Part shown: positions 1 through 64,000 of the stretch, one piece after another
Numbering within the stretch: the first letter of the stretch is position 1
Layout of the letters: every line of letters starts with the position of its first letter
Translations under genes and position numbers: made by a program
The notes under the pieces: generated by a model
The model's database searches: none
Told to the model about the DNA's origin: nothing
What the model saw: only the letters and a program-made list of their open reading frames with translations
Assembly (NCBI GenBank): GCA_041654895.1
Contig: JBAZCR010000004.1
Span: 1,188 to 65,187, forward strand
Reading direction: 5' to 3'
DNA: 64,000 nucleotides
Source: Candidatus Pacearchaeota archaeon
Lineage (GTDB): Archaea; Nanobdellota; Nanobdellia; Pacearchaeales; GW2011-AR1

Positions 1-79
1 AATTATGGTTTGTCATTATTAAAATCGAAGTAGAATGGGAGAGACAAGATTAAAAGAAAAGAAAAGTTTAACTTCAGAC

Positions 80-108
80 TTGACTTCACTGTCTACATGA
101 TGTATATT
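80..108 (+). promoter_or_regulatory. early promoter cassette copy 1
   Basis: TTGACT (80-85), 17 nt spacer, TATATT (103-108), then conserved leader AGTACTAGAGATTAAG...AAGGAG. Confidence 0.75.
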
Positions 109-151
109 AGTACTAGAGATTAAGGAAAACATTCAACACAAGGAGTACCAA

Positions 152-991
152 ATGTCCAGATCAATGATAACCAACACCAAAGTAAAATGTGAGATTGAGA
201 AACTCATTGAGATGTTCAAGAGCCCAGAGTCGTTGGAACTTGTTGCCAAAGGTATGTTCTCACGTGGTGCTAATATTCCATCTGATAATTGGTCATATCT
301 CAATCGCATTATTATGTTGTCTCATGGGTATACTGATGCTAGAGGCTTCAAGGCTTGGGGCAAGGTAGGTAGACAATGTAGTAAGGGTGGTTGTTTTTAT
401 ATTCTTGCTCCTAATCTGTTCAAGAAAAAGGTAGTCAACAAAAAGACTAATATTGAGGAAGAAAAGACTATCCTTGCTGGTTTCAGACCAATCCCTGTCT
501 GGCCTTTGGAAAATACTACTGGCAAAGAAGTCACTTATAAAGATCAAGATAAGATGCCTGACTTTATGGGAATTGAGATTGCAGAAAAATGGGGAATCAA
601 AATCACACAAGGATTTCAGAATCCATCATACTATGCTTACTATTCACCAATAAGAAAAGAAATCAAGATGGCTACTGCATCTCAGCAGACGTTCTTTCAC
701 GAACTTGCTCACGCTGCTGATGATAGATTGAATAAGAATCTCAAGGGTGGTCAGGACCCTATACAAGAAATTGTAGCAGAGACTTCTGCTGTTGTCCTTA
801 TGTCAATGTTAGGACTCAAGGCAGGAACTAAAAATGCTTATGATTATGTAAAACGCTATGCCAATCAGAGTGGTAAAGACCCTGCTGATTCCATCATTCC
901 ACTTATTAGTAGAATTGGTAAGATCATCAAGCTTATCCTTGATGAATCCGATTCATTGCAGAAGACCTATAAAAAGGTTGCTAAGAAATAA
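152..991 (+). CDS. ArdC-like antirestriction protein (ssDNA-binding-like N-terminus + HExxH metallopeptidase motif)
   Basis: AAGGAG RBS upstream; FFHELAHAADD contains HExxH; N-terminal YLNRIIM...GFKAWGKVGRQCSKG resembles the ArdC N domain (from memory). Confidence 0.5.
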   Translation: MSRSMITNTKVKCEIEKLIEMFKSPESLELVAKGMFSRGANIPSDNWSYLNRIIMLSHGYTDARGFKAWGKVGRQCSKGGCFYILAPNLFKKKVVNKKTNIEEEKTILAGFRPIPVWPLENTTGKEVTYKDQDKMPDFMGIEIAEKWGIKITQGFQNPSYYAYYSPIRKEIKMATASQQTFFHELAHAADDRLNKNLKGGQDPIQEIVAETSAVVLMSMLGLKAGTKNAYDYVKRYANQSGKDPADSIIPLISRIGKIIKLILDESDSLQKTYKKVAKK

Positions 992-1033
992 TCTCTGGGA
1001 AGTTTCGTTGAATGTACTTCCCACCCCCGAGGT

Positions 1034-1072
1034 CCGGAGAGTTTCGTTGAATGTACTCTCTGGATCTTTTTA
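1034..1072 (+). terminator. rho-independent terminator (second of two tandem hairpins)
   Basis: 9-bp stem CCGGAGAGT/ACTCTCTGG (one G-U), 12-nt loop, then ATCTTTTTA; first hairpin is at 997-1022. Confidence 0.55.
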
Positions 1073-1081
1073 TATATTCGC

Positions 1082-1110
1082 TTGACTTCACTGTCTACAT
1101 GATGTATATT
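1082..1110 (+). promoter_or_regulatory. early promoter cassette copy 2
   Basis: TTGACT 1082-1087, 17 nt, TATATT 1105-1110, same leader as copy 1. Confidence 0.75.
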
Positions 1111-1156
1111 AGTACTAGAGATTAAGAGAACAAACATTTAACATAAGGAGTTTTAA

Positions 1157-1393
1157 ATGACTAAGAAAATCGATATACATATAACTAGATTTTATAATCT
1201 TAATATCCCTGAGGCTTGGATTGAAGTGACGGATAGAAAGACTTTTGATTCTTTTATCATTACCATTAAAAAAGATGGTGTTGATATAGAGTTCTCTAGT
1301 GACTCAGGGTCTAGGTCTTATTTCTTCTTTAATGATTTTGAACTACTTGATACTATTGCTCTACTCAGAAAAGAAATGTCAGAACTTGCTTGA
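1157..1393 (+). CDS. hypothetical early protein
   Basis: AAGGAG RBS; follows promoter copy 2; a degenerate copy of its 3' part lies at 2272-2400. Confidence 0.6.
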   Translation: MTKKIDIHITRFYNLNIPEAWIEVTDRKTFDSFIITIKKDGVDIEFSSDSGSRSYFFFNDFELLDTIALLRKEMSELA

Positions 1394-1418
1394 CTTCACT
1401 GCTACCAAGATGTATATT
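1390..1418 (+). promoter_or_regulatory. early promoter cassette copy 3
   Basis: TTGACT 1390-1395, 17 nt, TATATT 1413-1418; overlaps the stop of the preceding ORF. Confidence 0.75.
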
Positions 1419-1463
1419 AGTACTAGAGATTAAGAGAACAAACATTTAACAAAGGATTTAAAG

Positions 1464-1751
1464 ATGAGTTTTTTTGAAATGTTCATAATGGTTTTGGTTG
1501 TTTTCATAGTAGGACTATTTATCATAAGGACTCTTTGGTCACTGCTTCCCCTGTTGATTGTACTGACTCTGGTTGTCCTTGTTGCCTGGGGATTATATAA
1601 GGCACCCTCGGTATATAATGGCATTGTGAACTGGAGTAAGAATACTGTTAAGGGAACAATAGAATTTATAGAGACTAAACATAATGAGACTACAGAAGAT
1701 GATATCATAAATCTTATTAACTCCACAAAAGAAAGATTCCCAAAGAAATAA
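1464..1751 (+). CDS. small membrane protein
   Basis: Two long hydrophobic stretches (MVLVVFIVGLFII, LLPLLIVLTLVVLVAWGL); follows promoter copy 3. Confidence 0.6.
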   Translation: MSFFEMFIMVLVVFIVGLFIIRTLWSLLPLLIVLTLVVLVAWGLYKAPSVYNGIVNWSKNTVKGTIEFIETKHNETTEDDIINLINSTKERFPKK

Positions 1752-1873
1752 TCATCATGGACAACCAAGATAAAATCAAACATGCAAAATTAAGAGGTGG
1801 TAGACCAACTACCCCACACAAAAATAAGAAACAATACAACAGAAAAAAAGAAAAGAAAAGACTAAATTCAGAC

Positions 1874-1902
1874 TTGACTTCACTGCTTGCATAATATATA
1901 TT
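1874..1902 (+). promoter_or_regulatory. early promoter cassette copy 4
   Basis: TTGACT 1874-1879, 17 nt, TATATT 1897-1902. Confidence 0.75.
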
Positions 1903-1947
1903 AGTACTAGAGATTAAGAGAGTAAACATTCAACAAAGGAAGTATAA

Positions 1948-2256
1948 ATGGAAACCAAAGATGTAAACCTTGATACTGCTATTTTTGTCGCTGAATTGGT
2001 GATTGACATCTTTGAAAAAGAGTTCCCAGAAGACAAACGGCCTCGGAACGCAATCAAGGCAGCACGAGAATATTTATCTAATAAAGATAATACGGCTGCT
2101 CGTGCGGCTGTTGATGAGGCGACTGATATGGCGGCTGATGCGGCACGTGATGTGGCTGCTTATGCAGTTTGTGCGGCTGATCCGGCTCGTGTGAATGATG
2201 CGGCTGACGCGGTGGCTTATGTGTCTCGGTTGATGCGGATTATACAAAAATCATAA
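1948..2256 (+). CDS. Ala/Asp-rich helical protein, Imm-5-like; paralog of 9669..10043
   Basis: EDKRPRNAIKAAREYL followed by an ARAAVDEA...AADAARD helix pattern; local GC far above the genome (37/60 in 2101-2160); family name from memory. Confidence 0.5.
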   Translation: METKDVNLDTAIFVAELVIDIFEKEFPEDKRPRNAIKAAREYLSNKDNTAARAAVDEATDMAADAARDVAAYAVCAADPARVNDAADAVAYVSRLMRIIQKS

Positions 2257-2271
2257 ATTATGGCCTGTCAT

Positions 2272-2400
2272 CATTAAAAAAGATTGGGTTGGTATAGAGT
2301 TCCCAAGTGTTCAGGGTCCAGGGCTTGTTTCTTCATCGATGATTTTGAACTAATAGATACTATCAATACCCTGAAAAAAGAAGTACAAGAAATTGCTTGA
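2272..2400 (+). pseudogene. degenerate partial duplicate of the 3' part of ORF 1157..1393
   Basis: Aligns base-for-base by eye with about 1264-1393, with substitutions and a 1-nt deletion; no start codon; ends in promoter copy 5. Confidence 0.6.
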
Positions 2401-2425
2401 CTTCACTGCCACCAAGATGTATATT
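2397..2425 (+). promoter_or_regulatory. early promoter cassette copy 5 (short-leader variant)
   Basis: TTGACT 2397-2402, 17 nt, TATATT 2420-2425; leader is AGTACTACATTCAACAAA. Confidence 0.7.
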
Positions 2426-2499
2426 AGTACTACATTCAACAAAAGATGTTATTGATAATGTTATTGAACACCCAACATATTCTAACAAATGAGGTATTG

Positions 2500-2967
2500 A
2501 TGAAAACCGAAATAAGAAAAGTTCCTAAACAGAAAGTAATTGAGGATGGATTTGAAGATAAAGAAATTTATATTGCTTATGATGGAAGAGAATTTGATTC
2601 AAAGGATCAAGCAATTAAATATGAAGATGTTTTAAATTTTAAAAAGGAATTTATAAAAAAATATTCATATTCAACAATGGAACTAGATGATCGATATCAC
2701 ATACTTCACATGGATAATGATTCACACTTAAATAGAAATAACAGATTGATTCGGCATGAATTAAGAAACGAATTGAGACAATTCTTTGGGAATTATACAG
2801 GATCAAGGTTTGACATTGAAAAACTAAAAAAAGGATGGAATTTCATTGTTGACAATGAAACTTATGTTAGTATTACATATCCAAGTGAATTAATTACATT
2901 ATATGAAAAAGAAATTAAATTGAATAAAAAATACATTGAACAGATATCCAATCATATTAATCAATAA
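2500..2967 (+). CDS. hypothetical protein
   Basis: ATG at 2500 preceded by GAGG; the track ORF starts earlier at 2446. Confidence 0.55.
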   Translation: MKTEIRKVPKQKVIEDGFEDKEIYIAYDGREFDSKDQAIKYEDVLNFKKEFIKKYSYSTMELDDRYHILHMDNDSHLNRNNRLIRHELRNELRQFFGNYTGSRFDIEKLKKGWNFIVDNETYVSITYPSELITLYEKEIKLNKKYIEQISNHINQ

Positions 2968-2977
2968 TGGGAGTTAA

Positions 2978-3103
2978 ATGAAGGTATCACAAGATATATA
3001 TAAAATGTGTAAACAGATGTTTAGTGTTTTGGAAATAGAATCTTTTGATTGTCTTGATGAATTAGTAATTGATAATATAAAGGAGGTAAAATGTATATCG
3101 TAA
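2978..3103 (+). CDS. small hypothetical protein (41 aa)
   Basis: Hand-translated; GGGAG RBS; below the track length cutoff. Confidence 0.3.
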   Translation: MKVSQDIYKMCKQMFSVLEIESFDCLDELVIDNIKEVKCIS

Positions 3104-3234
3104 TCGAAACTTTCCCCATACAATACGCTCATATAGTACTTGATGAAGACGGAGAACCAAAACTATTCCTCACTCTTGAAGAAGCTGAGAAAGAAAAATC
3201 AGAACTTCACGATGGAAAGATTGTTGAACTATGA
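3091..3234 (+). CDS. small hypothetical protein (47 aa)
   Basis: Hand-translated; strong AAGGAGG RBS 5 nt upstream of the ATG. Confidence 0.4.
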   Translation: MYIVIETFPIQYAHIVLDEDGEPKLFLTLEEAEKEKSELHDGKIVEL

Positions 3235-3423
3235 AACATACAAAAGATAAACAACAAAAGAAACTCGCTATACAGATCATATAAGCAAAGAGTCTACACC
3301 AAACGATCTCATCTAGATAATGCTCATATAAAGAATGTGTGGATACAATATATTATAATATTACACTGATAGAAAGATGTATATTATAGTACTACACTGA
3401 AAAAAAGATGTACTAGAAATTGC

Positions 3424-3452
3424 TTGACTTCACTGCCACCAAGATGTATATT
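3424..3452 (+). promoter_or_regulatory. early promoter cassette copy 6
   Basis: TTGACT 3424-3429, 17 nt, TATATT 3447-3452; partial degenerate promoter fragments lie just upstream (3370-3420). Confidence 0.75.
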
Positions 3453-3481
3453 AGTACTAGAGATTAAGAAAGGAGTTTGAT

Positions 3482-4540
3482 ATGTTTATTACGTTTACTA
3501 AAATTAGAGATTATAAGTCTATTATTGGGGATATCATTCATACAGCAAGATTTGTTGGAATTGATGAGTCTGGTGAACCTATGTATGATAATGATAAAGA
3601 ACTTCCAACACTTACTTTTACTGGCACTTGTAAGCTTCATGGTACTAATGCCAGTGTAGTTCGTTCTCCTAATGGAGACATTTATTTTCAGAGTCGTAGG
3701 GCTGTAATAACACCAATGAAGGACAATGCTGGATTTGCTTTTTTTGCAAAGAGTAATGAATCTATTTTTAATGATTTTTTTGATAAGATCGTTGATAGAT
3801 ATAAAGATTCGAGTGACAAACACATTGCAATTTTTGGTGAATGGTGTGGTGGTAATATTCAGAAGGGAGTTGCAATTTCTGGATTACCTAAGATGTTTGT
3901 AATCTTTGCAGTTAAACTTTCCGAAGAAATTGATGGAGAGATGGTATCTGAATATTTACCAAATCAGTTTTGGAAAGATTTAAATTTTCCAGAATTTAAT
4001 ATTTATAACATTTATGATTTTAAGACTTATAGTATTGATATTGATTTTAATACTCCAAAATATTTTATTAATAAGTTAGTAGAATATACACTTGAAGTCG
4101 AAGATAAGTGTCCTGTTGGGACTCATTTTGGTCGTAGTAGTATTAATGGAGACAATGTAACTGGAGAAGGGATTGTTTGGGAGACTTGGTATAAAGGTAA
4201 TCGGATTATCTTTAAGACTAAGGGTGAAAAACATTCTAGCTCTAAGGTCAAGAAGATTGTTTCAGTAGATACCGAAAAATTAGATTCTATTATGGAATTT
4301 ATTGATTATTCAGTTACCGAGAATCGTTTAAACCAGGCAATTGAACAGGTATTTACTATTAGATCAGTTGAGCCTCATAAGAAACATACTGGGGATTTTA
4401 TTAAATGGATTCATAATGATATTATTGAGGAAGAGTCTGATGTTCTGAATGCAAATGGTTTAGAGTATAAGGATGTTAATAAGGAAATATCTATTAAAGC
4501 AAAAAATTGGTTTTTCAAATATCTCGATTCATTAATTTAA
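3482..4540 (+). CDS. RNA ligase (Rnl2/DraRnl-type nucleotidyltransferase)
   Basis: Motif I KLHGTN, FGEWCGGNIQKG, motif IV EGIVWE, motif V FKTKG. Confidence 0.7.
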   Translation: MFITFTKIRDYKSIIGDIIHTARFVGIDESGEPMYDNDKELPTLTFTGTCKLHGTNASVVRSPNGDIYFQSRRAVITPMKDNAGFAFFAKSNESIFNDFFDKIVDRYKDSSDKHIAIFGEWCGGNIQKGVAISGLPKMFVIFAVKLSEEIDGEMVSEYLPNQFWKDLNFPEFNIYNIYDFKTYSIDIDFNTPKYFINKLVEYTLEVEDKCPVGTHFGRSSINGDNVTGEGIVWETWYKGNRIIFKTKGEKHSSSKVKKIVSVDTEKLDSIMEFIDYSVTENRLNQAIEQVFTIRSVEPHKKHTGDFIKWIHNDIIEEESDVLNANGLEYKDVNKEISIKAKNWFFKYLDSLI

Positions 4541-4596
4541 AGGAGTATTCATACGATGGAACAAGAAAAGAAAATATATAAAATAAAATAAAAGAC

Positions 4597-4625
4597 TTGA
4601 CTTCACTGTCTACATGATGTATATT
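4597..4625 (+). promoter_or_regulatory. early promoter cassette copy 7 (short-leader variant)
   Basis: TTGACT 4597-4602, 17 nt, TATATT 4620-4625; only a 7-codon ORF follows. Confidence 0.7.
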
Positions 4626-4910
4626 AGTACTACATTCAACAAAGGAAGTTCAAGTATGTATAAACCATTATCAGTTTAAGAGGTACTACCCATCTGATCT
4701 TAAATAAAAGGTATTAGTAATTGACTACGGGTATCTGATATCTAATATAAGGAATCCTGTAGTCTCTTCTGTTCTCTCATATGTATATAGAGTAATATAG
4801 GGCAGTACTAAGGGAACTGGTATATGATTATAGGGGACTAGGGGTATATTTGAAAAGCTTGGGATATGTATATATGGGGGACTTTAGGGTATTATCGTAG
4901 GGGGTCATGA

Positions 4911-5083
4911 AAAATTTCCAGAAAATTTTTTGAGTCTTCTGAGAATGAGGTTACATATTTTTTGTTTTTTGATTTTGTTTAAATTTGGGAAAGGTAAAAA
5001 GTTTTGGAAAATAGTGATATAAACGTATATTATTACGTGCATAAAATTTCCAGAAAAATTTTTTTTACTTCTAAGAATGAGGT
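4911..5083 (+). repeat. two 41-bp direct repeats (4911-4951, 5043-5083)
   Basis: AAAATTTCCAGAAAA(A)TTTTTT..CTTCT.AGAATGAGGT occurs twice; each copy contains an A/T-only 8-bp palindromic arm pair. Confidence 0.7.
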
Positions 5084-5403
5084 ATGTATTTGTAGGGAGA
5101 GTGATCGAATTGTTTCTCGTATAACAGATTCATTGGTTAATTCTTTTCACATGTGAGTATATCGGGATTATATATTGGATAGATTCGTTTAGGTATCAGC
5201 CCTATATAGTGTGTGTCGGACTCTTTTGTTTGAGAAGAGTACTCGTAGGATAATATCTAATATATTGCAGAAGAGTTTATGGATAAGGTATATTATTTAG
5301 TTTTATATTTGGACAATGATGATAATATGGGTATGTTGGGATAGTATATATGTCAACTATACTGAAAAGAAGATTTAGTAAACCTATACGAAAAAGAGGA
5401 TAT

Positions 5404-6120
5404 ATGATATATTTAACTGGAGATATACACGGAAGTTTTGATATACATAAATTAAGTTCTGATTATTTTCCTGATGGAAAGAATTTAACTAAGTCCGATT
5501 ATCTGATTATTTTGGGTGATTTTGGATTAGTATGGAAGAGATATCCATCAGATGACGAAAAGTATTGGTTAAATTGGTTAAGTAATAAGCCTTGGACTAC
5601 ATTAGTGGTGCCTGGGAATCACGAAAATTGGGATTTGATTTATGAATTGCCTGAGGAGGAAAAATTTGGTTCAAGGATTCGTAAGGTCAATGATTCTGTA
5701 TATATGTTTAATCGTGGAGAAATTTATACCATAGATGGTTCTACTTTTTTCACAATGGGTGGAGCTTATAGTATAGATAAGTTGCAACGAACCGCAGGTA
5801 TGACTTGGTGGGATCGGGAGCAGCCATCATATTCTGAATATATGTATGGTTTAGATAATTTGGAAAAGAATGGATGGAAAGTGGATTATATTTTAGGTCA
5901 TACTTGTCCAAAGAGTGTAGCGAATGAGTATTGTAATATTCATACATTAAGCAAAGATTTATTACATAAGTGTTTTGTAATGAAATATTTTGATGAAGTG
6001 GTGAGTAAGACTAAGTTTAAAGCTTTTTATTTTGGTCATTGGCACGATGATATGGAGTTATCCTTAAATGATAACCGATATATTATGATGTATTATGGGA
6101 TTAAAAAATTAGGGGATTAA
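5404..6120 (+). CDS. calcineurin-like metallophosphoesterase
   Basis: GDIHG, GDFG, GNHENW and GHWH motifs; ATG at 5404 preceded by AGAGGA (track start is 5350). Confidence 0.75.
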   Translation: MIYLTGDIHGSFDIHKLSSDYFPDGKNLTKSDYLIILGDFGLVWKRYPSDDEKYWLNWLSNKPWTTLVVPGNHENWDLIYELPEEEKFGSRIRKVNDSVYMFNRGEIYTIDGSTFFTMGGAYSIDKLQRTAGMTWWDREQPSYSEYMYGLDNLEKNGWKVDYILGHTCPKSVANEYCNIHTLSKDLLHKCFVMKYFDEVVSKTKFKAFYFGHWHDDMELSLNDNRYIMMYYGIKKLGD

Positions 6121-6127
6121 AAAATGC

Positions 6128-6156
6128 TTGACTTCATTAGTTCCATTAATTATATT
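6128..6156 (+). promoter_or_regulatory. early promoter copy 8 (divergent leader)
   Basis: TTGACT 6128-6133, 17 nt, TATATT 6151-6156. Confidence 0.65.
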
Positions 6157-6201
6157 AAAGGTATGAATTGAAGTTAAAACCTTAAACATAAGGAGTCACG
6201 T

Positions 6202-6465
6202 ATGGATGAAAGAGAAAATAATGATGAATTATGGCAGGATATTCGATATTTTATGGAGAAGCTCGCCAAGATGGGATTTGGTAACATTAATCATCCCAGT
6301 AATAGTTGTCCTGATATACCATATCATTTTACTCAGCAGGAATTAGATATTAGGGAAAGAAGAGACACCGTTATAAATGGTGATGATATTCATAACTTAA
6401 AAATATCTCTTGGTTTGTATGAGAGCAATAAAATTACATTTGAAGAAATGTTAAATTCCATTTGA
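6202..6465 (+). CDS. hypothetical protein
   Basis: AAGGAG RBS. Confidence 0.55.
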   Translation: MDERENNDELWQDIRYFMEKLAKMGFGNINHPSNSCPDIPYHFTQQELDIRERRDTVINGDDIHNLKISLGLYESNKITFEEMLNSI

Positions 6466-6509
6466 GATATTAATAGTTGCAACACATTATTACTTGAATA
6501 AAGGAGTAT

Positions 6510-6965
6510 ATGTTTATGTTTGTGTACAAGGGTGTTGAATACAAGTCTAAGGCAGAGGCAGTTAGAGTTTTTTATGATAATGGTAAGTTGTTAGATACTC
6601 CTGAATCTAAGAAAAAGTATGCCAAAGAATTTGGGATGACTGTTCAATCCGTTCACGGAAGGATACGGAATCATTTATCCAAGACTAATAAGTCGGTAAA
6701 GAAAACAAATCTTAAAAAGAACATTGAGAAAAAGATAGCAGAGAATCTTGTTACTAAGAGATATGATGGAAAGAGAGCAGTATATCCAAACAACACCAAG
6801 TCTGATTCAAAAAAGGAGATACACAGTTCAGACCCACATAAGATATATGTAACTTGGGCACCTAATCCTTGGGGATTGCCTATTACTACTCCTCCTATTC
6901 CAGTAATTGATCCAAAATTTAAAAACGAAGAAGAAGCAAGAGAATTTAACACCATTGAAGATTAA
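6510..6965 (+). CDS. putative DNA-binding protein
   Basis: N-terminus (GVEYKSKAEAVRVF...MTVQSVHGRIRNHL) is similar to the next gene; basic centre. Confidence 0.45.
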   Translation: MFMFVYKGVEYKSKAEAVRVFYDNGKLLDTPESKKKYAKEFGMTVQSVHGRIRNHLSKTNKSVKKTNLKKNIEKKIAENLVTKRYDGKRAVYPNNTKSDSKKEIHSSDPHKIYVTWAPNPWGLPITTPPIPVIDPKFKNEEEAREFNTIED

Positions 6966-6997
6966 TTTTTCACATTTAAAAAGGAGTAAGGTTTATT

Positions 6998-7366
6998 ATG
7001 GCAAAGATTGAATTTGAAGGAAAAGAGTACAAGTCAAGAGCAGAATTGGCAAGAGAATTACTTATGAGAAATACTATGAGAAAATCAGAAATTTCAAAGA
7101 TAACAGGTATTGCAGCTCAAACAGTACATGGAAATTATAAGAGACTTGTTGCATCTGGTAAGATGGAAGATGTTTATCCAGAACTTATTGAAAGATTAGA
7201 TAAAGAAGAGATGGATAAGAGAAATGCTAAGGCGAAAGCAAAAGAGGAAGAGAAGAAGAAAAGAAAAGATGCAAAACTAAGCATTAGAGCAAAAAAGAAA
7301 GAAGCTATTAAAAAGGCGATCTCTAAAACCATTACCAAAAAAGAAACGGTAGAAGAAGTCGAATAG
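6998..7366 (+). CDS. putative DNA-binding protein with Lys-rich tail
   Basis: GKEYKSRAELAREL...IAAQTVHGNYKRLV parallels the 6510 gene; AAGGAG RBS. Confidence 0.45.
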   Translation: MAKIEFEGKEYKSRAELARELLMRNTMRKSEISKITGIAAQTVHGNYKRLVASGKMEDVYPELIERLDKEEMDKRNAKAKAKEEEKKKRKDAKLSIRAKKKEAIKKAISKTITKKETVEEVE

Positions 7367-7392
7367 TATTCAATTTACATTTATGCAATATG

Positions 7393-7422
7393 AAAGGATT
7401 ATAATTAATTTTATAATCCTTT
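7393..7422. terminator. bidirectional terminator hairpin between convergent genes
   Basis: 12-bp stem AAAGGATTATAA/TTATAATCCTTT with a 6-nt loop and a T-run after it. Confidence 0.65.
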
Positions 7423-7423
7423 T

Positions 7424-7948
7424 TTATTTGAATATTAAAAAATTACTGTGAATTATTTCAGAATGGTTATATTTGGTAGCAAGTGTTGAATTGAAGGAAG
7501 TATTGATACTATGCTTATATATGATGTTATCTGATAGGAAAAACCCCCCATATTGAAAGACTTGTTTAACTTCAAAGGTTCCCAATAGTCTTCCTTTGAT
7601 TCGGAAGTCATTAGCTTTAACTATAATAATCCCATTATGATTTTTAATTTTTTTGAAGGTTTTAATTTTCTCTTTAATATCATTAAGATATGAATTATTT
7701 TTTGGAGTTTCATATATAATAACATCATATTGTTTATCTTTAACAAATCCTGACAAGTTCCTTGTTTTATCAATACTGAATCGAATATTATCCGAGGTAT
7801 TCCAACACAAAAAAGATGTCATATCTAGAAGACTTGGTTTATAATTTTTATGTGAATCACCCACATATGTTTCTAGTATAGACAACATTGCTAAGTTAAT
7901 ATTTTTATTTTCTATTATTGATTTTAATTGAGTGTGATAACCTATCAT
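7424..7948 (-). CDS. hypothetical protein
   Basis: ORF only; no confident motif. Confidence 0.5.
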   Translation of the reverse strand: MIGYHTQLKSIIENKNINLAMLSILETYVGDSHKNYKPSLLDMTSFLCWNTSDNIRFSIDKTRNLSGFVKDKQYDVIIYETPKNNSYLNDIKEKIKTFKKIKNHNGIIIVKANDFRIKGRLLGTFEVKQVFQYGGFFLSDNIIYKHSINTSFNSTLATKYNHSEIIHSNFLIFK

Positions 7949-8007
7949 ATGAAGATATTCTCTAGTCCTTTTACTACGTTTATATTTTTGTTTTGTTCAG
8001 AAAAATA

Positions 8008-8406
8008 TTAAAGAAGCACTCCCCGAAGAAAACGAAAATGTCCGGCATCATCTACGAATACATCAATATTTTCATTTACTAAGGTTTGTTTCTTTTCTTT
8101 ATTTGAAACTACAATCACTTTATCTACTACAGGAAATAATCGTTTAACCATATCAATAGTATCTTTTTCTATTTCAGAAGGTCTTGCAGTAATTACTATT
8201 AATTTATAACCAAGTCTTTTCCATATATTTAGTGATCTTTTAACACCTTTAAGTGCAGGAACATAGCAATTGTATTCGGGAAGTTTAAATCGTCTGAGGA
8301 TTTCTGTTCTTACCTCAGATGGAAGTTCTCTGCCATACTCATCTAATGTATCTTGTACTATATTAGTATAGATTAATGTATTATCTAAATCAAGTCCGAT
8401 GTTCAT
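8008..8406 (-). CDS. HAD-superfamily phosphatase / nucleotidase-like
   Basis: N-terminal LDLDNTL (DxDxT) motif; later VFVDDA. Confidence 0.6.
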   Translation of the reverse strand: MNIGLDLDNTLIYTNIVQDTLDEYGRELPSEVRTEILRRFKLPEYNCYVPALKGVKRSLNIWKRLGYKLIVITARPSEIEKDTIDMVKRLFPVVDKVIVVSNKEKKQTLVNENIDVFVDDAGHFRFLRGVLL

Positions 8407-8418
8407 AAATAGTTCCTT

Positions 8419-8679
8419 TTAATATGGGTCTTTTTCTCCTAGAAGAACTTTAGCACTATCACTAACAGATAAATTTTTCTTCCAAGCTTTTTTTCCATAA
8501 TCGTTAATATAGAATCCTGGTCCAATCAAGTCAAATGCAGTAGGTGGAGAGAATTGTTTTTCTAATTTACCTATATTACATTTGGGACATACTTCTGGTG
8601 GTTTTTCGTAATTAAGGGTATATTCATTTACAAAATCACAATTATCACATTTAAACGAATGAGTTCCAATCTCGGACAT
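8419..8679 (-). CDS. FmdB-type zinc-ribbon protein
   Basis: CDNC...CPKC pairs; ATG at 8679 preceded by AGGAGG (track start 8721 is less likely). Confidence 0.6.
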   Translation of the reverse strand: MSEIGTHSFKCDNCDFVNEYTLNYEKPPEVCPKCNIGKLEKQFSPPTAFDLIGPGFYINDYGKKAWKKNLSVSDSAKVLLGEKDPY

Positions 8680-8692
8680 CCACAACCTCCTA

Positions 8693-9091
8693 TTATTTCG
8701 ATTTTTTCTGTACATACTCATGGGGAATTGCTTTAAGATTTTTTAGTTGATTCTTTAATTGTGCATTAATAGATTCGATATTTTTTCTTGTTGCTGATTC
8801 CATTTCAGATTCTAATTCTTTATTAATATTTATACTTTCTTGAATATCAGAATGTATTTTCAATAAATCTTGTTTAAGTATTACTAAATGTTGAGAAGTC
8901 TTATGGATTTTTTCTATATTCTCAGACAACCGTTTAGTAATATTATTTTGTCTATCATAAATTGTTTGATTTACTTGAGCAAATTTACCAATTAAATATC
9001 CTAAAGAATTAATCGATTGATTAAAATGTCTAAGTATAAAAAACAATACCAAAATTAAAACAGAAAGTAATGCAACTCCAACATAAAACAT
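8693..9091 (-). CDS. membrane-anchored coiled-coil protein
   Basis: N-terminal hydrophobic helix; AAGGAG RBS. Confidence 0.5.
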   Translation of the reverse strand: MFYVGVALLSVLILVLFFILRHFNQSINSLGYLIGKFAQVNQTIYDRQNNITKRLSENIEKIHKTSQHLVILKQDLLKIHSDIQESININKELESEMESATRKNIESINAQLKNQLKNLKAIPHEYVQKKSK

Positions 9092-9366
9092 TATAAACTC
9101 CTTTCAAACACCAAACGGGTCTTGTTCATTATATATTTTTTCAATATCTTCTTTTGGAATGGTTTTAACTTTATCTTGCTCTGTTCAATACCAATTGGAG
9201 AAAAATCTGTTCCATCAAATATTGATGCAAGAATAGCTGGAGAGAATCCAGAAACCAATGCAACATTATTCTTTAATGCAGTTTCAGGAGAACCTGTTTT
9301 AGAGAAGAGTTCTATTGCGTGATTTTTTGAATGTTCGTGTTGAGTAGTGCCTTCGTGAGTATACAT
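9091..9366 (-). CDS. hypothetical protein
   Basis: GGAGG RBS. Confidence 0.45.
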   Translation of the reverse strand: MYTHEGTTQHEHSKNHAIELFSKTGSPETALKNNVALVSGFSPAILASIFDGTDFSPIGIEQSKIKLKPFQKKILKKYIMNKTRLVFERSL

Positions 9367-9441
9367 AATAAACCTCCATAATTTTTAATTCTCAATGTCA
9401 CGTATATAATATAATAAATCTATATAAAAAACAAGTCTTTT

Positions 9442-9648
9442 TTATTTATTTTTATAATATTGCAAAACTGCTTTTTCGAAATTTGGAATTTTTTTATTAT
9501 CATAAAAAGGATCATTTTCTGTTCCTGTTATTTTATCATAAAGTTCTTTATTAATTCCGTTTAATACAATCATCATTGCTTGACCTTTTCTAAGATCAAA
9601 TCTACGTCTACGTATTAGTTCTTTCGAAGCATCTCGAATATCTAACAA
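9442..9648 (-). CDS. hypothetical protein
   Basis: ORF only; TTG start in the track. Confidence 0.35.
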   Translation of the reverse strand: MLDIRDASKELIRRRRFDLRKGQAMMIVLNGINKELYDKITGTENDPFYDNKKIPNFEKAVLQYYKNK

Positions 9649-9668
9649 TACCGTAGATATATCTATAT

Positions 9669-10043
9669 TTATGATTTTTGTATAATCCGCATCAACCGAG
9701 ATACATAAGCCACCGCATCAGCCGCATCATTCACACGAGCCGGATCAGCAGCACAAACTGCATAAGCCGCCACTTCACGTGCCGCATCAGCAGCCGCATC
9801 AGCAGCCGCATCAACAGCCGCACGAGCCGTCGCATCGTCTTTATTCAATAAATATTCTCGCGCTGTTTTGATTGCATCTCGTGGACGTTTATCTTCCGGA
9901 AACTCTTTTTCAAAAATGTCAATCGCCGAATCGGCGATCGCCAATTTGGTGACAAAAATAGCAGTATCAAGGTTTACATCTTTGGTTTCCATCTCATTTT
10001 CAAAAAGACTTGTTTTTTCTGTTAAATATTTAATATAAGACAT
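9669..10043 (-). CDS. Ala/Asp-rich helical protein, Imm-5-like; inverted paralog of 1948..2256
   Basis: Protein nearly identical to 1948..2256 over about 100 aa; same GC-rich DNA on the opposite strand; AGGAG RBS. Confidence 0.5.
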   Translation of the reverse strand: MSYIKYLTEKTSLFENEMETKDVNLDTAIFVTKLAIADSAIDIFEKEFPEDKRPRDAIKTAREYLLNKDDATARAAVDAAADAAADAAREVAAYAVCAADPARVNDAADAVAYVSRLMRIIQKS

Positions 10044-10198
10044 TTAGATTCTCCTAATATTTATATTTTATTTTTAATAAAGTGTAAGACATTAATAATT
10101 TCTGATTTATTGATAAAACCATCATTAATGTCTTTAATAACTTTATTAATATCATCTTTAGAATATAGTTACAAAAAGTATTGAAAAATGTGAAATAT

Positions 10199-11248
10199 TC
10201 ATTTTACATTTTCTTTCGTGGTAGAGGGACTATAAACTCCTCGATGTAGTATATTAACTGAGGCATTAAAGTCTGCATCAGTTTTATATCCACAATTTAG
10301 ACACAAGAATTTTTCGTTTGAGCGATTATTCCTATGAACAAATCCACATTTACTACAGGTCTGTGATGTATATGCAGGATTTACCGTAAGGTAATTAACT
10401 GCATTTTCTTCACAGTGATGTAATAGTTTATTCAAAACCTTTGAATAAGACCATCTTTGTAATTTATTATTGAATTTTTTATTTATTTTACCTTTAGATT
10501 TATGTTTAACATTTTTTAAATCTTCGACGACAATAGTTTTTATGTTGTCAATATCAAGTTTATTTACGGATTCATTTATTTTATTATCTCTTTCTATAAG
10601 GGTTCTTTTGAATCTTTTACTTCCTTGTTTCTTTCTTGATATCTTTTCATAAACTTTTTCAAGACCTGTATCATAAACTTTATTCTCTGAGGATATTAGT
10701 AACTTTTTATATCCACAATCCAAACCAATATCTTTTCCCTCTGTTTTTGTTTCTGGAGATTCCTTTTCAAAGTAAAAATCAACATAATAATTATCCTCAA
10801 ACTTCCTCAATCTTATTGATTTCTTTAAGGACCAATCATTGTATTTGTGATAATGTTTATGTTTCTTTGAAGGTAACTTTAAGGATATTTTGTTGCCTAT
10901 TGAGGATAACTTAACCCAAACATCAAAACTGTTATTGTTAAATTGAATATCAACAAACCTCGAATCAAGATTTATAACATCCGATTTAAATATAGGCATT
11001 GTCTTTTTCTTCTTCTTTCTTTGTGACTTTACTATCTCCAATGCCTGTTTACCCAGACATTGTTGCATCCTTGAGGATAACCACGTCTCAACCTTAAAAT
11101 CAACAAACTTAGATACAAAATTCTTCCGTTTCCATAATGACTCTATATAAAGATTAACTACTCTTCTTGATTCCTCAAATACAGAATCAAGAGATTCTAA
11201 TTTACCTCTATTACCGTAAGATATATTCATTTGACTTCTACGTATCAT
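10199..11248 (-). CDS. tnpB: TnpB-like RuvC nuclease (compact, about 350 aa), no adjacent TnpA
   Basis: RuvC-I GLDCGYKK, VVEDLKNV, zinc ribbon CSKCG...CLNCG, DADFNASVNIL; first ATG at 11248 (track TTG at 11275). Confidence 0.8.
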   Translation of the reverse strand: MIRRSQMNISYGNRGKLESLDSVFEESRRVVNLYIESLWKRKNFVSKFVDFKVETWLSSRMQQCLGKQALEIVKSQRKKKKKTMPIFKSDVINLDSRFVDIQFNNNSFDVWVKLSSIGNKISLKLPSKKHKHYHKYNDWSLKKSIRLRKFEDNYYVDFYFEKESPETKTEGKDIGLDCGYKKLLISSENKVYDTGLEKVYEKISRKKQGSKRFKRTLIERDNKINESVNKLDIDNIKTIVVEDLKNVKHKSKGKINKKFNNKLQRWSYSKVLNKLLHHCEENAVNYLTVNPAYTSQTCSKCGFVHRNNRSNEKFLCLNCGYKTDADFNASVNILHRGVYSPSTTKENVK

Positions 11249-11460
11249 TATGTCATCCAAATAAAAAAAGGTCAATTAAAGAGATAACGGTGAGCAACGA
11301 TACTCGACTCTTTAATGACCTATAATATTCTTCTTCATTTTCGTTGATGGGACCGTTATATCCCTCAATTGTATTTATATATTGTCTATTCATAATTACC
11401 AAACTTTTTAAATTATTTTAACATATTCTTTACATATTTTTCAATAAATATTTAAATCTT

Positions 11461-11586
11461 TATAATACTATTTTTACATCCTTTAAGTATTCATTTCTTG
11501 CAGTATTTAGAATTTTTCTTGCTTCCGAAATAGTTATTTCGTCAGGGTCATCTTCTAAATCATCTAGATATTCTAAAAAACTCATA
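11461..11586 (-). CDS. small acidic hypothetical protein (41 aa)
   Basis: Hand-translated; GAGGTG RBS. Confidence 0.35.
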
Positions 11587-11596
11587 GCATCACCTC

Positions 11597-12055
11597 TTAG
11601 ATAATTTCTTCCATTTCTTTTATTGTAGGAAGAATATTTTTAATTGCTGTTTCTACTTTCCAAGCAAGTTCTACTATTTTAGCATCTTCGTGTTCTGATA
11701 ATCCATCTGCCCATTTAGCAACTTCTTGTGCCATTGTATAATGCTTTGCCCAATCTGGGTCAACATCCATTGCCTCTGTTGCATCTACGTCATCCGTTTC
11801 TTCATCTTCAACATCTTCTTCTTCATCTTCAACATCTTCTTCTTCATCTTCAACATCTTCCGACATATATTTAGATGCTGATTCAATCATGTGTTTTGTT
11901 GCAACAGTATGTGGATTTAACATATCAAAAGCTTCTCCCTCAGTGATACAAAGATCATTTGCAAGTCTAGTTGTAGCTTGAGATAAATTAATAGATTTTT
12001 CTTGAACAAGAGAAACATAGTAATTCAAATATTCTGTTTTCTTTTTGTCATTCAT
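11597..12055 (-). CDS. acidic repeat protein
   Basis: EDVEDEE x3, encoded by a 21-bp tandem repeat at 11801-11863; AAGGAG RBS. Confidence 0.55.
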   Translation of the reverse strand: MNDKKKTEYLNYYVSLVQEKSINLSQATTRLANDLCITEGEAFDMLNPHTVATKHMIESASKYMSEDVEDEEEDVEDEEEDVEDEETDDVDATEAMDVDPDWAKHYTMAQEVAKWADGLSEHEDAKIVELAWKVETAIKNILPTIKEMEEII

Positions 12056-12392
12056 CGTTATTCTCCTTTTTATTTTTACGAGGTCTTCCTCTTCTATGTG
12101 TTACTTTAGGTTTTACATCTTCAATTTCCTCGGAAACTTTTTCTTCAATGATTTCTTCTTTTACATCTTCAATTTCCTCGGAAACTTTTTCTTCAATGAT
12201 TTCTTCTTTTACATCTTCAATTTCCTCGGAAACTTTTTCTTCAATGATTTCTTCTTTTACATCTTCAATTGGTTTTACTTTTTTATAATTTCTATCAACA
12301 ATACCCAATCTTTTTTTAAGAATTTCTAATTTATCAGAACTCATCCCTTTGTTTTTATAGTGATTAAATATTTTCATATTTTTTTTATTCAT
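12048..12392 (-). CDS. repeat protein with basic GRP (AT-hook-like) C-terminus
   Basis: 16-aa unit EEIIEEKVSEEIEDVK x3.4; C-terminal HRRGRPRKNKK. Confidence 0.55.
   Translation of the reverse strand: MNKKNMKIFNHYKNKGMSSDKLEILKKRLGIVDRNYKKVKPIEDVKEEIIEEKVSEEIEDVKEEIIEEKVSEEIEDVKEEIIEEKVSEEIEDVKPKVTHRRGRPRKNKKENNDE
12111..12272. repeat. 48-bp tandem repeat, 3 full copies plus a partial one
   Basis: Identical units at 12111, 12159 and 12207, partial from 12255. Confidence 0.9.
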
Positions 12393-12405
12393 TACAACTC
12401 CTTTT

Positions 12406-13671
12406 TTAATATCTACCCATTCCTAAAATAGCATTTACTGGAGCAAATGTACCAGTAAGTTTATATACTTTATTTCCGAACATAAAAGTAATACCTTCTG
12501 TCGGAACTATATTCTCTAATCCACCTATTTGTTCTAATCTATTTAGTTCATATTCTAATTTATCTATATCTTTTTGTGATAGATCATCTCTATCCTTTAA
12601 TGTATTTATATGTTTTGATAAATTATCCTTAATTCTTTTAAGTGATTTATCAGGATTTAATGCTAAAAACTGTTTCATATTTTTCAATATAGTAACACCT
12701 AAGTCAAGAAATAATAATTCAAAAGGTTTAACTGAAGTTTTTTGCATAGACGCTAATTTATTTTTATCAAAGTTATCCATCCAAACAACAAACTCATTTG
12801 AATCTATTAATTCTTTAATCATAGAAATAGTTATAGATTTTTTATTTTCTGACCATCTATCTACTAATAATTGTAATGCTTCATCTGACAATTTCGTCTC
12901 AAACTCAGATGCAATTTTAGTAATATAATTTCTCCACCATTCTTTTTTATAATCTAATAATGTATTGGTATCTGATAAATCATACTTATTTAATACCCTA
13001 TTAATTTTATTAAAAAATTTATCTTGTTGTTCTTTAAAATCTACTATCTTTAATCCTTGGATATCGTGTGGAGGTCTTAATCTAAAATGTGATTGAACTG
13101 CATTATTAGTTTCTTGAATTATTTTAAACATTTCTCTTGCAGAATCTTTATCTTCTCCAATAGCATTTCCATCCATATCATATTCAATTACTCCGTGTGG
13201 GACTAACAATGATGCATCGTAAGGTATTACATTTTCTGTTTGTGGATAAATTACCTCAACAGACATAAATTTCTTACCATCTTCAAATATATTATTTACT
13301 GTTTCATCAGGCAATGCCCCAATAGCAGATTGTAAATCTTTAAATGCGTATGTAAACGCATCTTGTATTTCACCTCTACCATCAAACATTTTAGTGATTC
13401 CATCTAAATCTAAAGAATTTGCTCCTTGATTTTTAATATGACCTTTATTTCTAGCAGCTCTTAGTTTACCATTTTTCCAAGTAATCATAATATTTTGACC
13501 ATCGGTTTTTTCTTGTGTGGTTTTAAGATCGCCTGTTAGTGTTTTTGTTATCATCTCTTTCATCTCACCAAAGGTTAAATCATTATCCTCAAATGGATGT
13601 AACAAATGACCATATCCTCCACCCTCAACCAATAAAGAATCTTCAATATGATAGTATTCATAAAATTTCAT
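12406..13671 (-). CDS. putative ligase-like nucleotidyltransferase
   Basis: EKTDGQN fits the covalent nucleotidyltransferase motif I (KxDG); the rest is unassigned. Confidence 0.4.
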   Translation of the reverse strand: MKFYEYYHIEDSLLVEGGGYGHLLHPFEDNDLTFGEMKEMITKTLTGDLKTTQEKTDGQNIMITWKNGKLRAARNKGHIKNQGANSLDLDGITKMFDGRGEIQDAFTYAFKDLQSAIGALPDETVNNIFEDGKKFMSVEVIYPQTENVIPYDASLLVPHGVIEYDMDGNAIGEDKDSAREMFKIIQETNNAVQSHFRLRPPHDIQGLKIVDFKEQQDKFFNKINRVLNKYDLSDTNTLLDYKKEWWRNYITKIASEFETKLSDEALQLLVDRWSENKKSITISMIKELIDSNEFVVWMDNFDKNKLASMQKTSVKPFELLFLDLGVTILKNMKQFLALNPDKSLKRIKDNLSKHINTLKDRDDLSQKDIDKLEYELNRLEQIGGLENIVPTEGITFMFGNKVYKLTGTFAPVNAILGMGRY

Positions 13672-13685
13672 AATATAATCTCGCT

Positions 13686-14300
13686 TTAAAATTTATCTGT
13701 TATTAATTCAAATATTTCTTTGTTTAATTTTTTATATAAAGTAATAAATAATCTTTTTTGTTCTTCTTCATTACCCGATCTAAAAACTTCTCTTACTAAA
13801 GTACCACTAATTTTTTCATCTCCATAATAATTCGTATTTGGTGGTGTAACGAAAACATATCCACCATCAGCATATCCAACTTTATCTTCAATATTATCTT
13901 CATCATAATCAGAAAAATATTTTCCTTTAGTTAATCTATCAGCATCTTTCTCTCCAACAGCAGTTATATAAACAGTATTTTCATCAAAATTTTCAAGTAT
14001 CTCTACGGGTGCATATGGATTTTTAATTTTAATTACTTTATCTTCATCAACATCAAACATCGTAGTAATTATTTTCTTTTTTTCTTCAAAATTAAAAGGT
14101 GATTTTTCTGGTTCTACTTTATCGGATGTTGCTATTACGACATTATTAACTCCAAATTCATTAACAAGATTTCTATATGTTTCATAATGATTTATATGAA
14201 ATGGTTGAAACCTACCAGGATACACAACTATATAATTTTTATTGGATGTTCTAATAGATTCTAATAAAACTTTTTCTTTTTTGTATTGAATAAATGACAT
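13686..14300 (-). CDS. nicotinamide/nicotinate mononucleotide adenylyltransferase-like
   Basis: GRFQPFHINH (HxGH-type) and ISGTLVR (SxTxxR-type) motifs. Confidence 0.7.
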   Translation of the reverse strand: MSFIQYKKEKVLLESIRTSNKNYIVVYPGRFQPFHINHYETYRNLVNEFGVNNVVIATSDKVEPEKSPFNFEEKKKIITTMFDVDEDKVIKIKNPYAPVEILENFDENTVYITAVGEKDADRLTKGKYFSDYDEDNIEDKVGYADGGYVFVTPPNTNYYGDEKISGTLVREVFRSGNEEEQKRLFITLYKKLNKEIFELITDKF

Positions 14301-14320
14301 TTATTATCCTTTAAATTATG

Positions 14321-15829
14321 TTATTCTTCTGTTTCTTCATCTTCATAATCTGGAACTAACATAAACTCTTCATCTTCAAAATCAATTCCAAAAATTTCTT
14401 CTAATTTTTTCCCAACTTCATCGGTTATTATTATATCATATTCAACAGCATCATCTTCCATTTTTATTTTAACTACTGAAAAATGCAAATCTCTTTCATC
14501 ATCTTCGATTTTCAATTTTAATTTAATACCCTCTTCGATATTTAAATTAAATTTCTTTTTCAATGTATCTAATTCTGTATTTGTATATTTTTTAACAAAA
14601 GATAGATGTTGTTTTATTTTTTCTTCATCTAACAATTCATCTTTTTCATTTTCTTTTAGTAACGATACATATCTACTAAAAGATATAGACTCTAATTTTT
14701 TAGGTGACATAATATTTATAATTTTTTCCCAATCTACTGATGTAATAGGAATTTTTTTATATTTATCTTCTACCTTATCGGTTTTAATATCACCCATATC
14801 TTTTTTTATTTTTTCTCTCGTATCTAAACTCAATGACAATAAATCGTCAAGAGAGATAGAATCTTGCCATTCTACTTTATATGAATGTCCTAAATATTCA
14901 GTATCTATTCCAGCATCCAATGCTTTTTCAAAAGAAGATTCACCATCGAATACTATTAAATAATTATCTAATGATTCATCCCTATCTTCTGCCACATATT
15001 CCAAAACAAAAACTCTATCAAATTCTTTACCTTTAAAAGTAAACATCATACCATCAAAGTCTTTATGTAGATTAAATTCTTCTCCTCTAGTCTTTGCATT
15101 TGCATTTAATTTTTGTATAAAATCGTGATATTGAGGTTCCGAAATAATTTGATATCCAAATGATTGTTTTGTTTTCAATTCAATTTTTTTTGTTGGTGAT
15201 TTCTTTTTAGGAATATCTCTTCCCATACGTGAATATGTTTTTCTTTGTCTTACAAATTCTTTAAATGGCATACCGTGTACATCTTTATAATAATTTTCTG
15301 CTGTTTTACTAATACCTATAAATGGAGCAGTCTTACCATCTTCGGTATATAAATCAATTAAAAATATTTTACCCCATCCACCAGTAATTAAATCAAGTTC
15401 AAAAACAGTAATAACATCGTTCTGTGTTAAAGGAACTAAATCATTTTTATCTAATGTTTTAATTTCTACTATCTTATCTTTTAATCTTTCAAAATCATTT
15501 TCATCACCTTTGTATATTGCTCTTGTAACTCTTTTAGGGTATGGTTTTGCCTCATCTTTTAATGCTTTATTATTAATTAAGTTATTAGATAAATCTTGTG
15601 AGATATTCTGATAGGCATATTCATCTACTTCTCTTAATTCTTTTATATCATTAGATTTCCAATTAATAGGTCTAGAATCCAATGCCTGTTTAATCTTTCT
15701 ACCAGCCAATTTTGTAGCCTTAGACATTGCACCCTTAATAACACCACCCAACCATCTATCAAATGGATGACTTTCATTCAAACCGATAAGGTCTGGATCA
15801 TTCTCATAATAATAATTTTCAAATCTCAT
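14321..15829 (-). CDS. hypothetical protein (502 aa), acidic C-terminus
   Basis: Long ORF with AGGAG RBS; no motif recognised. Confidence 0.6.
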   Translation of the reverse strand: MRFENYYYENDPDLIGLNESHPFDRWLGGVIKGAMSKATKLAGRKIKQALDSRPINWKSNDIKELREVDEYAYQNISQDLSNNLINNKALKDEAKPYPKRVTRAIYKGDENDFERLKDKIVEIKTLDKNDLVPLTQNDVITVFELDLITGGWGKIFLIDLYTEDGKTAPFIGISKTAENYYKDVHGMPFKEFVRQRKTYSRMGRDIPKKKSPTKKIELKTKQSFGYQIISEPQYHDFIQKLNANAKTRGEEFNLHKDFDGMMFTFKGKEFDRVFVLEYVAEDRDESLDNYLIVFDGESSFEKALDAGIDTEYLGHSYKVEWQDSISLDDLLSLSLDTREKIKKDMGDIKTDKVEDKYKKIPITSVDWEKIINIMSPKKLESISFSRYVSLLKENEKDELLDEEKIKQHLSFVKKYTNTELDTLKKKFNLNIEEGIKLKLKIEDDERDLHFSVVKIKMEDDAVEYDIIITDEVGKKLEEIFGIDFEDEEFMLVPDYEDEETEE

Positions 15830-15880
15830 TATATTCTCCTAGTTATAAATACCAATTTAATAATAGTATTTATAAATTTA

Positions 15881-16456
15881 TTATCTTTTCCCTACTTTCC
15901 ATCTATTAATAAGTTTTATAATTTTATCAGTATATGTTACATATATTCTTCCTCTACCTTGAAGATCGTCTGCAATTACACCACTAATCCCACATTTATA
16001 TAAAAATTCAGAAGTTTCTCTATCAGAGTCAAATATTGCAGTTAAAAAAGCATATAAGCTTTCTATTGACCACCTATCACCATAATCTTCATAGTCTTGT
16101 TCTATTTCATCAGCATCATCTTCATATTCAAGACTTCTTAGTTTTCTTATCACACAATCATATATATCAGGAGGTGTTTCTTGTTCCCACTCATAAAAAT
16201 TATCCAATTCAAATAATCGAACTTGATATATATTTAATCCTGTTTGTTTTTTATCACCAATAGAACCATCTATTGCATAATAATTTGCTAATTCTTCGGA
16301 GTCTGTAAAATATAAACCAAATCCAAATTTACTTAATCCATCCCCAGTTCCAACTTTGTCTATATCAAAAGTATCAAAATCATACGGAGAACCGTGATAA
16401 AATTCATTAACAGTTTTCGATTCCATAATTATATTTAAATGATCTAATATTGACAT
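15881..16456 (-). CDS. hypothetical protein (possible H-Y-E ADP-ribosyltransferase-like fold)
   Basis: FYHGSP...GFGLYFTDS pattern; weak, from memory. Confidence 0.35.
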   Translation of the reverse strand: MSILDHLNIIMESKTVNEFYHGSPYDFDTFDIDKVGTGDGLSKFGFGLYFTDSEELANYYAIDGSIGDKKQTGLNIYQVRLFELDNFYEWEQETPPDIYDCVIRKLRSLEYEDDADEIEQDYEDYGDRWSIESLYAFLTAIFDSDRETSEFLYKCGISGVIADDLQGRGRIYVTYTDKIIKLINRWKVGKR

Positions 16457-16506
16457 CCACCCTCCTTCTATGTATTTATATAAAAAAAGGAGAGTAAAAC
16501 TCTCCT

Positions 16507-17094
16507 TTAATTATTTTCTAATTCAACATTCCAATAAATATAACTTCTCCATTTTTCATTACTCATTATCAATGGAATAGTTTTCAATCTTTTTATACAT
16601 CCACTCAAGTAATCATCCGAAAAAGCAGGAGCTACTGGTTTATTGATTAATGTCAAATTAGCTTCAGCCGGTGTTTTGTTTCCTTTTTTACTATTACATT
16701 TAACACAAGAACACACAATGTTAGTCCAAGAAGTAGAACCTCCTCTTGATTTTGGTATTACGTGATCAAGAGTCATTGTTTTCATAGTAAGAGTTTTACC
16801 ACAAAACTGACATATTCCATTATCTCTTACATAGATATTTCTTCTTGTGAACGGTTGATAGAATCTCATATTTTTTTTAGGTATAACAAAATGCAACAAT
16901 CTAACAACCGCAGGCATTTCCATAACTGTTTTCCAAGTATTTAAATGCCTGTCAAATCCGGCGTGAAGAATTTTATCTTCATATGTTTCGATTATTTCAA
17001 CCTTCCCATTGTACCAGTCACATATAGCTTCTTGCCAAGTATAAATTCCAATAGGAGCATATCCAGAATTCAATTTTAATACGCAAGCCATCAT
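16507..17094 (-). CDS. HNH endonuclease
   Basis: CQFCG...LDHVIPKSRGG...WTNIV..C..CNSKKGNK; ATG pair after GGAG (track TTG start is 17166). Confidence 0.8.
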   Translation of the reverse strand: MMACVLKLNSGYAPIGIYTWQEAICDWYNGKVEIIETYEDKILHAGFDRHLNTWKTVMEMPAVVRLLHFVIPKKNMRFYQPFTRRNIYVRDNGICQFCGKTLTMKTMTLDHVIPKSRGGSTSWTNIVCSCVKCNSKKGNKTPAEANLTLINKPVAPAFSDDYLSGCIKRLKTIPLIMSNEKWRSYIYWNVELENN

Positions 17095-17175
17095 TTCTCC
17101 AATTTTAATAGAAGAATAGATATTTTTTAATTGTCGTGTGTTGTACCCTAAATAGGTGTACAACACACATAAAAA

Positions 17176-17649
17176 TTATTTTTGTTTAATTTCTATTTTT
17201 TTCTTCTGAGTCTCTTCTTTAAATGGAATCACAATATGAAGTAATCCCCTTTCAAGTTCAGCATTAATAGATTCTAAATCACATTTAGTTGTATTAATTT
17301 TCCAAGAAAAATCGAAAGATTTATGAGTAATTCCATTTAAGATATATGATTTTTCATCAGTATCTTCTTTTGGTTTCTTGTTGTCATACAAAACTCTCAA
17401 GATATCATCTTTAATTGTAATATCAATATCTTTAATATCAATATTAACAGCAGCTATATCTATACATAATGAATCTTCATTTAACATATATAGATCAACT
17501 GGATATCCTAAATCTTTCTTTTTAGGAAAACAAAATGTTTCATCAAATGCTCTTTTAAACATTAAGTCTGAAAATGGATCAAAAAAAGAATTAAACGAAT
17601 CAACTGTAATTGGACCTGTACTTTTTGTTGTTACTCCATAAGTAAACAT
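17176..17649 (-). CDS. small heat-shock protein (Hsp20/alpha-crystallin family)
   Basis: alpha-crystallin-like core ending AELERGLLHIVIP; AGGAGG RBS. Confidence 0.65.
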   Translation of the reverse strand: MFTYGVTTKSTGPITVDSFNSFFDPFSDLMFKRAFDETFCFPKKKDLGYPVDLYMLNEDSLCIDIAAVNIDIKDIDITIKDDILRVLYDNKKPKEDTDEKSYILNGITHKSFDFSWKINTTKCDLESINAELERGLLHIVIPFKEETQKKKIEIKQK

Positions 17650-17764
17650 ATAAAACCTCCTTTAGATGGTTAAATTGGAGCCCTTACGGTGCTCCGTGAA
17701 TAATTTAAAAATAATACTAAAATATCTACTCTTCTAAGATGTAGCGTTTTACATATTTATATTT

Positions 17765-18088
17765 TTAGTTAGTAGAATCGATTGCAATAATATCTCTTTC
17801 TACTATAATAAAATAGTCTTTTCCTTTGTATTTAATAGGAATAGCAGCTGCTCTATTATAGATTACTGTATCTCCTACCTTCGCTTCCAAGACTGTTCTT
17901 TTAATTCGTGTATTATCGGGATTTGGATCGGTAATAGGAAAACCTTCACCAATATCAACAATTCTTCCAGATATATACGGTTTTTCATCCGTAGATCGGA
18001 TTGAGGTTATAATACCAGATTCAGATACTTCTTCCTGTTCATCAATAGGTTGAACAAAAAATTTACCAATGAAAGGTTTCAAACTCAT
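17765..18088 (-). CDS. groES: GroES-like co-chaperonin
   Basis: About 107 aa; LKPF..K..V, ESGII, GDTVIY pattern; ATG at 18088 after AAGGAG. Confidence 0.65.
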   Translation of the reverse strand: MSLKPFIGKFFVQPIDEQEEVSESGIITSIRSTDEKPYISGRIVDIGEGFPITDPNPDNTRIKRTVLEAKVGDTVIYNRAAAIPIKYKGKDYFIIVERDIIAIDSTN

Positions 18089-18327
18089 AATCAAACTCCT
18101 TTTTTAAGTTAAACAGATTTACGTTTACATTCTACTTTAGTTTTTGGAACTAAAAATTTTGCTTCTTCTGGATCTTCTGTTGTTTCATCATCTTCTCCAA
18201 GTTCATCTAAAAAAAATAATATGTAATTTTTTCTTTACTCCACATTTTGTATTTATAGTTCTAATAACTTCATAATTATCATCATAATCTTTTCTATTAC
18301 ATATTATTCCATCAACAGTTAGATATT

Positions 18328-19677
18328 TCATGTACAAATATACAACATGATGTTGCTATTGACAGAAAATAACCTTAAAGAATTCCCAGAGAATTTATCT
18401 TTGGAAAAAAGAAACCTATAACTGGATTTAGATTTCTTAAAAACATTATATAGGTCAATCCATGATTTAATATTGTTTAGGTTATTCTTTAGTGTTTTCT
18501 TCCAATGATCATCTAAAGAACCAATATTAAATTCTGGGAAAACTATATCTTGTTTTGGTAATGATTTTTCTTTATATATTTTGTTAAATAAATATCCTCT
18601 TCTTGATAACTCAATTGATGCACCAACAGAATCAATATCTTTAGGATTATTAATTTGACCTATAAAAGATGAATATTGAGGTGCAACCTCCTGATGCCTT
18701 ATGTTCTCTATGTTACATCTCTTAATTAAGTTCTGAATAAAAGGTTGTCTTAACCAATTATTATTTACTAATTTATTAAACCTCTTGCCCTTTTTATGAT
18801 TTTGACTCTTCATGTTTAACTTCTCAAAACATACAAGATCACAATTATAATGTTTAACAAGATTGATAATATATTTGGAAACATTAAAAACCTCATGTTT
18901 TCTTTTGTTGTTTACCTTAATCTTTCTTTTGTCCGTTGATGGTAATCCACGAACATCTATATCATTTATGTCCTTAAAGGATATTATTTCCTTATGTATA
19001 ACTTCTTTATTGTCTTGATCCCTCCAATCTATTATGGATAAACCAATATAGTTTGGATTTAAATCAAATGACAAAATCCTATCCTTAATAACTTCTCTCT
19101 CTTCTTTACAAACTAAAGTTTCATCAATGATGATATAAACATAATCATTATTGATTTCTATTGAAAAACAACCTTTATTCTCCTCAGATAATATCTGTAC
19201 CTTACTTAATATTGACTTCTGATTCTTATTCATTCTTGGTAATTGAACCCGTATATGAGTCTCTTTATTTAACTTTAGTAATATTGAATTGTCCTCTATG
19301 ATTCTTAATTCACATTTTCTATTACCTTTATTATCTGATTTGGAACCCCTCAACATTAATGGTTCATTCCTTAACTTCTTATATTCATCTTTAGATATTA
19401 AATTCCTACATCTTTTTATGAAGTTACCATAACCACCAAAAACTATTCCTTTATCATTACTCTTACCTTTGGCCTTATTTACTGCAACCTTTATTAATGA
19501 GGCATCAAGAAAATTTATATTATTCATTTTTGACTTAACCAACTTCTCCACATCAGACAAGGATAATGTTTTATCATCTATAAATCTATTATAGGAAAAC
19601 CTTATTACGTTATTAAACTCCCTTACGTAATCTCCTATATCAATATCATTCTGTATCTTAAATTTATATGTTACCAT
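18328..19677 (-). CDS. tnpB: TnpB-like RuvC nuclease, IS607-type, lacking the CxxC zinc ribbon
   Basis: SFDLNPNYIG (RuvC-I), VCFEKLN, PQYSSFIGQ...DSVGASIELSRRG; no cysteine pairs near the C-terminus. Confidence 0.7.
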   Translation of the reverse strand: MVTYKFKIQNDIDIGDYVREFNNVIRFSYNRFIDDKTLSLSDVEKLVKSKMNNINFLDASLIKVAVNKAKGKSNDKGIVFGGYGNFIKRCRNLISKDEYKKLRNEPLMLRGSKSDNKGNRKCELRIIEDNSILLKLNKETHIRVQLPRMNKNQKSILSKVQILSEENKGCFSIEINNDYVYIIIDETLVCKEEREVIKDRILSFDLNPNYIGLSIIDWRDQDNKEVIHKEIISFKDINDIDVRGLPSTDKRKIKVNNKRKHEVFNVSKYIINLVKHYNCDLVCFEKLNMKSQNHKKGKRFNKLVNNNWLRQPFIQNLIKRCNIENIRHQEVAPQYSSFIGQINNPKDIDSVGASIELSRRGYLFNKIYKEKSLPKQDIVFPEFNIGSLDDHWKKTLKNNLNNIKSWIDLYNVFKKSKSSYRFLFSKDKFSGNSLRLFSVNSNIMLYICT

Positions 19678-20239
19678 TATCAATTTGTTCCTTAATTTTT
19701 TTCGCCTTATTGTATCCTCTTCGTAATCCATATAATCTACAACAAAAAGAAGTTATAATTGAAACTAAATCTTTTAGTAAATCCTTTTCATCTTCTTGAT
19801 CTTTATTCATAACCTCAATTTGACATCCTATTTTATTAAGTAATCTTTCAATATAATTAAAACCAAATCTTGTTAATCTATCCTTATGTTCTATAATTAT
19901 AATAGAAGGATTTGAATCTATCATTTTCCATAATTCTTTTCTATTATCATTCATTCCAGAGGCAACTTCTTTGTAAACCTTTTCTATTGAATATCCTTTT
20001 GTATTAGAATACTCTATACATCTATTAACTTGATACTCCATTTCTTCTTTTCTTGAATGATTACTTACCCGACAATAAACAACTATCTTATTTTTAATAT
20101 CTTTAGATTCTTTATCTACTAATATAGTACCTGTCCTTAATTGTCTTGAGTTTGGTATTAACCCTTCTTTAAACCATCTATACGCGGTTCTATAACAAAC
20201 TCCCTGTTCTTTAGCATAATCTGACAATTTCATATTCAT
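19664..20239 (-). CDS. tnpA: IS607-type serine recombinase TnpA
   Basis: N-terminal HTH (YRTAYRWFKEG), catalytic VYCRVSN, IIEHKDRLTRFG. Confidence 0.8.
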   Translation of the reverse strand: MNMKLSDYAKEQGVCYRTAYRWFKEGLIPNSRQLRTGTILVDKESKDIKNKIVVYCRVSNHSRKEEMEYQVNRCIEYSNTKGYSIEKVYKEVASGMNDNRKELWKMIDSNPSIIIIEHKDRLTRFGFNYIERLLNKIGCQIEVMNKDQEDEKDLLKDLVSIITSFCCRLYGLRRGYNKAKKIKEQIDNGNI

Positions 20240-20447
20240 CCATCTCCTTTATATGTATTTATATAAATTCTGGGACAAAAGTACATATTTTTTACAAAAA
20301 GTTCAAATTTTCTTTAATTAGTTATTACACAAGTATACTTAATAAACAACTTTTCACCTTCTGGTATAAAAATAAACCTCTTATCATTTAGATGAATTAT
20401 TCCTTGATGCTTCCATTTATTTTTCAGAATTAATCTCCTTTGTTAAA

Positions 20448-20523
20448 TGGTACTCCCAGAAGGACTCAAACCCTCATTTTTTCGTTCGTAGCGAAATGTT
20501 CTATTCATTTGAACTATAGGAGT
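20448..20523 (-). tRNA. tRNA-Arg (ACG)
   Basis: Hand-folded cloverleaf; loop CTACGAA; CCA encoded. Confidence 0.85.
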
Positions 20524-20561
20524 ATTTTATATAGTAATCTCCATCATTTTTTGTTTATTGT

Positions 20562-21059
20562 TTATTGTTTATCCGAAAACCTAACATCTCTATCATTACT
20601 TGATGCTGTAACAGTATAGATTATTTTATTATACATTCTATCAAGTCTTGAATCAAGTAATGCTTTTATTTTTATCTCAAACTCGTCAACATCCTCACAC
20701 ATTTTATTCAACCGATTTTGTACTTCATCATTATTTTTTTCAAATTCTAATTTGGATTTAGAAAAACATTCCAACATATCTTTTGATAACTCTTGAACCA
20801 TTGTTTTTATTTTTCTATTATCGGTGTTCATTTTCTCGTATACCGATCTAATTTCATCATCAATTCTAATCGTCAATGAATTTGACTCGGTATCTATATA
20901 TTTATATATGTCATCGATATCTTTATATATGTCATCGGAACAAGTAGTTATCCTTTCGTTTGTTAGCCTTAACTTATCCCTGAAATACATATAAAACAAA
21001 CATCCAGACACACCAAAAAGTATCCCAAAAATAACCCAAAACATAGTTATAAAATTCAT
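20562..21059 (-). CDS. membrane-anchored protein
   Basis: N-terminal hydrophobic helix; AAGGAG RBS. Confidence 0.5.
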   Translation of the reverse strand: MNFITMFWVIFGILFGVSGCLFYMYFRDKLRLTNERITTCSDDIYKDIDDIYKYIDTESNSLTIRIDDEIRSVYEKMNTDNRKIKTMVQELSKDMLECFSKSKLEFEKNNDEVQNRLNKMCEDVDEFEIKIKALLDSRLDRMYNKIIYTVTASSNDRDVRFSDKQ

Positions 21060-21144
21060 AATCATTCTCCTTTTATTAGGAGATTACTATATATGTCAAA
21101 GAACTTATAATCAATATAGTATTTTTATACTATCAAATCAAGAA

Positions 21145-21903
21145 TTATCTTCCCATTGAAAAAATAATACCAACTCCAATACCAAGACTAACATCATTTG
21201 TAAATGGATTATAAATACCACCTACTAAAAATCCAGGTCTCATATTAATATAGGGTCTTGATTTTTCATCGTGTTTAGTCCAACTATCTATATCATTAAT
21301 AATAAATCGTTCATCATTAGTAGTAACAGAAATTATATATTGTTCATCTCTTCTAAACAATCCTTTTCTTCTATACCCAGTAATTATATTTACTTTTAAT
21401 CCATCAACTTTAAATGTTGATTCAATATCAGAATTGATTATATCGGATGAATCCATAAAACATAATACATCTAAAGATGCTGTAACAAATGTAGTTACTA
21501 TACTGTCTTTCTGTTCAGACTTTAATGTGAATCTATTTGTGTTTGAATCAAGTATATCCTTATCAATTATAACAGTATCGTATTTGGTATTTACAATCCC
21601 CTGCATACGTAATCTCTGATAAGCATTCGATATTATATTTAATTCTTTTTCTAAGTTTTTCTTTTCGTTGTATAAATCAGAATTGAGAATTTTTAATTCT
21701 TTGTTTGTAGATGATATTGCCATCTTTTCAGATACCAATAAATCATTTTGTGTTCGATATATATTAATAGTATCATTGATTGCTTCAATATTAGAATTTT
21801 GCCTTTGTATATTTCTTTTTAACATATTATTAGTATTGCAAACCATACCTAATGATAACACCAAAATCACAATAGTTATTATTAAATATTTAGATTTAAT
21901 CAT
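21145..21903 (-). CDS. membrane-anchored protein
   Basis: ATG at 21903 after AAGGAG (the track start would overlap tRNA-Trp); N-terminal TM helix. Confidence 0.5.
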   Translation of the reverse strand: MIKSKYLIITIVILVLSLGMVCNTNNMLKRNIQRQNSNIEAINDTINIYRTQNDLLVSEKMAISSTNKELKILNSDLYNEKKNLEKELNIISNAYQRLRMQGIVNTKYDTVIIDKDILDSNTNRFTLKSEQKDSIVTTFVTASLDVLCFMDSSDIINSDIESTFKVDGLKVNIITGYRRKGLFRRDEQYIISVTTNDERFIINDIDSWTKHDEKSRPYINMRPGFLVGGIYNPFTNDVSLGIGVGIIFSMGR

Positions 21904-21921
21904 ATAAACTCCTTTTAAAAG

Positions 21922-21995
21922 TGGCAAGGGCAAAGAGAATCGAACTCCTATCTACAGTTTTGGAGACTGTTATGTTACCATTACAACATGCCCCT
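21922..21995 (-). tRNA. tRNA-Trp (CCA)
   Basis: Acceptor AGGGGCA/TGCCCTT, loop CTCCAAA, discriminator G, CCA encoded. Confidence 0.85.
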
Positions 21996-22900
21996 TTTAA
22001 AATATTTATATAATTGAATTAGGTTGAGATTACGCCTTTTGTGTTGATCCTTTTGATTCCGTACCATAACGATGCAACTCATTATGTTAAAATCTTATCC
22101 ACTTTCTCTTGAAAGTAGACCAACATTGCTGCCTTTTTTAAAGTGTAGCGGTTCACTTGTCGTATGCAACTATTCAACATTCAAATTACCCTCTATCTTG
22201 CGGACAGTTCACGGTCGCTAAACCATTAGGTGCATTTTCCTATCAACAGATTCTTTCCTTGCGAGAAATCATCTACCTACATTCAATACTAATTGTGCAG
22301 GATTAAGCAACTTTCATCACATACCGGTTCGGTCTTTGCATTTTAGTTAGGTCTATTCAAGGATTTGAACCTTAAACATTCAGATTGACGATCTGACGCT
22401 CTACCATTGAGCTAAATAGCAACCGATTGAGATGTGCCGAACCAGTGACTTCATAATATTTTGTACTACGAAATATCACACACCTCGTAAGTTTCATCTT
22501 GCGGATTACTTCTCGGATTTTCAAGACTAATGATACCTATAATTATAGATGTACCAAAAACCTTTCAATCTGATATAAAGCTCTTGTTTGCAGGACTCGA
22601 ACAATATATCTACTCTTTTCCCTCATAATTGGATGCTGGATAGGTGAAAAATATGTATCCCTACATATTTAACAGATGCTTTTGGTTATTACACCCTTTA
22701 CCGTCATCTTCCTTACTCAATTCCAACTTGTAATTGAAATTTGCAGGGATGAGCTTGCTTAATTAGACCATTTTATTGGTGGTGGTTAATCGGATACCCA
22801 CCTTTATATGTTTCACAACATACTATCTTTTATGTCAAATCTTTATGATTTGACAAACCATTTCAAGCAACGGTTATTTTTTTCTATATTTTCAAAGAAC
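21996..22900 (-). ncRNA. large ORF-free structured RNA candidate (about 0.9 kb) with an embedded tRNA-like domain
   Basis: Own promoter at 22907-22935; no ORF of 60 aa or more on either strand; GNRA-capped hairpins at 22649-22670 and 22807-22822; hairpin at 22834-22854; repeated motifs. Confidence 0.55.
22350..22421 (-). tRNA. tRNA-like, Asp-type (GTC) with C33 and a mispaired acceptor end
   Basis: D, anticodon and T arms fold; loop TCGTCAA; the first 2 acceptor pairs are mismatched; enclosed by a 9-bp helix (22437-22445 with 22324-22332). Confidence 0.45.
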
Positions 22901-22906
22901 AATACT

Positions 22907-22935
22907 AATATAATTTAAATCAAAATCAAAATCAA
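22907..22935 (-). promoter_or_regulatory. promoter for the large ncRNA
   Basis: Minus strand TTGATT, 17 nt, TATATT, then AGTATTGTTCTTTGA. Confidence 0.65.
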
Positions 22936-22960
22936 GTCTTTTTTTATTTATTTTAAAAAA

Positions 22961-23308
22961 TGGAGATAAGGGGAGTCGAACCCCTGTCCACAATTACATC
23001 CTAATAAATTTCTACAAGTTTAGTTTGTATTTTATATTCATCTAATAAGCATCTACAAACAAATTCTAATTAAATATATGTTCATTTTTCTAATCCTATT
23101 ATTGGAACAACCAAATAGGAATGCGTTATCTTATTTATTCATTCTACAATCGATAATTTATTATAGAATATAGCAACTTTTAGTTAAGCTGCTACAGCAA
23201 AAGAATAATCTTCAGCATTTATAATTTAGTAGATTTTTAAGAGGCCAACTACTATCCTCTACTTGCAATTCATTATTCCACAATCATGTCGAAACCAAAT
23301 ATATCCCC
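22961..23308 (-). ncRNA. ssrA: tmRNA (SsrA), tag AEDYSFAVAA
   Basis: 5' GGGGATATATTTGGTTTCGAC; G3-U70 acceptor; tag frame GCTGAAGATTATTCTTTTGCTGTAGCAGCTTAA; 3' GGACAGGGGTTCGACTCCCCTTATCTCCA. Confidence 0.9.
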
Positions 23309-23322
23309 TGTAAAATTTCAAA

Positions 23323-23395
23323 AAGGAGATTCCCGATTCGAACGGGAATTGTCATACTCAGAATATGAGGTTCTGACCAATTGAACTAATCTCCT
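23323..23395 (-). tRNA. tRNA-Gln (CTG)
   Basis: Acceptor AGGAGAT/ATCTCCT; loop TTCTGAG. Confidence 0.85.
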
Positions 23396-23401
23396 ACAAA
23401 A

Positions 23402-23478
23402 TGGTCTGGAATGAGGGATTTGAACCCCCGTGATCTTGGCCCCAAACCAAGCGCATAACCAAACTATGCTAATTCCAG
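23402..23478 (-). tRNA. tRNA-Pro (TGG)
   Basis: Acceptor CTGGAAT/ATTCCAG; loop TTTGGGG; CCA encoded. Confidence 0.85.
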
Positions 23479-23486
23479 ATAAAAAT

Positions 23487-23576
23487 TGGAAGCGGGGGCA
23501 GGATTCGAACCTGCGCTTCCATTTCTGGAAGATGAGCTTATGAGACTCACGAGCTAGACTACTACTCGACCCCGCA
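23487..23576 (-). tRNA. type II (long variable arm) tRNA with CAT anticodon, T1-T72 mismatch
   Basis: Loop CTCATAA; 18-nt variable arm with stem CTTCCA/TGGAAG; Tyr-like D arm; CCA encoded. Confidence 0.6.
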
Positions 23577-23583
23577 ATATATT

Positions 23584-23668
23584 TGGTACGTGAGGAGGGA
23601 GTCGAACCCTCAATCCCGAAGGCATGTGGGCTTAAACCACATGTGTATTCCAGTTCCACCACTCACGT
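23584..23668 (-). tRNA. tRNA-Leu (TAA)
   Basis: Loop TTTAAGC; long variable arm; CCA encoded. Confidence 0.85.
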
Positions 23669-23692
23669 ATTTATCTATCAAAGAACAATACT

Positions 23693-23721
23693 AATATAAT
23701 TTAAATCAAAATCAAAATCAA
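23693..23721 (-). promoter_or_regulatory. internal tRNA-array promoter
   Basis: Minus strand TTGATT, 17 nt, TATATT. Confidence 0.65.
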
Positions 23722-23740
23722 GTCTTTTTTATTTTTTTTT

Positions 23741-23816
23741 TGGAACCCCCCACAGGATTCGAACCTGTATATAATAGTTTAGAAGACTATTTCATTTCCA
23801 ATTATGATAGAGGGGT
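23741..23816 (-). tRNA. tRNA-Arg (TCT)
   Basis: Loop CTTCTAA; CCA encoded. Confidence 0.85.
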
Positions 23817-23842
23817 ATATTTATATTTCAAAGAACATTACT

Positions 23843-23871
23843 AATATAATTTATATCAAAACCAAAGTCAA
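23843..23871 (-). promoter_or_regulatory. internal tRNA-array promoter
   Basis: Minus strand TTGACT, 17 nt, TATATT. Confidence 0.7.
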
Positions 23872-23891
23872 GCTCTTTTTAATTAAAAAAG

Positions 23892-23973
23892 TACCCAGAG
23901 AGAGACTCGAACTCTCAATCCCGAAGGCAACAAGGTTTGAGCTTGTCGTGTATTCCAATTCCACCATCTGGGT
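23892..23973 (-). tRNA. tRNA-Leu (CAA)
   Basis: Loop CTCAAAC; long variable arm. Confidence 0.85.
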
Positions 23974-23979
23974 GTTAAA

Positions 23980-24054
23980 TGGTACTACTCCAGGGAATCG
24001 AACCCTATTTAAAATGGATATGAGCCATTCTAAGATGCCAACCTACCGAGTAGT
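23980..24054 (-). tRNA. tRNA-Met or Ile2 (CAT)
   Basis: Loop CTCATAT; canonical cloverleaf; CCA encoded. Confidence 0.8.
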
Positions 24055-24060
24055 ATAAAA

Positions 24061-24151
24061 TGGAGGAAGGAGAGGGACTTGAACCCCCATAACCGGTTAA
24101 GGTATACATTAGTTTTCAAGACTAATCTCTTACCAATTAGAGTATCCTTCC
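24061..24151 (-). tRNA. tRNA-Ser (TGA)
   Basis: Loop CTTGAAA; long variable arm; CCA encoded. Confidence 0.85.
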
Positions 24152-24308
24152 GAATCATTCCACTCTTGACCTAAACCACAGATATCACAAACATTGTTTT
24201 GTCTCTTTAATATATATTTTCTTATAGAACTTCTTGGACTACCTACAATATTTATTCCACCCGACAACCATTTTGAATATAATTATTATAAAGTGTGCAA
24301 TATATCGG

Positions 24309-24394
24309 AGGAGAGGAAGGGACTCGAACCCCAAGACACACGAAGTGTCTATACTGCTTCCGTAGTGTGACTATTCCCCACTGTCAACCTCTCC
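24309..24394 (-). tRNA. type II tRNA-like gene with a non-canonical anticodon arm
   Basis: Acceptor GGAGAGG/CCTCTCC, D arm, variable hairpin GACAC/GTGTC and T arm all fold; the anticodon region has only 3 bp and a GGAAGCA loop. Confidence 0.4.
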
Positions 24395-24401
24395 TCAATA
24401 A

Positions 24402-24478
24402 TGGTAGGACTGCCCGGAATTGAACTGGGGACCTTTGATGTATCAGATCAATGCTCTAACCAACTGAGCTACAGTCCT
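24402..24478 (-). tRNA. tRNA-Ile (GAT)
   Basis: Loop CTGATAC; CCA encoded; one A-C mismatch in the T stem. Confidence 0.8.
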
Positions 24479-24485
24479 ATAAAAT

Positions 24486-24560
24486 TGGTGGAGCATATCG
24501 GTACTGATCCGATGGTCTGTAGATTGCAAATCTACGGCTTTCCCATTAAGCTAATGCCCC
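24486..24560 (-). tRNA. tRNA-Ala (TGC)
   Basis: G3-U70 pair; loop TTTGCAA; CCA encoded; unusual T loop ATCAGTA. Confidence 0.8.
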
Positions 24561-24650
24561 ACATATTTAAAAAATTTCAGATTGACTTTTTTTCTATTGA
24601 AGGTAGAATTGTTTTTTGTTGCTGAAATCAATCTTCTAATTTTTTATTTC

Positions 24651-24734
24651 TGGTGGGAATGGTGGGGTATGATCCCACATTTTCAATTACCAGTTACGAC
24701 TATACGCATTATGAGTGCGCCTCGATACATTCCC
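24651..24734 (-). tRNA. tRNA-like gene, CAT loop, no D arm, 25-nt extra region
   Basis: Acceptor GGGAATG/CATTCCC; hairpin GCGCA-CTCATAA-TGCGT; T arm GTGGG/CCCAC; CCA encoded. Confidence 0.4.
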
Positions 24735-24762
24735 AAAAATGTTTATGATGTCAAAGAACAAA

Positions 24763-24837
24763 TGGTGGCTGCTGTCGGTATCGATCCGACCTCTCCTGCT
24801 CTTCAGGCAGACGCTAATCCATCTCAGCTAAACAGCC
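24763..24837 (-). tRNA. tRNA-Phe (GAA)
   Basis: Loop CTGAAGA; CCA encoded. Confidence 0.85.
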
Positions 24838-24944
24838 ATTAAATTTAAAGTTAATCTTTTAAGAATTATATAAATAAATTTAAGTGGGTTGAGTATTACC
24901 AGTACCCAACCCTATCCAACACAACTTAACCGAGGAGAAAAGTC

Positions 24945-25697
24945 ATGTCAGACAGAATTATTTATTATCTTTATAAAACCACAAATTTGATCAATAATAA
25001 AATTTACATCGGTGTTCATCAAACTAAAAATCTTAATGATGGTTATCTTGGTTCTGGTCTAAATCTTCAAAGAGCTATTAAAAAATACAGTAAACATAAC
25101 TTCAAAAAAGAAATCCTAAAATACTTTGACAACGAAATCGATATGTTTACCGAAGAAATTAAAGTTGTTAATTCTGATTTCATTAAACGTAAAGACACCT
25201 ACAATATAGTTGAAGGTGGACGTGGTGGTAGTAAACAATTAGTGAAATTAGCACAACAAGCATTACAAGAAAAATATGGTAGTGATTGGAGAAAAGAACA
25301 CATTAAAAACGCAACCCAAGCATTACAAGAAAAATATGGTAACGATTTTATGAAAATCCTCAATAAAAAAAGTGTAAAATCTCTTCAAGAAAAATACGGT
25401 GATGATTGGCATAAAATAATCGGTTTAAAAGGTCAAGAAACTCTCAAACAAAAATATGGTGATGATTGGCACAATATAATTAGTAAAAGAGGCCGACAAA
25501 AAGCATTATCACCCGAATCTAGAGCCAAACGTATAAATTCCTTTAAAAATGTCAACCACCAACAAGGTTCAAAAAATTCACAATATGGAACAATGTGGAT
25601 TTACCATACCGACACGAATCATAACATGAAGATTAAAAAAGATGAACCAATTCCTAAAGGTTACATCAAAGGTCGTAAATGTCAAAGAACAAAATAA
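24945..25697 (+). CDS. GIY-YIG homing endonuclease
   Basis: IYYLYKTTN...KIYIGVH...GYLGSG; four LQEKYG(D/S)DW repeats; opposite strand to the flanking tRNAs. Confidence 0.8.
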   Translation: MSDRIIYYLYKTTNLINNKIYIGVHQTKNLNDGYLGSGLNLQRAIKKYSKHNFKKEILKYFDNEIDMFTEEIKVVNSDFIKRKDTYNIVEGGRGGSKQLVKLAQQALQEKYGSDWRKEHIKNATQALQEKYGNDFMKILNKKSVKSLQEKYGDDWHKIIGLKGQETLKQKYGDDWHNIISKRGRQKALSPESRAKRINSFKNVNHQQGSKNSQYGTMWIYHTDTNHNMKIKKDEPIPKGYIKGRKCQRTK

Positions 25698-25720
25698 ACT
25701 TCACTACCCGTGAATTTATA

Positions 25721-25811
25721 TGGAGGAAGAAAGGGGACTTGAACCCCTATAACCAGTTAAGGTGTACATTAGTTTAGCAAACTAACCTCTTACCAATTAG
25801 AGTATTCTTCC
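25721..25811 (-). tRNA. tRNA-Ser (GCT)
   Basis: Loop TTGCTAA; long variable arm; CCA encoded. Confidence 0.85.
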
Positions 25812-25832
25812 AAAATTATCAAAGATCAAATG

Positions 25833-25904
25833 GGTGAGGTACGAGATTTGAACTCGTCCTAACAGAGTCACAGTCTGTCGTGCTACCACTACACTAATCT
25901 CACC
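25833..25904 (-). tRNA. tRNA-His (GTG) with encoded G-1
   Basis: Loop CTGTGAC; extra 5' G opposite C73. Confidence 0.85.
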
Positions 25905-25911
25905 ATAAAAA

Positions 25912-25985
25912 TGGTAGCCCATCCCGGAGTTGAACCGAGGGTTACTGATAGAAAGTCAGTCGTGTTACCACTACACTAATGGGCC
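25912..25985 (-). tRNA. tRNA-Glu (TTC)
   Basis: Loop CTTTCTA; CCA encoded. Confidence 0.85.
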
Positions 25986-25999
25986 ATAACTTAAAAAAA

Positions 26000-26085
26000 T
26001 GGTGGGTAGAGGAAGATTTGAACTTCCAAGCCCCGAAGGGACCGGATTTACAGTCCGGAGAGCCAGACAATTGCTCAACCTACCC
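26000..26085 (-). tRNA. tRNA-Tyr (GTA)
   Basis: Loop CTGTAAA; bacterial-type long variable arm; CCA encoded. Confidence 0.85.
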
Positions 26086-26091
26086 AAAATA

Positions 26092-26165
26092 TGGCGGGAT
26101 GACGAGTTTCGATCTCATTACCTCTGACTTGTGGGCCAGTGCTCTCCCGATTGAGCTACATCCCC
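26092..26165 (-). tRNA. Val-like tRNA with a 6-nt anticodon loop (CCACAA; CAC if U33 is absent), G1-G72 mismatch
   Basis: D arm TAGCTCAATCGGGAGAGCA; stem CTGGC/GTCAG encloses only 6 nt; CCA encoded. Confidence 0.45.
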
Positions 26166-26189
26166 ATAAATTTTATCAAAGAACAAATT

Positions 26190-26265
26190 TGGCAGGGGTG
26201 ACGGGTTTCGATCCCGCTACTTTCAGATTGACAATCTGACGTTCTCCCAATTGAACTACACCCCT
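26190..26265 (-). tRNA. tRNA-Asp (GTC)
   Basis: Loop TTGTCAA; discriminator G; CCA encoded. Confidence 0.85.
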
Positions 26266-26271
26266 ATATAA

Positions 26272-26348
26272 TGGCTGGTGAGGAGGGAATTGAACCCCCA
26301 ACCTTCTGGTTAACGGCCAGATGCTACTGCCAATTGAGCTACTCACCA
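26272..26348 (-). tRNA. tRNA-Asn (GTT) with C33
   Basis: Loop CCGTTAA; otherwise a canonical cloverleaf; CCA encoded. Confidence 0.75.
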
Positions 26349-26373
26349 ATAAATTTTATCAAAGAACAATAGT

Positions 26374-26402
26374 AACATAATTTATAATAAAGTTAAAGTC
26401 AA
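26374..26402 (-). promoter_or_regulatory. internal tRNA-array promoter
   Basis: Minus strand TTGACT, 17 nt, TATGTT. Confidence 0.6.
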
Positions 26403-26438
26403 GTTTTATTTTAATTTCAAAGAATAAATAAAATAGGT

Positions 26439-26513
26439 TAATTATAAACAGATTCGAACTGTTATTACTCAAGCGATCAACTTGCAGTGCTTTACCAATT
26501 AAGCCATATAATT
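26439..26513 (-). tRNA. tRNA-like gene with an aberrant anticodon arm and extended AT-rich acceptor
   Basis: D arm GCTT/AAGC and T arm AACAG/CTGTT fold; anticodon region CAAG-TTGATCG-CTTG; flanks extend the acceptor to 11 bp (26435-26517). Confidence 0.35.
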
Positions 26514-26530
26514 AACCTAAATAAAAACGG

Positions 26531-26604
26531 AGCCGGTGAGAGGAATCAAACCTCCAAATCTTCCCATTACAAGTGGGTGGCTTTATCAATTTAGCTACAC
26601 CGGC
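26531..26604 (-). tRNA. tRNA-Thr (TGT)
   Basis: Acceptor GCCGGTG/CACCGGC; loop CTTGTAA. Confidence 0.8.
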
Positions 26605-26610
26605 ATAAAA

Positions 26611-26655
26611 TACCCCCACAAGGAATCGAACCTTGCTCTATAGATTATTGGGGTG
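26611..26655 (-). other. acceptor/T-arm minihelix (tRNA 3'-half-like remnant)
   Basis: CAAGG-TTCGATT-CCTTG T arm plus TGGGGGT; only a 5-bp partner and no D or anticodon arms. Confidence 0.4.
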
Positions 26656-26689
26656 AGATATTTCAAAGATCATTTTTACTTACCCTACT

Positions 26690-26718
26690 AATATATATTC
26701 TGAATTTATCAAAATCAA
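26690..26718 (-). promoter_or_regulatory. internal tRNA-array promoter
   Basis: Minus strand TTGATT, 17 nt, TATATT. Confidence 0.65.
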
Positions 26719-26737
26719 GTCTTTTTTTATTTTTTTA

Positions 26738-26822
26738 TGGTACTCTTGGAGAGATTCGAACTCTCAATCCTTTCGGCATTAGTTTCTAAAACTAACGTGT
26801 ATTCCATTTCCACCACAAGAGT
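26738..26822 (-). tRNA. tRNA-Leu (TAG)
   Basis: Loop TTTAGAA; long variable arm; CCA encoded. Confidence 0.85.
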
Positions 26823-26825
26823 ATT

Positions 26826-26912
26826 TGGTACTGGAGGAGAGACTCGAACTCTCAATCCACAATGGACAATGGCTTCTTAGACCATTGTGTATACCAGTTC
26901 CACCACTTCAGT
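26826..26912 (-). tRNA. tRNA-Leu (AAG)
   Basis: Loop CTAAGAA; long variable arm; one A-C acceptor mismatch; CCA encoded. Confidence 0.7.
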
Positions 26913-26921
26913 ATGAATACT

Positions 26922-26950
26922 AATATAATTAATGTTCTTATTCAGGTTAA
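26922..26950 (-). promoter_or_regulatory. upstream-most tRNA-array promoter
   Basis: Minus strand TTAACC, 17 nt, TATATT. Confidence 0.55.
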
Positions 26951-27314
26951 GTCTTTTTTTAAAAGTTTCTTACCTCATAAATCCATCGAAATTTCAAAGA
27001 ACTACATATATCTTAAAACAGCAAAAGTCAAGCCAAAAAAAGGAAGATTCTTTTTGTAGTCAGAATCTTCCCTTAATAATATATATGAAATCTTCTAACT
27101 ACATTTTATGGACACCTCTAGGATCATTTCTATATGATGTTTCTATATTTTGGAGTCCACTGATAATAAAAGACTCAAATAAGGCACACATATCATTGGT
27201 AATGATATTACATTTGGAAATGTGTTTCAAATTATGTAGAGTCAAAATTATCATCCTTTGTCAGAAGTTATTTGTATTTATATATTTTCTTACTAGAAAA
27301 ACCAATTTTTTTAA

Positions 27315-28058
27315 TTAATTTAATTTTTCTAGCTTTTTAATATTATCATATATATTATCTCCAAAGGTATTGGATTCATAGTTAGTATTAATAATATCTT
27401 GTACAATAACCTCAGCAGAATCTCTCAAGTCATCAATACTACCATTATTATCAATAATATAACACCATTCATTCCAATTATCCAAAGCAGTTTCTGAATC
27501 GTGCTGTGCAATATTTAATTGAGTATTTATAACTCTCTCAATTCTAATGGGAATTACTCTAATATTATCATCATTAATATCATTAAAACAGGAAATTTCA
27601 TTTGGAAATCTAGTATCAGTAACAATATATACATCAGAATCGGATTCTAGCGCTCTTTTTTTAACTTGGTTTGCCCAATAATTATTATCAACTCTGTTAC
27701 GGAATATTTCAGTTCCATATAATTGAAGTATTAATCTTGTTATTTCTGTTTTATTTTCAAACCAATTATCATCAATAATATTCAATTCTTCTATAATATT
27801 GTTTATATGTTTTAATTTATCTGGTGAATTATATTTAATATCAAACAATACACCAACCTCAGATTTGAGTCTATTAACAAAAGAATTTAAATACGAGGAT
27901 AGTTGTTTAAAATCGTCCCTTGCGCCATTTTTGAGATCATTAGCAAACAAGTCGAATTTTACATCAAGCGTTTTTCGATTAAATTCTTTTCCTAACATAG
28001 AGGAGAATACATTTTTACCAGAATTAATTTTACCAGATGTTAATATAATATACTTCAT
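27315..28058 (-). CDS. deoxynucleoside monophosphate kinase (T4 gp1-like)
   Basis: P-loop SGKINSGKN; LQLYGTEIFRN..NYW; VTDTRFPNE; HDSETAL; NNGSIDDL; parallels T4 gp1 from memory. Confidence 0.75.
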   Translation of the reverse strand: MKYIILTSGKINSGKNVFSSMLGKEFNRKTLDVKFDLFANDLKNGARDDFKQLSSYLNSFVNRLKSEVGVLFDIKYNSPDKLKHINNIIEELNIIDDNWFENKTEITRLILQLYGTEIFRNRVDNNYWANQVKKRALESDSDVYIVTDTRFPNEISCFNDINDDNIRVIPIRIERVINTQLNIAQHDSETALDNWNEWCYIIDNNGSIDDLRDSAEVIVQDIINTNYESNTFGDNIYDNIKKLEKLN

Positions 28059-28084
28059 TCAATACCTCTTCTTTAAAATATAAA

Positions 28085-28261
28085 TTATTCATTAAGTAAT
28101 TTTGCAGAAACATCAATATAATCTTTTCCCAACATACCTTCAGTTACACATTCTCCTGATATTGTTACTTTACCACACGAACATTTACTAATACATCTAA
28201 ATTCATTACATTCAACAATTGTACCACAATGAACACATTTTACTTTTTTGTTAATTTTCAT
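28085..28261 (-). CDS. small zinc-ribbon protein
   Basis: CVHCG...CSCG; ATG at 28261 after AAAGGAA. Confidence 0.45.
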   Translation of the reverse strand: MKINKKVKCVHCGTIVECNEFRCISKCSCGKVTISGECVTEGMLGKDYIDVSAKLLNE

Positions 28262-28277
28262 AATTAATTCCTTTCTG

Positions 28278-28760
28278 TTATCCATCGAAATCAAATTCCG
28301 AATCATCTATATTGGTATAATCTATTAATAATCTTCCACAATGAACACAATAAAATTTATCATTAGGAATATCATAAACATTATTCCAAGAATAATATCC
28401 CAAATTACATAAACATTCTATTGATAAAACAGAGTCATCATCTATATTATTTTCCACATGTGGATCGTTTATTTTTTTTAGTTTATTATCAACTAAATCC
28501 ACTAACATTTGTTTTTTTTCATCGGGTTTTAATTCTGATTCTCTTCTCCCATCTTGTAATATATCATTAAATCTTAATGAGTCAAGAAATAATTCCATAG
28601 AATCTATATTTACGTCTATTCCATTTTGATATAGAGCATCTAAAATCATATCTTCCATTATTTTCATACCTTCAAGATATCCTACAAGATGGTCTTTATT
28701 TTTCACAACAACAGGAACCCAATATTTTTTTCCGTTAATAGTTGGTGCCTTATATTTCAT
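28278..28760 (-). CDS. hypothetical protein
   Basis: ATG at 28760 after GAGGAGG (track start is 28844). Confidence 0.45.
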   Translation of the reverse strand: MKYKAPTINGKKYWVPVVVKNKDHLVGYLEGMKIMEDMILDALYQNGIDVNIDSMELFLDSLRFNDILQDGRRESELKPDEKKQMLVDLVDNKLKKINDPHVENNIDDDSVLSIECLCNLGYYSWNNVYDIPNDKFYCVHCGRLLIDYTNIDDSEFDFDG

Positions 28761-28809
28761 AAATAACCTCCTCATAATAATATTTTTATTACCGGAAGTA
28801 TTTATATAT

Positions 28810-29208
28810 TTACATATCAACTTTACTATTTGTACCATACACATATATTTTAAGTATTTCTTTTATTTCATCTTCTGATAAAATATTAATATACTGTTCT
28901 GCTTCTCTTAATCCTACTTCAAAATAATTAGCAATATATTTTTTTTCTTCCAAATTTAAATCTTTAGTTTTTTTGATGTATGGGAAAAACAATTTTCTTT
29001 TTGGTAAAATAGATTTGTAAATATTATAATGTGTCTCCTTTGGTAAATCATATTTATTCAATTCATTAACAAATTCAGAAAACACATCAATCATAGAAAC
29101 ATATCTATTAATCATATAAGGTCGATACCCTTTTGAAACTTCATCATTAGAAAAATCAAGTTCTTCTTTATCTTCTGTCATACCGTTTAAATAATCAAAT
29201 ATATTCAC
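28810..29208 (-). CDS. clamp-loader small subunit (T4 gp62-like)
   Basis: YRPYMINRYVS...THYNIYKSILPKRK parallels the gp62 pattern Y..FM.N..LS...HFNYL..VP.GKR; lies near the gp44-like gene. Confidence 0.6.
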   Translation of the reverse strand: MNIFDYLNGMTEDKEELDFSNDEVSKGYRPYMINRYVSMIDVFSEFVNELNKYDLPKETHYNIYKSILPKRKLFFPYIKKTKDLNLEEKKYIANYFEVGLREAEQYINILSEDEIKEILKIYVYGTNSKVDM

Positions 29209-29960
29209 AATTTTACCTCAATTATTTCTGGTGTATTTAAATCGAAACTGTTAATAGTAATAGGAAATTTCATATCCTTATATTTTTCTACAAATATTTT
29301 TTGAGATTCTGTCCATTCATTAGAAATTTCAAAATGTTCCGTAGAATGATGATATATTAATATATCAGCAACAACCACTTTATATTTATTAAGTAATGAT
29401 TGAAAACATAAGTCATTACAATAAAAATGATTGTCGTTTATCATATTAGTAATATCAAAATTAATACGATTTAATAATGTTCCTCTAACAACAAAAAAAC
29501 AATTGTCAACAGATACTACATTATCATAAAATCCAACATTACTAAATTCAATCAACGTCCCCATACCCCTTTTAATATTCCTTTTAATATTCCTTTGTAG
29601 GATTCTACCTTTCGGGTTATTCCGAGTATCTAACCACCACCCGTCCATTGATATTTTTTCAGAACCAACTATTCCAACTATTCCAACATCAGGTCTAGAA
29701 TTAAATAGATATGTAATTTTATCAAAAAACTGAGCATCAATAATACTAACATCTTCGTGAGAAAATACAACAAGTTCATCCTCGGATATAGTTGCATTTC
29801 TCAATATGTTTACTGCAAGATTATACTTATGTGTTATAGATTTAATAGAACTATCATTTGCTATTTGAATAGCCTGACATCCTATTTTTTTAAGAGAATT
29901 ATATAAATGGGATTCAAATATCTGATCATCATTTCTTGGAATAACAAATTTAATTTCCAT
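29205..29960 (-). CDS. hypothetical protein (possible glycosyltransferase fold)
   Basis: ORF with AGGAG RBS; weak resemblance only. Confidence 0.3.
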   Translation of the reverse strand: MEIKFVIPRNDDQIFESHLYNSLKKIGCQAIQIANDSSIKSITHKYNLAVNILRNATISEDELVVFSHEDVSIIDAQFFDKITYLFNSRPDVGIVGIVGSEKISMDGWWLDTRNNPKGRILQRNIKRNIKRGMGTLIEFSNVGFYDNVVSVDNCFFVVRGTLLNRINFDITNMINDNHFYCNDLCFQSLLNKYKVVVADILIYHHSTEHFEISNEWTESQKIFVEKYKDMKFPITINSFDLNTPEIIEVKL

Positions 29961-29969
29961 CAATAACTC

Positions 29970-30923
29970 CTATAAAATTCTAGCAAGTTCTATCAAACAA
30001 GCAAAAAAGTTAATTTCTTTATCAATAACAAAAGAATCTCTATACATATATTCAGCAACCGTTATGTATGCCTCACCTTGAGATGATTGGTCTATCCTGG
30101 GTATTACATTATCATACAGAGCTCTGTATAATTCTGAATAATTATAATTCTTTTGTATTACATACTCTCTTGCTTTTCTCATCTTCTTATTAAGAACTAA
30201 TTCAAATAATTCAGAATCTATTCTTTGATAATTAAAAATTTCAGCATTGATGATTCCTGTTTGTTTAGAATATTGTTGCAATAATCCTAACATTTTTCTC
30301 ATATCAGGATAGAATGTTTTGACAATTTTAATAATAGTAGATTTATCATATTCTATTTTTTCATTGTCTAATATTTCCAATATTCTTTTACCAATTTTAG
30401 GCATCATAGTTTTAGACATACGATTATCTGAAAAATTAAAATCTAACATTTGACATCGAGACTTTAATGGTTCTATAATTTTGGTAACATAATTACAAGT
30501 CAATACAAATCTACAAGTGTCGTGAAATTCTTCTATAGCTGCTCTTAATCCTTGTTGCAGGTTAATACTAGCACCATCAAACTCGTCAAGGATAATTGCT
30601 TTCTTTTTACCATCAAATGACATAGTAGATGCAAATTTTGATATTTTATCTCTAAGGGTATCAATACCACTTTCAGACGATGTATTAATATACAAATAGT
30701 CCATATCAAGATCAGAAACAAGTGCTTTCGCTGTAGAAGTTTTACCATTACCAGGACTAGAAGCATATAACAATAGATTAGGTAAATCCTTTTCTGATAT
30801 AATTTTATCAAAAAAATTCTTATATGCTTTTGGTAAAATTACATCTTTAATTGTGGATGGTCTGTATTTCTCCACCCACAATGTATAATTTAATTTCTTA
30901 TTATTATTTTCTGTAATACTCAT
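29970..30923 (-). CDS. clamp-loader large subunit (RFC/gp44-like AAA+)
   Basis: WVEKYRP, SPGNGKTS Walker A, ILDEFD, SRCQ. Confidence 0.85.
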   Translation of the reverse strand: MSITENNNKKLNYTLWVEKYRPSTIKDVILPKAYKNFFDKIISEKDLPNLLLYASSPGNGKTSTAKALVSDLDMDYLYINTSSESGIDTLRDKISKFASTMSFDGKKKAIILDEFDGASINLQQGLRAAIEEFHDTCRFVLTCNYVTKIIEPLKSRCQMLDFNFSDNRMSKTMMPKIGKRILEILDNEKIEYDKSTIIKIVKTFYPDMRKMLGLLQQYSKQTGIINAEIFNYQRIDSELFELVLNKKMRKAREYVIQKNYNYSELYRALYDNVIPRIDQSSQGEAYITVAEYMYRDSFVIDKEINFFACLIELARIL

Positions 30924-30930
30924 AGAATTA

Positions 30931-31416
30931 TTAATTCTCCTTTACATCAACAATATTTTCAACATCTTCGGATTCATTTTCCATATTTTTTAATAATTGT
31001 TCTCTTATGGATTTATTATTCAATAATTTCTTATATAGTTTTTTTCTATATTTTTCTTCTCTTCTTCTCTGTTGTCTATTTAATTTGTTACCGTAATTCA
31101 TTTGTCGCCATGTAAAATTTTCCGATTCTTTCTCATTTGTAGTTTTTGGAATATTAATACAAGTACAAGGAATTGGTTGTTTAGTAAAAGAATCTCGTCC
31201 AATATATCCACGACCATAACAACTTTTACAAGATTTTCTTGGGTCTCTAATTTCAACACCAGTCTGTTCAGCAACAGTTTTTATAACATCAAATGGAGAT
31301 AGATTTTTAGTATCTATAACTTCTCCAGTATTCTTATCTAGAATACCGGATTCTTCTTTTGGTGATTCATAATCGTGACCATAAAATTGTTTCTTATTTT
31401 CCATTTTGTTCTCCAA
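30931..31416 (-). CDS. protein with a DnaJ-type CxxCxGxG zinc finger
   Basis: CKSCYGRG...PCTC. Confidence 0.45.
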   Translation of the reverse strand: MENKMENKKQFYGHDYESPKEESGILDKNTGEVIDTKNLSPFDVIKTVAEQTGVEIRDPRKSCKSCYGRGYIGRDSFTKQPIPCTCINIPKTTNEKESENFTWRQMNYGNKLNRQQRRREEKYRKKLYKKLLNNKSIREQLLKNMENESEDVENIVDVKEN

Positions 31417-32109
31417 TTATTTCGTAAGTGCAGAATAAATTTTCAAATTAATATCATCATCAATAAGAGCAAATTCAAGGTATCCAGGATTTTTAATACT
31501 TACTCTATAATTTCTCTTCGATGGAATTTTAGTAATAGTTTCCGAGAAAATTTTGAAATCCAATTCATCAGAACAATCTGAAATTCTATCAAGAGGAAGA
31601 ACTTTTTCAAATGAATTATCCTTATCATTATTGAAAATCTTTAATGTAATTTCATCTTTATCCGTAGTAAACACACATCTTTTTGCCTTAATCAAAGAAT
31701 GCATTTTGTTCAATTCATCAATTGTAGATGTATCAAGATTAAATCCGAAATCAACATTACTAAAATTGATCTTTCTAGGACCTGCTTTAATAGATTCAGG
31801 ATTAGAAAGTAAATAGTTAATTTTAGTCTTACCTTTAGTCAAAATAATTTTATTATCTTTAATACTCAAATCAGGGGAATCCATCGTATTAAAAAATTGA
31901 TAAAATTCCATATAATTATAAAATGCAATTTTATCGGTATTAAGATCGAAATAATCTTTAGACACCTCAAGAATATAAGCAATCGATTCATCGGGATCAC
32001 TTCTCTTTATAGAGATATTCTCGTCACAATCAATAATTATAGATTTATTAATTGTAGTCAAGTCATTTAATAGGCTAAAAAATTCAGATTTGTAGTTAAT
32101 TTTTGACAT
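31417..32109 (-). CDS. sliding clamp (T4 gp45-like)
   Basis: 230 aa; position upstream of the clamp-loader genes; N-terminal L..L..IN pattern; synteny-based. Confidence 0.55.
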   Translation of the reverse strand: MSKINYKSEFFSLLNDLTTINKSIIIDCDENISIKRSDPDESIAYILEVSKDYFDLNTDKIAFYNYMEFYQFFNTMDSPDLSIKDNKIILTKGKTKINYLLSNPESIKAGPRKINFSNVDFGFNLDTSTIDELNKMHSLIKAKRCVFTTDKDEITLKIFNNDKDNSFEKVLPLDRISDCSDELDFKIFSETITKIPSKRNYRVSIKNPGYLEFALIDDDINLKIYSALTK

Positions 32110-32174
32110 AAAACAGACTCCTTTTTAAATTATAAACATTTATAGTATAAACATAATATTTTCTAATAAATTAG

Positions 32175-33875
32175 TCAAATCTTTTTAAAAATAAATATGG
32201 GTTCATATTTATTCATACCCATACCTATTACATTTGTGACGTTTTGCATTTCTCTTTTTGTTTGTTTGCTTATATCATTTCCTATCATTTTAGACATTAT
32301 CATTTTTTTCTTACCAAGATATTTAAATCCTATCTTTTCAGCATAATCAATACTGTCTTGTTCTAATGGATATATTAAAGTTTTAGTTATTTTAATATCA
32401 GCAATATTTAAATAAAATAATCCATCTTGTTTAAGTAAAATATAAACTTCTCGAATTAACTGATTTAAAAAATCTTCTCTCCATTGATCATAAGTACCAA
32501 GTTTGTATGATTGAGAATCATCATTTGAATAAACTTCTCTGTTAAAATATGGAGGAGAAGTCATTGCAAAATCTACTTTACCAATATAATCTTTATATAC
32601 CGTACTCAACTCTTGAGCAGGTCTAATAGATTTATATACTTTAACTCTATCTTCGATTGGTATAACATTCTTATTCCAAAATTCATATATCATGCCAGTT
32701 TTAGATAAATCACCTTCAGGATCAGTACCAAATCTATAATTACCATTTAAAGTATGAGTTTTAGAATTAACATCAGTTCCTAAATATGTTATTTTTTTAT
32801 CATAATATTTATCTGAAGCAGCGCCCAAAAATCCACACAATCTTCCACCCCACCCAGAACAAGGGTCAAGTATAACTATTTCATCCAAATTATTCCAATT
32901 TTTAATAGAATTTTCATAGATATATTTAGCAATAACAGGTGGGAAATTTACCGCTGTTTGGTTAGAATATCCTATTCGTAATATTTGAACTAATCCAGGA
33001 TACAATCTAGTTTCCTTTAATGTATCTACCCATTTTTTATGTATGTATCTATATCCTACATCTGTCCAATATTCAGATTCATAAAACCATTTATGAAAAT
33101 TAACATATACATCTCTACGAGCAGTAATTTTTTCGTGAAATCCAGTTATATTTTCATTTTCTATTTTCTCTTTAATCAATCTATATAATTCTTTTTGAAG
33201 ATTTTTAACTCTCTTAGAATACATTTTATTATCTTTTCCTGTAAATTTATATTTGTTTAAAAACACAGGAAAGGTACTTGGATAAAATCCCATTCTGTTA
33301 AGTTCCGGTAATGTCATAATATCCATCATTCTATGAAATCTATCTTTATCAACAATTGAATCAATAACACTTTTAGATTTACCAATATCTGTTTTTGAAG
33401 CTTTAGTTATTTTAGTCTCATACATTTCAGGAAACCAATGATTAATTACATTACCATATTTATTTAAATTAAATAATACATCCTCTAAAACATTACCAAC
33501 ATCATCAATAGATTTTCTTGTTGTAGAAGAAACATCCAATTTACAAAAAGATTTTAAACTTCTAATTATATTAGTTAAATCTTTACCATTAACAAATGGA
33601 TGATGATATACAAAATAACAATATTTTAAATATCTTCTAATTCGTTCAATAGTATTAATATAATTAGATAATTCATCTTCATTCCAATCACAGGAAGACC
33701 TAACATCAACCTTATCAGTAAGATCATCAATCGATATATTTAACAAATCTTTAACTAAAACATTTACTCTTTCATTTTTTAAAGCTTTATTTTTAGTGTA
33801 CAATGGATCATACCATTGCACACTATTTTCATCTTTATCAAATTCAATAAAATCATTTAAGAAATTCAATGACAT
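32175..33875 (-). CDS. DNA N6-adenine/N4-cytosine methyltransferase with a large N-terminal extension
   Basis: ILDPCSGWGG (SAM motif I) followed by TSPPYFN (motif IV). Confidence 0.7.
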   Translation of the reverse strand: MSLNFLNDFIEFDKDENSVQWYDPLYTKNKALKNERVNVLVKDLLNISIDDLTDKVDVRSSCDWNEDELSNYINTIERIRRYLKYCYFVYHHPFVNGKDLTNIIRSLKSFCKLDVSSTTRKSIDDVGNVLEDVLFNLNKYGNVINHWFPEMYETKITKASKTDIGKSKSVIDSIVDKDRFHRMMDIMTLPELNRMGFYPSTFPVFLNKYKFTGKDNKMYSKRVKNLQKELYRLIKEKIENENITGFHEKITARRDVYVNFHKWFYESEYWTDVGYRYIHKKWVDTLKETRLYPGLVQILRIGYSNQTAVNFPPVIAKYIYENSIKNWNNLDEIVILDPCSGWGGRLCGFLGAASDKYYDKKITYLGTDVNSKTHTLNGNYRFGTDPEGDLSKTGMIYEFWNKNVIPIEDRVKVYKSIRPAQELSTVYKDYIGKVDFAMTSPPYFNREVYSNDDSQSYKLGTYDQWREDFLNQLIREVYILLKQDGLFYLNIADIKITKTLIYPLEQDSIDYAEKIGFKYLGKKKMIMSKMIGNDISKQTKREMQNVTNVIGMGMNKYEPIFIFKKI

Positions 33876-33937
33876 CTATTAGTCCTTTTCATAGGTTAAC
33901 ATCAATATAATAAATTTAATTAAAATAGACAATAAAA

Positions 33938-34363
33938 TTATTTTCCAGTGCTTCCAAATCCACCAACTCCTCTTTCAGATTCCGATAATTCATCCACTTC
34001 TTCAAATTCAATAAAAGGAATTGGAATAATCATAAGTTGTCCTACCCTATCACCTATATTATACATTGGAAATGGAGAATCTTTGTCCAAATTAAACTTA
34101 AACATAATTTCTCCTCTATACCCACTATCTATAACACCAACAGAATTACAAAGTCTTAGTTTAGTCTTAGATATAGAACTTCGTGGAAATATCAATCCTA
34201 CATAACCATGTGGAATCTCCATTGCAAGACCTGTTTTATATACCATAATCTCGCCATTCTCAACATTACACTCAACAGCAGTCAAATCTACACAAGCATC
34301 CCCATCTTTAGAATATTTAGGAATTACAGCATTTTCACTCAATTTTTTAAACTTTACTTTCAT
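33938..34363 (-). CDS. dut: dUTPase
   Basis: IFPRSS, GVIDSGYRGEI, RGVGGFGSTG. Confidence 0.85.
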   Translation of the reverse strand: MKVKFKKLSENAVIPKYSKDGDACVDLTAVECNVENGEIMVYKTGLAMEIPHGYVGLIFPRSSISKTKLRLCNSVGVIDSGYRGEIMFKFNLDKDSPFPMYNIGDRVGQLMIIPIPFIEFEEVDELSESERGVGGFGSTGK

Positions 34364-34384
34364 ATCAATCTCCTTTTAATTTTA

Positions 34385-36100
34385 TTAAGCACCACATCCA
34401 GCATATCCACATTCACAAGTAAAACATCCAGATTGCATTATTAATTTATCGCCACCACAAGAAGGACATTTCATACCCACTATTTCTTTTCCATCGTCAA
34501 TAGTCTCTGCTAAGAACTTTCTAACAGCTGTTAGTAAGGTAGAGATATTATCTCCTTCGATTCCTGTTAAAGAAACAAGTATATCTTCCCTTGGTATGTT
34601 ATGTCTTAAACACAATGATAACATTCTTCCAAGTCTATTATGAGGACTATCACCTAAGCATTTATCCCAAGTATCATCAATTAATTTATGTTTAAGTCCA
34701 CATTCTAATGCTAATTTTGAAAGAGATTTACAAGCTCTATTACAAGCAATAGCTTCACCTTTTTGGTTAGTATGTATCCACATTGCAATTGGATATTTCA
34801 TATTTGTATCTTCTTTCAAATAAGAAAAATGAATATAAAATTTCATACCTTCTTTTTTAATAATTTTAGTAGGTCCATTAATAAATTCGGAAGGTAATAT
34901 AACACCATCTTTAATTATTTCTTTCTTTTCTTCTACTTTCTCTAAAGTTTCAATAACAGATTCCATTGATCCAGTACGATAAGTAGTAACACCAACTAAT
35001 CCTCTTTTCCAAGCATCAATATATAAATTCTTAAAATTAGAAAAAGAATATTTATTTGGTAAATTAATAGTTTTACTTACCGATTGATTACAATAATATT
35101 GACACATTGATTGTATATTTAAATGATCTACTATATCAATATCATTTGCAGTAATTTTAGTGTTTATTTTCTCGTGTGGTTTATTATCCAATAACCATTG
35201 ATACCCATAATCTCTTAATATATAAACTTCACATATTCCTCTGTTATGTGGTTCGTAATAATAATGTTTACCATTATATTCTCCTTCCCAATATACAAAA
35301 TCATTTTCTTTTACTTCTTTGAATAATTTTTTAATATTATCAGAATTTAACCCTTCCGGCCATTTACACATAATTTTTCTTTCTGTTTCCAAAGAAAAAA
35401 TAGGTTCAATACCATTTGAAACATAATCACATATAATAGAACTGTTTCCAAGAGGAGGAGCAGTTGTTGTTTTAGCATTTCTAACACCATATTGTTTAAT
35501 CAAATCTTTAGTTTCTTCCCAAAGTCTATCAGATTTAAAATATTTTGTATTGGAATATAATTCATAATCAAAAAGAGGGAATGGTCCTTTTTCTTTTGCA
35601 AGTAAAGCAGATTCCTGCATTGTTAAGTTTTCTTTACATTCGTGTATTGTTTTAGTAAAAGTAACCGCATCAGGAGAATTATATGGAATACCTAACATTA
35701 ATAAAGTAGAACCCAAACCATTTACACCCATACCAAATTGCCTTAAATTCTGAACTGCCCATTCATATGAAGGTAAAGGCAATTTACTTAAATCACAAAC
35801 ATTATCTAACATTCTAGTAAAGACTCTAATATCTTGTTTATATGTATCCCAATCAAAATAAGAAACACCATCACTAATATATACATATTGAGTTAGGTTA
35901 ATTGACCCCAAAAGACAAACTGTTGTCATATCTGGATTACCTGGAATTTCTCCACAATTATGAACAAGAATACCGTTTGCAAAAAAGTTGTGATTATTTT
36001 CTGTTGTTATGTCATACACATCAGCATTTTCTTTAATATTAATTTTTTTTATTTTTATTTCTTTAATATTTGGATTTTTGTTTTTCTGACTTTTTTCCAT
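34385..36100 (-). CDS. nrdJ: class II ribonucleotide reductase, C-terminal fragment preceded by a split-intein C half
   Basis: Starts with IntC ...NHNFFANGILVHN, then extein CGEIPG...; C-terminal CxxC...CxxC. Confidence 0.8.
   Translation of the reverse strand: MEKSQKNKNPNIKEIKIKKINIKENADVYDITTENNHNFFANGILVHNCGEIPGNPDMTTVCLLGSINLTQYVYISDGVSYFDWDTYKQDIRVFTRMLDNVCDLSKLPLPSYEWAVQNLRQFGMGVNGLGSTLLMLGIPYNSPDAVTFTKTIHECKENLTMQESALLAKEKGPFPLFDYELYSNTKYFKSDRLWEETKDLIKQYGVRNAKTTTAPPLGNSSIICDYVSNGIEPIFSLETERKIMCKWPEGLNSDNIKKLFKEVKENDFVYWEGEYNGKHYYYEPHNRGICEVYILRDYGYQWLLDNKPHEKINTKITANDIDIVDHLNIQSMCQYYCNQSVSKTINLPNKYSFSNFKNLYIDAWKRGLVGVTTYRTGSMESVIETLEKVEEKKEIIKDGVILPSEFINGPTKIIKKEGMKFYIHFSYLKEDTNMKYPIAMWIHTNQKGEAIACNRACKSLSKLALECGLKHKLIDDTWDKCLGDSPHNRLGRMLSLCLRHNIPREDILVSLTGIEGDNISTLLTAVRKFLAETIDDGKEIVGMKCPSCGGDKLIMQSGCFTCECGYAGCGA
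35957..36100 (-). mobile_element. split intein 2, C half (48 aa)
   Basis: DVYDITTENNHNFFANGILVHN followed by +1 Cys. Confidence 0.8.
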
Positions 36101-36151
36101 GATTTTAGTTCCTCTTTGTATGATGTATTAGTGTAACCTGTGGTTATTTTC

Positions 36152-36892
36152 TTATATTTTTATCAATATATCATCTTCGGTTAATTCAGAAGCATTAACA
36201 TACCCTCTATTCTTTGTATATACTTTGTGATCAGGAGTTAATGTTACCGACGTTCCATCTTCCAATTCCAATTCTATAACATTAGTGTTATCTCTGGTTT
36301 TATCCCCAAATGTAACTTTTTCAAATTCAAATTTATTATTATTAATATTAAATGTTAAAACATTTATATCATTTCCTTCTCGAATTTCTTCTATTATTGA
36401 TCGAATAGTCATTTTCCCTTTAGTTGTATCAATTAAAGTATCACCAACTAAGCAAGGGTTGGTCGCGTTACATTTACCTAAATATTCAATAGGATTATTT
36501 TCAGAAATATTATCAACAAAAATAACACCTGGTTCTGCTCTATTATAAGTAGATTTCATTATCAAATCATATAAGTCTTTTGCCTTTACTCTTTTAATGG
36601 TTTTCCCTTCCCATTTCAAATCCCAAAAAGAATCATTTATTACACATTCCATAAAATCATTTGTAATAGCAACTGACAAATTAAATTTCGTCAATTTACC
36701 AGGTTGTTGTTTTATTTTAACAAATTCTTCAATATCAGGATGTGAACAATTAGATGTATAAAAAGCATTTTTAGACCTCTTATCCTTTGCTATAATTCTA
36801 TGTACATTTTCAACAGAAAAATCATAAGAGTTGTCAACTTTTTTCGGAGTAATACTTTTTAATTTCTGAAATTGTACTTTTAATTTTTGCAT
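36152..36892 (-). CDS. nrdJ: class II ribonucleotide reductase, middle fragment flanked by intein halves
   Basis: IntC (..NAFYTSN) + extein CSHPDIEEFV...NATNP + IntN (CLVGDTLI...ILIKI stop). Confidence 0.8.
   Translation of the reverse strand: MQKLKVQFQKLKSITPKKVDNSYDFSVENVHRIIAKDKRSKNAFYTSNCSHPDIEEFVKIKQQPGKLTKFNLSVAITNDFMECVINDSFWDLKWEGKTIKRVKAKDLYDLIMKSTYNRAEPGVIFVDNISENNPIEYLGKCNATNPCLVGDTLIDTTKGKMTIRSIIEEIREGNDINVLTFNINNNKFEFEKVTFGDKTRDNTNVIELELEDGTSVTLTPDHKVYTKNRGYVNASELTEDDILIKI
36155..36454 (-). mobile_element. split intein 2, N half (100 aa)
   Basis: Begins CLVGDTLI inside the NPCGE active-site motif; TLTPDHKVYTKNRGYVNASELTEDD; ends at a stop. Confidence 0.8.
36749..36892 (-). mobile_element. 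split intein 1, C half (48 aa)
   Basis: ATG after GAGGA; YDFSVENVHRIIA...NAFYTSN followed by +1 Cys. Confidence 0.7.
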
Positions 36893-37204
36893 TATTATCC
36901 TCACTTACTAATGTTATTATATATTGTTTTATTGTTTCCAAATCGTTATAAATATCCTTTTCCCAAAATCTCAATGTGATATATGGTCTTCCATCCATAT
37001 CCTTTTTATTTTTTAATAAATTTTCTTTTAGTTTATCAGCAACTCTATTATTTTTCTATCTTCAATATTAGAAAAAACTTTAGAACTTCTGTGCCAATAG
37101 TCCCCATCTATTTCAATGACAAAAATATAATTATTATGCCAAACAAAAAAATCCCATTGTTTATTTTCGGGTAGAAAATATGATGACTCCCCAACATAAA
37201 CCAT
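36834..37204 (-). pseudogene. Vsr/DUF559-like homing endonuclease between the intein halves, frameshifted
   Basis: VIEIDGDYWH in one frame; ADKLKENLL..GRPYITLRFWEKDI in another; the break is at the T5 run 37051-37055. Confidence 0.6.
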
Positions 37205-37220
37205 ATCCAGGATGTCGTAT

Positions 37221-38207
37221 TTACTCCGATATAATTATTTTTAATTCTTCATTTTCAACATCAATATCTTTAATTGCTTTTAAATATATTTCCCCAGTAG
37301 TAATATTTCTAACTTCAAATTTATGATCTTGAGTTACCTCAATTATAGAACCATCCTCGGTTTCAACCTCAAATATTTGTTCGGGTTCTTTTTCAAAAGC
37401 ATCATAAATTAAATTTAATTCTCCGGTATCGGAAACACATTTTATTTGTTTTCCACTAATAACATCATCAACAATATCAACAATATTTCTCCAACCAGAA
37501 TCGGTTAATATTAATGTATTTTTTGAAAAACAAGATAAAACACCCATCATAGCACCCTTTCTTGGCATCTTATTAATTACATCAATACATTCATCCATTT
37601 CTTTTTTAGATAAATAATTTTTTAATGTATCAACATAACCATCATCATGCCCTTTCACAATACATTCAGAAACAGAATCGAATATTTTCATATACGAAAC
37701 AACTCCTGGGTGTCCTACTCCCGTCCCTTTAATTAACGATCCTCTTGGTCTAATAAAATCGAAATTTATACCCCATCCACCCTCGGATGCTAATGTTTTT
37801 GCTTGTTCTAAAACAGTCAAAAATATATTGATTAAATCATCACCTGTATCTGGAGTTTTTATTTTAGTTGTGTTTTCGAAATTATCATTTTTTCTTGTGT
37901 ATTGTATTTTTGCATTTTTGACAGGTCCGGAGATAAAACAATTAATTAATGTTGCTCCATTATATTCTGTTCCAATGTTAGATGTAATACGACCACCAGT
38001 ACTACATTTAATTCCAATAGGTTCTGAACCATTAAATTTAAGTAATGTTTTTAAGAATACATCTTCCCATTGTTCGGGATTTTTTTCTTTTGATGCCAAT
38101 ACTTTAGCTATTCTTTTAAATGTTCCTAAAGGAGATTCATCATTATATTGATATTTACTCTTCCAGTTCTCATATCCTATTCTAGTCTTGAAAAAATTTT
38201 CACCCAT
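37221..38207 (-). CDS. nrdJ: class II ribonucleotide reductase, N-terminal fragment ending in a split-intein N half
   Basis: SEGGWGINFDFIRPRGSLIKGTG, KGAMMGVLS, then CFSKNTLILTD... to a stop. Confidence 0.8.
   Translation of the reverse strand: MGENFFKTRIGYENWKSKYQYNDESPLGTFKRIAKVLASKEKNPEQWEDVFLKTLLKFNGSEPIGIKCSTGGRITSNIGTEYNGATLINCFISGPVKNAKIQYTRKNDNFENTTKIKTPDTGDDLINIFLTVLEQAKTLASEGGWGINFDFIRPRGSLIKGTGVGHPGVVSYMKIFDSVSECIVKGHDDGYVDTLKNYLSKKEMDECIDVINKMPRKGAMMGVLSCFSKNTLILTDSGWRNIVDIVDDVISGKQIKCVSDTGELNLIYDAFEKEPEQIFEVETEDGSIIEVTQDHKFEVRNITTGEIYLKAIKDIDVENEELKIIISE
37224..37532 (-). mobile_element. split intein 1, N half (103 aa)
   Basis: Starts with Cys (TGT at 37532-37530) after GAMMGVLS; TQDHKF block; ends at a stop. 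Confidence 0.7.
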
Positions 38208-38228
38208 AAAACTGTCTCCATTTATATG

Positions 38229-38687
38229 TTAATTGTTCCACAAATCTTTTTCTGTTATTATTTTAAATTCCAATCCTTTTTTATTACAAAAATCCACGGC
38301 AGCTTTCCATTTATCTTGATTTTGTATATACATTTTTTGTTCATACAAATATCTATCTGTTCTCTTTTTTGATCTATTTTTTGGTTTGGATGGTGGTAAT
38401 GTACTTTTATATGGTTTTACTTCTATTAAGAATTTTTTGATACCATTGTTAGTTTTTATTTCCACATACGCATCAACATAGTATTGATGTACTTTATTAT
38501 CTACTGAATAAAAATAAGGGATTACTACACATTCAGAACACCATTTCAAAACATTTTGATTAAAATCTAGATAGTAAAATAATCTTCTTTCCCACGATGA
38601 TCTATATACGGGAGGTTTTGTGCTACAATATTTTTCTTTATTCTGAACTTCATATTTCCCTTTTAAAAATTCATTTCTTTTACTCAA
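38229..38687 (-). CDS. PD-(D/E)xK nuclease, TnsA-N-like
   Basis: SSWERRLFYYLD...YYVDAYVEIK...LIEVKP pattern. Confidence 0.5.
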   Translation of the reverse strand: MSKRNEFLKGKYEVQNKEKYCSTKPPVYRSSWERRLFYYLDFNQNVLKWCSECVVIPYFYSVDNKVHQYYVDAYVEIKTNNGIKKFLIEVKPYKSTLPPSKPKNRSKKRTDRYLYEQKMYIQNQDKWKAAVDFCNKKGLEFKIITEKDLWNN

Positions 38688-38693
38688 TTTAAT

Positions 38694-39713
38694 TTACCCC
38701 AAAGATTTTATTAAATCAGAAAAATTATTCCAACTATCGAGATGTTTAACCATTTTATTTTTAATAAAAAAATCAACTACTTTTTTACTATCAAGTTCCA
38801 TCAATTCGTATTCATTGAATGTATTTATTATTCTCTGTTTTATCTCAATTGGGATGTGATCAAATTTAATCAACTGAGTATTTAATTTATAATTATTCCT
38901 AATTCTATTTTCAACTTCTTTTCTAATAGCAGAAATATCCATACCTTCAAAAGTATCTCTCCATTGTTTTTTTACTTTCTCAACATCTTTAGAAGTAACT
39001 ATTTTATTACATTCCGTAATAATAAAATTATCCAATCCAGATTTTAGTATTTTTTCAGCAGTTACTTTACCAACACCATATTTAATACCTAAAATATTAT
39101 CTGATATATCTCCAGTTAAAACCTTCAATTCAATTTCTTTTTTTGGATCAATACATTTTACCAACTTTTTTCCATCATATTGTGATACATGATTCATAGA
39201 CGTTAATTGAATCATATCTGAATCATTTGTAATATTAATAACTCTCATACCTGGTTTTGAAAATACATCCCTACTCAATACTGCCATAACATCATCAGCT
39301 TCACAATTAGGTATTTGTAATACATACGTATTACAAAACACTTTCTTTAAATCTTCAACAAAAGAATTAAAAATAGGATACCAAGCATCAAAATCTATTG
39401 TCTGTTTTTGTTTTGCTCTATTTGCTTTTCTATTCGCTTTATAGTTTGGATAAATATCATATCTCCAACTTCTTTTTCCATCAAACGCAAACACAACTTT
39501 ATTAGGTTTAAATTTATCTATCGTATACAAAATAGAACCTATCATTTGATGTTTCCATAACCTAAATTCAGTATCATCTGGATTATGAAATGAAGCAGTA
39601 AATACTGTTTTATGTGCTAAATTATGACCATCAAAAATTAAAACAACTTCATCTTCATTACTAACTTTATCTTCTTCAAAAGCAAACAAATCTTTAACTG
39701 AATTACGAACCAT
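38694..39713 (-). CDS. 5'-3' exonuclease / RNase H (FEN family)
   Basis: IFDGHNLAHK, AFDGKRSWRYDIYPNYKANRK, CEADDV. Confidence 0.8.
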   Translation of the reverse strand: MVRNSVKDLFAFEEDKVSNEDEVVLIFDGHNLAHKTVFTASFHNPDDTEFRLWKHQMIGSILYTIDKFKPNKVVFAFDGKRSWRYDIYPNYKANRKANRAKQKQTIDFDAWYPIFNSFVEDLKKVFCNTYVLQIPNCEADDVMAVLSRDVFSKPGMRVINITNDSDMIQLTSMNHVSQYDGKKLVKCIDPKKEIELKVLTGDISDNILGIKYGVGKVTAEKILKSGLDNFIITECNKIVTSKDVEKVKKQWRDTFEGMDISAIRKEVENRIRNNYKLNTQLIKFDHIPIEIKQRIINTFNEYELMELDSKKVVDFFIKNKMVKHLDSWNNFSDLIKSLG

Positions 39714-39731
39714 AATTAACCGACCTTTCAA

Positions 39732-40391
39732 TTATTTTTTAACAATAAAATCCCTTGATAATATATTAACAGGATTCGATTTAGTACATCTATTAAAAAT
39801 TTCAATCTGTTTTACTGGAAGTGATTTCAAATCAACAATACCATATCTCAACATCAATTCTTTTTGTAATAACTTACAAATATAAAAAGCATCAATCAAA
39901 TCTTCTTTTGGTGATTTTAATTCAGGTAATTGATATAATTCCATTGGGTCGAACAATTTTTTATATGCTTCATTCATTTCTACCTTACCAGCATTTCCTT
40001 TACCGGTAGCAAACATTTTAACAACAGTAGGTTCATATATCCTAAAAGGAATGCCTTTCTCATATAACTGTATCTTCATTGTTGCAGTAGTTTCGGCAAT
40101 ATCAAAAACTTTACCTGAAGCACCAAAAGCATAACCCTCAAAAGCAACAAAATCAACATTTGATAATTTATCCATAATAGAATCTCTTATCCAAATATAT
40201 TGATCATAATCATTATTAAATTGATCTTTCTTATAATATAATATATTCTTATTAGAAGTTGCAATTTTTTTTACTGAACTAAAACCAATATAATCTGATG
40301 CTTTAGTATCAAAATTTTCATCTAATTCTAAAATAACAACACCTGGTGAATTTTTAGAATAATCTATTCCTGCAATTGTAAATTTATGCAT
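39732..40391 (-). CDS. RuvC-like Holliday junction resolvase
   Basis: IAGIDYS near the N-terminus, VAFEGYAFG; about 219 aa. Confidence 0.55.
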   Translation of the reverse strand: MHKFTIAGIDYSKNSPGVVILELDENFDTKASDYIGFSSVKKIATSNKNILYYKKDQFNNDYDQYIWIRDSIMDKLSNVDFVAFEGYAFGASGKVFDIAETTATMKIQLYEKGIPFRIYEPTVVKMFATGKGNAGKVEMNEAYKKLFDPMELYQLPELKSPKEDLIDAFYICKLLQKELMLRYGIVDLKSLPVKQIEIFNRCTKSNPVNILSRDFIVKK

Positions 40392-40403
40392 ATCTATCTC
40401 CTC

Positions 40404-41387
40404 TCAAATAAAATATATTTTATCGAATAAATTTTTAGTAAAATATGGTTTTAATTCATCAAATGTAAGATGATTAATACCATACTTATTGTGGATAATA
40501 AAATCATTTACATCTTTAATATCTTGTTCACAAGGAAACATTTTCAAAAATTTATTCCAATTAAAAACATATTGACCATCTAGTATTAATTTTAACGATG
40601 TTTCTTTTCCAGGGGTATCATTATCTAATAAATAATATTTCTGTTTAAATACCTCAAGCTTTTTGTCTTTAATTTTAAGTCCTGTTACTGCAATACACGG
40701 AGAAAGAAATATACTATCCAATGGTCCCTCTACTACAATTACAGGTTTATCTTTATCTACCAAATAGTAATTATATATATTATTATAATCCCCAAGTCTC
40801 GATTTGTATTTTGGAGACATCCACTTATAAATCGATCTACCTTGATAATAATATATCTTACCTTTATCATTATAAAAAGGTATAATTATTCTATTCTTAA
40901 ATTTTCCATTTGTACAAAAATACCATTTATCGTAAACTTTTTTTGGTATTTTTCTATTAATACAAATATCTAAAACTTTAGGATGTTTCCCAATTGGTTC
41001 AAAATACTTAGTATATTTTTTTTCTTTTTCAGACAAATTAATATTGTCGTGTTTACACCTTTTAATATTTTTAAAAACAGATTCGTCAACTTTTTTGGGA
41101 TTTTTATTTCTTCTTAATTCACTTCTATAATTTCTATAATTTAATGGAAAATATTGTCGCATCCATTTTTCAACAGTTGTCGAATATAAACAATTGTGAC
41201 AATAATAAACCATAGGTTCTTTGTTTCGTAAGATAAATCCACGTTTTTTTCTTTTATCAGTTTTACTATCACCACAAACATTACATTTAAAATTGTAAAC
41301 AGAACCAGAATCAAACACATTCTCAAAATATGAATTTAGTATATTTTTAATTTCTAAATCTAAAATAACATTATTATTAACATTCAT
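40404..41387 (-). CDS. DNA primase (zinc finger + TOPRIM)
   Basis: CNVCGDS...CHNC; VVVEGPLDS; LLDNDTPGKE. Confidence 0.8.
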   Translation of the reverse strand: MNVNNNVILDLEIKNILNSYFENVFDSGSVYNFKCNVCGDSKTDKRKKRGFILRNKEPMVYYCHNCLYSTTVEKWMRQYFPLNYRNYRSELRRNKNPKKVDESVFKNIKRCKHDNINLSEKEKKYTKYFEPIGKHPKVLDICINRKIPKKVYDKWYFCTNGKFKNRIIIPFYNDKGKIYYYQGRSIYKWMSPKYKSRLGDYNNIYNYYLVDKDKPVIVVEGPLDSIFLSPCIAVTGLKIKDKKLEVFKQKYYLLDNDTPGKETSLKLILDGQYVFNWNKFLKMFPCEQDIKDVNDFIIHNKYGINHLTFDELKPYFTKNLFDKIYFI

Positions 41388-41454
41388 ATTTACCTCATAT
41401 AAAAAAATTGGAGAAAAATTTCTCCAATTTTTACTTAGAAAAAATCAATACCTA

Positions 41455-42348
41455 TTATTCATCATCTTCAATTTCTTTAAAGAAAGAATCATCATCATCA
41501 TCTTCATCAAAAACAACAGAATCATCATCTGAATCAAAATCAGTATCTACTTCAGAATCATCATTTACATCATCAAAAATATTATCATTGTCAGATTCAG
41601 TATCGGGTTCAGTATCGGGTTCATCTTTTGTAGATGAGCTTCTTTTAAATTTTTCCCCAATTACTTTAAGTAATTTTTCTTCAATATTATCGTATGATTT
41701 AAATTTATCATCAGATACAAAAGGAGCAAGAGGAAATAAAGCCGAATTGATACTTTCAATTTCTTCATCAGTACCAATCGTAGATGAATCTTTAAATGCC
41801 GATGAATCATAGTTAGGCATACTTACACTTCCAACCTTAGTCATTTTTATTTTAAGATCAAAATTTGCACCATCATAATAATCAAATGGCATAATACCAT
41901 CATCTTCAATAAGTTCCATAATTTTTTCGTGAATTTTGACACCATATTTAAACAACATTATTTTTCCATTATTAGATGGATTTTTCTTATCATCAACAAT
42001 AAGAATATTGGCATAAAAACTTCTTTTTCTTTTTCTTTTTCTTGCAGTATCTTCATCAGAATCCCAAATTCTTGAATTCTCTTTACACACAGGACATTCC
42101 AATCCTTTTGTTGTTGGACAATTTTCTATGAACCATCCACCTACATCAGAAAAATAATGAGTATATAAATCCACATATGGAATATCTGTATCTGGTGATG
42201 GTAGGAATCTTATAGTAGCCCTAGCAATCCCATTCTCGTCAAATTCTGGTTTATAAATTCTTTCATCAGTAGTTTTTCTACCAGAATTCTGTTCTTTCAT
42301 CTTTTTAAATGCCGATGACCAATCTGTTTTAAATTTTCTTTTATTCAT
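41455..42348 (-). CDS. ssDNA-binding protein (T4 gp32-like)
   Basis: IRFLPSPD, zinc site CPTTKGLECPVC, strongly acidic C-terminal tail. Confidence 0.8.
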   Translation of the reverse strand: MNKRKFKTDWSSAFKKMKEQNSGRKTTDERIYKPEFDENGIARATIRFLPSPDTDIPYVDLYTHYFSDVGGWFIENCPTTKGLECPVCKENSRIWDSDEDTARKRKRKRSFYANILIVDDKKNPSNNGKIMLFKYGVKIHEKIMELIEDDGIMPFDYYDGANFDLKIKMTKVGSVSMPNYDSSAFKDSSTIGTDEEIESINSALFPLAPFVSDDKFKSYDNIEEKLLKVIGEKFKRSSSTKDEPDTEPDTESDNDNIFDDVNDDSEVDTDFDSDDDSVVFDEDDDDDSFFKEIEDDE

Positions 42349-42352
42349 ACTA

Positions 42353-42919
42353 CTAACCTCCTCTAAAGTGTTTATTAATAATATTCATATACTTTTCAAA
42401 CTTTAAATAATTTTCATTCTTTAATATGGTATTTTTTTCATTTATAGTCAAACATTTTTTTCTATACTGCAAAAATAATATAGGGGAAATATGTTTTTTA
42501 ATAATTAATGAATAAATGATATTTTCTCCATCATCATTGATAATCATATATTCAGATATATTCTTAAATCCAAGTTCTGCATTAATTCTCTTAATAAAAT
42601 CCTTATCTTTTAAAAAGCACTTCTTACTATACCTTTTCATATTTTGTTTTATGTTTTTATAATTAATCTTATTAAGAGCAACACATTTATTATCATATAT
42701 TGCATTTGTTAATATAAATATTACTATATCATTATGAGTGTAATAATTATTTTCAACATCATTAAAAATACGTTTACAGTTAGTTTTAATAAATTCATTA
42801 CTTTTATTATACCAAACAGCTGATACACTTTTGAATATTGTAGTATCATACTTTTCTTTTTCAATTACCTTTTTCACATTTTGATATATAGAAAATATAG
42901 CAAGTGATGAATTTTTCAT
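42353..42919 (-). CDS. possible helicase loader (gp59-like)
   Basis: Sits immediately upstream of the gp32-like gene, as in T4; weak pattern similarity. Confidence 0.35.
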   Translation of the reverse strand: MKNSSLAIFSIYQNVKKVIEKEKYDTTIFKSVSAVWYNKSNEFIKTNCKRIFNDVENNYYTHNDIVIFILTNAIYDNKCVALNKINYKNIKQNMKRYSKKCFLKDKDFIKRINAELGFKNISEYMIINDDGENIIYSLIIKKHISPILFLQYRKKCLTINEKNTILKNENYLKFEKYMNIINKHFRGG

Positions 42920-42921
42920 AT

Positions 42922-43311
42922 TTACCTTAATATTTTATAAAGTTTATTAGAGTCCATCTTAATATGATACTCATTAGAAATATGTTTTTTTAATAAGGAT
43001 TTACTGTCTCCGTCTAAAAAAGATAATATTTTCTTTAATTTTCCGAAATCATTTTCTAAAAATAAAACAATATCAACCATAGAAATATCGTATGTTTTGC
43101 TTATAGTTCTAAATATTTGATTAATTTCATTCTGTTCAGTTGTGCTATATGTTTCAGCATAAAAAATTTTATCAAAGATAGATTTATCCAATTTATATTC
43201 CAAAAAATAATCATATAGAGTCTCTTTATCAATATCATCGAATATTTGTTTCTCATTAGGTTTTTCTATCAAAGTATCTTTTGATATTAATTTTAATTTT
43301 TCTTCATACAT
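42922..43311 (-). CDS. hypothetical protein
   Basis: ORF only. Confidence 0.5.
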   Translation of the reverse strand: MYEEKLKLISKDTLIEKPNEKQIFDDIDKETLYDYFLEYKLDKSIFDKIFYAETYSTTEQNEINQIFRTISKTYDISMVDIVLFLENDFGKLKKILSFLDGDSKSLLKKHISNEYHIKMDSNKLYKILR

Positions 43312-43322
43312 AAAATTCTCCC

Positions 43323-45149
43323 TTACTCAAATTCAATAACTTTATTATCTCGTATCTTTTTATTCTTTTTTAATATTCCTTTAATGTCGGTTATTGCATT
43401 CTTTTCTTTCTCCTGTTCTTCTTTTTCTGTTGGAGGTGGAGGAGTTCCAATTGTATCAGAAATATTATCAGGATCATCTGATATTCTCATTTTTTCATAA
43501 TTAACACATACAGTAATTTTTCTTCTATTAAGACCATATCTATTTTTCAATAATTGCCAACAATATTTACCAACACTTCTTAATTCGTCTGATTGTGTCA
43601 TAGCAACAACAACATCAGCAATCTGAACAAAACCAATAGATTCTCCAGTATTATCCAAATCCAATTCTGTAGATGTCAATCCTTTTCTATCTGTTTGAAT
43701 ACCAGAAACCATAGGAACACCATATTCAGAACCGAGAGCACGAACTTCATTAGAAACCTTTTTCATTTCAGTATAGGTATTATCTCCACGACTTCTATGA
43801 ATAGGGTTCATATTTTCTATTTGATCGATATAAATGATATCGGGTTCAAATTTCATTTTAGTTTTTAAATCTTTTAACAAATTTCTAATAGCATTAGCAT
43901 TTATAGATTTACTTGGATATTCTTTAATAATAAATTTATCCTTAAATCCTTTTGATATTTTTTCATATTTTTCGTGAAATTTATCCCTTGACAATAATTT
44001 TAAATCATCCATAGGAACATCAAAAATATTTGCCAATATTCTTTGAGCAGTCATTTCTTCTGATAATTCACAAGAAACATACAATACTTTTTTATTCATT
44101 AACACATTAGAAACAGCAGAAGATGCCATAACCAAACTTTTTCCAACATTGGTATTATGACTACTAACACCATTCGTATAATATCTATGATTTGGATGGT
44201 TGATAGTGACATCAACAATATTATATTTTTTGTTTGATTTTTTTATTTGAAAATGCTTATATTTCCCATCTTCACATAATATCACATGTTTATTACTATC
44301 CAAATCTTTTGCATAAATCCAACCAATATTTGTTTCATACAAATGATTCCAACTTGATATTATTATTTTATTATCTATGTGTAATTCATATCCATTTAAC
44401 CTCCCCTTTTCAACATAATTAGTAACAGGAACCCATCCATCTAGAGATGTAATTTCAACATCGTGATGAAGTAATAATTTTTTAATTTCTTTTATTGATA
44501 CTTCCTTCTCAATCCACTTTTCCATATATCTCTTTTTATATCTAATTTTAACTTTGGTGTTTTCATCTACACATCCTGCAAGAAATAATGTTAATGATTT
44601 TGCGTGATATCCACCATTTATTAGATTATCAAAATCTTTCAATCCTGTAGGAACAATATGTTTCTTTTCGTGAAAGAAGTCATACAATCTATCCTCTTCA
44701 TTAGAGATATTCAACCCAATAGATGTATCAAATGAAAAAGAATGTGCCTCTCTAAGCTTATCAGGTATTTCACCAATTTCATCCATAGTATCATTATTAA
44801 TATTTTCAGCAATGTCTAAAGATAGATTCCAAATAATTTTCTTTTTTAAGAAACCTTCAATTTCATCCAATAAAAATTCATTATCATATTCAGAAGTATC
44901 CATTTGTGTTATTTTCATTAAATGATCGTGAACTTCTTTAGATTTAATATCTATTCTAGATTCTTTAATTGTAGGAAATCTTTCGTATTTATTATCAAAA
45001 GAAAATATATGTTTCATTAATTCTATATTATTTTTATCATCAAATATTTCAACATTGAGATAGGGCATAACCCTATCTCTAACTTTTTCATTTGTATATA
45101 AAAATTTTATTAGTATTTTTTCAAAAAACAATGGGTCTTTACTCGTCAT
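43323..45149 (-). CDS. DnaB/gp41-like replicative helicase containing a mini-intein
   Basis: Walker A split as LFLAG | intein | TNVGKS; SGIQTDR; ATG at 45149 after GAGGA. Confidence 0.85.
   Translation of the reverse strand: MTSKDPLFFEKILIKFLYTNEKVRDRVMPYLNVEIFDDKNNIELMKHIFSFDNKYERFPTIKESRIDIKSKEVHDHLMKITQMDTSEYDNEFLLDEIEGFLKKKIIWNLSLDIAENINNDTMDEIGEIPDKLREAHSFSFDTSIGLNISNEEDRLYDFFHEKKHIVPTGLKDFDNLINGGYHAKSLTLFLAGCVDENTKVKIRYKKRYMEKWIEKEVSIKEIKKLLLHHDVEITSLDGWVPVTNYVEKGRLNGYELHIDNKIIISSWNHLYETNIGWIYAKDLDSNKHVILCEDGKYKHFQIKKSNKKYNIVDVTINHPNHRYYTNGVSSHNTNVGKSLVMASSAVSNVLMNKKVLYVSCELSEEMTAQRILANIFDVPMDDLKLLSRDKFHEKYEKISKGFKDKFIIKEYPSKSINANAIRNLLKDLKTKMKFEPDIIYIDQIENMNPIHRSRGDNTYTEMKKVSNEVRALGSEYGVPMVSGIQTDRKGLTSTELDLDNTGESIGFVQIADVVVAMTQSDELRSVGKYCWQLLKNRYGLNRRKITVCVNYEKMRISDDPDNISDTIGTPPPPTEKEEQEKEKNAITDIKGILKKNKKIRDNKVIEFE
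44154..44573 (-). mobile_element. contiguous mini-intein (140 aa) in the helicase P-loop
   Basis: Cys1 (TGT at 44573-44571) ... YYTNGVSSHN, then +1 Thr; no endonuclease domain. Confidence 0.8.
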
Positions 45150-45165
45150 ATACAATAATCCTCAA

Positions 45166-46323
45166 TTATTTCTTTTCAGTTTTTTTATTAGTCTTTGGTT
45201 TTTCTACATCTTTTTCAACATCTTTTTCTATTGTATCACTTATTCGATCCAACATAACTTCATCCATATCTTTTTCGGATTCAGTAATATCAAATTTATT
45301 CTCAAATGTATACTTAGATTCCAAATATTTTTTGATGTCAGTATCTTTAAAAACAGGAGACCAAAAAGCAGAGTTATAAATATGTTTCTCTAACATAGGT
45401 TCATCACCCTCTATATGTGGTCTAATATATGCAGTAGACCTACCTTTAGTTGTTTTTTGAATATAACCACCCTCTATAGCATCATCAAGTATACCATAAA
45501 AAACATCCAATCCACCAGAGTTCTTTATTCTAAATTGCAATTTAGACAATTCTTTAGAATTTCTTGATTTATACGTCATAGCAGAAATTATATGACCATC
45601 AACAGAATTAGTAGTTTTATTTTTTTCTTTTGCTCTTGATGTACCCAAAACAATAGAATCTGAATTAAATATGATTCGTCTTCCACCTGGAATTTTTAAT
45701 GGATCACCAAAACCACCAGTATTATCATAAACGTGATTTATTACAAAAAATGATGCCTGTGTATTTAACAAAATGTTTGCTAAAGCATTTTTCTTTTTAC
45801 TTTCTGTCATATCAGAAACATCATTACCAGTTAAAGCATCTTTGATAGTTTTTGAAGTAACCAATGTTCCCCAAGAATCCAATAAGAAAAATGTATTTCT
45901 TCTTTCTTCAATTGTAAGATTATCACATATAGTCATAATAATAGATTTAACATCTTCAATACTGTTTTCTTGAAGAACAGCTAATTTTTCTCTAGAGGTA
46001 TCTATCCCCAATCCTTTTGCTAATTTAAAAGAGAATGACCTTTCAGTATCAATAATAATAGTATTCATCCCCAACTTTTGAGCACTTTTTAAAATCGATA
46101 ATCCAACAAAAGATTTACCTAACATTGATGGTGCAGATATCATAGATATCTTACCTTTAGGTATTCCACCATTAACTCTACCACCAAAAAGTAAATTTAA
46201 TGAAATAACATTAGTTGAAATAAATTCTAATGGTAAATCGTGCTCGATAATATAAGATGACAAAGCATTTCTTTCTTTAATTCCTTTATCTTTCGATATA
46301 ATATCATATATACTTTTTGTCAT
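45166..46323 (-). CDS. uvsX: UvsX/RecA-like recombinase
   Basis: Walker A APSMLGKS; FFLLDSWG; RecA-like length and position next to the helicase. Confidence 0.75.
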   Translation of the reverse strand: MTKSIYDIISKDKGIKERNALSSYIIEHDLPLEFISTNVISLNLLFGGRVNGGIPKGKISMISAPSMLGKSFVGLSILKSAQKLGMNTIIIDTERSFSFKLAKGLGIDTSREKLAVLQENSIEDVKSIIMTICDNLTIEERRNTFFLLDSWGTLVTSKTIKDALTGNDVSDMTESKKKNALANILLNTQASFFVINHVYDNTGGFGDPLKIPGGRRIIFNSDSIVLGTSRAKEKNKTTNSVDGHIISAMTYKSRNSKELSKLQFRIKNSGGLDVFYGILDDAIEGGYIQKTTKGRSTAYIRPHIEGDEPMLEKHIYNSAFWSPVFKDTDIKKYLESKYTFENKFDITESEKDMDEVMLDRISDTIEKDVEKDVEKPKTNKKTEKK

Positions 46324-46334
46324 ATAACATCTCC

Positions 46335-46868
46335 TTATTTGTAATATTGTATAAAATCAAAAACTTTTTTATTCCATCGTGCATCATCTAAAGCATTATG
46401 TATATTTTTTTGTGGAAAGATTTCTAATATAAGATTTTTATCAATTTCCCTATCATCAATTAATTGTTGTAAATCCCTACAATAAAAAGGAAAATGTTTT
46501 GGTAAATCAATCATCCTCCCAAACAACCAACAAAATACAACCCAATCATAATCGGCATAATAAGCCCAAAATTCAGGATTTTTATCATTTACAAGGAAGT
46601 CCATAATATTAATTCTAATTTGATTTTTGGTTAAAACATATCCTCCTGATGTTGGACTTGAATATTGTGAAAAACCATATTCGTTTTCAGGATCATATTC
46701 AAGCATCTTAGATAAAACATTTTCCTGAACCCAATCATCAGCTTCAGAAGTTTTACATTCCTTATTAACATAATAAGCTTCTTTACCTTCTTCACTAACA
46801 ATACCGATTGATATTAAATCAATCTTTTGTGGTTTTTCTATAAACTCGGTATCAAAAAAATATTTCAT
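46335..46868 (-). CDS. DEDDh 3'-5' exonuclease
   Basis: FFDTEF, ADYDW, HNALDDAR. Confidence 0.7.
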   Translation of the reverse strand: MKYFFDTEFIEKPQKIDLISIGIVSEEGKEAYYVNKECKTSEADDWVQENVLSKMLEYDPENEYGFSQYSSPTSGGYVLTKNQIRINIMDFLVNDKNPEFWAYYADYDWVVFCWLFGRMIDLPKHFPFYCRDLQQLIDDREIDKNLILEIFPQKNIHNALDDARWNKKVFDFIQYYK

Positions 46869-46903
46869 ATAATCCCCTTTTTAATAATATAATAAATTCA
46901 TAT

Positions 46904-47575
46904 TTAAAATGAAATGAAGCTACTCAATTCATTTGTTTCTAACTTAATTTTACCCCAATCAAGCACGTCAAAAAATCTCTGAATTATATCCTCAAAAGAT
47001 TTTTGCCATTGAACATCATAATCAATTTCAAACATATCATTGAATTGTTCAGGCCAAGTACCCAAATATCCAATTATATTAGAATGTATTATATTATTAG
47101 GTTTTATATATACAAATCCTATTTTACTACCATTAGAAATGTACTGCAATTTCATTTTATTAGTGGAAATAATATAATTATAACATATAGATGCTCTAAC
47201 GTGAATGGGAGTTGCACTTTTAAAACGTAGACCATTCTTAGTATATTCAGACATACTTAAAGAATATTTATCATAATCACTTACACCCCTTGGAAACGAA
47301 ATATTATCTACTTTAGTTTCTTTAAATTCTTCATAAATATTTCTCAAATAATCTAACGTCTTTTCCTTATCTTGATGTTTTAATAAAAACTTCATAACAT
47401 CAGTTATTTTATCTTTACAAAAAGATGGAGTTGAAGTTCTAACAACTTCTATTCCTGTTACTTGTAATTTAGGTTCTTCATATATTGTTCCTTCTTTATC
47501 AATACAAAGAACACAATATTTCTTTTTTGCAAGAACCATCATTTTAGTAATGATTTTTTCACGTTTAAAATTCAT
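46904..47575 (-). CDS. family B DNA polymerase, C-terminal (thumb) fragment
   Basis: FKREKI..VLAKKKYCV, VTGIEVVRTSTP; start overlaps the upstream stop as ATGA. Confidence 0.8.
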   Translation of the reverse strand: MNFKREKIITKMMVLAKKKYCVLCIDKEGTIYEEPKLQVTGIEVVRTSTPSFCKDKITDVMKFLLKHQDKEKTLDYLRNIYEEFKETKVDNISFPRGVSDYDKYSLSMSEYTKNGLRFKSATPIHVRASICYNYIISTNKMKLQYISNGSKIGFVYIKPNNIIHSNIIGYLGTWPEQFNDMFEIDYDVQWQKSFEDIIQRFFDVLDWGKIKLETNELSSFISF

Positions 47576-47877
47576 AACATTTGTAGTATTATATTTTTTT
47601 CACGAATATCAAGAATCTTATTAAAGAAAGGACTCAAGTAAAGTTTATCCATTTTATTTGCCCATTGTCTAAATTCTTCATTGTTTTCAAATTTAAATCC
47701 ACAATTTTCAATGATTTCATCAAAGCATAAGTATGATGAATTATGAACCAAAATATCATTACCAAAAAAATTATGATTATCTTCAACCTCAATATCATAA
47801 ACATCTAATTCTTGTTCACCTAAACATTCTATTTCAAATTCATCAGTTTCTATATATCCATCAAAAAATTCTTGCAT
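47572..47877 (-). CDS. split-intein C half + short polymerase extein segment
   Basis: ...DNHNFFGNDILVHN, then SSYLCFDEII; the frame ends 1 nt out of register with the next ORF. Confidence 0.75.
   Translation of the reverse strand: MQEFFDGYIETDEFEIECLGEQELDVYDIEVEDNHNFFGNDILVHNSSYLCFDEIIENCGFKFENNEEFRQWANKMDKLYLSPFFNKILDIREKNIILQML
47740..47877 (-). mobile_element. polymerase split intein, C half (46 aa)
   Basis: ELDVYDIEVEDNHNFFGNDILVHN followed by +1 Ser. Confidence 0.75.
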
Positions 47878-48070
47878 TTTTCAATTTCCTTTTTTTGTTG
47901 AGGTTATAATCATCTTCCCAAATATAATAAATTTCAAATCCCAAGTCACTAAAAAAATTCTTTTTATTTTGATCTTTTAAGATTTGGTTTTCTGCTGATA
48001 TATTACTAAAAGGATTTTTCCATTTCTTGATATATTTTTCATTGTCGGGATATTTTACAAATTTCCACAA
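47861..48070 (-). pseudogene. remnant of a Vsr/DUF559-like homing endonuclease
   Basis: Only the C-terminal KDQNKKNFFSDLGFEIYYIWEDD part; no ATG; the open frame runs back into the IntN end. Confidence 0.5.
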
Positions 48071-48113
48071 ATGCCTCCAATTGAATCGGTGTCTATTATA
48101 GTAACAGAAGTAT

Positions 48114-50261
48114 TCATATCTTTTTTGTTATAATTTTGTCTCCTTTTTGAATATTTTTTGGCTTAACATCCATATATTTACCATTTCTTTTAATAATTAT
48201 TGAATGGTCTTCGGTACATATAACTTCTTTTCCATTAACTTTAATTTTATACATATTTTTTTTCACATTATGTTTCATAACATATTTAATTTCTTTATTT
48301 TCTAATTGACCAGATTTTTTATTAATAGAATCCGTTGTATGCAAATCTCTTAATTTACCTATAAATTTAGAATCCCCATACTCATTAATCTCACTACAAA
48401 AATTAAATAATTCTTCAATTGTAAAAGTACCATTATTAGTTTTAATTTTTGTATCCCCAACAACACTATCCGTATCCACCAAAACCACCACATCTTTTTC
48501 AATAGGTTTTATTTCTTTTCCTTTCAATTCAGGAAAGTGTTTATGAGCAATTTTATGCCAATTTTGTTTCATATATTTGTTAATATTAGATGAAACATAA
48601 GTAATCATATCTCTTGCACCAATAGTAATTGCCATAGCATTTTTAATATTATAGAAAGAAAAGAATCTATTACCCAAAACACCATACATAGAATTAATTA
48701 AAATTTTTCGTATTTGTTCTTGGGAATGATAATATGAGGATGTATAACCTTCTTTATCTATTTCTTTAGATAATTCATAAACATAATTTTTTTCCATAAA
48801 AGTATTTCGAGAAATATCATCCAAAGTAAGATTACTTTCCAATCCTTTCTTAACTTTTGATTTATCCTTTAATCTTTTTCTTTCATTGAAAATATTTTCT
48901 ACTATTTCAGCAAGTAGTCCTTTTTTGGTTTTATCATAATAAATACCATCAACAGAAAATTTACCACTAGGAGTATCACATTCATATAAATTGGAAGCAG
49001 CTGTTTTAATTAAATTATCATCGACAATTCCAGGATGAAACCTAAGTGTTTCAGGAGATATGTTATATTGAATCATTATTTTTGGATATAGGGATTCAAA
49101 GTCATATGACATTAAATAATGATATATTCCAGGTTTTGCCATAACAAAACCACCAGGATACGATTCGACCTCTCCCCTTACAATATCAGGCATAACCATA
49201 TTTTTCTTATGTAGATATCTCATCATATATCCTGTAATTAATGATATTGATGAAAATATTCGTTCAAATGGAATTAATGCTTGATAACAAAAATTAATTG
49301 TAAGTTCTATATGTTTCATTTTATCTTCAATTTTTTTTGTCAATAAAACATCTTGAACATTATATTCAACATATCCATTCCAATCTCTTGCCCATAAATC
49401 ATTTATTTGACCATCATAATCCAATTTACCCTCATTAACTTCTATTTTTCCTATTGCCTGCAATGAATATGATACTCTTTTCTTAAAAACAAAATTTTTA
49501 TACAAGTCTTGACCATCTAATATAGATATACCGGCTACAGTATATCCACCCTCTGATATATGATATCCAGAATTTCCTTTCTTTTCCACATATATATTTA
49601 ATGGAGATAATGATAATTCTATTTTTAATTTGTTACATCTATTAATAATATATGTTACATCAAAATTACGACTATTCCAACCAGTAATAATATCTACTTT
49701 CTGTTTTCTAAAATGTTTAATGAATCTCTCTATCATAACTTTTTCATCTGCACAATAATGATAATTTTTTACTAAAGGACTATTACCAGTATAAGGTCTA
49801 ATACCAAACGTAAACAATTCATTAGTCTTAGAATAATGAATAGTTAAACAATTTATTTTATATTCTGCTTCTTTTACCATTTGTGGGAACGGTGGTGGAT
49901 TATCATCAATTTCAAGTTCTATGTCAATTGTAGCAACTTGAAAATCACCCATATCGACCTCAAGTGTTTCGTTTACATATCTTTTTTGTAAAAATTTAAT
50001 ATCTTCTGATATTGATGTTTCACAAGTATTAATACCAGAAGAATTAGCAAAATCTCTCATATCTTTAACGGATTTAGATGTTTGTTTTTTAACCGAAGTT
50101 CCCCAAATGTCGGTAATATTTGATTTATTAGTTTTATCAGGAAGATAATATTCTATTTCAGGTTTAATAGAATACTTACGATTACTACCATCATCATCTG
50201 TTTCCCATAAAAAAATTCTGTTAGTTTTATTATTATAATAGATTCTTCTAAACCCTTTCAT
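48114..50261 (-). CDS. family B DNA polymerase, N-terminal fragment ending in a split-intein N half
   Basis: Exo motifs (TIDIEL, NSRNFDV, YNVQDV), SLYPKI, KILINSMYG, LVDTD, then SVVGDTKI...; ATG at 50261 after AGGAGG. Confidence 0.85.
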   Translation of the reverse strand: MKGFRRIYYNNKTNRIFLWETDDDGSNRKYSIKPEIEYYLPDKTNKSNITDIWGTSVKKQTSKSVKDMRDFANSSGINTCETSISEDIKFLQKRYVNETLEVDMGDFQVATIDIELEIDDNPPPFPQMVKEAEYKINCLTIHYSKTNELFTFGIRPYTGNSPLVKNYHYCADEKVMIERFIKHFRKQKVDIITGWNSRNFDVTYIINRCNKLKIELSLSPLNIYVEKKGNSGYHISEGGYTVAGISILDGQDLYKNFVFKKRVSYSLQAIGKIEVNEGKLDYDGQINDLWARDWNGYVEYNVQDVLLTKKIEDKMKHIELTINFCYQALIPFERIFSSISLITGYMMRYLHKKNMVMPDIVRGEVESYPGGFVMAKPGIYHYLMSYDFESLYPKIMIQYNISPETLRFHPGIVDDNLIKTAASNLYECDTPSGKFSVDGIYYDKTKKGLLAEIVENIFNERKRLKDKSKVKKGLESNLTLDDISRNTFMEKNYVYELSKEIDKEGYTSSYYHSQEQIRKILINSMYGVLGNRFFSFYNIKNAMAITIGARDMITYVSSNINKYMKQNWHKIAHKHFPELKGKEIKPIEKDVVVLVDTDSVVGDTKIKTNNGTFTIEELFNFCSEINEYGDSKFIGKLRDLHTTDSINKKSGQLENKEIKYVMKHNVKKNMYKIKVNGKEVICTEDHSIIIKRNGKYMDVKPKNIQKGDKIITKKI
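48117..48467 (-). mobile_element. polymerase split intein, N half (117 aa, Ser1)
   Basis: Begins at Ser (AGT at 48467-48465) inside the DTDS motif; TEDHSIII block; ends at a stop. Confidence 0.7.
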
Positions 50262-50272
50262 CAACAAACCTC

Positions 50273-51163
50273 CTACTTTCTAATATCAACATAATCATTA
50301 TATAATTTTTCCTCTAAAGCTTCTATTTTACTTCGAAAGTCTACTAAAGAATCACAAAACATACCAGCAGAATTAGAATGACCACCACCCCAACCAAAGT
50401 CATCTAATACTTTACCAATATCTAATGATTCTAATTGACATCTAACAGAAGCTCTTTCTGTCTTTGGGTTTCTAACTACAACTAACGAATATTTTTCTTC
50501 TTCCATTAATTTATGTGCAATTTCATTAATGAAATGAAATGAATTAACAATACAAGCATTAATCCTTTCAAACTCATAAACATCTAATGTATCGTACATA
50601 TTATAAAATTTATCATCATATTCTTTTAACCATTTCAATTCATCATCTGTAAATTCTGTTCGACCATCTATAAATGATTGTCTAAACTTAACAACCTTAT
50701 ATTTGTGAAACATCAAATCATTTAGTTGTTTACTTCTTTTATCTTTCAAAATCCACATATCATAATCATTGACCAAATAAACAAATTCATCCAAATGAGA
50801 TAATTTTTCATTAAACATTTTTTCAAAAAAATGTTTCGTTAATGTAGTAGCACATACATTCTTATTATCTATCACAAAATGATTATTATTAGGATCGTGC
50901 ATATCTGATGGATGATGATCAATCAATATAATTTTATCAGATAAATATAATAAATTTTTATTCTCTGGATGAACATCAGTTATTATAACATAATCATATT
51001 TACTATAATCAATAGATTCTAATTTTTCATCTATATTATAGAAACTAGTACTGATAAATGTAACATTATCAAATACATTAGCAAGAACAATCTGACATCC
51101 TGCACCATCAAGATCATAATGTGATATGGATAATATCTTAGCATCCCTCGGTATTTTTAACAT
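50273..51163 (-). CDS. DHH-family phosphoesterase (RecJ-like)
   Basis: SHYDLDGAG, DHHP, GGGHSNSAG. Confidence 0.75.
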   Translation of the reverse strand: MLKIPRDAKILSISHYDLDGAGCQIVLANVFDNVTFISTSFYNIDEKLESIDYSKYDYVIITDVHPENKNLLYLSDKIILIDHHPSDMHDPNNNHFVIDNKNVCATTLTKHFFEKMFNEKLSHLDEFVYLVNDYDMWILKDKRSKQLNDLMFHKYKVVKFRQSFIDGRTEFTDDELKWLKEYDDKFYNMYDTLDVYEFERINACIVNSFHFINEIAHKLMEEEKYSLVVVRNPKTERASVRCQLESLDIGKVLDDFGWGGGHSNSAGMFCDSLVDFRSKIEALEEKLYNDYVDIRK

Positions 51164-51214
51164 TTAAACTCCATCCAAGTTAAAGTAATAATATTGTTTT
51201 AGTAATATGATAAA

Positions 51215-52438
51215 TTAAAATATCTCAGTCAACATCTTTATGTATTTTGGTGATTCTAAATACCAACCGCCCGTATACATATAATCATATTGTGCTTTAA
51301 TCACTTTATTATAATTATTAGGTTCACAGTATTCATCTATAAGAACATCAATATCATTAACCGAACAATCATACGGTAATTTTAACTCACAGATGTCATA
51401 GGGTGAAGTCTTTTTAAATCCATAAGGAGTATTCCCAGTATTAGGAAATATCGACCCAATAAATGCACTTCCTGAAGCACAAGCTTCTTTATATTTAATG
51501 TCGGATTTAGAATAATTAAAATAATTAGGCACTAATGGACCTATAGAAAAATCAGCAGATATATCTAAAACTGCTAAGTGATATTGGTATGAATTAATCC
51601 AAGGTATAATATTAATTTTATCTTTTATTGATTCAAACACAAATGGTAATCCACCCATACAATAAAAATCTATTTTATTAGAATTAACAGATTTAATAAT
51701 CCATTCAGTCCAAGCATTATCAAGATCACCTGCTAATTTTTTAGGATTATTATAATGTGTTGGACTTCCAGTATATATAAAAGATGGTTTTTTTATTCTA
51801 TCCATTATTGGTTCTTTTTCAGGTCTATTCCAAAAGTATCTTGGTACACAGTTAGGAACAACTCTTATTTTATTTTTATCTACACCTAAATGATGAATAT
51901 AATTTTTAAGAAAATCTGTAGACACACAACAAATATCCATCATTTTCATTATTTCAACTGATGCAGTTCTCATATCATCTGTTATTTTTTCTGAAGCAAA
52001 ATTATAATTAGGTAACGATTCTCCTTCATCATTTCCTAACCAAATAAAGTCATCTATGTCGTGTATCATTTTATATCTATATCTATCTTTCAAATCCATA
52101 TATTTCTTAATTGGTGGTATTTGTCTAGGAGACATAGATCGTTGAAAAAATATACTTCTTGTTCTTTGCAGTATATCTTGTTGATATATCATTACAGGAC
52201 TTAATAACATACTTAATTTTTTTGTCTTTCCAAACTCAGCATTTAAATATGTCATTGGAAATATATTTCTAATATTTCCACAACCAGAACTATCAGAAGG
52301 ATAACTCAAAACAATGTTTTTAAGTATTTTTATTTTTTCATGTATATTATCTTGATAACAATTATCAAACGGTTTATTTGGATTTTGAATTTGTTTTTTA
52401 AACATTTCAAAATTTGAAGTAGGTAATTTATTCATCAA
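51215..52438 (-). CDS. hypothetical protein (407 aa; possible DNA glycosyltransferase by position only)
   Basis: Position next to the Mre11-like gene recalls T4 alpha-gt; no motif support. Confidence 0.3.
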   Translation of the reverse strand: MMNKLPTSNFEMFKKQIQNPNKPFDNCYQDNIHEKIKILKNIVLSYPSDSSGCGNIRNIFPMTYLNAEFGKTKKLSMLLSPVMIYQQDILQRTRSIFFQRSMSPRQIPPIKKYMDLKDRYRYKMIHDIDDFIWLGNDEGESLPNYNFASEKITDDMRTASVEIMKMMDICCVSTDFLKNYIHHLGVDKNKIRVVPNCVPRYFWNRPEKEPIMDRIKKPSFIYTGSPTHYNNPKKLAGDLDNAWTEWIIKSVNSNKIDFYCMGGLPFVFESIKDKINIIPWINSYQYHLAVLDISADFSIGPLVPNYFNYSKSDIKYKEACASGSAFIGSIFPNTGNTPYGFKKTSPYDICELKLPYDCSVNDIDVLIDEYCEPNNYNKVIKAQYDYMYTGGWYLESPKYIKMLTEIF

Positions 52439-53484
52439 TACTCCCCTTTTGTTTTATTATAAACACCTATTAATATTTCAATAACTTTTTCCTTATTATC
52501 AATATCTAATGAATCAACATAATCTCTCATTAAATTTGTAATAGAACCAAAGTGACATTCTGAAATATTAAATTCAGATTCTAAATCTCCATTATTTAAT
52601 ATGAATGTGTATGGTCTAGTAATAGGATTATATGATTCTATTTTATTCAAATATTTTTCAATTTTACTTTCTTTATAAGAATCATCATATTTTATGTATA
52701 TATCAATAAGATTTCCCTCAACCATTTTCTTAGTAAATCTTTGTGGAAATTCTAACTTAATATATTTTAATGAAACATTATTGTCAATATATTTGTATCT
52801 TAAAGTATCTAAATCTAATACTACAAATCCTCTTTCTTCATCTATATCATTTCTACTCGTTTGATATGGAGAACCAACATAAACAAATTCAGTATTACCA
52901 ATCAACCTACTACTTCTTGTATGAAAATGTCCGGAAAAAACCTTTTTGTATTTATTTGAAAAAGTATCAACAGATATACCTTCATCACTTATTTTATATT
53001 TATTGAAATAAAATCCTCTAATATCAAAGTGACCAAATATTATATCAGCATCATATTCTTTTACAATATTATAAATTTCTTTTTGATCTACTAACCAAGG
53101 AACCATTAATATTTTTCTACCATAAACGTCAACAACAGTAGTAGTATCTATTACAGTAACATTATCAAACAATTTCAAAAATTGAATTGAATGAACATCA
53201 ATTGTAGAATTATAATATGTATCGTGGTTTCCTACTAATATATAAATGTCAAAATCCTTTAAATGATTACGGAATAACGAATACACTTCATTATGTATTT
53301 TGAGATGAACATTTATTCTATTATCAAACAAGTCTCCAAGAAATGCTATTTTTGTTATTCCATTTTCTTTTAAATAAGGAATAAATTGTTCTATAAAAAA
53401 ATTCATACTACTTTTTAAGAAAATCTCTGAATTTTTTCGTATTCCAAAATGAACGTCTGTTACTATTGCTATTGATTTATCCAT
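52435..53484 (-). CDS. Mre11/SbcD-like nuclease (T4 gp47-like)
   Basis: VTDVHFG, LGDLFD, GNHD, GHFH. Confidence 0.85.
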   Translation of the reverse strand: MDKSIAIVTDVHFGIRKNSEIFLKSSMNFFIEQFIPYLKENGITKIAFLGDLFDNRINVHLKIHNEVYSLFRNHLKDFDIYILVGNHDTYYNSTIDVHSIQFLKLFDNVTVIDTTTVVDVYGRKILMVPWLVDQKEIYNIVKEYDADIIFGHFDIRGFYFNKYKISDEGISVDTFSNKYKKVFSGHFHTRSSRLIGNTEFVYVGSPYQTSRNDIDEERGFVVLDLDTLRYKYIDNNVSLKYIKLEFPQRFTKKMVEGNLIDIYIKYDDSYKESKIEKYLNKIESYNPITRPYTFILNNGDLESEFNISECHFGSITNLMRDYVDSLDIDNKEKVIEILIGVYNKTKGEY

Positions 53485-53495
53485 TATAATCCACC

Positions 53496-53873
53496 TTATT
53501 CCACAAAATCGTCTATTTTTTCAAAATTGTCAATAAACGAAACATTTCGAAACCTTTCATTTAATTTTTTATAATTGTTAATATTATTCATAAAAGCATT
53601 AAATGCAAATCTAGTAAAATATGCAAATGGATTATCTCTTGATATATCATATTTATCTATATATCTACACATCGAATATACTGCATCCGAAATCATTTCA
53701 TCTTTCCTATCTTGTGAATAATTAATAAAACTTGTTTTGTTCAATAAATTAGTAGATATACTAATAAACAATTTTCCTATTTCATTATAAACTTTTTTAG
53801 ATTGTGTTTTTTTATATTCTATCAATAATTGTAAAAATTCTTGATTGCTAAAATAATGGGTTGTTTCTGCCAT
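53496..53873 (-). CDS. possible late sigma factor (gp55-like)
   Basis: NPFAYFTRFAFNAF resembles a sigma region-2-like segment; sits between the gp46/gp47-like genes. Confidence 0.4.
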   Translation of the reverse strand: MAETTHYFSNQEFLQLLIEYKKTQSKKVYNEIGKLFISISTNLLNKTSFINYSQDRKDEMISDAVYSMCRYIDKYDISRDNPFAYFTRFAFNAFMNNINNYKKLNERFRNVSFIDNFEKIDDFVE

Positions 53874-53884
53874 AAGTAACTCCT

Positions 53885-55651
53885 TTAATTAATACTAATG
53901 TTTGAAAAATCATTACTATTCTTCTCAACGTGTATTATATTTTTGAATTGAGAAAAATAATCCTGTTGTTGAAGTCTATGTGATATTATGTAAATACAAA
54001 TATTTGATTCGTGTGTCATATTCTTTAAACTTTTTATTAATTTTTCCAAACCATTTTCATCAATAGCACTGTCTAATAATTCATCAATTATAAGAAGATT
54101 ACAATTCCAATTTGTTAATGTCTTTGTTATTTTAATAAAAGATAATAAGATTGCCATATCAATTCTTTTCTTTTCACCCTCCGAAAAAGAGTAATACGAT
54201 AATTCCCCATCAGAAGAACTGATAGTTCTTATTTTTTCTTCCATCAATTCATTAAATTGAATATTGATAGGTAATTCAAATAATGTTATATAATCATTTA
54301 TATTTTTATTTAGGATTGGAATTAATTTCTTAAACAGATAAGATTTTATGCCATTTTCAGAAAGAATGGCAATTACTATATCATTATTTTTCATTCTTTC
54401 ATTTAATTCTTTCAATTCCTTATGTAAAATTTTATATTCATTAATTTTATCTTCACTCTCTCTTATGATTGATTTAATATCAATATTTAATTTTCTATCT
54501 TTTATTTCTTTTTTTCTTATCATTAAGTCATCTATATTAGAATTGTATAATTTAATTCTATCATTATATCTAATGATGTTATTATTATGGACGTTAATGT
54601 CATTGATTAAATCTTCATATTTAGTGATTTTATCTTCCAATTCCATCCGAATTTGTTTATACTCTTTGATCTTATCGTTTAATTGTTCAATTAACGTATC
54701 AAGTCTGATCAATTCATCGTTTTTATGTTCTTTTGATATGTTGGTATTGCATATAGGGCAAATGGTATGTTTATTTAAAGACTTGATCGTCTTGTTGGAA
54801 TTACTAATTTTGTATTCACATTCATTTATTTTTCCTATTACGAACTCTCTTTTTTCTTTGAGATCATCAATATCAGAAACATTATTATTAATTATTTCTA
54901 TTTCTTTTTTGATGTTTGTTATTGTATCTTCTAATTTTTTAATATCTGATTTTAACTTAGTTAGATTATTGTCTATGTTTTCTAAGTCTATTTTTTTATT
55001 ATTTAGAAAATTATCTTTAGCATTATTTAATTCGGATATTCTTTTCCTCAAACCTTTGATAGTTTCTTTTAAAATATTCAAACTTTTATTTCGTATCTCA
55101 ATATCCACTTTAATATCAGAATTTTCTTTTTTTACATATTTTAACATTTCACCAAATATTTTAATATTAAATATTTGTTCGATGATGTCTCTCTTTTTAT
55201 CTATTGGTTCTGCAAGGAATGGACGATTATGATTAATAGACAATGATATTATCTGTTTGAATAATTTATATTCTAAACCAATAATCTTATCTATCTCACT
55301 TTGATTTAATCGTTTAGATGACAATAATTGTAGTTCTTCATCATTTTTTAATACTTTAAGTGTATTGGGATTTAAATTTCTAATTATTTCGTATTTATCA
55401 TTATCACATTTGAAAACACAAGAAGTCTGCAATCCTTTTTTATTTTTTCTGTTTACAATTTCATTAATATTAATTTTTCTATATGGTCGTCCATATAAAC
55501 AAAACGATAATGTATCTAATATTGCAGATGACTTACCACTACCATTAACTCCTGTTACTAAGTTTAATCCTCGATTAAAATTAATAATAGTTTCTTTATT
55601 TCCGAATGATAAAATATTTTTAAATTTTAATGTTTGAAACTCTATCAGCAT
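53885..55651 (-). CDS. Rad50/SbcC-like ATPase (T4 gp46-like)
   Basis: GVNGSGKSS Walker A, long coiled coil with a CPIC hook, FSEGEKK signature, LLIIDE Walker B. Confidence 0.85.
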   Translation of the reverse strand: MLIEFQTLKFKNILSFGNKETIINFNRGLNLVTGVNGSGKSSAILDTLSFCLYGRPYRKININEIVNRKNKKGLQTSCVFKCDNDKYEIIRNLNPNTLKVLKNDEELQLLSSKRLNQSEIDKIIGLEYKLFKQIISLSINHNRPFLAEPIDKKRDIIEQIFNIKIFGEMLKYVKKENSDIKVDIEIRNKSLNILKETIKGLRKRISELNNAKDNFLNNKKIDLENIDNNLTKLKSDIKKLEDTITNIKKEIEIINNNVSDIDDLKEKREFVIGKINECEYKISNSNKTIKSLNKHTICPICNTNISKEHKNDELIRLDTLIEQLNDKIKEYKQIRMELEDKITKYEDLINDINVHNNNIIRYNDRIKLYNSNIDDLMIRKKEIKDRKLNIDIKSIIRESEDKINEYKILHKELKELNERMKNNDIVIAILSENGIKSYLFKKLIPILNKNINDYITLFELPINIQFNELMEEKIRTISSSDGELSYYSFSEGEKKRIDMAILLSFIKITKTLTNWNCNLLIIDELLDSAIDENGLEKLIKSLKNMTHESNICIYIISHRLQQQDYFSQFKNIIHVEKNSNDFSNISIN

Positions 55652-55850
55652 ATATCAATCCTCCTTATAATAATATTAATATGATATTTTCTGTATAATA
55701 GATCAAGTATTATTTACGTAAAATGTAATAAATCTAATCATTATAAACCATAAGCAAATTAAAAATTTTTTTTATTGACTATTATGTCAGAACATATCTA
55801 ATTTAAAATACATTAAAAAAATATTTTTTAAAATACAACTATAAGTAATA

Positions 55851-56010
55851 GTACTAGTACTTTAAGTTCTAGAGTACTAGTACTTTAAGTTCTAGAGTAC
55901 TAGTACTTTAAGTTCTAGAGTACTAGTACTTTAAGTTCTAGAGTACTAGTACTTTAAGTTCTAGAGTACTAGTACTTTAAGTACTAGTTCTAGAGTACTA
56001 GTACTAGTTC
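55851..56010. repeat. 23-bp iteron array: 5 perfect and about 2 degenerate copies
   Basis: Unit GTACTAGTACTTTAAGTTCTAGA at 55851, 55874, 55897, 55920 and 55943; variant copies run to about 56010. Confidence 0.9.
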
Positions 56011-56113
56011 TTTTTAACTTCGTTAAAAAGAAGGAAACCTTTACGATACAAAATGTCGAATCTGCGATTCGATACTTCGTAATTTTTAATTGTTAAATAT
56101 TAAGGAGTTTAAA

Positions 56114-56527
56114 ATGGATAAAGTTACATTTAAAAAATTAAAAGATTTTACTAAAGATCAGTTAGAATTAAATCCTGATAATGTAATGGAGAAATCTTTA
56201 AAATTCAATAATCTCTATATTCATTATCACAATTTATACGTAAAAGAAAAGAAAATATTGAAAGATATAAATAATAATATGAAGAAAATTTATTCGGAAT
56301 TGTACCATCATTACAAGTTTGGTGAATTTGATTTTAAGTTAGATAACAAACACGAAATCGAAACCTATATATTCGGAAATGATAAGTATTATGATCTTAA
56401 AGTAAAATATGACGAACAGGTAATTTACGTTGATTATTTATTATCTACAATGGAACAAATACAAAAGACTTCATTTCAAATAGGACATTATATAGATTTA
56501 TTAAAAATTAAAAATGGATTGGTTTAA
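56114..56527 (+). CDS. hypothetical protein
   Basis: ATG at 56114 after TAAGGAG. Confidence 0.5.
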   Translation: MDKVTFKKLKDFTKDQLELNPDNVMEKSLKFNNLYIHYHNLYVKEKKILKDINNNMKKIYSELYHHYKFGEFDFKLDNKHEIETYIFGNDKYYDLKVKYDEQVIYVDYLLSTMEQIQKTSFQIGHYIDLLKIKNGLV

Positions 56528-58029
56528 TGGACACGATTTTAGTCGAAAAGTATGATAATGTTTATTTTAAATTGCATTGTAACATAGAACAGAATATGGA
56601 ATTAAAATCCTTTTTTTCTTGTTATGCACCTAATTATAAATATCATCCTAAGTTCAAAGCGAAAATCTGGAATGGTAAAATTAGTTTTTATAATGTAAAA
56701 GAACAATTATTACCAATAGGATTAACATATCAATTGAAAGAATTTTTAAATAGATATGATTATAAAATCAAATTTCTATTTGATCCTAATGAATTAATAA
56801 ATGATATATCAATAGATCAGATAAATGATTTTTATGAAGCTATTTTTAGAAATACAGATTTCTTTCCAAGAGATTATCAACACCAAGCAATATATACTGC
56901 ATTAAAGAAAAAAAGAGGAATTATAGAAAGTCCAACAGCATCAGGAAAATCATTGATTATATATTCAATTATTAGATTTGTTCTTGGAGTTACAGAGGGA
57001 AAAATTTTATTGGTTGTTCCTTCAATATCATTAACTACACAAATGTTTAATGACTTTGTAGAATATGGTTGGTTTGACGCATATGATTACTCAAGTATAT
57101 TGTATTCAGGTAGTAAAAAATATGACAAAAATAAAAGGATATTAATATCTACTTATCAATCACTACATAGAAAAAAAGAGAATTTTTTTGAAGATTTTGA
57201 TTGTGTTATTATCGATGAAACACAACAGGCAAAATCTAATTCTATTAAAACAATACTGCAAAATTGTGTTAATGCTAATTATAGATTTGGATTGACAGGA
57301 ACATTACCTACCGACGTAGCAGACATAAATAATATTTATGGTTATATCGGACCTAAAATATTTTCTTTGAAAAGTAATACTTTAATTGATAAAGGTTTTT
57401 TATCAAAAATCAAAATAGTAAATATGTTAATACAATACTCAGAAGAAGAAAAAAAATTAAATAGGAAAAGAACATTTCCAGAAGAATCAAGAGCTATTGC
57501 AGAAAATACGGATAGAAATAAAGTGATTAAGTATATTGTAAAAAATATAAATAATAAAGATAATACACTAATTTTGTGTGAAAAAATAGATCATTTAAAG
57601 AGTATTAAGGAGTATGTAGATGAAAATTTTAGTGAAACACACGAAATATTTATGATATATGGTAATACTAATGTAGATGAAAGAGAAAAAATACGAAAAT
57701 ATATGAATGAAAATAAATCTGTTATTCTTGTTGCATCATATGGAACAATGTCAACTGGAGTAAATATTAGTAGGATTCATCATATTATTTTTGCATCATC
57801 ATATAAATCAAAAATAAAAGTTTTACAATCAATCGGTAGAGGATTACGTAAACATAAAGAGAAGAGTAAATTAATACTTTGGGATTTAATAGATGATATG
57901 ACTTGGGTTAAAAGAACAGGTAAAATAGGTAAGAATTATGTTTATCAACATTTTGAAGAAAGACTTAAATACTATAAAGAACAAGGGTTCAAATACATTA
58001 GTAAAAAGATAAATTTAAATAAACTTTAA
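56527..58029 (+). CDS. uvsW: SF2 DNA helicase (UvsW-like)
   Basis: SPTASGKS, IIDETQ, GLTGT, QSIGRGLR. Confidence 0.7.
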   Translation: MDTILVEKYDNVYFKLHCNIEQNMELKSFFSCYAPNYKYHPKFKAKIWNGKISFYNVKEQLLPIGLTYQLKEFLNRYDYKIKFLFDPNELINDISIDQINDFYEAIFRNTDFFPRDYQHQAIYTALKKKRGIIESPTASGKSLIIYSIIRFVLGVTEGKILLVVPSISLTTQMFNDFVEYGWFDAYDYSSILYSGSKKYDKNKRILISTYQSLHRKKENFFEDFDCVIIDETQQAKSNSIKTILQNCVNANYRFGLTGTLPTDVADINNIYGYIGPKIFSLKSNTLIDKGFLSKIKIVNMLIQYSEEEKKLNRKRTFPEESRAIAENTDRNKVIKYIVKNINNKDNTLILCEKIDHLKSIKEYVDENFSETHEIFMIYGNTNVDEREKIRKYMNENKSVILVASYGTMSTGVNISRIHHIIFASSYKSKIKVLQSIGRGLRKHKEKSKLILWDLIDDMTWVKRTGKIGKNYVYQHFEERLKYYKEQGFKYISKKINLNKL

Positions 58030-58041
58030 AGAGAGGTTATA

Positions 58042-58602
58042 ATGAAAGACTATAAAAAATATCTATTAGAAAAAGGTTTGGATATTAGTGTAAATCCTGA
58101 TGATGTTGACGCATTTAAAGCAGGGGCCCTTGATATTTCTAAACCTGTTAAATCATCAGATGATTTAATTAAACCAGACCCAAAATTTCCAATATTGGAT
58201 TATTATGGACAAGGGAAAAGATTCAGTATTGTAGATTCGGCAGACTTATATGAAATTACAAAATTAATAAAAGATTTAGTAGATAAACACATGTGGGTGC
58301 AATCATTTGGTTATGCTATTGACGTTAAGGATAATTCTGTTTCTTTTTCAGGAACAACAGAAACACAAGATATCAATGATGAATGTTTGGTGAAATTTAT
58401 TAATGATAATGTAAAAACATTAGTAGATAAAAGATATCCAGGAGGTTATAAATTTGAATCTAATGTGGTTAAATTAGATGGTGGATTAAATAAGTACCAG
58501 TTAAATATAAAGATATCTGGTAAAGGTGAAAATCCAACCAAAGATAGATACGGTAAAGAACAAGAGGATGATTTAATAGATAATTTAGTTAAAGATAAAT
58601 AA
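58042..58602 (+). CDS. hypothetical protein
   Basis: GAGAGG RBS. Confidence 0.5.
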   Translation: MKDYKKYLLEKGLDISVNPDDVDAFKAGALDISKPVKSSDDLIKPDPKFPILDYYGQGKRFSIVDSADLYEITKLIKDLVDKHMWVQSFGYAIDVKDNSVSFSGTTETQDINDECLVKFINDNVKTLVDKRYPGGYKFESNVVKLDGGLNKYQLNIKISGKGENPTKDRYGKEQEDDLIDNLVKDK

Positions 58603-58621
58603 CCAAAAAGAGGAAGTTATT

Positions 58622-59002
58622 ATGTCATTAGAAAACATAAAATCAAGAATAAGAGAATTGGTAACTTTTGATATTGAAACCGATTATTACGATAAAGAAA
58701 ATAAAGAAAAATTAGTCTCTATTTTTAGAGATATTTTATTTGAGGATGATGTTGTAGTTAGAAATTTCTTAGAAAGAATATTTAGTGATATAGAATCACA
58801 CGCAAGAGAATTGGATTTGATTGGAATACCTGATGATATTGAAACTGAACCAGAAGAAGAAATTGAGGATGATGAAGAAGTAGAACCTGAACCAGATGAA
58901 GAAGGTGAGGATGAAGGTGGTGAGGATGTAGATGATATTTTAGATCATAAACAATTTAATATTAATGATTATATGATAGAAAAGGCTAATGATTTTTGTT
59001 GA
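58622..59002 (+). CDS. acidic hypothetical protein
   Basis: Glu/Asp-rich centre; GAGGAAG RBS. Confidence 0.5.
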   Translation: MSLENIKSRIRELVTFDIETDYYDKENKEKLVSIFRDILFEDDVVVRNFLERIFSDIESHARELDLIGIPDDIETEPEEEIEDDEEVEPEPDEEGEDEGGEDVDDILDHKQFNINDYMIEKANDFC

Positions 59003-59011
59003 GGAGATAAT

Positions 59012-59527
59012 ATGGGATTTCTTGATTATTTGGATAAAAAACAAAATTTAAGGGAGAATGTGAAAATAAAAAAATCACATAATACAATAAAAGAAATCAA
59101 AGATACAAATGAATATATTATTACTGATTTGGGTGAAACTATTACTTTTACTGAAAATATAATGTTTAAGAGATATTGTGTATGGGATAATTCGACAATG
59201 ATTGATAGTTGTAATGACTTGGATGCATTGATAGAAAAATATGGTGATATTGAAGTCATAGGTAGAAATAAAAAATCAACAGAAAATAATTTTAAGATTC
59301 AAGAGAAAAAGATTAGAAGAAAAAAAGTAGATAATATAGAAGAATTAGAAGAAAATGAAACGGGATTTGGATTAGATAGAGCATCGTTAATATTAGAAGG
59401 TCTTCTAGAAGATTCGGAAATATCCATAACAAATACTGAAAATTCAGTTCCTAATTCAATACAAAAACATTCGGAAGACTTTACTCGTCCTCTGGATGTT
59501 TCTAACCACGCATCACTATTATTATAA
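59012..59527 (+). CDS. hypothetical protein
   Basis: GAGGAG RBS. Confidence 0.5.
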   Translation: MGFLDYLDKKQNLRENVKIKKSHNTIKEIKDTNEYIITDLGETITFTENIMFKRYCVWDNSTMIDSCNDLDALIEKYGDIEVIGRNKKSTENNFKIQEKKIRRKKVDNIEELEENETGFGLDRASLILEGLLEDSEISITNTENSVPNSIQKHSEDFTRPLDVSNHASLLL

Positions 59528-59539
59528 GGGGTGATATTA

Positions 59540-59959
59540 ATGTCAAGTTACGTATTTAATAACGCAAAAAATGAAATATCTATTGGTGGAATTGATTTTT
59601 CATCGGATACATTTAAGATAACTTTAGTAAAACCTTTTCCTGAAAGTGAAAAAGAAGCAATTGAATGGGAAGATATAGAAAGTTATGAAATTTCTGGAAC
59701 TGATGCAGATGGATATAAATCAGGGGGAGTAACTTTATCTAATGTAGGTATTTTTATGGATGGAGATAATGTTTTAGTTAGTGCTACAAATGTTGATGAT
59801 TGGGGTGAAGGGGTAATAACTACTATTAATGCTAATGGAGCTATTATTTTTAGGGAGACAGATGATTTATTAATATGTGCTATTGATTTAGGTGAAGTAT
59901 CATCGAGTAGTGGAAGTTTTACGGTTAGATTACAATCTGGATTTTTAAAAATTAAATAA
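59540..59959 (+). CDS. hypothetical protein, paralog-like with the next gene
   Basis: Shared pattern DF..D.F...L......YE..G....GY..GGV; ATG at 59540 after AAGGGG. Confidence 0.5.
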   Translation: MSSYVFNNAKNEISIGGIDFSSDTFKITLVKPFPESEKEAIEWEDIESYEISGTDADGYKSGGVTLSNVGIFMDGDNVLVSATNVDDWGEGVITTINANGAIIFRETDDLLICAIDLGEVSSSSGSFTVRLQSGFLKIK

Positions 59960-60411
59960 TGGAGATTTTGATGTCTGATATAATCAGTAATAAATTTATT
60001 ACTAATTTAGCATTTAAGAATATAGATTTTAATAACGATGTTTATAGATGTATTTTATGTATTGGAAATTTTGATGAAGATTTTTTGACTGATGTAAAAA
60101 AATATGAAGATGTTGCTCCATTTGAATTAGATCAAGGAAATGGATATACTACTGGAGGAGTTGTAGTTGATACAAGTGTTCATTTTGATTTAGAAGATAA
60201 AGTTACTGTATATGATTGTGAGAATCCAAGTTGGATTGCTACAGGTGGTGATATTGGTCCTGTTAGGTATGCTGTATTATATAATGAAACATTTGACAAT
60301 ACAATAGTATATATATTTGATTTTGAAGAACAAAGAAAAGCTATTAATGGTGCAAAATTTGAAATAAATATACATCCTAATGGACTAATGAGAGCTAAAC
60401 AAAAAATTTAA
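59959..60411 (+). CDS. hypothetical protein, paralog-like with the previous gene
   Basis: TAATG overlap with the upstream gene. Confidence 0.5.
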   Translation: MEILMSDIISNKFITNLAFKNIDFNNDVYRCILCIGNFDEDFLTDVKKYEDVAPFELDQGNGYTTGGVVVDTSVHFDLEDKVTVYDCENPSWIATGGDIGPVRYAVLYNETFDNTIVYIFDFEEQRKAINGAKFEINIHPNGLMRAKQKI

Positions 60412-60427
60412 ATAAGGATAAACTCTC

Positions 60428-61171
60428 GTGTCTAACATAGATTATACTAAAGCATCAGCCCTACCTAATGATTTCATTAGAAAATGTGGTCCTAAATATG
60501 ATAATGAAAGAGAAATTTTTAAACTTGCTCAAATGGAAGTTTATAATCAACGTGGGACTCCCTGCTTCTATTATGCAGTAGATTATAATAAAAAATATAA
60601 TAGAATATGGGGAGAGGATGGAGATAGATTAATTACTCATTATTTCCCGAATGTGATGGTATACTATCAATTTCAAAGAGATGATAAGTTATGGTCTAAA
60701 TTCGGAATTGAAGATATGTCTACTTTTTCTATGTATATATCAAAAGAACATTTTAAAGATATTACAAGATTAGAATATGTACTATCAACAGAAGATGGAT
60801 TTTTCTTAACAACAGAATCTGATGATTTATTACTATTAGAACAATCATTCCTAGACTTTCATATTCCACAACAAGGAGATTTAATACAAACAGAATATAA
60901 TAACTATATTTATGAAGTTGTAGAAAGAAAAGAAACTAATGGTATGTATTTGTTAAGTAAACAATATACTTGGGAATTAATTGTTAGAATGTTTAAAGTA
61001 GAATCTAATGTTAAAATTTCTACTGATGTTTTAGATTCACCAATTTCTAAATACATAAATACTAAAGATGTTTTCGATATAAGTTCCATTGTAGATTCCA
61101 AAAAAGAAGATATCATATATAAACCAAAACCTGGAGAAAAACCAGTAAATAACCCCTTTTCTAACTGGTAA
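60428..61171 (+). CDS. probable virion protein, tandem paralog A
   Basis: Shares YNQRG, YNKKYNRIWGEDG, KFGIE and C-terminal IIYKPKPGEKP.NNPF.NW with the next gene. Confidence 0.55.
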   Translation: MSNIDYTKASALPNDFIRKCGPKYDNEREIFKLAQMEVYNQRGTPCFYYAVDYNKKYNRIWGEDGDRLITHYFPNVMVYYQFQRDDKLWSKFGIEDMSTFSMYISKEHFKDITRLEYVLSTEDGFFLTTESDDLLLLEQSFLDFHIPQQGDLIQTEYNNYIYEVVERKETNGMYLLSKQYTWELIVRMFKVESNVKISTDVLDSPISKYINTKDVFDISSIVDSKKEDIIYKPKPGEKPVNNPFSNW

Positions 61172-61176
61172 TTATT

Positions 61177-61836
61177 ATGGGTAATTTCGATCATTTTTCA
61201 AGAGTAAAAAATCAAGAATTTTTTAATTATCGAGATAATTATGATAATGAAAAATTATTATTCGATCTTTGGTCTACGGAAGCATATAACCAAAGAGGTG
61301 TATGTACACAGTACTACGTAGCATCATATAATAAAAAATATAATAGAATATGGGGAGAAGATGGAAATAGAAGATTTATAAGATTCTTTGAATGTATGGT
61401 TTTTTATAATTTACCACTTGAAGATAAAATGTGGACTAAATTTGGAATAGAAGGAACAGATAATATTACTATGTGGTCTACAAAAAGACACTTTAAAGAA
61501 GCTTCTATGTATAATGATAATGAATACATCCCACAAATAGGAGATGTGATTAGATCGAATCACGATAATAATTATTTTGAAATAACTGAAGTAGGGGAAC
61601 AAGTAGCATTATTCTTACAAAGTAAACAACATGTATGGGAATTTTTAGTTAAACCATTTAAAGATGAACATATTAAATTATCCAATGAAACAATAGATTC
61701 TCCTATTAAAAACTTTACTGATAAAAATAAAGATATTTTCGATATCAGTTCTGTTGTAGATTCTAAAAAAGAAAATATTATATACAAACCAAAACCAGGA
61801 GAAAAACCAACAAACAATCCATTCGGTAATTGGTAA
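61177..61836 (+). CDS. probable virion protein, tandem paralog B
   Basis: See 60428..61171. Confidence 0.55.
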   Translation: MGNFDHFSRVKNQEFFNYRDNYDNEKLLFDLWSTEAYNQRGVCTQYYVASYNKKYNRIWGEDGNRRFIRFFECMVFYNLPLEDKMWTKFGIEGTDNITMWSTKRHFKEASMYNDNEYIPQIGDVIRSNHDNNYFEITEVGEQVALFLQSKQHVWEFLVKPFKDEHIKLSNETIDSPIKNFTDKNKDIFDISSVVDSKKENIIYKPKPGEKPTNNPFGNW

Positions 61837-61874
61837 TTATATAAATAAACAATATATTATTTTTAAATGAGGGT

Positions 61875-64000
61875 ATGATGAATAAAAAAAGAATAACTAA
61901 ATTAAATACCTTAACTTCTGCTGCTAATGATGATTTATTGGTAATTGTTGATATTGTTGATACTAATGGGGTTAATGTAACTAAAAATATAACTAACAGA
62001 AACTTATTTCAGTATGATAATTCACAAACACAATTATCTGCTAATAATATAAGAGATGCTATTGTAGAAATTGACAGTAAAATTGAAGATATTAATACCG
62101 AGTTTAATAATCATATAGATGATGAAGATATTCATTATGTTCAAGAAGATATTAATATTTCAGCAACACAAGTAATGTTTGATAATGTTGGGACAGATTT
62201 ATCTGCTACAAATGTTCAAGATGTTATTAACGAGATTGATAAAAAAATAGATGATTTAGACACATCTTCTTGGGAATCCGATGGTATTGATCATATAAAA
62301 CCTAAAGATAATAAATTAGTAAAAGTAGAACATATTGATGGTGTAGTAGATACTTCTGCTTTTAATAATCATATAGACGATGAAGATATTCATTATGTTC
62401 AATCAGCAATTGATCATACCTCAATTCAGAATATAGGTACATATACACACGAAGATATAGATAATCATATAGATGATGAAGATATTCATTATGTTCAATC
62501 AGCAATTGATCATACCTCAATTCAGAATATAGGTACATATACACACGAAGATATAGATAATCATATAGATGATGAAGATATTCATTATGTTCAAGAAGAT
62601 ATTAATATTTCAGCAACACAAGTAATGTTTGATAATGTTGGGACAGATTTATCTGCTACAAATGTTCAAGATGTTATTAACGAGATTGATAAAAAAATAG
62701 ATGATTTAGACACATCTTCTTGGGAATCCGATGGTATTGATCATATAAAACCTAAAGATAATAAATTAGTAAAAGTAGAACATATCGAAGGAGTTCTCAC
62801 TGAAGAACTCGATCCCACGGTTCCAGAGCATGTGAAAAGCATCACCTCAGCAGACATTGAGGAGTGGAACAGTAAATTAGACTCTGAAACCGATCCCACG
62901 GTTCCAGAGCATGTGAAAAGTATCACGGAATCGGACCTTGAGAATTGGGACACGGCCTATGATTTAAGGCACAGTCATGACAATAAAGACGTACTTGACA
63001 CAATCACACAAAATTTGCTGGATAGTTTCTTAACTGAGGAGACTGACCCTACAGTCCCGGCGCATGTGAAAGGTATCACGGAAATAAATATTGCCAATTG
63101 GTATGAAGCTTATGAATGGGGAGATCATGCTGATGTAGGATATCTCACCGGATCGATTTCAGAAAATTATCTGGCCATGGGTGGTAGCAACGGACTTGTT
63201 GACAGCCCGATGTACTTTGATCCCGACTTAGATTTGTTAGAAACGCTGTCAGGTATTCGTTCAAAAAAAATTAGTGTCGGTGGAGCGATTCCCGGACAAC
63301 CTCTGGCTGTTTTAGACAGTGTTGATAATGTAATCGGGAGACTTACGCTATACTCAGGGACAGTTCCGATGACTTTGCAACCGGTTGCAAATGGGTTCTT
63401 GCTGACCGGGGGCGGAGTTTATTCTTCTCCCAATCAGTTTGCAGGAAAATTAAGACTGCAAAGTAGTGCCGGTTCAGATGCCAGATTCGATATAGACACA
63501 CCCAACGGACCTCAGAGCAAGGCTCATATTCACAACCCCGTACTAAATGAACCCTGTTTTTTGCAGATATCAAATGTTTACACAGGCGGATCGCAACCCA
63601 CTCAAGGGCTATTGCTCGGCGTTGACAATCAAGGCAGATCAGTAATACGATCAGGAGGTTACGGCCGAGGTTTGCGCATCGAGCTGGCAGACGGGCTCGG
63701 AGGCTATAATGTAGTTGTCGAACATGCGTACTACACATTAACTGAGCTACTCGGAACTCGTTTCAACGGACATGTGGGGCTCGGCGTTGACCCGAACCCG
63801 GATATGCGTCTGGCTATTGGAGGTAACCTGGGCGTAGCTGGCAGTGTTGCTGCAAGCGCAGGGTTTTTCGGCTCGTTACTCGTAGACGATGGGAGCTTGC
63901 GGCCAGTTTGGCATGAGGGAAATCTTGATCCGGCGATGTTTATGACGCTCGGGGGACCAATACAATTCATTCCAGATAACCCTGATTTGAACACGTTCGG
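61875..64000 (+). CDS. tail fibre-like protein, 3'-truncated by the window end
   Basis: Hand-translated open frame from ATG 61875 (GAGGG RBS) to the window end; NHIDDEDIHYVQ modules x4; DPTVP.HVK.IT motif x3; absent from the track because it is not closed. Confidence 0.65.
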   Translation, partial: MMNKKRITKLNTLTSAANDDLLVIVDIVDTNGVNVTKNITNRNLFQYDNSQTQLSANNIRDAIVEIDSKIEDINTEFNNHIDDEDIHYVQEDINISATQVMFDNVGTDLSATNVQDVINEIDKKIDDLDTSSWESDGIDHIKPKDNKLVKVEHIDGVVDTSAFNNHIDDEDIHYVQSAIDHTSIQNIGTYTHEDIDNHIDDEDIHYVQSAIDHTSIQNIGTYTHEDIDNHIDDEDIHYVQEDINISATQVMFDNVGTDLSATNVQDVINEIDKKIDDLDTSSWESDGIDHIKPKDNKLVKVEHIEGVLTEELDPTVPEHVKSITSADIEEWNSKLDSETDPTVPEHVKSITESDLENWDTAYDLRHSHDNKDVLDTITQNLLDSFLTEETDPTVPAHVKGITEINIANWYEAYEWGDHADVGYLTGSISENYLAMGGSNGLVDSPMYFDPDLDLLETLSGIRSKKISVGGAIPGQPLAVLDSVDNVIGRLTLYSGTVPMTLQPVANGFLLTGGGVYSSPNQFAGKLRLQSSAGSDARFDIDTPNGPQSKAHIHNPVLNEPCFLQISNVYTGGSQPTQGLLLGVDNQGRSVIRSGGYGRGLRIELADGLGGYNVVVEHAYYTLTELLGTRFNGHVGLGVDPNPDMRLAIGGNLGVAGSVAASAGFFGSLLVDDGSLRPVWHEGNLDPAMFMTLGGPIQFIPDNPDLNTF
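62109..62785 (+). repeat. 227-bp perfect direct repeat (62109-62335, 62559-62785) flanking two 96-bp tandem units (62367-62558)
   Basis: Read directly: both 227-bp copies look identical; the 96-bp units each encode 32 aa. Confidence 0.85.

Follow-up and report, generated by a model that had tools for sequence, protein, structure and literature searches.

A probable transposase-less IS607-family TnpB/omega RNA element on a T4-like phage contig

Introduction

Few known genes are as common as solo tnpB genes accompanied by omega RNAs, and the locus considered here, in which such a gene is flanked by hairpins and borders an Imm5-like gene on a phage contig, raises the question of what kind of element it belongs to, whether its nuclease and guide RNA are still intact, and how it could spread without a transposase of its own. 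The sequence analysed (referred to as the window) is a stretch of 64,000 nucleotides deposited under Candidatus Pacearchaeota archaeon (GCA_041654895.1 JBAZCR010000004.1:1188-65187). All coordinates are counted from its first letter, and the features discussed are collected in Table 1. An earlier note on this DNA had read the gene as a TnpB-only unit that could be domesticated or the remnant of a homing gene, and its individual claims are taken up where the corresponding results are presented.

Table 1. Coordinates of the features discussed, with the basis on which each was placed.
Feature	Position	Strand	Basis or remark
tnpB coding sequence, 349 aa	10199-11248	minus	stop TGA 10201-10199; start chosen from homologues
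Omega RNA scaffold	10165-10281	minus	overlaps tnpB 3' end; conservation and covariation
SL1 stem-loop	10244-10222	minus	inside codons for HRGVYSPS
Pseudoknot	SL1 loop ATAGT 10233-10229 with terminal ACTAT 10169-10165	minus	complementarity
SL0, tentative stem	10281-10258	minus	over DADxNA codons
Second hairpin, predicted, variable	~10219-10171	minus	fold prediction; precedes terminus
Predicted guide segment ATTCTAAAGATGATAT(TAAT)	10145-10164	minus	flank right after scaffold end; inferred
Left end and non-coding leader	11249-11393	minus	left boundary placed within 11380-11393
TATATAAATAC motif	11381-11371	minus	start of L109 homology
Hairpin A	11368-11344	minus	leader fold
Hairpin B	11320-11270	minus	13/14-bp stem, then T-run 11269-11263 (TTTTTTTATTT)
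8-bp repeat TTAAAGAG/CTCTTTAA	11315-11308 and 11283-11276	minus	core of hairpin B
11-bp inverted repeat AAGACATTAAT/ATTAATGTCTT	10086-10096 and 10124-10134		27-nt loop
Imm5-like gene	9669-10043	minus	PF21805, E 7e-6; outside the element
Separate IS607-type element	18328-20239	minus	8.4 kb from the tnpB element of the window
tnpA of the separate IS607 element	19664-20239	minus	PF00239; NF033518 transpos_IS607, 177 bits
Divergent 467-aa tnpB-like gene of the separate element	18328-19731	minus	

Results

The tnpB gene resides on a phage contig

The contig is that of a T4-like bacteriophage. It encodes a DNA polymerase, a DnaB-like helicase, a UvsX-like recombinase, an SbcC-like nuclease and a ribonucleotide reductase, together with a tRNA array, a tmRNA and a GOLLD RNA, and carries repeated TTGACT-17-TATATT promoters of a sigma-70-like kind. 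This gene content bears out the earlier suggestion of a TnpB-only unit in a phage. The 755-kb assembly to which the contig was assigned yields a 16S sequence that scores 1302 bits with the archaeal model and 1027 bits with the bacterial one, and belongs to a family with genomes of 0.4-1.4 Mb; the phage contig (C4) was probably mis-binned with this archaeal assembly by base composition. Eleven short contigs, with a G+C content of 39-58%, look foreign to the assembly core, which has 26% G+C. Comparison of positions 9000-12500 with 50,697 phage records by megablast retrieved no related phage, and neither IMG/VR nor 150 genomes of the family to which the bin belongs contained the neighbouring 421-aa protein.

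The TnpB nuclease appears functional

The open reading frame listed for tnpB spans 10199-11275 and opens at a TTG codon. Since 37 homologues in the family alignment start with MIRRxQxNISY, the ATG at 11248 was taken as the true start, which results in a protein of 349 aa, in agreement with the length of about 350 aa given previously. The RuvC triad is formed by D177 (GLDCG), E242 (VVEDL) and D326 (DADFNA), and the CxxC..CxxC zinc ribbon by C298, C301, C316 and C319. None of these seven residues varies in an alignment of 38 family sequences, which confirms that both motifs are intact and, on the proper alignment that had been called for, reveals no inactivating substitution in the RuvC residues. 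In a family profile search, the motifs containing E242 and D326 line up with their Cas12f counterparts.

PF07282 (TNB zinc-ribbon domain) is the sole Pfam domain identified in the protein (E 7e-19, 68 bits, cut-off 26.3), and the NCBIfam model NF040570 (guided_TnpB) is matched with 109.2 bits against a cut-off of 100. A profile built from the TnpB family matches both Cas12f and TnpB structures. Structure prediction, which had been proposed as a further check, points the same way: the AlphaFold (AF2) model of the window TnpB (pLDDT 81.7) was found by Foldseek to share the Cas12f/TnpB fold over its full length, the top matches being AsCas12f (E 3e-15), ISFba1 TnpB (1e-13) and ISDra2 TnpB (2e-11).

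Comparison of tnpB with its four closest loci gave dN values of 0.12-0.19 at saturated dS, corresponding to a dN/dS of ~0.1, and the gene is, as judged from these codon changes, under purifying selection. Its 349 codons are uninterrupted in a genome of 29% G+C, in which stop codons come often. Based on the profile matches, the fold, the invariant residues and the dN/dS of ~0.1, the nuclease of the window appears functional. The ribosome-binding site of the gene, GGATGA, is weak, the counterpart in the relative L109 being AAGGAG, and the element is present as a single copy in the 755-kb assembly.

Many relatives of the gene are partnered with serine recombinases

A total of 1225 metagenomic homologues of the window TnpB were retrieved, the best of which are 60-81% identical, and 243 stretches on IMG/VR viral contigs were confirmed as members of the clade. 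A same-strand ORF of ~190 aa, representing a serine recombinase with a PF00239 resolvase domain, overlaps the start of tnpB in 19 of 80 IMG/VR loci. An overlapping recombinase is also present in the close relatives L110 (74% identical), L111 and L113, the three spanning 69-74%, and the relatives in which a serine-recombinase TnpA adjoins or overlaps tnpB comprise L004, L005, L031, L110, L111 and L113. A Y1 transposase was found beside none of the relatives examined, the partner being a serine recombinase in every case. These overlapping partners assign the clade to the IS607 type and not to IS200/IS605, and the idea that the flanking hairpins represent IS200/IS605-type ends is consequently abandoned. 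The window TnpB scores 33 bits with NF038280 (IS607_TnpB; cut-off 350) and 56 bits with NF038281 (IS200_TnpB; cut-off 425).

Among the relatives tnpA is encountered in successive stages of decay, being split in L112, reduced to a stop-ridden pseudogene in L114, and absent from L107, L109 and the window. No trace of tnpA was detected in the 133-nt leader of the window copy by blastn and blastx against the tnpA genes of relatives. Since the gene is gone here and kept in relatives, the window copy is a non-autonomous derivative. The earlier statement that no transposase is located nearby therefore holds for the element itself, but not for its surroundings, as an IS607 tnpA (19664-20239) lies 8.4 kb away. 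In L115 (68% identical; 1821-2042), as well as in L116 and L118, tnpA is cut to a 73-aa MerR-like HTH ORF that overlaps tnpB; this HTH-domain remnant extends across L115-118, and that of L115 could be a repressor-like remnant.

Units of ~1.2 kb that are devoid of tnpA occur in multiple copies inside single genomes or phage contigs, as is the case for L134/L135 (94% identical), L066/L068 (93%) and L025/L027/L035. In view of these copy numbers, the solo units of the clade evidently still propagate. L066 and L068 are located 5.7 kb apart on a 429-kb jumbo-phage contig (IMGVR_UViG_3300025030_000039), each having a left end of only ~12 nt and ~11 nt downstream of the stop codon; one of their right junctions reads AACTAT followed by ATAAATAA and lies beside a TATAAATA motif. 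Within the 150 genomes of the bin's family, the search for the clade retrieved distant TnpBs only (best E 1e-32).

A conserved omega RNA terminates at the right end of the element

The omega RNA scaffold is mostly made up of the last ~120 nt of the tnpB ORF, to which 34 nt downstream of the stop codon are added, and its conserved span amounts to ~80-120 nt. Across 40 loci, 97.9% of the cells of SL1 are paired and compensatory changes are observed in 6 of its 7 pairs, a degree of pairing that no shuffled or slid control approaches. As read from the alignment, the amino acids encoded at SL1 change in such a way that the stem stays paired. The pseudoknot between the SL1 loop and the scaffold terminus is 97.5% paired in the same number of loci, with the linked variants ACAGT/ACTGT and ATGGT/ACCAT. 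SL0 is moderately supported, its pairing being 77% versus ~30% in slid controls, and the second hairpin differs in placement between the window and its nearest relatives and aligns unreliably. Judging by these comparisons, both the stem and the pseudoknot are intact and conserved in the window copy. The tnpB strand matched no Rfam family, RAGATH-18 included, either at the gathering threshold or at E values up to 10, and the best Rfam match, RsaF, is located on the opposite strand and below threshold.

Homology between the window and L107-L110 runs 34 nt past the stop codon and ceases after a sequence ending in TTTTTGTAACTAT. In 63 of 109 clade loci AACTAT is present within ~100 nt of the stop codon and is followed by unrelated sequence, while in the multi-copy relatives L134/L135 the right boundary falls exactly after AACTAT. 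The right end of the window element is therefore at 10165, where the scaffold terminates in GTAACTAT, and because the homology of the relatives stops at this point the guide is predicted to begin at 10164. The predicted target of this guide reads ATTCTAAAGATGATATTAAT, and its transposon-adjacent motif would be expected to end in AT and to depart from AACTAT at position -4. The search for guide targets that had been recommended was unproductive, in that no second exact occurrence (0 mismatches) was found in the window or in the 755-kb assembly, and there is no CRISPR-like array or alternative guide near tnpB.

The left end carries a structured leader

The 133-nt leader is 75% identical to that of L109, which is another solo copy and is found in an unrelated context; the leader is considered non-coding because frame-breaking indels separate the two sequences. 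Its fold has a z score of -3.0, and hairpins A and B are preserved by 5 compensatory pairs in a comparison that involves two sequences only (the window and L109). The 8-bp repeat previously reported upstream of the gene exists where it was described, yet it is only part of a 13/14-bp terminator-like hairpin (hairpin B). Because it is positioned ahead of the start codon and behind a putative promoter, this hairpin might keep tnpB expression low, and the leader may function in termination or attenuation. A search of IMG/VR with a conserved 15-mer of the leader returned 118 chance matches, none of them with the full hairpin beside tnpB.

In L107, L110, L111 and L112 the TATATAAATAC motif of the left end is likewise present, at 24-56 nt before tnpA or tnpB, and it also precedes the IS607 tnpA of the window itself. 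Six copies of this 11-mer are distributed over the contig, all on the minus strand, whereas ~0.7 would be expected from composition according to our own estimate; they are located at 28806, 27282, 20263, 16480, 11379 and, on the side of a right end, 18257. Several copies directly precede a ribosome-binding site and start codon. From its sequence and placement, TATATAAATAC resembles, and is a candidate for, a T4-type late promoter class that differs from the TTGACT-17-TATATT cassettes at 80-6157.

The left boundary of the element is known only to within 11380-11393, a segment in which ATAGACA (11389-11383) agrees with a motif that is terminal or repeated at the left ends of relatives, and is similar to the right terminus in reverse complement. 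Left junctions of multi-copy relatives begin with AT. The GG core and the G-rich transposon-adjacent motif (TAM) are not seen at the clade ends, which read AACTAT on the right and AT on the left, and these ends point to an AT core for the clade.

Features in the vicinity lie outside the element

An 11-bp inverted repeat downstream of tnpB had been noted at the place where the omega RNA or right end was expected. The repeat exists, with a loop of 27 nt, and forms a stable hairpin (-14.9 kcal/mol, z -4.6; 0 of 200 shuffles fold as well), but it corresponds to neither, since the element ends at 10165 and the repeat starts 30 nt beyond that position, in the phage flank. Alignments of the relatives show that it is kept in none of their flanks, it is not followed by a T-run, and a terminator scan made no call there. 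It is situated upstream of the TATAAATA motif and ribosome-binding site of the Imm5-like gene, and may stop transcripts leaving the element.

The adjoining gene had been correctly recognised as Imm5-like (PF21805, Table 1) and is one half of an inverted pair with 1948-2256. What had been described as a 7.4-kb inverted duplication is, in reality, an inverted gene pair of ~330 bp (1948-2258 and 9667-9992), the members of which are 87-93% complementary and lie 7.4 kb apart. Inside the Imm5-like gene, CGATCGCCGATTCGGCGATTG (9920-9940, minus strand) forms a G+C-rich stem of 9 bp, which is the sole terminator-like site called in 9400-12100 and belongs to this unusually G+C-rich paralogue pair.

Between the TnpA of the separate IS607-type element and the TnpAs that partner the window TnpB clade, identity amounts to 41-46%, and the element could supply transposase in trans. 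In the sequence following its 467-aa tnpB-like gene (18150-18330), ..TTAGAACTAT followed by AAATAC is read ~100 nt downstream of the stop codon; this candidate right end has the same AACTAT terminus and abuts a TATAAATAC motif, with no matching ATAGT loop found upstream of it.

When the flanks of the tnpB element are joined (11381-11393 to 10164-10044), the sequence TAGACAAT is brought next to ATTCTAAAGATGATAT. This joined-flank pattern was absent from IMG/VR, so that no empty site was found there. Joining the flanks at 11381/10164 creates a 38-codon ORF, which was considered as an interrupted small gene and rejected, as its frame hinges on the crossover AT and a second frame is open; a homology search found no homologue of it. 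A near-copy of the joined flanks with 23 of 25 nt identical, TAGACAAATATGCTAAAGATGATAT, occurs in the same bin at G000:C9:6684-6706, within a 506-aa ORF resembling class-I lysyl-tRNA synthetase; the similarity ends at 25 nt, and a rough estimate puts the probability of such a match by chance at 1e-3 to 1e-4.

Discussion

Taking the above into account, the segment from 10165 to ~11380-11393 (minus strand, ~1.22 kb) is interpreted as a non-autonomous IS607-family TnpB/omega RNA element, to which we assign a probability of roughly 0.72. Its sequence shows an intact tnpB, preceded by a left end that carries the structured leader, and an omega RNA that overlaps the last ~120 nt of the gene. The family, the intact residues, the covarying stem and pseudoknot, the exact right end and the loss of the partner were all computed in the current work, and the TnpB/omega RNA unit has probably remained active. 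It cleanly exemplifies a type of selfish element that is already known and does not constitute a new kind of system.

The way in which such an element could work is inferred from ISDra2, ISFba1 and the Clostridium botulinum IS607 element (CboIStron). The tnpB transcript would be processed to an omega RNA in which ~16-20 nt of retained flank (ATTCTAAAGATGATAT..) form the guide, TnpB being able to process its own mRNA (PMC10278001). The resulting TnpB-RNA complex would cut DNA in which the target follows a TAM; donor joints are cleaved by IS607 TnpB, and the final TAM bases are the same as those at the end of the scaffold (PMC10690162). In this case, the DNA cut would be the element-free phage locus, either in a co-infecting relative or after excision, while the occupied locus would escape cutting, the TAM being replaced there by the end of the element itself. 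The UvsX-like and SbcC-like recombination genes of the phage, each located within the window, would subsequently copy the element into the break. To reach new sites the element would depend on a transposase supplied in trans, for which the IS607 TnpA 8.4 kb away is a possible candidate. Homing by TnpB between co-infecting phages independently of TnpA is a proposal so far (PMC13565253). The notion of a homing remnant in the earlier note fits what is known of TnpB as far as homing is concerned, but the word remnant does not, as no decay is seen in the ORF, in the omega RNA stem or in the pseudoknot. A tentative extension, possible but on balance doubtful, is that the solo units of the clade would be self-propagating RNA-guided homing genes of lytic T4-like phages, equipped with their own late-type promoter (TATAAATA), an attenuator leader and an AT core, and spreading between co-infecting phages without a transposase.

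Several other readings of the locus were weighed. The element could be an inert relic that landed once, lost its transposase and is too recent to have decayed, in which case no RNA-guided cutting would take place. Its single copy, the absence of tnpA in a clade where tnpA decay is seen, the weak GGATGA as compared to AAGGAG in L109, and the terminator-like hairpin just before the start of tnpB are all compatible with this reading, which is nevertheless unlikely given that 349 codons have stayed open in a genome of 29% G+C with frequent stops, that every catalytic and zinc residue is kept, that dN/dS is ~0.1, and that neither the SL1 stem nor its loop nor the ACTAT partner has been disrupted. 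The hypothesis that the hairpins are subterminal ends recognised by a Y1 transposase, with the 3' hairpin as omega RNA, in an element of the IS200/IS605 type, we consider highly improbable: hairpins do flank the gene and several homologues bear the JGI label 'IS605 OrfB family transposase', but this identity is contradicted by the partner of the relatives, which is always a serine recombinase and never Y1, by the position of the 3' hairpin outside the conserved right end, and by the NF038281 score of 56 bits against 425.

Domestication, in which the phage would keep TnpB as a weapon against competitors or cellular DNA and not for the spread of the element, is also very unlikely. In its favour, members of the clade are frequent on viral contigs, a further solo copy (L109) has kept the leader, and the joined flanks have the 23/25-nt near-match in the lysyl-tRNA synthetase gene of C9. 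Against this, the ends are transposon-like, the guide is plain adjacent flank as in any transposon copy, the catalytic residues show no loss of the TldR kind, the assembly contains no exact second target for the guide, and no CRISPR-like array or alternative guides lie nearby. Moreover, C9 is archaeal and the phage carries a tmRNA and sigma-70-like promoters, so that C9 is not the host expected for this phage, and the C9 sequence has a mismatch at guide position 3, which is TAM-proximal. Characterised TnpBs need the TAM-proximal stretch of the guide to be matched. The domestication claim of the earlier note is accordingly not retained, and the non-autonomous IS607-family element is the reading carried forward.

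With TnpBs of 339-350 aa, at the small end for this protein, and a scaffold of ~80-120 nt, the clade provides a candidate miniature editor. To our knowledge, every characterised IS607 TnpB has a GG core and a G-rich TAM, and an AT core, if confirmed, would extend the range of targets known for the IS607 branch. A phage of lytic type that possesses its own recombination genes and carries an intact solo copy is, in addition, a natural test bed for the TnpA-independent homing that has been proposed between co-infecting phages.

Among known systems, ISFba1 TnpB with its reRNA (PDB 8IAZ; PMC11061315) and the TnpB of the C. botulinum IStron (PMC10690162) are alike in having a compact RuvC and zinc-ribbon nuclease, a serine-recombinase TnpA that overlaps the start of tnpB (in the relatives of the window copy), and a pseudoknot-containing scaffold that shares sequence with the 3' end of the ORF and runs up to the right end, the guide being taken from the flank. 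Both TnpBs are, however, only ~20% identical in sequence to that of the window, and the window copy, unlike these elements, is without tnpA. Its omega RNA is not RAGATH-18, belongs to no Rfam family, and differs from the RNAs of ISFba1 and the IStron. Characterised IS607 elements have a GG core and the G-rich TAMs TGGG, AGGAG and GAGGG (PMC10690162, PMC11061315), whereas the clade of the window has a right end in ..AACTAT and a left end in AT. ISDra2 TnpB (IS200/IS605; PDB 8EXA, 8H1J) shares the enzyme family and a 3' omega RNA with the flank as guide, but is mobilised by a Y1 transposase acting on single-stranded hairpin ends, has a protein of 408 aa, and possesses an RNA unrelated in sequence. 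Cas12f (AsCas12f; PDB 7WJU, 8DZJ, 8J12) is the best structure and profile match, with RuvC and the TNB zinc ribbon in common, whereas here there is no CRISPR array, adaptation gene or tracrRNA, and the guide is fixed by the insertion site. The TldR proteins, which are nuclease-dead TnpB-derived repressors and in some cases phage-encoded, likewise represent transposase-less TnpB-derived genes in phages, but have lost the RuvC residues that are kept here (D177, E242 and D326). The free-standing Seg/Mob homing endonucleases of T4-like phages are similar in the lifestyle proposed, in which a nuclease gene located between phage genes cuts, on co-infection, the allele without it and is then copied by recombination; their fold is unrelated and the protein itself reads the target, whereas the target of the window TnpB would be read by an RNA guide. 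If the homing reading is true, the element would thus be an RNA-guided counterpart of the Seg/Mob endonucleases.

Follow-up and report, generated by a model that had tools for sequence, protein, structure and literature searches.

What does an ORF-free stretch inside a phage tRNA array encode? The question is raised by positions 21996–22900 of the 64,000-nt (64-kb) stretch of DNA analysed here, which we call the window. A reading made earlier from the letters alone (the sequence-only reading) had claimed that this interval holds no ORF of at least 60 aa on either strand, and this is correct, the longest ORF having 50 aa. The tRNA block of the window comprises 24 tRNA genes and a tmRNA on the same strand as the RNA described below, and the sole ORF within the array (24945–25697) has no Pfam domain. 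The window also carries a phage replication module with a DNA polymerase, a DnaB-like helicase, an RNR, an SbcC-like nuclease and a clamp loader. The phage genome has a GC content of ~26% and a T4-like polymerase. BLASTN of 21900–23000 against 50,697 phage records gave no match, and among cultured phages it has no close relative (best DNA-polymerase identity, ~35%).

The Rfam model of the GOLLD RNA, RF02032, matches 22021–22486 on the minus strand with an E-value of 6e-46 and 169.9 bits, which exceeds its gathering score (150). The match is full-length (model positions 1–416 of 416). The region is a further example of the known phage non-coding RNA family GOLLD and is no new class, and the ORF-free stretch is explained as GOLLD RNA. 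The sequence-only reading had proposed a large ornate RNA of the GOLLD/ROOL class with a nested tRNA and had hedged that it could be a new class; the GOLLD part of this proposal is confirmed by the Rfam match, and the hedge falls with a score above the gathering threshold. The RF02032 model spans the conserved 3′ domain only, as does the published GOLLD Stockholm alignment, and annotates the 3′ 466 nt of an element of ~835 nt. Considered as a whole, the minus strand from 22855 to 22021 very probably encodes a single, two-domain GOLLD RNA of this length with a tRNA-like module in its linker. Size, phage origin, location in a tRNA array and a tRNA in the linker are published traits of the family (PMC12286853, PMC12990946). 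The element and its 3′ half are laid out as follows.

22021–22855, minus strand: complete GOLLD RNA, ~835 nt, with 5′ and 3′ domains, from Rfam, the covariance model R1, the 5′-half HMM, the junction motif and the z-score of the MFE fold
22021–22486, minus strand: GOLLD 3′ domain, the half conserved throughout the family (P14–P27), from RF02032
22429–22486, minus strand: hairpin P14 with loop L14 (CAAAA, 22459–22463), from the Rfam alignment and covariation
22325–22444, minus strand: linker-closing pseudoknot helix, UGGUUCGG (22437–22444) with CCGAACCG (22325–22332), from covariation
22333–22428, minus strand: variable linker J13/15, aligned to the insert region that the Rfam model leaves unstructured
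22350–22421, minus strand: pseudo-tRNA-Asp with anticodon GUC, 72 nt, from ARAGORN and the Rfam tRNA model
22161–22325, minus strand: long-range helix of the 3′ domain, GGUAUGUGAU (22316–22325) with GUUGCAUACG (22161–22170), from the brackets of the Rfam alignment

The MFE fold of the whole 835-nt element has a z-score of −4.8 relative to shuffled sequences, and a 3′-domain HMM built without the window scores the window at 234 bits. The P14 stems are paired in 97–100% of cells, and P14 together with the linker helix in 96.8%, compared with 34–52% in slid controls. The 5′ strand of the linker-closing helix, 22437–22444, corresponds to the 9-nt “bulge” of P14. Seven of the eight pairs of this helix covary, with 94% of cells paired (19 sequences), and the covariation table of env-38, the cryo-EM reference GOLLD, lists the linker-closing pairs as 467–559 and onward (PMC12286853). 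The sequence-only reading had drawn a 9-bp helix between 22437–22445 and 22324–22332; eight pairs of it are retained as the covarying pseudoknot, and C22445, at the ninth position, is part of hairpin P14. In the long-range helix, which contains GUGAUGA and one copy of AGUUGCAUACG, nine of the ten pairs form.

The env-38 RNA is 833 nt long (Kretsch et al., 2025; PMC12286853) and forms a closed 14-mer cage with D7 symmetry and without protein, in which the disordered linker faces the interior (PMC12286853); the linker is also described in PMC12990946. By homology to env-38, we infer that the RNA of the window would fold into two separate domains and self-assemble, protein-free, into a closed multimeric cage, in which the 5′ domains would be the caps, the 3′ domains the rings, and the linker, here with the tRNA-like domain, would point into the lumen. 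The 3′ domain of the Streptococcus agalactiae GOLLD forms 8-, 10- and 12-mers (PMC12990946), so the stoichiometry may differ from a 14-mer.

The tRNA-like domain with a mispaired acceptor had been noticed in the sequence-only reading and was found here by both programs. Its D, anticodon and T arms are intact and its anticodon loop has 7 nt. At the acceptor end, U1·C72 and G2·A71 are mismatched, five of the seven pairs are left, the discriminator is C73, and CCA is not encoded. The Rfam tRNA model gives 55 bits, but over model positions 3–68 only, and no acceptor stem forms when the sequence of the element is folded alone. The element is not a canonical elongator tRNA, as judged from acceptor pairs 1–72 and 2–71 and the discriminator.

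Could it nevertheless be a true tRNA-Asp, kept in the cage until it is cut out for use in translation, as in the “inhibited storage” proposal (PMC12990946)? The canonical arms and their score on the tRNA model would fit, as would the anticodon arm, which is identical to that of the tRNA-Asp of the array at 21 of 22 positions, and the literature does raise storage or exposure of linker tRNAs. However, the acceptor defects described above include C73 in place of G73, and the array already has a canonical tRNA-Asp(GUC) at 26190–26265 with a 7-bp stem, G73 and CCA. The comparison across the GOLLD subgroup weighs further against storage: a 7-bp acceptor stem is present in none of the 14 distinct linker-embedded elements, compared with 218 of 244 ordinary array tRNAs, and anticodon loops of 6 or 8 nt occur in 3/14 and 0/244, respectively. 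The nested elements have near-identical tRNA bodies with differing anticodon loops, and some combine a “Ser” anticodon with a body lacking the long variable arm. A fifteenth nested case (L025) has a likewise mispaired acceptor end. For the mycobacterial counterpart, an internal “pseudo tRNA”, expression was not detectable (PMC6582537). We consider the storage of a functional tRNA-Asp quite unlikely; on comparative grounds, the linker inserts, with their unpaired acceptor ends, point to a tRNA-like module that is retained and speak against usable tRNAs being simply stored.

From what is generally known of RNase P and RNase Z substrates, a mispaired acceptor end would be expected to impair processing. 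With the terminal acceptor pairs broken, cleavage by both enzymes and aminoacylation should be disfavoured, and for this reason the retained element would stay covalently within GOLLD as an L-shaped module; the comparison suggests that it is no decoding tRNA released by processing. A more specific proposal, tentative and in our estimate unlikely, is that the insert is a deliberately non-maturable tRNA mimic, displayed in the cage, where it could lure a tRNA-binding factor as bait or decoy. Such mimicry may be reflected in the L-shape and elbow, which are intact, in the systematic breaks at the acceptor end and in an anticodon loop that is free to vary, and the broken end may cause RNase P, RNase Z and the synthetases to ignore the insert. 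Candidate targets are a host anticodon nuclease of anti-phage defence and a tRNA-modifying or processing enzyme. If the decoy proposal were true, GOLLD would be an RNA-only trap alongside the phage tRNA array, and on the env-38 model ~14 copies of the mimic would be displayed within the cage. The inserts without a paired acceptor end bear on the biological role of the GOLLD cage.

The other question is whether the ~370 nt upstream of the Rfam match belong to the same RNA. The comparison set consisted of loci from viral contigs, and all 26 that were tested have full-length Rfam GOLLD matches (161–219 bits), most of them among tRNA genes. The subgroup defined by its 5′ domain comprises 25 distinct Rfam-verified GOLLDs, namely 24 viral-contig relatives and the window. 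A profile HMM from the 5′ halves of 16 relatives has a single match in the 64-kb window, at 22828–22552 (E = 1.7e-16), and the covariance model R1 also has a single match, full-length, at 22855–22743 (59.1 bits, E = 8e-12). The window was excluded from both models, which were built solely on 5′ halves taken from other GOLLDs verified by Rfam. An nhmmer search without the selection motif matched the upstream halves of three Rfam-GOLLD loci with E-values of 1.7e-6, 2.2e-5 and 5.8e-4, and 50 shuffled control queries gave zero matches. The covariation analysis yielded 96.4% paired cells in section A (slid controls, 27–43%; 121 compensatory cells) and 90% in section C (slid controls, 38–50%; 83 compensatory cells), and the observed covariation score was reached by none of 500 shuffles. 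Homologs with covarying helices, which the sequence-only reading had proposed as a check, were found for both halves.

These results bear on the view that only the 3′ 466 nt are a GOLLD core, preceded by a leader or spacer that has no relation to it, or by a small RNA of its own kind. It is in keeping with the end of the Rfam model at 22486, with the known poor conservation of GOLLD 5′ halves and with the middle of the 5′ half (~22680–22742), which aligns poorly to the relatives. On the other side, homologs of the 5′ half lie just 5′ of the Rfam match, at a constant distance, in many independent GOLLD contigs, the helices of this half covary, a conserved motif runs unbroken across the boundary between the 5′ and 3′ domains, and the total length agrees with that of env-38. 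A GOLLD confined to the 3′ core is very improbable, and sequence comparison has shown the upstream ~370 nt to be the matching GOLLD 5′ domain. Its parts are as follows.

22487–22855, minus strand: GOLLD 5′ domain, the variable half outside the Rfam model, from homology to the 5′ halves of Rfam-verified GOLLDs and covariation
22834–22854, minus strand: first hairpin of the 5′ domain, 8–9 bp, loop AUAAA, at the start of the R1 match (z = −7.4 versus shuffles)
22807–22822, minus strand: GNRA (GUGA) hairpin, 6 bp, R1 helix 3 (z = −4.1 versus shuffles)
22781–22802, minus strand: hairpin GGUGG/CCACC with a 12-nt loop containing a conserved YCC(U/G)A, R1 helix 4
22649–22670, minus strand: 9-bp hairpin with a GGGA loop (z = −9.5 versus shuffles)
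22572–22610, minus strand: nested helices GAUAU/AUAUC and GUUC/GAGC enclosing the CUGCAAAC loop region, section C helices 1 and 2
22479–22570, minus strand: end of the 5′ domain with a helix, a long hairpin, the CCGCAAG hairpin and the junction motif, section C helices 3–6

The hairpins at 22834–22854, 22807–22822 and 22649–22670 had been drawn in the sequence-only reading and are all present. Two of them had been described there as capped by GNRA loops; this is appropriate for the GUGA loop, which is GUAA, GCAA or GUGA in relatives, but not for the GGGA loop, the equivalent of which is UGGC, UGGU or UUCGC. All five pairs covary both in R1 helix 3, with 100% of cells paired in 26 sequences, and in R1 helix 4, with 94.5% of cells paired. 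The loop of the first hairpin pairs instead in relatives with a CUAUGC strand ~90 nt downstream, and this pairing is weak in the window (5 of 6 pairs, two of which are G-U). In the hairpin at 22649–22670, loop nucleotides GGAU are complementary to AUCC at ~22636–22639. The equivalent loop and downstream strand of relatives form UUGGC/GCCAA, UGGU/ACCA or UUCGC/GCGAA, as seen by eye and without formal significance. An automated test found this loop–strand pairing in 8 of 18 sequences, with a shuffled mean of 5.3 and with wrong stems picked in several sequences, and a formal pair count was blocked by register shifts in the MAFFT alignment. For the GAAA loop (L11a) that is conserved in relatives and env-38, no counterpart was evident in the poorly aligned middle segment of the window.

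Toward the 3′ end of the 5′ domain, the nested helices pair 22606–22610 with 22572–22576 (GAUAU/AUAUC) and 22599–22602 with 22580–22583 (GUUC/GAGC), and compensatory changes are found at seven of these nine pairs. They are followed by the helix GAUU/AAUC (22567–22570 with 22516–22519), which is listed with the long hairpin at 22528–22553. The conserved junction motif, CUUGAAA-N8-AGUA-N4-GCA-N15-GGUGUG at 22479–22525, is also present in Rfam-verified GOLLD loci. The comparison defines the full ~835-nt element and a 5′-domain subgroup beyond the segment covered by Rfam, and the junction motif and the covarying helices could seed a full-length GOLLD model.

Two of the ten inter-subunit bridges of env-38, B1 at the GUGA hairpin and B6 at L14 CAAAA, were matched in the window by position. 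In env-38, A34 and A35 of the GAAA loop G33–A36 in the 5′ domain make bridge B1 (PMC12286853, Suppl. Table 2), and the A-run of L14 makes the A-minor bridge B6 (PMC12286853, supplements). The GUGA loop of 22807–22822 and the A-rich L14 would be the contact elements kept here, the former as the positional equivalent of G33–A36 by order of elements and not by residue-level alignment. The sequence text in the env-38 supplement is lossy (815 of 833 nt) and does not agree with the primer at the 3′ end, so residue-level mapping of the bridges was abandoned; a single-sequence nhmmer search with this text gave no similarity to the window.

Assignment to ROOL, to some other class of large ornate RNAs, to the self-splicing introns or to an entirely new class would suit the ROOL-like context (phage, tRNA arrays) and the difficulty of assigning a family by eye, and has next to no probability: a permissive Rfam scan of 21850–23050 returned GOLLD above its gathering score, tRNA, tmRNA and two far-sub-threshold chance matches, with ROOL, HEARO, OLE, intron and RNase P models all lacking a match at E ≤ 1. 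This is the outcome of the cmsearch that the sequence-only reading had recommended. Equally negligible is a functionless, decayed filler of the array (a tRNA pseudogene plus AT-rich spacer) or a hidden small protein gene; long ORFs are naturally scarce in AT-rich DNA and the tRNA is defective, but strong family-level covariation in three separate sections refutes decay, the covariance model and HMM matches are significant, and the 50-aa ORF runs through conserved helices of the RNA and through the tRNA-like element.

The GOLLD of the window shares with env-38 and RF02032 (Weinberg et al., 2009) its length (~835 and 833 nt), a variable 5′ domain of ~370–420 nt joined to a conserved 3′ domain, P14 with an A-rich L14, the linker-closing pseudoknot and a variable linker able to hold a tRNA, as well as a phage origin inside a tRNA array. 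It differs in its very high AT content (the 3′ domain matched by Rfam has 38% GC) with a score at the low end of the range, in a longer first hairpin with weak loop pairing, in having no recognisable L11a GAAA, and in lying directly downstream of a phage tmRNA. Mycobacterial GOLLDs also reside in a horizontally transferred or phage-type tRNA cluster and contain an internal tRNA or “pseudo tRNA” (Behra et al., 2019; PMC6582537); mycobacterial tRNA-array GOLLDs are treated as well by Morgado et al. (2020), as cited in PMC12990946. Those clusters are on actinobacterial chromosomes and include an HNH endonuclease, whereas the window derives from a low-GC phage with a T4-like polymerase and the ORF in its array has no Pfam domain. 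ROOL is similarly a large ornate RNA of phages and prophages beside tRNA genes that assembles from RNA alone into a cage, with a disordered linker inside, but its sequence and secondary structure are unrelated. Plant-virus TLS and MALAT1 mascRNA also place a tRNA-shaped fold with elbow-forming D and T loops in a longer RNA, a resemblance that may be taken as a functional analogy only. They are 3′-terminal and are aminoacylated or cleaved by RNase P, whereas the embedded element is internal, has no paired acceptor end and no CCA, and is predicted to resist cleavage.

The context suggests that GOLLD would be made during infection from within the phage tmRNA/tRNA gene block. The tRNA-Trp gene ends at 21995, as the sequence-only reading had placed it, 25 nt downstream of the GOLLD 3′ end. 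A promoter had been proposed upstream.

22907–22935, minus strand: candidate sigma-70-like promoter, TTGATT-17-TATATT, which agrees with the consensus at 9 of 12 positions and lies ~45 nt 5′ of the conserved RNA

This sequence is present, but such sites are no commoner than in shuffles (16 in the region versus 11.8 ± 3.4). We infer both transcript ends: transcription may start at this weak promoter-like site (22935–22907) or read through from upstream, and the 3′ end would be set by the RNase P cut at the 5′ end of tRNA-Trp. Among relatives, the spacing to neighbouring tRNAs is too variable to separate a dedicated promoter from read-through.

About half of the 63 viral loci with the junction motif, mostly from sample 3300045988, have no Rfam match and are not GOLLD; they were left out of all denominators. 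A scan of genome contigs with the motif gave 35 loci, none with GOLLD, while the positive control scored 234 bits, so no host was inferred from it.

Some short motifs of the sequence-only reading acquired other explanations. GUGAUGA, labelled k-turn- or C-box-like, is part of the long-range helix and a conserved GAAAG junction, and TTCGAGT, labelled T-loop-like, is the 5′ strand of the covarying helix GUUC/GAGC; both strings lie in helices that covary, and neither k-turn nor T-loop appears in the GOLLD entries of the cryo-EM motif table. Two 9-nt inverted repeats (22755–22763/22302–22310 and 22565–22573/22380–22388) are at about chance level. The repeated motifs are all present in the region at the counts given in that reading: ATCTTGCGGA twice (0.02 expected), AGTTGCAT(A)CG twice (0.04 expected) and CCTGCAMA three times, with 1.19 expected across the whole 64-kb window.

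The ORF-free stretch in the phage tRNA array is bounded by two RNA genes and contains the following features.

21922-21995, minus: tRNA-Trp, 3′ neighbour of the ORF-free region
22021-22486, minus: match to the Rfam GOLLD model
22350-22421, minus: nested tRNA-like element, 72 nt
22958-23308 (also given as 22961-23308), minus: tmRNA, 5′ neighbour of the ORF-free region (Rfam 144.9 bits)

The RNA is GOLLD, a new example of a known family. The Rfam model RF02032, which spans only the conserved 3′ region of GOLLD, was matched over its full length (positions 1-416 of 416) with 169.9 bits (E 6e-46), above the gathering score of 150. The sequence-only reading had named this family together with ROOL. 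A permissive search with all 4227 Rfam families over 21850-23050 returned GOLLD, two tRNAs, the tmRNA end and two chance matches far below threshold; ROOL, HEARO, OLE, intron and RNase P models had no match there, and the ROOL alternative is set aside. The tRNA-like element aligns within an unstructured insert region of the GOLLD model. An ORF scan found no ORF above 50 aa on either strand between tRNA-Trp and tmRNA (longest, 50 aa), in agreement with the earlier claim. The hairpins at 22834-22854, 22807-22822 and 22649-22670 are present and fold far better than shuffled sequences; the whole ~835-nt element has a folding z of −4.8 against shuffles. The three recurring short motifs were also commoner than expected by chance, and the duplicated ATCTTGCGGA corresponds to two C-GCAA-G tetraloop hairpins.

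GOLLD RNAs exceed 800 nt, and the cryo-EM reference, env-38, is divided into domains of residues 1-420 and 421-833 (PMC12286853). Comparison loci were gathered from the viral contigs of IMG/VR with two degenerate patterns; approximately half of the second-pattern loci were dropped as unrelated false positives, and all 26 of the 26 loci used for comparison have full-length Rfam GOLLD matches (161-219 bits). With the selection motif removed, the 5′ half of the window RNA matched the upstream halves of three Rfam-GOLLD loci (E 1.7e-6, 2.2e-5 and 5.8e-4), while none of 50 shuffled versions of this query had any match. A profile HMM of the 5′ halves of 16 relatives, built without the window and the selection motif, gave a single match in the 64-kb window (22828-22552, E 1.7e-16). 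Likewise, a covariance model that covers the initial ~115 nt and was trained on relatives alone gave a single, full-length window match (22855-22743, 59.1 bits, E 8e-12). These three tests place the upstream ~370 nt in the same family of GOLLD 5′ domains and, together with the Rfam match, therefore indicate a conserved RNA of ~835 nt from ~22855 to 22021. Three loci from one metagenome, L077 (8914-8993), L085 (7347-7426) and L093 (1980-2059), are not GOLLD and matched the junction motif by chance; their contigs have Rfam RT-18 RNA matches slightly above the gathering score.

Base pairing in both domains was examined by counting paired and compensatory cells against slid controls.

Table. Covariation in GOLLD helices.
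5′-domain start: 26 distinct sequences; 96.4% of cells paired (controls 27-43%); 121 compensatory cells (controls 8-20)
5′-domain end, 22610-22489: 19 sequences; 90% of cells paired (controls 38-50%); 83 compensatory cells (controls 9-26)
P14 and linker helix: 19 sequences; 96.8% of cells paired (controls 34-52%); 61 compensatory cells (controls 5-11)

The GUGA hairpin (22807-22822) has a five-pair helix with covariation in 5/5 pairs, and its GNRA loop is kept in relatives. By order of elements it matches the GAAA loop of env-38, whose A34/A35 form the inter-subunit bridge B1 (PMC12286853 supplement). The helix previously proposed to form from distant flanks is real: the 9-nt bulge of P14 (22437-22444) pairs with 22325-22332, and 7/8 pairs covary. 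This linker helix crosses P14, forming a pseudoknot, and is hence missing from the Rfam covariance model. It corresponds to env-38 pairs 467-559 and onward in the published covariation table (PMC12286853 supplement) and was already known. The P14 loop, CAAAA (22459-22463), corresponds to the conserved A-run serving bridge B6 in env-38.

Three earlier motif labels needed correction. GUGAUGA, taken for a C-box/k-turn-like string, sits in a long-range 3′-domain helix (22316-22325 with 22161-22170) and the conserved GAAAG, and the supposed T-loop-like TTCGAGT is the 5′ strand of a covarying GUUC/GAGC helix; the GOLLD cryo-EM motif table has neither k-turn nor T-loop entries (PMC12286853 supplement). 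The GNRA character of the GGGA loop at 22649-22670 is not conserved: relatives have UGGC, UGGU or UUCGC there. In the window and relatives, a strand located 10-20 nt farther downstream is complementary to this loop (GGAU/AUCC in the window, downstream strand ~22636-22640, minus), and relatives alter both sides jointly (UUGGC/GCCAA, UGGU/ACCA, UUCGC/GCGAA). The pairing may represent either a pseudoknot or a kissing contact between subunits, a lead that fell short of formal significance in the tests run. A perfect 9-nt complementarity between conserved 5′- and 3′-domain blocks (AUUAAGCAA, 22755-22763; UUGCUUAAU, 22302-22310) is at chance level for the region size, with only AAGC/GCUU kept in relatives.

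The linker after P14 (J13/15) is where embedded tRNAs have been reported; tRNA-Phe in a GOLLD of Mycolicibacterium is one example, and "inhibited storage" was proposed as their role (PMC12990946). In the window element, the D, anticodon and T arms are canonical. Its acceptor end is mispaired, as had been noticed (U1·C72 and G2·A71), with discriminator C73 and no encoded CCA, and the acceptor stem did not form when the element was folded alone. Judged from these features, it lacks a working acceptor end. The array tRNA-Asp(GUC) at 26190-26265, whose anticodon arm is identical at 21/22 positions, is normal (7-bp stem, G73, CCA). The defect is systematic among 14 nested elements drawn from 25 distinct Rfam-verified GOLLDs, all 14/14 at the identical linker position.

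Table. Nested elements and other tRNAs of the same contigs.
Full 7-bp acceptor stem: nested elements 0/14; other tRNAs 218/244
Anticodon loop other than 7 nt: nested elements 3/14; other tRNAs 0/244

Linker elements were found in L050, L053, L057, L064, L066, L071, L073, L075, L076, L081, L083, L091, L099 and L025; the last, from the broader first locus set, is a fifteenth case with the same acceptor-end behaviour. A sixteenth (L024), which ARAGORN reports only when its threshold is relaxed, has unpaired acceptor positions. Among near-identical bodies (L076, L099, L071, L053), the anticodon loop is the main point of difference; some elements have 6- or 8-nt loops or suppressor-type anticodons (UCA, CUA), and one combines a 'Ser' anticodon with a body that has no long variable arm. 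The D-loop GG and T-loop UUC(R)A are retained in the sequences compared, so the L-shape is probably preserved. We read the element as a retained tRNA-like module rather than a decoding tRNA, and general substrate requirements predict that neither RNase P nor RNase Z would process it. Beyond the literature consulted, the only new points are the delineated 5′-domain subgroup and this systematic defect, which is foreshadowed by a single mycobacterial study that independently termed a GOLLD-internal gene a pseudo-tRNA and did not detect its expression (PMC6582537).

The RNA's place in the family, its domain layout and its linker are established, as are the pseudoknot and the features of the pseudo-tRNA. 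Homology to env-38, a D7 14-mer (PMC12286853), suggests protein-free assembly into a closed cage, whose caps would consist of 5′ domains and whose rings would consist of 3′ domains, with the linker inside the lumen. The context suggests that the RNA is transcribed either together with the tmRNA/tRNA block or starting at a weak promoter-like site. The TTGATT-17-TATATT site described earlier is present and is a candidate promoter only, as promoter-like sites in this AT-rich DNA (16) are no commoner than in shuffled sequence (11.8 ± 3.4). Three tandem TTGATTT repeats (22913-22935, minus) make up its −35 region and offer alternative −35 registers. No terminator was found between the GOLLD 3′ end and tRNA-Trp, and the 3′ end may be set by an RNase P cut at tRNA-Trp, 25 nt downstream.

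The window (~26% GC) belongs to a phage genome and encodes a family-B DNA polymerase, DnaB-like helicase, RNR, SbcC-like nuclease, clamp loader and dNMP kinase; phage-record and DNA-polymerase comparisons found no close cultured relative. A GOLLD beside phage tRNA arrays is the norm. The phage-encoded tmRNA (tag peptide AEDYSFAVAA) precedes the GOLLD 5′ end by ~105 nt, and at least one relative, L083, likewise has a tmRNA in its GOLLD array (permuted, ~1.9 kb from the GOLLD). A 250-aa ORF (24945-25697, plus) lies midway through the tRNA array on the other strand and had no Pfam family match; at a similar location, mycobacterial GOLLD/tRNA clusters encode an HNH endonuclease. ARAGORN gave the label 'tRNA-Pyl' to CUA-anticodon tRNAs in the arrays of L050, L066, L082, L087 and L091; such tRNAs, absent from the window's array, are of amber-suppressor type, a hint that TAG is recoded in some related phages. 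An extra tRNA recognized by Rfam (26094-26165, minus, 38.9 bits) and not reported by ARAGORN may be a degenerate array tRNA.

Follow-up and report, generated by a model that had tools for sequence, protein, structure and literature searches.

A phage tRNA gene with an initiator-type body and a long variable arm

A tRNA gene at positions 23487-23576 on the minus strand of the window, the whole 64,000-nucleotide stretch of DNA analysed here, probably encodes a phage's own initiator tRNA of the tRNA-fMet type with a hairpin inserted at the variable region. Judging from its sequence and from that of its relatives, we put the probability of this reading at about 0.65. According to textbooks, only the Leu, Ser, Tyr and Sec tRNAs of bacteria have long variable arms, and few RNAs are as strongly conserved as initiator tRNAs. 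In a full-text search we found no description of an initiator-type tRNA with a long variable arm in the searchable literature, and among the closest known tRNA types there is none in which an initiator body bears a class II arm. The initial annotation had described the gene as a type II tRNA with a CAU anticodon that could put a residue other than methionine at AUG or AUA, and had raised a role in initiation as a further option. Our analysis favours the latter.

Results

A complete cloverleaf with an 18-nt variable arm

ARAGORN, one of the checks that had been proposed for this gene, calls it as tRNA-Met(cat), 90 nt long including the encoded CCA, with ends at exactly 23487 and 23576 and on the minus strand, which the initial annotation had left unstated. 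Over its full length it matches the tRNA model of Rfam (RF00005) with 46.1 bits, well above the gathering score of 29 (E-value 1.4e-7 in a 7.5-kb search and 2e-9 when the tRNA is searched alone). The RNA reads U-GCGGGG-UC-GAGU-AGUAGUCUA-GCUC-G-UGAGU-CUCAUAA-GCUCA-U-CUUCCA-GAAA-UGGAAG-C-GCAGG-UUCGAAU-CCUGC-CCCCGC-U-U-CCA. Its unconstrained minimum free energy (MFE) fold is the cloverleaf, at -36.4 kcal/mol and with all five helices intact, and the Rfam alignment assigns the 15 additional nt precisely to the variable region and leaves 1-72 as the sole non-standard pair. The initial annotation's description of a complete fold, with CCA, D arm, anticodon stem and loop, 18-nt arm, T arm and a mismatch at 1-72, thus stands in every element.

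The positions of these elements follow from the cloverleaf and the Rfam alignment, and for the anticodon arm also from the ARAGORN call; all lie on the minus strand. The 5' strand of the acceptor stem, UGCGGGG (23570-23576, tRNA positions 1-7), faces the 3' strand CCCCGCU (23491-23497, positions 66-72), so that U1 is opposite U72 and the sequence gives G2-C71, C3-G70 and G4-C69; discriminator U73 and the encoded CCA occupy 23487-23490. The D arm, GAGU-AGUAGUCUA-GCUC (23551-23567), contains A11-U24. In the anticodon arm, UGAGU-CUCAUAA-GCUCA (23533-23549), the pairs A29-U41, G30-C40 and U31·G39 lead to a 7-nt loop with U33 and A37 in place and the CAU anticodon at 23540-23542. The T arm is GCAGG-UUCGAAU-CCUGC (23498-23514), and the acceptor and T stems have the regular 7 bp and 5 bp.

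The variable arm, U-CUUCCA-GAAA-UGGAAG-C (23515-23532), consists of a 6-bp stem with a GNRA tetraloop and one unpaired base on each side, and stands where tRNA-fMet of E. coli has AGGUC. The arm has an MFE of -6.9 kcal/mol, a value as low as which was reached by none of 200 shuffled sequences. Core positions U8 and A14 and the G15-C48 pair are kept, and the arm exits the core as class II arms do. An identical gene is found in contig k141_455266 (locus L413), from another sample (ERZ27250894), and the same phage DNA is present in several independent samples. Because the copy in an independent assembly is exact, the long arm is not an assembly artefact.

An initiator-type body

We aligned the body of the tRNA globally with E. 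coli tRNAs and with the array's own tRNAs. The best alignment, with a score of 32.6, was to E. coli tRNA-fMet; the Leu, Ser and Tyr tRNAs of the array all scored 13.2 or less, and the two tRNA-Ser of the window 10.0 and 7.4. We rejected a body derived from a Ser, Leu or Tyr tRNA on these scores. The body carries the hallmarks of an initiator, namely the GCGGGG/CCCCGC acceptor stem, an unpaired 1-72 position, a GAGN/GCUC D stem with A11-U24, the CUCAUAA anticodon loop and G30-C40. The original proposal of a type II Ser, Leu or Tyr body under a Met/Ile2 anticodon is therefore not supported, and the suggestion of a role in initiation, made from the 1-72 mismatch, becomes the favoured reading. The likeness of the D arm to that of the phage tRNA-Tyr, noted at the same time, can be confirmed, but an initiator-type GAGN/GCUC stem is the better description of it. 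On the evidence of sequence, the long arm is an insertion into an initiator-type scaffold.

We considered how this body compares with the published identity rules. A CAU anticodon is sufficient for full MetRS activity, and formyltransferase identity depends chiefly on an unpaired 1-72 position, aided by A73, G2-C71, C3-G70 and G4-C69 (PMC9976931). The last three of these minor determinants are all present in the window tRNA, and A73 is replaced by U73. For initiator function in E. coli, G30-C40 alone suffices and is also essential, and natural initiators of an au/GC/gu type occur in some mycoplasmas and alpha-proteobacteria (PMC5389676). Instead of three consecutive G-C pairs (29-41, 30-40, 31-39) the window tRNA has A-U, G-C and U·G; its U31·G39 is in the Y:R orientation, unlike the natural G:U variants. 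The class I variable loop of 4-5 nt has given way to the 18-nt arm. Because the tRNA follows the identity rules except at A73 and the flanking G-C pairs, we read it as the phage's own initiator. Against this reading stand the departures of the window copy: U73 for A73, only G30-C40 of the three G-C pairs, the reversed wobble pair U31·G39, and a change of G18 to A in the D loop.

A family of long-arm relatives in phage tRNA arrays

Relatives were sought with a pattern that fixed positions 2-7 and 66-71, the CUCAUAA loop and the T loop, and that demanded a long spacer from the anticodon loop to the T loop. Since the acceptor stem is fixed by the pattern, the conservation of G2-C71, C3-G70 and G4-C69 among the relatives is not informative, and more divergent members of the family are missed. 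In an exhaustive scan the pattern matched 30 viral contigs, many with lengths of 100-476 kb; it also matched more than 119 of the metagenome contigs listed; among the matches listed for genome bins, a few are on short contigs. Most of the listed genome-bin matches are either archaeal initiator genes that contain an intron or artefacts of assembly (NN masks, duplications), and those that look genuine are only L036, L082 and L102, all on short contigs. After deduplication, the viral and metagenome contigs yield at least 97 distinct, well-formed long-arm relatives, nearly all of them inside phage tRNA arrays. The restriction of the family to phages, and its proportions, are provisional, as they are drawn from the matches listed.

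Positions that the pattern did not force are informative about the family. In the 97 listed relatives, 1-72 is non-Watson-Crick in 84 (U·U in 52, C·U in 16, C·A in 9) and C1-G72 in none; A73, counted like the other discriminators from a regex parse, is found in 87, A11-U24 in 75, U8 in all 97 and C48 in 87. G30-C40 is present in 90/97, against 24/41 of the elongator-type CAU tRNAs that reside in the same arrays. All three anticodon-stem G-C pairs occur together in 26/97 listed long-arm tRNAs and in 23/95 short-loop phage initiator-type tRNAs. As judged from these sequence comparisons, the family is under purifying selection at initiator-specific positions.

The arm itself is variable in sequence and length. 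The variable region of the listed relatives measures 12-27 nt and forms 77 distinct hairpins, among which GNRA loops are the commonest. Over all 97 listed relatives the arm folds with a mean MFE of -3.46 kcal/mol, as compared with -0.77 kcal/mol for shuffled sequences. In a sequence-only MAFFT alignment of 41 members, chosen for having the arm hairpin, the covariation score on an explicit cloverleaf is 0.455 versus 0.132 for shuffles, none of 500 shuffles reaching it; the score collapses once the pairing partners are slid, and all 5 pairs of the variable arm show double-sided changes. Because these 41 members were picked for the hairpin, it is the comparison of all 97 with shuffled sequences that provides the unbiased test. 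The folding and covariation data indicate that selection maintains the arm as a paired hairpin although its sequence varies.

Within the family the window copy belongs to a minority subtype, marked by U73 (7 of the 97 listed relatives), A29-U41, the change of G18 to A and a 1/6-bp/1 arm, that is, a 6-bp stem with one unpaired base on either side. Its closest relatives (L378, L350 and L358) have the D loop AGUGGUCUAGCUC, and the window tRNA has AGUAGUCUAGCUC, which in the alignment is a single base change; alone among the 97 listed relatives it has a D loop without GG.

Two of the deviations from a textbook initiator are not peculiar to the long-arm tRNAs. Short-loop phage initiator-type tRNAs also have U·U at 1-72 (19/95) and reduced G-C pairs, so that both are general phage traits. 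Distant relatives that share an array-embedded protein have U1 tRNAs of the initiator type in which the variable loop has its ordinary 5 nt, and the arm is therefore best seen as an insertion within phage initiator lineages. The nearest neighbour of a long-arm core is another long-arm core in 73 of 89 cases, which suggests a few long-arm lineages, with some recurrent gain or loss. In the same arrays, arms have been added mainly to tRNAs reading ANN codons.

Phage and array context

The phage of the window is T4-like but distant: it has homologues of gp43, gp44, gp41, gp32, UvsX and RNase H, and its UvsW shares ~37% identity with the UvsW of cyanomyophages. Near-identical DNA was not found in deposited phage genomes, where there were partial tRNA matches only, and the proteins of the phage match others at no more than ~37-56% identity. 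Contigs with exact shared proteins represent the same phage, so no microevolution of the tRNA gene is visible. The array comprises at least 25 tRNA genes, a tmRNA and a GOLLD RNA, and ARAGORN finds no second initiator-type tRNA gene in the window. The 139 long-arm loci (795 kb) hold 1,045 tRNA genes, with three or more in 107 loci, and within the DNA examined a short-loop initiator-type gene accompanies the long-arm one in only 2 of the 139.

The gene is the second member of a unit, Leu(UAA)-X-Pro-Gln-tmRNA (X being the long-arm tRNA), in which the genes share one orientation and are separated by 7-8-nt spacers. Copies of a 63-nt repeat (family D1; 6-7 copies in the array) lie just upstream of this unit and again after the tmRNA. 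The copy at 23678-23740 (minus strand) contains a putative promoter, a sigma-70-like TTGATT-17-TATATT, and by consensus matches the promoter-like sites on the minus strand are at 23721-23693 and 22935-22907. As consensus matches, these flanking repeats would fit co-transcription of the unit.

GOLLD lies ~1 kb from the long-arm tRNA gene. Of 11 family loci tested, 1 has GOLLD and 2 have tmRNA, so the association of either with the long-arm tRNA is incidental. When ORFs near the gene were clustered in the 139 long-arm loci and in 120 short-loop control loci, no partner protein family was enriched beyond 13 loci; those reaching up to 13 long-arm loci were an OmpA-like family and HNH endonucleases. 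No phage aminoacyl-tRNA synthetase, formyltransferase or deformylase was found among the 50 window ORFs scanned. The window does encode an RNA ligase and a phosphoesterase.

The array also contains several genes that resemble tRNA genes but are clearly aberrant. The CAU gene at 23980-24054, which had been labelled canonical, does not deserve the name: ARAGORN alone calls it, its D stem is poor, and it gives no match to the Rfam tRNA model even when searched alone.

Discussion

Comparison with known tRNAs

With the bacterial and phage tRNA-fMet that have a 5-nt loop, the window tRNA shares the GCGGGG/CCCCGC acceptor stem, the lack of a Watson-Crick pair at 1-72, A11-U24, CUCAUAA and G30-C40, and differs from them in its 18-nt hairpin, U73 for A73 and A for G18. 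The reduced-GC initiators of mycoplasmas and alpha-proteobacteria (PMC5389676) likewise have A29-U41, G30-C40 and a wobble third pair, but this is G31·U39 (R:Y) rather than the U31·G39 (Y:R) of the window tRNA, which moreover comes from a phage and carries the extra arm. The class II tRNAs (Leu, Ser, Tyr, Sec) resemble it in having a variable region longer than 10 nt and a stem-loop between positions 44 and 48; in contrast to them it has a CAU anticodon and an initiator body, and it has no sequence relationship to the array's Leu, Ser and Tyr tRNAs.

Other tRNAs have been described that depart from the usual match of arm and anticodon. Nematode nev-tRNAs and the eukaryotic V-arm tRNAs other than Leu and Ser (PMC3333845) also join class II architecture to an anticodon for another amino acid, but those are Leu- or Ser-type bodies that have a foreign anticodon and are charged with Leu, whereas here a class I initiator body gained an arm. 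Allo-tRNAs and the (8/4) phage tRNA-Ser/His (PMC5389517) are non-canonical long-V-arm tRNAs from metagenomes and phages too, some with U73; the allo-tRNAs have 8/4 or 9/3 acceptor/T stems and tRNA-Sec-like D arms, in contrast to the regular 7/5 of the window tRNA. Also comparable is a gene of Caulobacter phage phiCbK (NC_019405.1, 104228-104312), with CAU, a long variable arm, U73 and an adjoining tmRNA. Its G1-C72 is paired, however, its acceptor stem is not of the initiator type, and the initiator-like gene of phiCbK has a short loop. Annotated genomes, phiCbK among them, label their long-arm CAU tRNAs plainly as 'tRNA-Met'. The 'tRNA-Met' of Vibrio phage phi-Grn1 proved on inspection to be an ordinary 74-nt tRNA and was rejected as a relative.

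How the tRNA may work in initiation

We suggest the following course for a phage initiator of this kind. Promoter matches, gene orientation and spacers suggest that the tRNA would be transcribed as part of one polycistron bounded by promoters, Leu(UAA)-X-Pro-Gln-tmRNA, and would undergo the same processing as the genes next to it. By the established identity rules, host MetRS would charge it with methionine through its CAU anticodon, and host formyltransferase would then be expected to formylate it, given the unpaired 1-72, G2-C71, C3-G70, G4-C69 and A11-U24 present in the sequence. The unpaired 1-72 would also keep the tRNA off EF-Tu and out of elongation, and G30-C40 would support P-site binding at start codons, with flanking pairs weakened as in mycoplasmal and rhizobial initiators.

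The part played by the arm can be pictured in several ways, which we list in no strong order: it may be a structural module that is tolerated and stabilises the molecule, it may act as a shield or anti-determinant where toxins and nucleases of the host are aimed at the initiator tRNA, or it may be a handle for an unknown factor. Phage tRNAs have been hypothesised to escape host tRNA-targeting nucleases, including VapC acting on tRNA-fMet (PMC10264068). Together with the RNA ligase and phosphoesterase of the window, this hypothesis makes a protective role for the arm conceivable.

Alternative readings

One alternative is that SerRS charges the tRNA, either by itself or competing with MetRS, in which case proteins would start with (formyl-)serine at AUG or, if the tRNA elongates, contain Ser at AUG. 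The D stem of E. coli tRNA-Ser has C11-G24, which counts against it given A11-U24 in the window tRNA; so do U1·U72 in place of G1-C72 and a body that the alignment scores show to be initiator-type, unlike the Ser tRNAs of the phage. SerRS ignores the anticodon, and a long V arm combined with G73 or U73 is taken as a possible sign of Ser identity (PMC5389517), a description that the 18-nt arm, U73 and 1/6-bp/1 geometry of the window tRNA fit. The genuine tRNA-Ser of the arrays have G73 and sometimes U73, both tRNA-Ser genes of the window carry U73, and the arms of array tRNA-Ser have, as here, one unpaired base per side (38/49 and 41/49). U73 and Ser-like geometry also tend to co-occur within the family (3/7 versus 8/90, odds ratio 7.7, p=0.03), a weak association based on 7 non-independent sequences, and 87 of the 97 listed members have A73 rather than U73. 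CAU alone gives full MetRS activity, and formylation is independent of the attached amino acid (PMC9976931), so that a serylated initiator could still be formylated. The published criterion, U73 and the arm geometry are our reasons for giving charging by SerRS some weight, and we consider it unlikely. Of the earlier proposal of non-Met charging, then, the Ser, Leu or Tyr body is lost and a Ser option is kept. Its most specific form, in which the window subtype would be a dual-identity or Ser-accepting initiator, charged by SerRS and formylated by the formyltransferase such that some or all phage proteins start with a residue other than Met, is a shade less probable. A broader version of the Ser-accepting reading would have phages arm their initiator and their ANN-reading tRNAs to re-route them, or to shield them from host enzymes. 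Decoding of internal AUG or AUA is unlikely because the unpaired 1-72 keeps initiators out of elongation.

We give similarly low credence to a degenerating or non-translational tRNA-like RNA, be it a pseudogene, a toxin-soaking decoy, or a cargo or partner of GOLLD. The window copy has accumulated departures from the family (G18 to A, A73 to U, G29-C41 to A-U), has the lowest Rfam score among the array's ARAGORN-called tRNAs and keeps company with aberrant tRNA-like genes; genes for an RNA ligase and a phosphoesterase are present in the phage, and nearby GOLLD belongs to a class of RNA whose cages are hypothesised to hold tRNAs (PMC12286853). But the five helices are intact and form a perfect cloverleaf in the MFE fold; the gene encodes its CCA, recurs unchanged in independent samples and is the sole initiator-type gene of the array. 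The family as a whole is under purifying selection at initiator-specific positions and has GOLLD in just 1 of 11 loci tested. Far less probable is a phage tRNA-Ile2, in which TilS would convert C34 to lysidine and IleRS would charge the tRNA for decoding AUA. There would be a use for one, as AUA is frequent (39 per 1000 codons, against 21 for AUG) and the array has tRNA-Ile(GAU) and no tRNA-Ile(UAU). The unpaired 1-72 of the window tRNA is, however, incompatible with normal EF-Tu delivery, all the initiator hallmarks are present, and two other CAU elements of the array could serve AUA. E. coli TilS uses C4-G69 and C5-G68, which also counts against this reading, as the window tRNA has G4-C69 and G5-C68. 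Removal of the extra segment as an intron, as in archaeal initiator tRNA genes, is scarcely credible, even though about a hundred initiator genes of archaea that contain an intron are among the matches listed for the same pattern. The archaeal insert directly follows CUCAUAA and has the 3' half of the anticodon stem beyond it, whereas the insert of the window tRNA follows the complete anticodon stem and, as a class II arm does, lies at positions 44-48; there is no evident bulge-helix-bulge motif, and the tmRNA of the phage is a bacterial feature.

Implications

At least 97 distinct phage initiator-type tRNAs with a long arm have been hidden under plain 'tRNA-Met' calls. If they are true initiators, then MetRS, formyltransferase, IF2 and the P site tolerate a large structural addition, which would be relevant to the engineering of orthogonal initiator tRNAs, and the family offers a ready comparative data set on which initiator features are indispensable. 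If the arm shields the tRNA from initiator-targeting toxins, or alters the amino acid with which it is charged, it would represent a new move in the contest between phage and host over translation.

Long variable arms in phage tRNA arrays

Hairpins added at the variable arm occur on CAU-anticodon tRNAs and on other isotypes alike in the phage tRNA arrays retrieved by our pattern scans (loci L001-L030 and L271-L389). Among isotypes that normally have a short variable loop, the added arm is present in 16 of 40 Ile, 10 of 38 Thr and 8 of 21 Asn tRNAs and in 8 of the 45 CAU tRNAs of elongator type, and it is rare in the other normally short-loop isotypes of the same arrays. When distinct sequences from 36 loci are counted, the arm is found in 44 of 205 tRNAs that read codons starting with A, versus 9 of the 275 remaining tRNAs (odds ratio 8.1, p=2e-10, both without phylogenetic correction).

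A long-arm CAU tRNA of elongator type is carried by a cultured phage, Caulobacter phage phiCbK (NC_019405.1, 104228-104312; positions 1912-1996 of locus L391). This 85-nt tRNA has a paired G1-C72 and a U73 discriminator, is annotated simply as tRNA-Met, and adjoins a tmRNA gene and an initiator-like tRNA gene with a short loop. Comparable long-arm CAU genes of elongator type are present in six of the phage arrays (L018, L028, L337, L343, L377 and L383).

The long-spacer initiator pattern, in which positions 2-7 and 66-71, the CUCAUAA loop and the T loop are fixed and a long spacer separates the two loops, also matches cellular genomes. In the genome contigs retrieved (L031-L150), it recovers at least about 100 archaeal initiator tRNA genes, mainly from Bathyarchaeia, with short introns immediately 3' of CUCAUAA. 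Further matches, on several contigs of bacterial metagenome-assembled genomes, are initiator genes with NN masks or internal duplications, and these look like assembly artefacts.

Other tRNA genes of the window array

Two more CAU genes lie on the minus strand of the array. The tRNA-like gene at 24651-24734 has a 7-bp acceptor stem, a T arm, A73 and an encoded CCA; its anticodon arm is perfect (GCGCA-CUCAUAA-UGCGU) and has 25 nt on its 3' side. As the initial annotation noted, it has no D arm, with only 7 nt in its place. ARAGORN at default settings does not call it, nor is it detected by Rfam, and it may serve as an elongator for AUA or AUG, or be a relic. The gene at 23980-24054, which had been taken for a canonical CAU tRNA, does not bear out that description: it is called by ARAGORN only, a search with the Rfam tRNA model gave no match even when the gene was searched alone, its D stem is poor, positions 8-9 are GG, and the loop reads CUCAUAU.

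The usual discriminator of tRNA-Ser is G73. Both tRNA-Ser genes of the window (24061-24151 and 25721-25811, minus strand) have U73; in the Ser tRNAs of other phage arrays, G73 is found in 43 and U73 in 6.

A 250-nt gap in the array holds an unannotated tRNA-like gene (24307-24394, minus strand) in which a GGAGAGG/CCUCUCC acceptor stem and a T arm are combined with a degenerate anticodon arm and a variable arm that is long (GACAC-UUCG-GUGUC). The match to tRNA-Sec is weak (21.6 bits), and ARAGORN reports the gene as '?(Ser|Phe)' at a low threshold only. At 26094-26165 (minus strand), a tRNA detected by Rfam (38.9 bits) and without an ARAGORN call has an anticodon stem that closes a 6-nt loop, CCACAA, rather than the usual 7 nt. 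Apart from this possible case, the ARAGORN and Rfam calls include no Val, Gly, Lys or Cys tRNA in the window array.

GOLLD RNA and repeated elements

Directly downstream of the tmRNA gene (22958-23308) is a GOLLD RNA (22021-22486, minus strand, 169.9 bits) with a tRNA-Asp (22350-22421) nested within it. GOLLD linkers that carry tRNAs are already documented (PMC12286853).

A 63-nt repeat is present in the tRNA array at 22892-22954, 23678-23740, 23828-23890, 26359-26421, 26675-26737 and 26907-26969. Because every copy contains minus-strand sigma-70-like -35 and -10 elements with an A/T run after them, the repeats are probably promoters, which would split the array into sub-operons.

Protein-coding genes of the window

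Within the array, an ORF on the plus strand (24945-25697) contains four tandem repeats (25217-25469) of 60 nt, or 20 aa, each, with a QEKYG-DW-like motif. Its protein had no match in a Pfam search; homologues with 35-56% identity are located in the tRNA arrays of other phages. Beside the array, the minus-strand gene for a TnpB/Cas12f-like protein with a TNB domain (10199-11275) and a serine-recombinase (resolvase) gene that overlaps an ORF of 467 aa (18328-20239, minus strand) look like mobile elements of the IS607/IS200-605 type. Ribonucleotide reductase and a family B DNA polymerase are split over several minus-strand ORFs (34385-38207 and 46904-50267) in which intein splicing domains are present, and an ORF for a TnsA-like endonuclease (38229-38687) adjoins the ribonucleotide reductase pieces.

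Genes for an Rnl2-family RNA ligase (PF09414; 3482-4540) and a calcineurin-like phosphoesterase (5350-6120) lie near each other on the plus strand. The two may form an RNA-repair pair, which would be of relevance if the tRNAs are attacked by the host.

Follow-up and report, generated by a model that had tools for sequence, protein, structure and literature searches.

Can a gene that is broken into three reading frames, by two inteins that are themselves broken, still encode one enzyme? This question is raised by positions 34385 to 38207 of the window (the whole stretch of 64,000 nucleotides that was analysed), where the initial annotation had proposed an nrdJ gene, encoding a class II ribonucleotide reductase (RNR), fractured into three ORFs by two split inteins. 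The three ORFs are as described there, and the main points of that reading hold. The minus strand carries 38207-37221 (F1, 328 aa), 36892-36152 (F2, 246 aa) and 36100-34385 (F3, 571 aa), each of them with a start codon and a ribosome-binding site, as had been noted for F2. F1 ends with the N-terminal half of a first intein; F2 opens with its C-terminal half and, after a middle extein, ends with the N-terminal half of a second intein, which F3 completes (MEKSQ...ILVHN) before the last extein (Table 1). The gap between F2 and F3 has the 51 bp reported for it, while the one between F1 and F2, taken from the stop of F1 to the F2 ATG at 36892, measures 328 bp, the 316 bp given previously counting to an upstream GTG at 36904. 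In the public record, under a 'Candidatus Pacearchaeota' MAG, none of the three ORFs carries a label beyond hypothetical protein.

Table 1. Features of the split nrdJ locus in the order of translation, in window coordinates.
Feature	Position	Strand	Evidence and signals
F1 N-extein, NrdJ residues 1-225, end ...RKGAMMGVLS	37533..38207	-	Pfam Ribonuc_red_lgC/lgN; GGAG 9 nt upstream of ATG
IntN1, 103 aa (CFSKNT...KIIISE), Cys1, block B TQDH	37224..37532	-	Stop at 37221-37223; homologue alignment, profile, AlphaFold model
Decayed Vsr-like (EDxHD-type) homing endonuclease, C-terminal ~110 residues	36834..37204	-	tblastn, intact relatives
IntC1, 48 aa (MQKLK...NAFYTSN), block F YDFSVENVHRIIA	36749..36892	-	GAGGA 7 nt upstream of ATG 36892
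F2 middle extein, 98 aa, CSHPDIEEF...NATNP	36455..36748	-	Pfam Ribonuc_red_lgC E 7e-17; unbroken 1xje alignment
IntN2, 100 aa, CLVGDT...TPDHKVYTKNRGYV...ILIKI	36155..36454	-	Stop 36152-36154; PDB 8ubs NrdJ-1; Pfam Intein_splicing E 2e-8
Gap 2, 51 bp, without ORF; contains the F3 ribosome-binding site AGAGGA	36101..36151	-	
IntC2, 48 aa, ...NHNFFANGILVHN	35957..36100	-	Matches PDB 8ubs NrdJ-1
F3 C-extein, 523 aa from CGEIPG, plus stop codon	34385..35956	-	Pfam Ribonuc_red_lgC E 4e-57

Deleting the four intein halves in silico joins 225, 98 and 523 residues into an 846-aa protein that scores 428.1 bits against the NCBIfam model TIGR02504 (NrdJ_Z), above its cut-off of 399.95, and has the B12-dependent RNR of T. 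maritima (1xje) as its best PDB match. The alignment with T. maritima NrdJ is unbroken over GAMMGVLS-CSHPDIEEF and NATNP-CGEIPG, both junctions do fall in conserved RNR motifs, and the NPCGE loop is kept, its thiyl-radical Cys being the +1 residue with which the F3 extein begins; the C-terminal tail of this extein is Cys-rich (CPSCGG...CGYAGCGA). A search for uninterrupted nrdJ homologues, proposed earlier as a check, found relatives without inteins, whose sequences ...MS-CWHPDIEEF... and ...NATNPCGEVPG... fix the position of the two extein junctions. The class II identity of the enzyme thus holds, and we regard it as confirmed at the level of sequence that the three ORFs jointly encode an NrdJ interrupted by two split inteins.

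Both inteins are split where an endonuclease is usually inserted, into halves of about 100 and 48 aa. Intein 1 has the residues of a class 1 intein (C1, TQDH, D127/H134, N151 and the +1 Cys), and across nine aligned homologues C1, T67, H70, the block-F D/H, the terminal N and the +1 C are all invariant. The penultimate residue is Ser instead of His (...YTSN) in 9/9 of these homologues; inteins lacking the penultimate His are known to splice. A profile of the family matched DnaE split inteins in the PDB (E 1.4e-6), and the AlphaFold model of the fused halves (pLDDT 96.6, pTM 0.88) predicts an intein fold with high confidence: the top 50 Foldseek matches in the PDB were all inteins or related Hint/Hedgehog-type domains (TM 0.65-0.81). 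The family is small: a set of 1.84 billion representative proteins contains about 25 clusters of it. At least 18 independent clusters at 90% identity encode N-extein and IntN1 with an identical end point, and in two relatives (P0186 and L118) the site is occupied by this intein in contiguous form, as a mini-intein. Our literature search found no published description of this family, and intein 1 is a candidate for a previously undescribed family of split inteins.

The second pair had been likened to NrdJ-1, an experimentally ultrafast split intein. By its sequence intein 2 is indeed a homologue (43% identity to PDB 8ubs over 153 columns, E 1.8e-26), but a different allele, with another site and another +1 residue. 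Both are found in the same host enzyme, split at the same position (PDB 8ubs; Carvajal-Vallejos 2012), and share an acidic N-half, a basic C-half and the stretches TPDH.VYTKNRGYV and HNFFAN.ILVHN. Intein 2 has the class 1 residues (C1, TPDH, YDITTENNHNF, an HN end with the penultimate His present, and a +1 Cys) and lies directly before the thiyl Cys, in the register NP-C...HN-CGE; all the NrdJ-1-like loci that we retrieved are in the register NP-C...N-C(G/N)E. In contrast, NrdJ-1 is described as lying one residue to the C-terminal side of the thiyl-Cys site (Dassa et al., 2009, PMC2677866) and has an obligate Ser at +1 (PMC13123727). The -1 residue of intein 2 is Pro, which impairs NrdJ-1, and such a junction is regarded as incompatible with splicing (PMC13123727). 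However, -1 Pro is common to every site-2 intein found, including contiguous ones, and these must splice for the enzyme to work.

Gap 1 does contain the frameshifted Vsr-like endonuclease that had been reported, but in an even less complete state. Using the intact 345/347-aa gap ORFs of two related loci (L007/L006), tblastn matched only the last ~110 residues, in two frames of the gap (E 1e-14 and 4e-20), and the frame changes at an A5 run (AGAAAAATAAT) that separates a remnant ORF at 37204-37028 from another at 36998-36834. Besides the frameshift, the N-terminal ~235 residues have been lost (intact relatives have ~345 aa), and the 3' end of the remnant overlaps the start of F2. The motif ExDGDYWH...RFWE is invariant in the alignment of the remnant with its relatives, and the motifs agree with the description by Dassa et al. 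(PMC2677866), including the invariant Glu seven residues before the His that they state for Vsr-like endonucleases. The top PDB match of the catalytic-domain profile, a weak one, was I-Bth0305I (3r3p, E 0.028); hhalign against an approximate sequence of E. coli Vsr aligned D51 and H69 with a probability of only 6.6%, and the Pfam MTES_1575 match was below threshold. As in I-Bth0305I and other EDxHD homing endonucleases (3r3p; PMC3239194), the catalytic domain is C-terminal, with the motif D...E.DG.(Y/F)WH...D, whereas the N-terminal region of the intact gap 1 relatives is Cys-rich (zinc-ribbon-like) and that of I-Bth0305I is of the NUMOD/HTH type. Unlike I-Bth0305I, the copy in the window is a non-functional remnant.

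Relatives in metagenomes occur in several states: with contiguous inteins, with a single split, with a double split, and with three splits together with a group I intron. Other doubly split loci are P0002, P0003/L007, P0005/L006/L091/L122 and P0006/L002-5. In gap 1, intact endonuclease genes of 344-365 aa are found at L006, L007, L111, L117, L122 and L186/187 and half-decayed ones at L185 and L188/189, while gap 2 of L007 holds a separate, unrelated 251-aa ORF. In most lineages the inteins are more similar (50-61% identity) than the exteins (27-40%), a pattern that could reflect horizontal spread of the inteins or, alternatively, a stronger constraint acting on them.

Most probably, then, a large tRNA-rich bacteriophage carries here a genuine nrdJ gene that has been fractured twice. 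This reading builds on the observed anatomy, homologies and conserved catalytic residues, on the predicted fold and on recurrence in metagenomes. Two mini-inteins would once have entered the active-site motifs GA.M..L(S)-C.HPDIEEF and NP-CGE, and a free-standing homing endonuclease gene would later have split each of them within the loop that accepts endonuclease insertions; the endonuclease of gap 1 would have decayed to a frameshifted stub of its catalytic domain, and that of gap 2 would have been lost altogether. From the same evidence we infer transcription, pairing specificity, splicing and enzyme activity of the three fragments. The ORFs are probably co-transcribed, because there is no terminator in either gap, and each would use a ribosome-binding site of its own for translation. 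IntN1, which is acidic, would pair with the basic IntC1, and IntN2 with IntC2, each pair folding as a HINT domain that would splice by the class 1 route (N-S acyl shift at Cys1, trans-thioesterification to the +1 Cys, Asn cyclisation and S-N shift). Two trans-splicing events would in this way ligate the exteins into an AdoCbl-dependent ribonucleotide reductase, whose thiyl-radical Cys would be the +1 nucleophile of intein 2. Counting against this explanation are the penultimate Ser of intein 1, the -1 Pro of intein 2 and the failure to find a hairpin/late-promoter element of the Dassa type (TATAAATA) upstream of the gap gene or of the C-part at the locus. No fold was significant (z = -0.4 to +0.9), promoter-like sites were not enriched at the locus over shuffled sequence, and no hairpin, promoter or terminator stood out in gap 2.

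The fractures could be artefacts of sequencing or assembly, the inteins being really contiguous and the stops and gaps erroneous. The contig is metagenomic and the frameshift of the endonuclease lies at a homopolymer, a typical error site, but this explanation is largely refuted and barely tenable. Every frame of gap 1 contains 8-9 stop codons, so that the halves of intein 1 cannot be rejoined by correcting one base; every fragment has its own ATG and Shine-Dalgarno motif, and both cuts coincide exactly with the canonical split position. Over the same 6.7 kb, another public assembly (ENA ERZ27247346) has an identical sequence, the independent clusters mentioned above end alike, and the three-ORF arrangement is found again in independent metagenomes, with several loci repeating the whole layout around an intact endonuclease gene. 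It is likewise highly implausible that ribosomes hop over gap 2 and join F2 to F3 by translational recoding, in the manner of T4 gene 60, whose coding gap of 50 nt is close in size to the 51 nt found here. Dassa et al. (PMC2677866) name bypassing as a formal alternative, but gap 2 lacks a matching pair of take-off and landing codons as well as a significant hairpin (z = -0.4), F3 starts at an ATG behind a Shine-Dalgarno motif of its own, and the break is the natural split site of homologous inteins whose halves are separated by gaps of 95-740 bp or by endonuclease genes.

More weight has to be given to the idea that the fragments are relics of a decaying pseudogene that no longer produces a functional NrdJ, although we consider it unlikely. 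The gap 1 endonuclease is clearly decaying, splicing could be poor with a -1 Pro and no penultimate His, and the same fate has been suggested for some intein-riddled phage nrdA genes (Dwivedi et al., PMC3653736). Yet in a genome of 26% GC, in which chance ORFs are short, all three reading frames stay open over 1,145 codons; every RNR motif and intein nucleophile is retained, and the same residues are invariant across lineages with only 27-40% extein identity; the -1 Pro is also present in the contiguous site-2 inteins that need to splice. Finally, the intein halves could do no more than hold the chains together as dimerisation handles, the enzyme being a complex of three chains, as in phage Aeh1, where the fragments of the NrdA split by the mobE endonuclease are reported to assemble without ligation (PMC3045599; discussed by Dassa et al., 2009). 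Such an assembly would also fit the -1 Pro of site 2, which is unfavourable, and the penultimate Ser of site 1. We nevertheless find it improbable: Cys1, TxxH, the terminal Asn and the +1 Cys are invariant, whereas drift would be expected of them in inteins that need not splice; judging from RNR structures, moreover, the active site should be disrupted if its thiyl-radical Cys, in the NPCGE finger loop, remained flanked on both sides by ~150 aa of intein.

If the fragments of this doubly fractured gene are ligated, they represent natural tandem protein trans-splicing, with two intein pairs coexisting in one cell and one gene. To our knowledge, tandem trans-splicing with orthogonal intein pairs has so far been only engineered. 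The net charges are complementary within each pair, which favours the proposed pairing: -14 for IntN1 and +7 for IntC1, and -7 for IntN2 and +5 for the first 25 residues of IntC2. Since both pairs have the same polarity, also reported for the NrdJ-1 halves by Dassa et al. (PMC2677866), their orthogonality is not guaranteed. F2 has the geometry IntC-extein-IntN, and cross-reacting pairs would cyclise it. We tentatively suggest that the locus might be a three-piece assembly line with two mutually orthogonal, co-evolved split inteins, in which F2 avoids self-cyclisation, intein 1 represents an uncharacterised split-intein family (penultimate Ser, Cys1/Cys+1) and intein 2 splices with a -1 Pro, and that ligation might make dNTP synthesis dependent on the redox state or on stoichiometric expression in infected cells. 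Such gating is conceivable because both +1 nucleophiles are cysteines of the active-site region in a radical enzyme. As candidate tools, the locus would offer a new split-intein family and a NrdJ-1-like intein with a +1 Cys and tolerance of -1 Pro.

Several inteins in a single RNR gene, placed in active-site motifs, are known from the Trichodesmium and Pyrococcus RNRs, for example, but those inteins are contiguous and splice in cis within one polypeptide, whereas both are split here. The cyanobacterial DnaE split inteins (Npu/Ssp DnaE), the top profile match of intein 1, resemble it in class 1 residues, split position and charge polarity; they differ in their host protein, in a sequence identity of only ~20-25%, in having a penultimate His where intein 1 has Ser, and in that their halves are dispersed in the genome instead of adjacent. 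The closest parallel is found in the fractured genes NrdJ-1, NrdJ-2 and gp41-7 (Dassa, London, Stoddard, Schueler-Furman & Pietrokovski, 2009, NAR 37:2560, PMC2677866), in which an intein in a conserved phage DNA-metabolism gene is broken by a free-standing homing endonuclease gene of the Vsr-like family, the halves remaining adjacent with translation signals of their own. Their layout, an ORF ending in IntN upstream of an ORF starting with IntC in the same orientation, occurs twice in the window, at F1/F2 and at F2/F3, as the initial annotation had recognised. Unlike those loci, a single gene is fractured twice here and would require two trans-splicing events among three polypeptides, a situation for which our literature search found no description; also unlike them, no conserved upstream hairpin was found, and of the free-standing endonuclease gap 1 retains only a truncated, frameshifted stub of ~110 aa. 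The absence of any endonuclease from gap 2 is like the gp41-7 locus and step III of the model of Dassa et al. Together with its relatives, the window displays, at two sites within a single gene, the whole life cycle proposed by these authors (the mini-intein, the arrival of an endonuclease gene in it, the split gene, decay and then loss of the endonuclease, and possibly re-fusion), and the locus is a real, elaborated example of their fractured-gene arrangement.

The class II ribonucleotide reductase (RNR) gene nrdJ lies on the minus strand of the window as three consecutive ORFs of 328, 246 and 571 codons (F1, F2 and F3), the second starting at an ATG, with spacers of 328 bp (gap 1) and 51 bp (gap 2, as initially annotated). 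Pfam pieces of the RNR barrel occur in F1, F2 and F3 in order (profile positions 8-71, 75-212 and 194-523), and pieces of the intein-splicing domain close F1 and F2 and open F3. In-silico removal of the four intein halves yields an 846-aa protein that scores 428 bits against NCBIfam TIGR02504 (NrdJ_Z, adenosylcobalamin-dependent RNR; cut-off 399.95). The initial annotation of a class II RNR with two split inteins is confirmed, and the reading placed on it is supported. The closest solved relative of the product is the B12-dependent RNR of Thermotoga maritima, and the alignment is unbroken at both junctions: RKGAMMGVLS-CSHPDIEEF aligns with RRGALMGILNINHPDIEEF at the first, and NATNP-CGEIPG with NSTNPCGEI-G at the second. 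Uninterrupted homologues, by which the initial annotation proposed to define the junctions, were found in metagenomes, each intein-free at one site or the other and reading ...QMVTMSCWHPDIEEF... or ...NATNPCGEVPG.... The junctions are thus fixed, because the T. maritima alignment is continuous and the intein-free relatives read through. The thiyl-radical cysteine is the +1 residue of intein 2.

Each of the three ORFs is preceded by a Shine-Dalgarno-like sequence, and scans of both gaps for terminators, promoters and hairpins gave nothing above background. With a ribosome-binding site of its own for every ORF and no terminator-like site in the gaps, an operon of three separately translated cistrons would be the simplest reading. 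We infer from the sequences that inteins 1 and 2 are spliced in trans and are mutually orthogonal. Assembly error as the source of the stops and gaps is excluded for practical purposes, as stops fill all frames throughout gap 1. The locus could instead be a decaying pseudogene or, by analogy with NrdA of phage Aeh1, its fragments could assemble non-covalently; every splicing nucleophile is strictly conserved even between lineages that have diverged, which weighs against both readings. For ribosomal bypass of the 51-nt gap the hairpin and fold scan, which stays at background, gives no support. A single gene fractured twice by two different split inteins was not found in the literature searched.

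Coordinates of the features discussed (window positions unless a metagenomic locus is named)
Feature	Coordinates	Strand	Details
Fractured nrdJ	34385-38207	-	F1, F2, F3
F1 N-extein		-	225 aa
IntN1 (intein 1)	37532-37224	-	103 aa, in F1
IntC1 (intein 1)	36892-36749	-	48 aa, in F2; begins with the F2 ATG (36892)
F2 extein	36748-36455	-	98 aa
Pro codon, -1 of intein 2	36455-36457	-	
IntN2 (intein 2)	36454-36155	-	100 aa, in F2
IntC2 (intein 2)	36100-35957	-	48 aa, in F3
F3 extein		-	523 aa
TnsA-like ORF	38229-38687	-	152 aa
Fractured PolB	46904-50267	-	
PolB N-fragment	50267-48114	-	717 aa
ORF in PolB gap	47861-48070	-	69 aa
PolB ORF after gap	47877-47572	-	101 aa
Second PolB break	47572-47575	-	ATGA overlap
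Last PolB ORF	47575-46904	-	223 aa
tRNA array	20448-26912	-	24 tRNA genes and tmRNA
tmRNA	22961-23308	-	tag AEDYSFAVAA
GOLLD RNA	22021-22486	-	RF02032
tRNA-Asp	22350-22421		within GOLLD RNA
Group I intron, L002	1390-1642		RF00028
Group I intron, L003	1625-1877		RF00028
Further IntC, L005	506-1099		at the start of this stretch
Close NrdJ relative with contiguous mini-inteins, L118	8158-4601		sites 1 and 2
Stretch with further intein site, L107	4862-3105		near C-terminus

Taken alone, the window copy of intein 1 gives weak matches (Pfam E 0.013; E 0.003 to DnaE inteins in the PDB), which is why homologues were gathered. In nine sequences (eight split, one contiguous) Cys1, TxxH, the block-F Asp and His, the NAFYTSN ending and the +1 Cys are invariant; the sole departure from canonical residues is a penultimate Ser, not His, in 9/9. 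A profile of these sequences brings up DnaE split inteins (E 1.4e-6), Cys1 and TxxH falling in register, and over the full length intein 1 is 28% identical to intein 2. AlphaFold was uninformative on the fused halves as a single sequence (pLDDT 33) and required a 27-row alignment, with which it reached pLDDT 96.6 and pTM 0.88; the 50 best Foldseek matches of this model in the PDB comprise nothing but inteins and related Hint/Hedgehog-type domains (TM 0.65-0.81). An exhaustive HMMER search with IntN1 through 1.84 billion representative proteins recovered only 25 clusters at E <= 1e-10. Every one inspected is a NrdJ, and in most the intein half lies at the extreme C-terminus, so that intein 1 is split there. 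A pattern scan for IntC1 in 185,579 GTDB genomes gave chance matches only. No paper describing the family was found in the literature searched, with InBase outside its scope.

Among metagenomic relatives (L and P handles), the window exteins are ~60% identical to those of L153/L111, split at site 1 and empty at site 2, and of L118, where both inteins are contiguous mini-inteins, versus only 27-40% for the other doubly split lineages. Intein 1 is 50-61% identical to its counterparts in all those lineages, and intein 2 resembles inteins of a distant NrdJ subclade more closely than those found at site 2 in its own. Inteins more alike than their exteins, together with this affinity of intein 2, form a pattern that fits horizontal spread. 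The window's own subclade keeps synteny with a downstream dUTPase gene. At site 2 its members have no intein, a mini-intein or a larger one, and the window is the sole doubly split member seen. A second subclade has doubly split loci as well (P0002, P0003/L007, P0005/L006/L091/L122). The lineage of P0006 (L002-L005, L128) carries, further upstream, a third split intein, and its nrdJ is interrupted by a group I intron two codons beyond IntC2 (HN·CG^, the dot marking the splice junction; Rfam RF00028, 88.9 bits, E 3e-22); in L005 a further IntC (...IIVHN·SFLRPSG) has another Vsr-like ORF ahead of it. In the close NrdJ relative P0186 this site holds intein 1 as one contiguous mini-intein. There the end of IntN1 leads directly to an IntC1-like Met (...KIIEIMEQKKK...), pointing to the ancestral state before splitting or else to a re-fusion. 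Further NrdJ-family insertions were seen near the C-terminus in L107 (after ...AMSK·C) and, as LAGLIDADG-type inteins, in the N-terminal domain of P0182 and P0190 (after ...NCF· or ...NCL·); L140 has a site-2 LAGLIDADG intein with a terminal Gln rather than Asn.

In the public record the contig belongs to a 'Candidatus Pacearchaeota archaeon' MAG (source sample ENA ERZ27247346; locus tags WC260_01665-01680), where the three ORFs are the hypothetical proteins MFA5484936.1, MFA5484934.1 and MFA5484933.1. It carries a phage replication module (family B polymerase, DnaB-like helicase, UvsX-like recombinase, SbcC-like nuclease, RNase H/FEN), a tRNA array with a bacterial-type tmRNA in a genome of 26% GC and, within the array, a GOLLD RNA (169.9 bits; gathering score 150) that encloses a tRNA-Asp. 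The module and the tmRNA contradict the public label, and this gene content, with the tRNAs and the GOLLD RNA, indicates that the source is probably a large bacteriophage, mis-binned. When the locus was compared by blastn with 50,697 phage records, the matches were short and confined to the RNR core, and no related annotated phage emerged. The gene for the family B DNA polymerase (PolB) is fractured too. Its N-fragment ends ...VLVDTD·SVVGDTKIK...ITKKI, and after a 236-bp gap an ORF begins MQEFF...NHNFFGNDILVHN·SSYLCF; the fused intein, with Ser1 and Ser+1, matches the cysteine-less Aes123 PolB1 split intein (PDB 9hth) at E 7e-43, and the DTDS motif is restored. Counting inteins 1 and 2, the presumed phage thus carries three split inteins. 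The PolB C-part is broken again where the 101-aa ORF and a 223-aa ORF (...KKKYC...) overlap in ATGA. Behind this break could be a frameshift or an error, or the gene may really be split once more. Within the PolB gap, a 69-aa ORF has the ending ...GFEIYYIWEDDYNLNKK; its YYIWEDDY was considered as a Vsr-like endonuclease tail (compare RFWEYDI), and hhalign gave no support (E 0.48).

The likeness of intein 2 to NrdJ-1, noted initially, holds at the level of homology (E 1.8e-26 and 43% identity between the fused halves and the crystal-structure sequence 8ubs) and fails at the level of the allele. NrdJ-1 requires Ser at +1 (PMC13123727; PMC11168065) and is inserted one residue C-terminal of the thiyl-Cys site, by the text of Dassa et al. 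(PMC2677866), whereas intein 2 sits ahead of the thiyl Cys, which is its +1 residue. The register N(P/L)·C...N·C(G/N)E is that of the window and of every NrdJ-1-like locus retrieved (L007, L008, L012, L026, L122, L002). In the window this register makes the -1 residue Pro, as it also is, split and contiguous alike, in every class II RNR intein at the thiyl-Cys site (L007, L008, L012, L118, L122, L140, L185 and L187). Pro at -1 is treated as incompatible with splicing in the NrdJ-1 literature (PMC13123727). As the contiguous inteins with Pro at -1 (L118, L140, L185, L187) must splice to give a working enzyme, the site-2 family apparently tolerates this residue, a tolerance of interest for engineering. 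Possibly these inteins form a family that has adapted to Pro in this position.

Gap 1 of several relatives (L006, L007, L005, L111, L117, L122, L186/187) holds an intact ORF of 338-365 aa whose C-terminal domain has the motif QFDF...E.DGDYWH...R...D..K...RFWE. The Glu seven residues ahead of the His and the aromatic-Trp pair before it agree with the account of the Vsr-like family by Dassa et al. (PMC2677866). The best PDB match of the domain profile is a weak one, to I-Bth0305I (3r3p, E 0.028), and the full-length profile gave only noise, from a Cys-rich region. Directly upstream of F1 lies an ORF with a TnsA-like/PD-(D/E)xK nuclease domain (Pfam PF08722, E 4e-18), which may be another free-standing nuclease flanking nrdJ. 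Gap 2 of L007 holds an unrelated 251-aa ORF with no detectable relationship to this TnsA-like ORF, and gap 2 of L122 measures ~740 bp. The decayed Vsr-like endonuclease initially proposed for the window is indeed present in gap 1 as a frameshifted remnant, but that description was incomplete, since the gene is truncated as well: only the last ~110 residues are left, in two frames (tblastn E 1e-14 and 4e-20), and one A added to the run AGAAAAATAAT makes the alignment continuous again. At its 3' end the remnant shares 59 nt with the start of F2; intact genes, too, run into the ORF downstream of them. Within the window's subclade the gene is intact in L111 and L186/187, broken in two in L185 and L188/189, and a stub in the window, where gap 2 holds nothing. 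The locus belongs to the known fractured-gene kind and, with a remnant in one gap and nothing in the other, shows next to each other the decay and the loss of an endonuclease, both of them later steps in the Dassa model.
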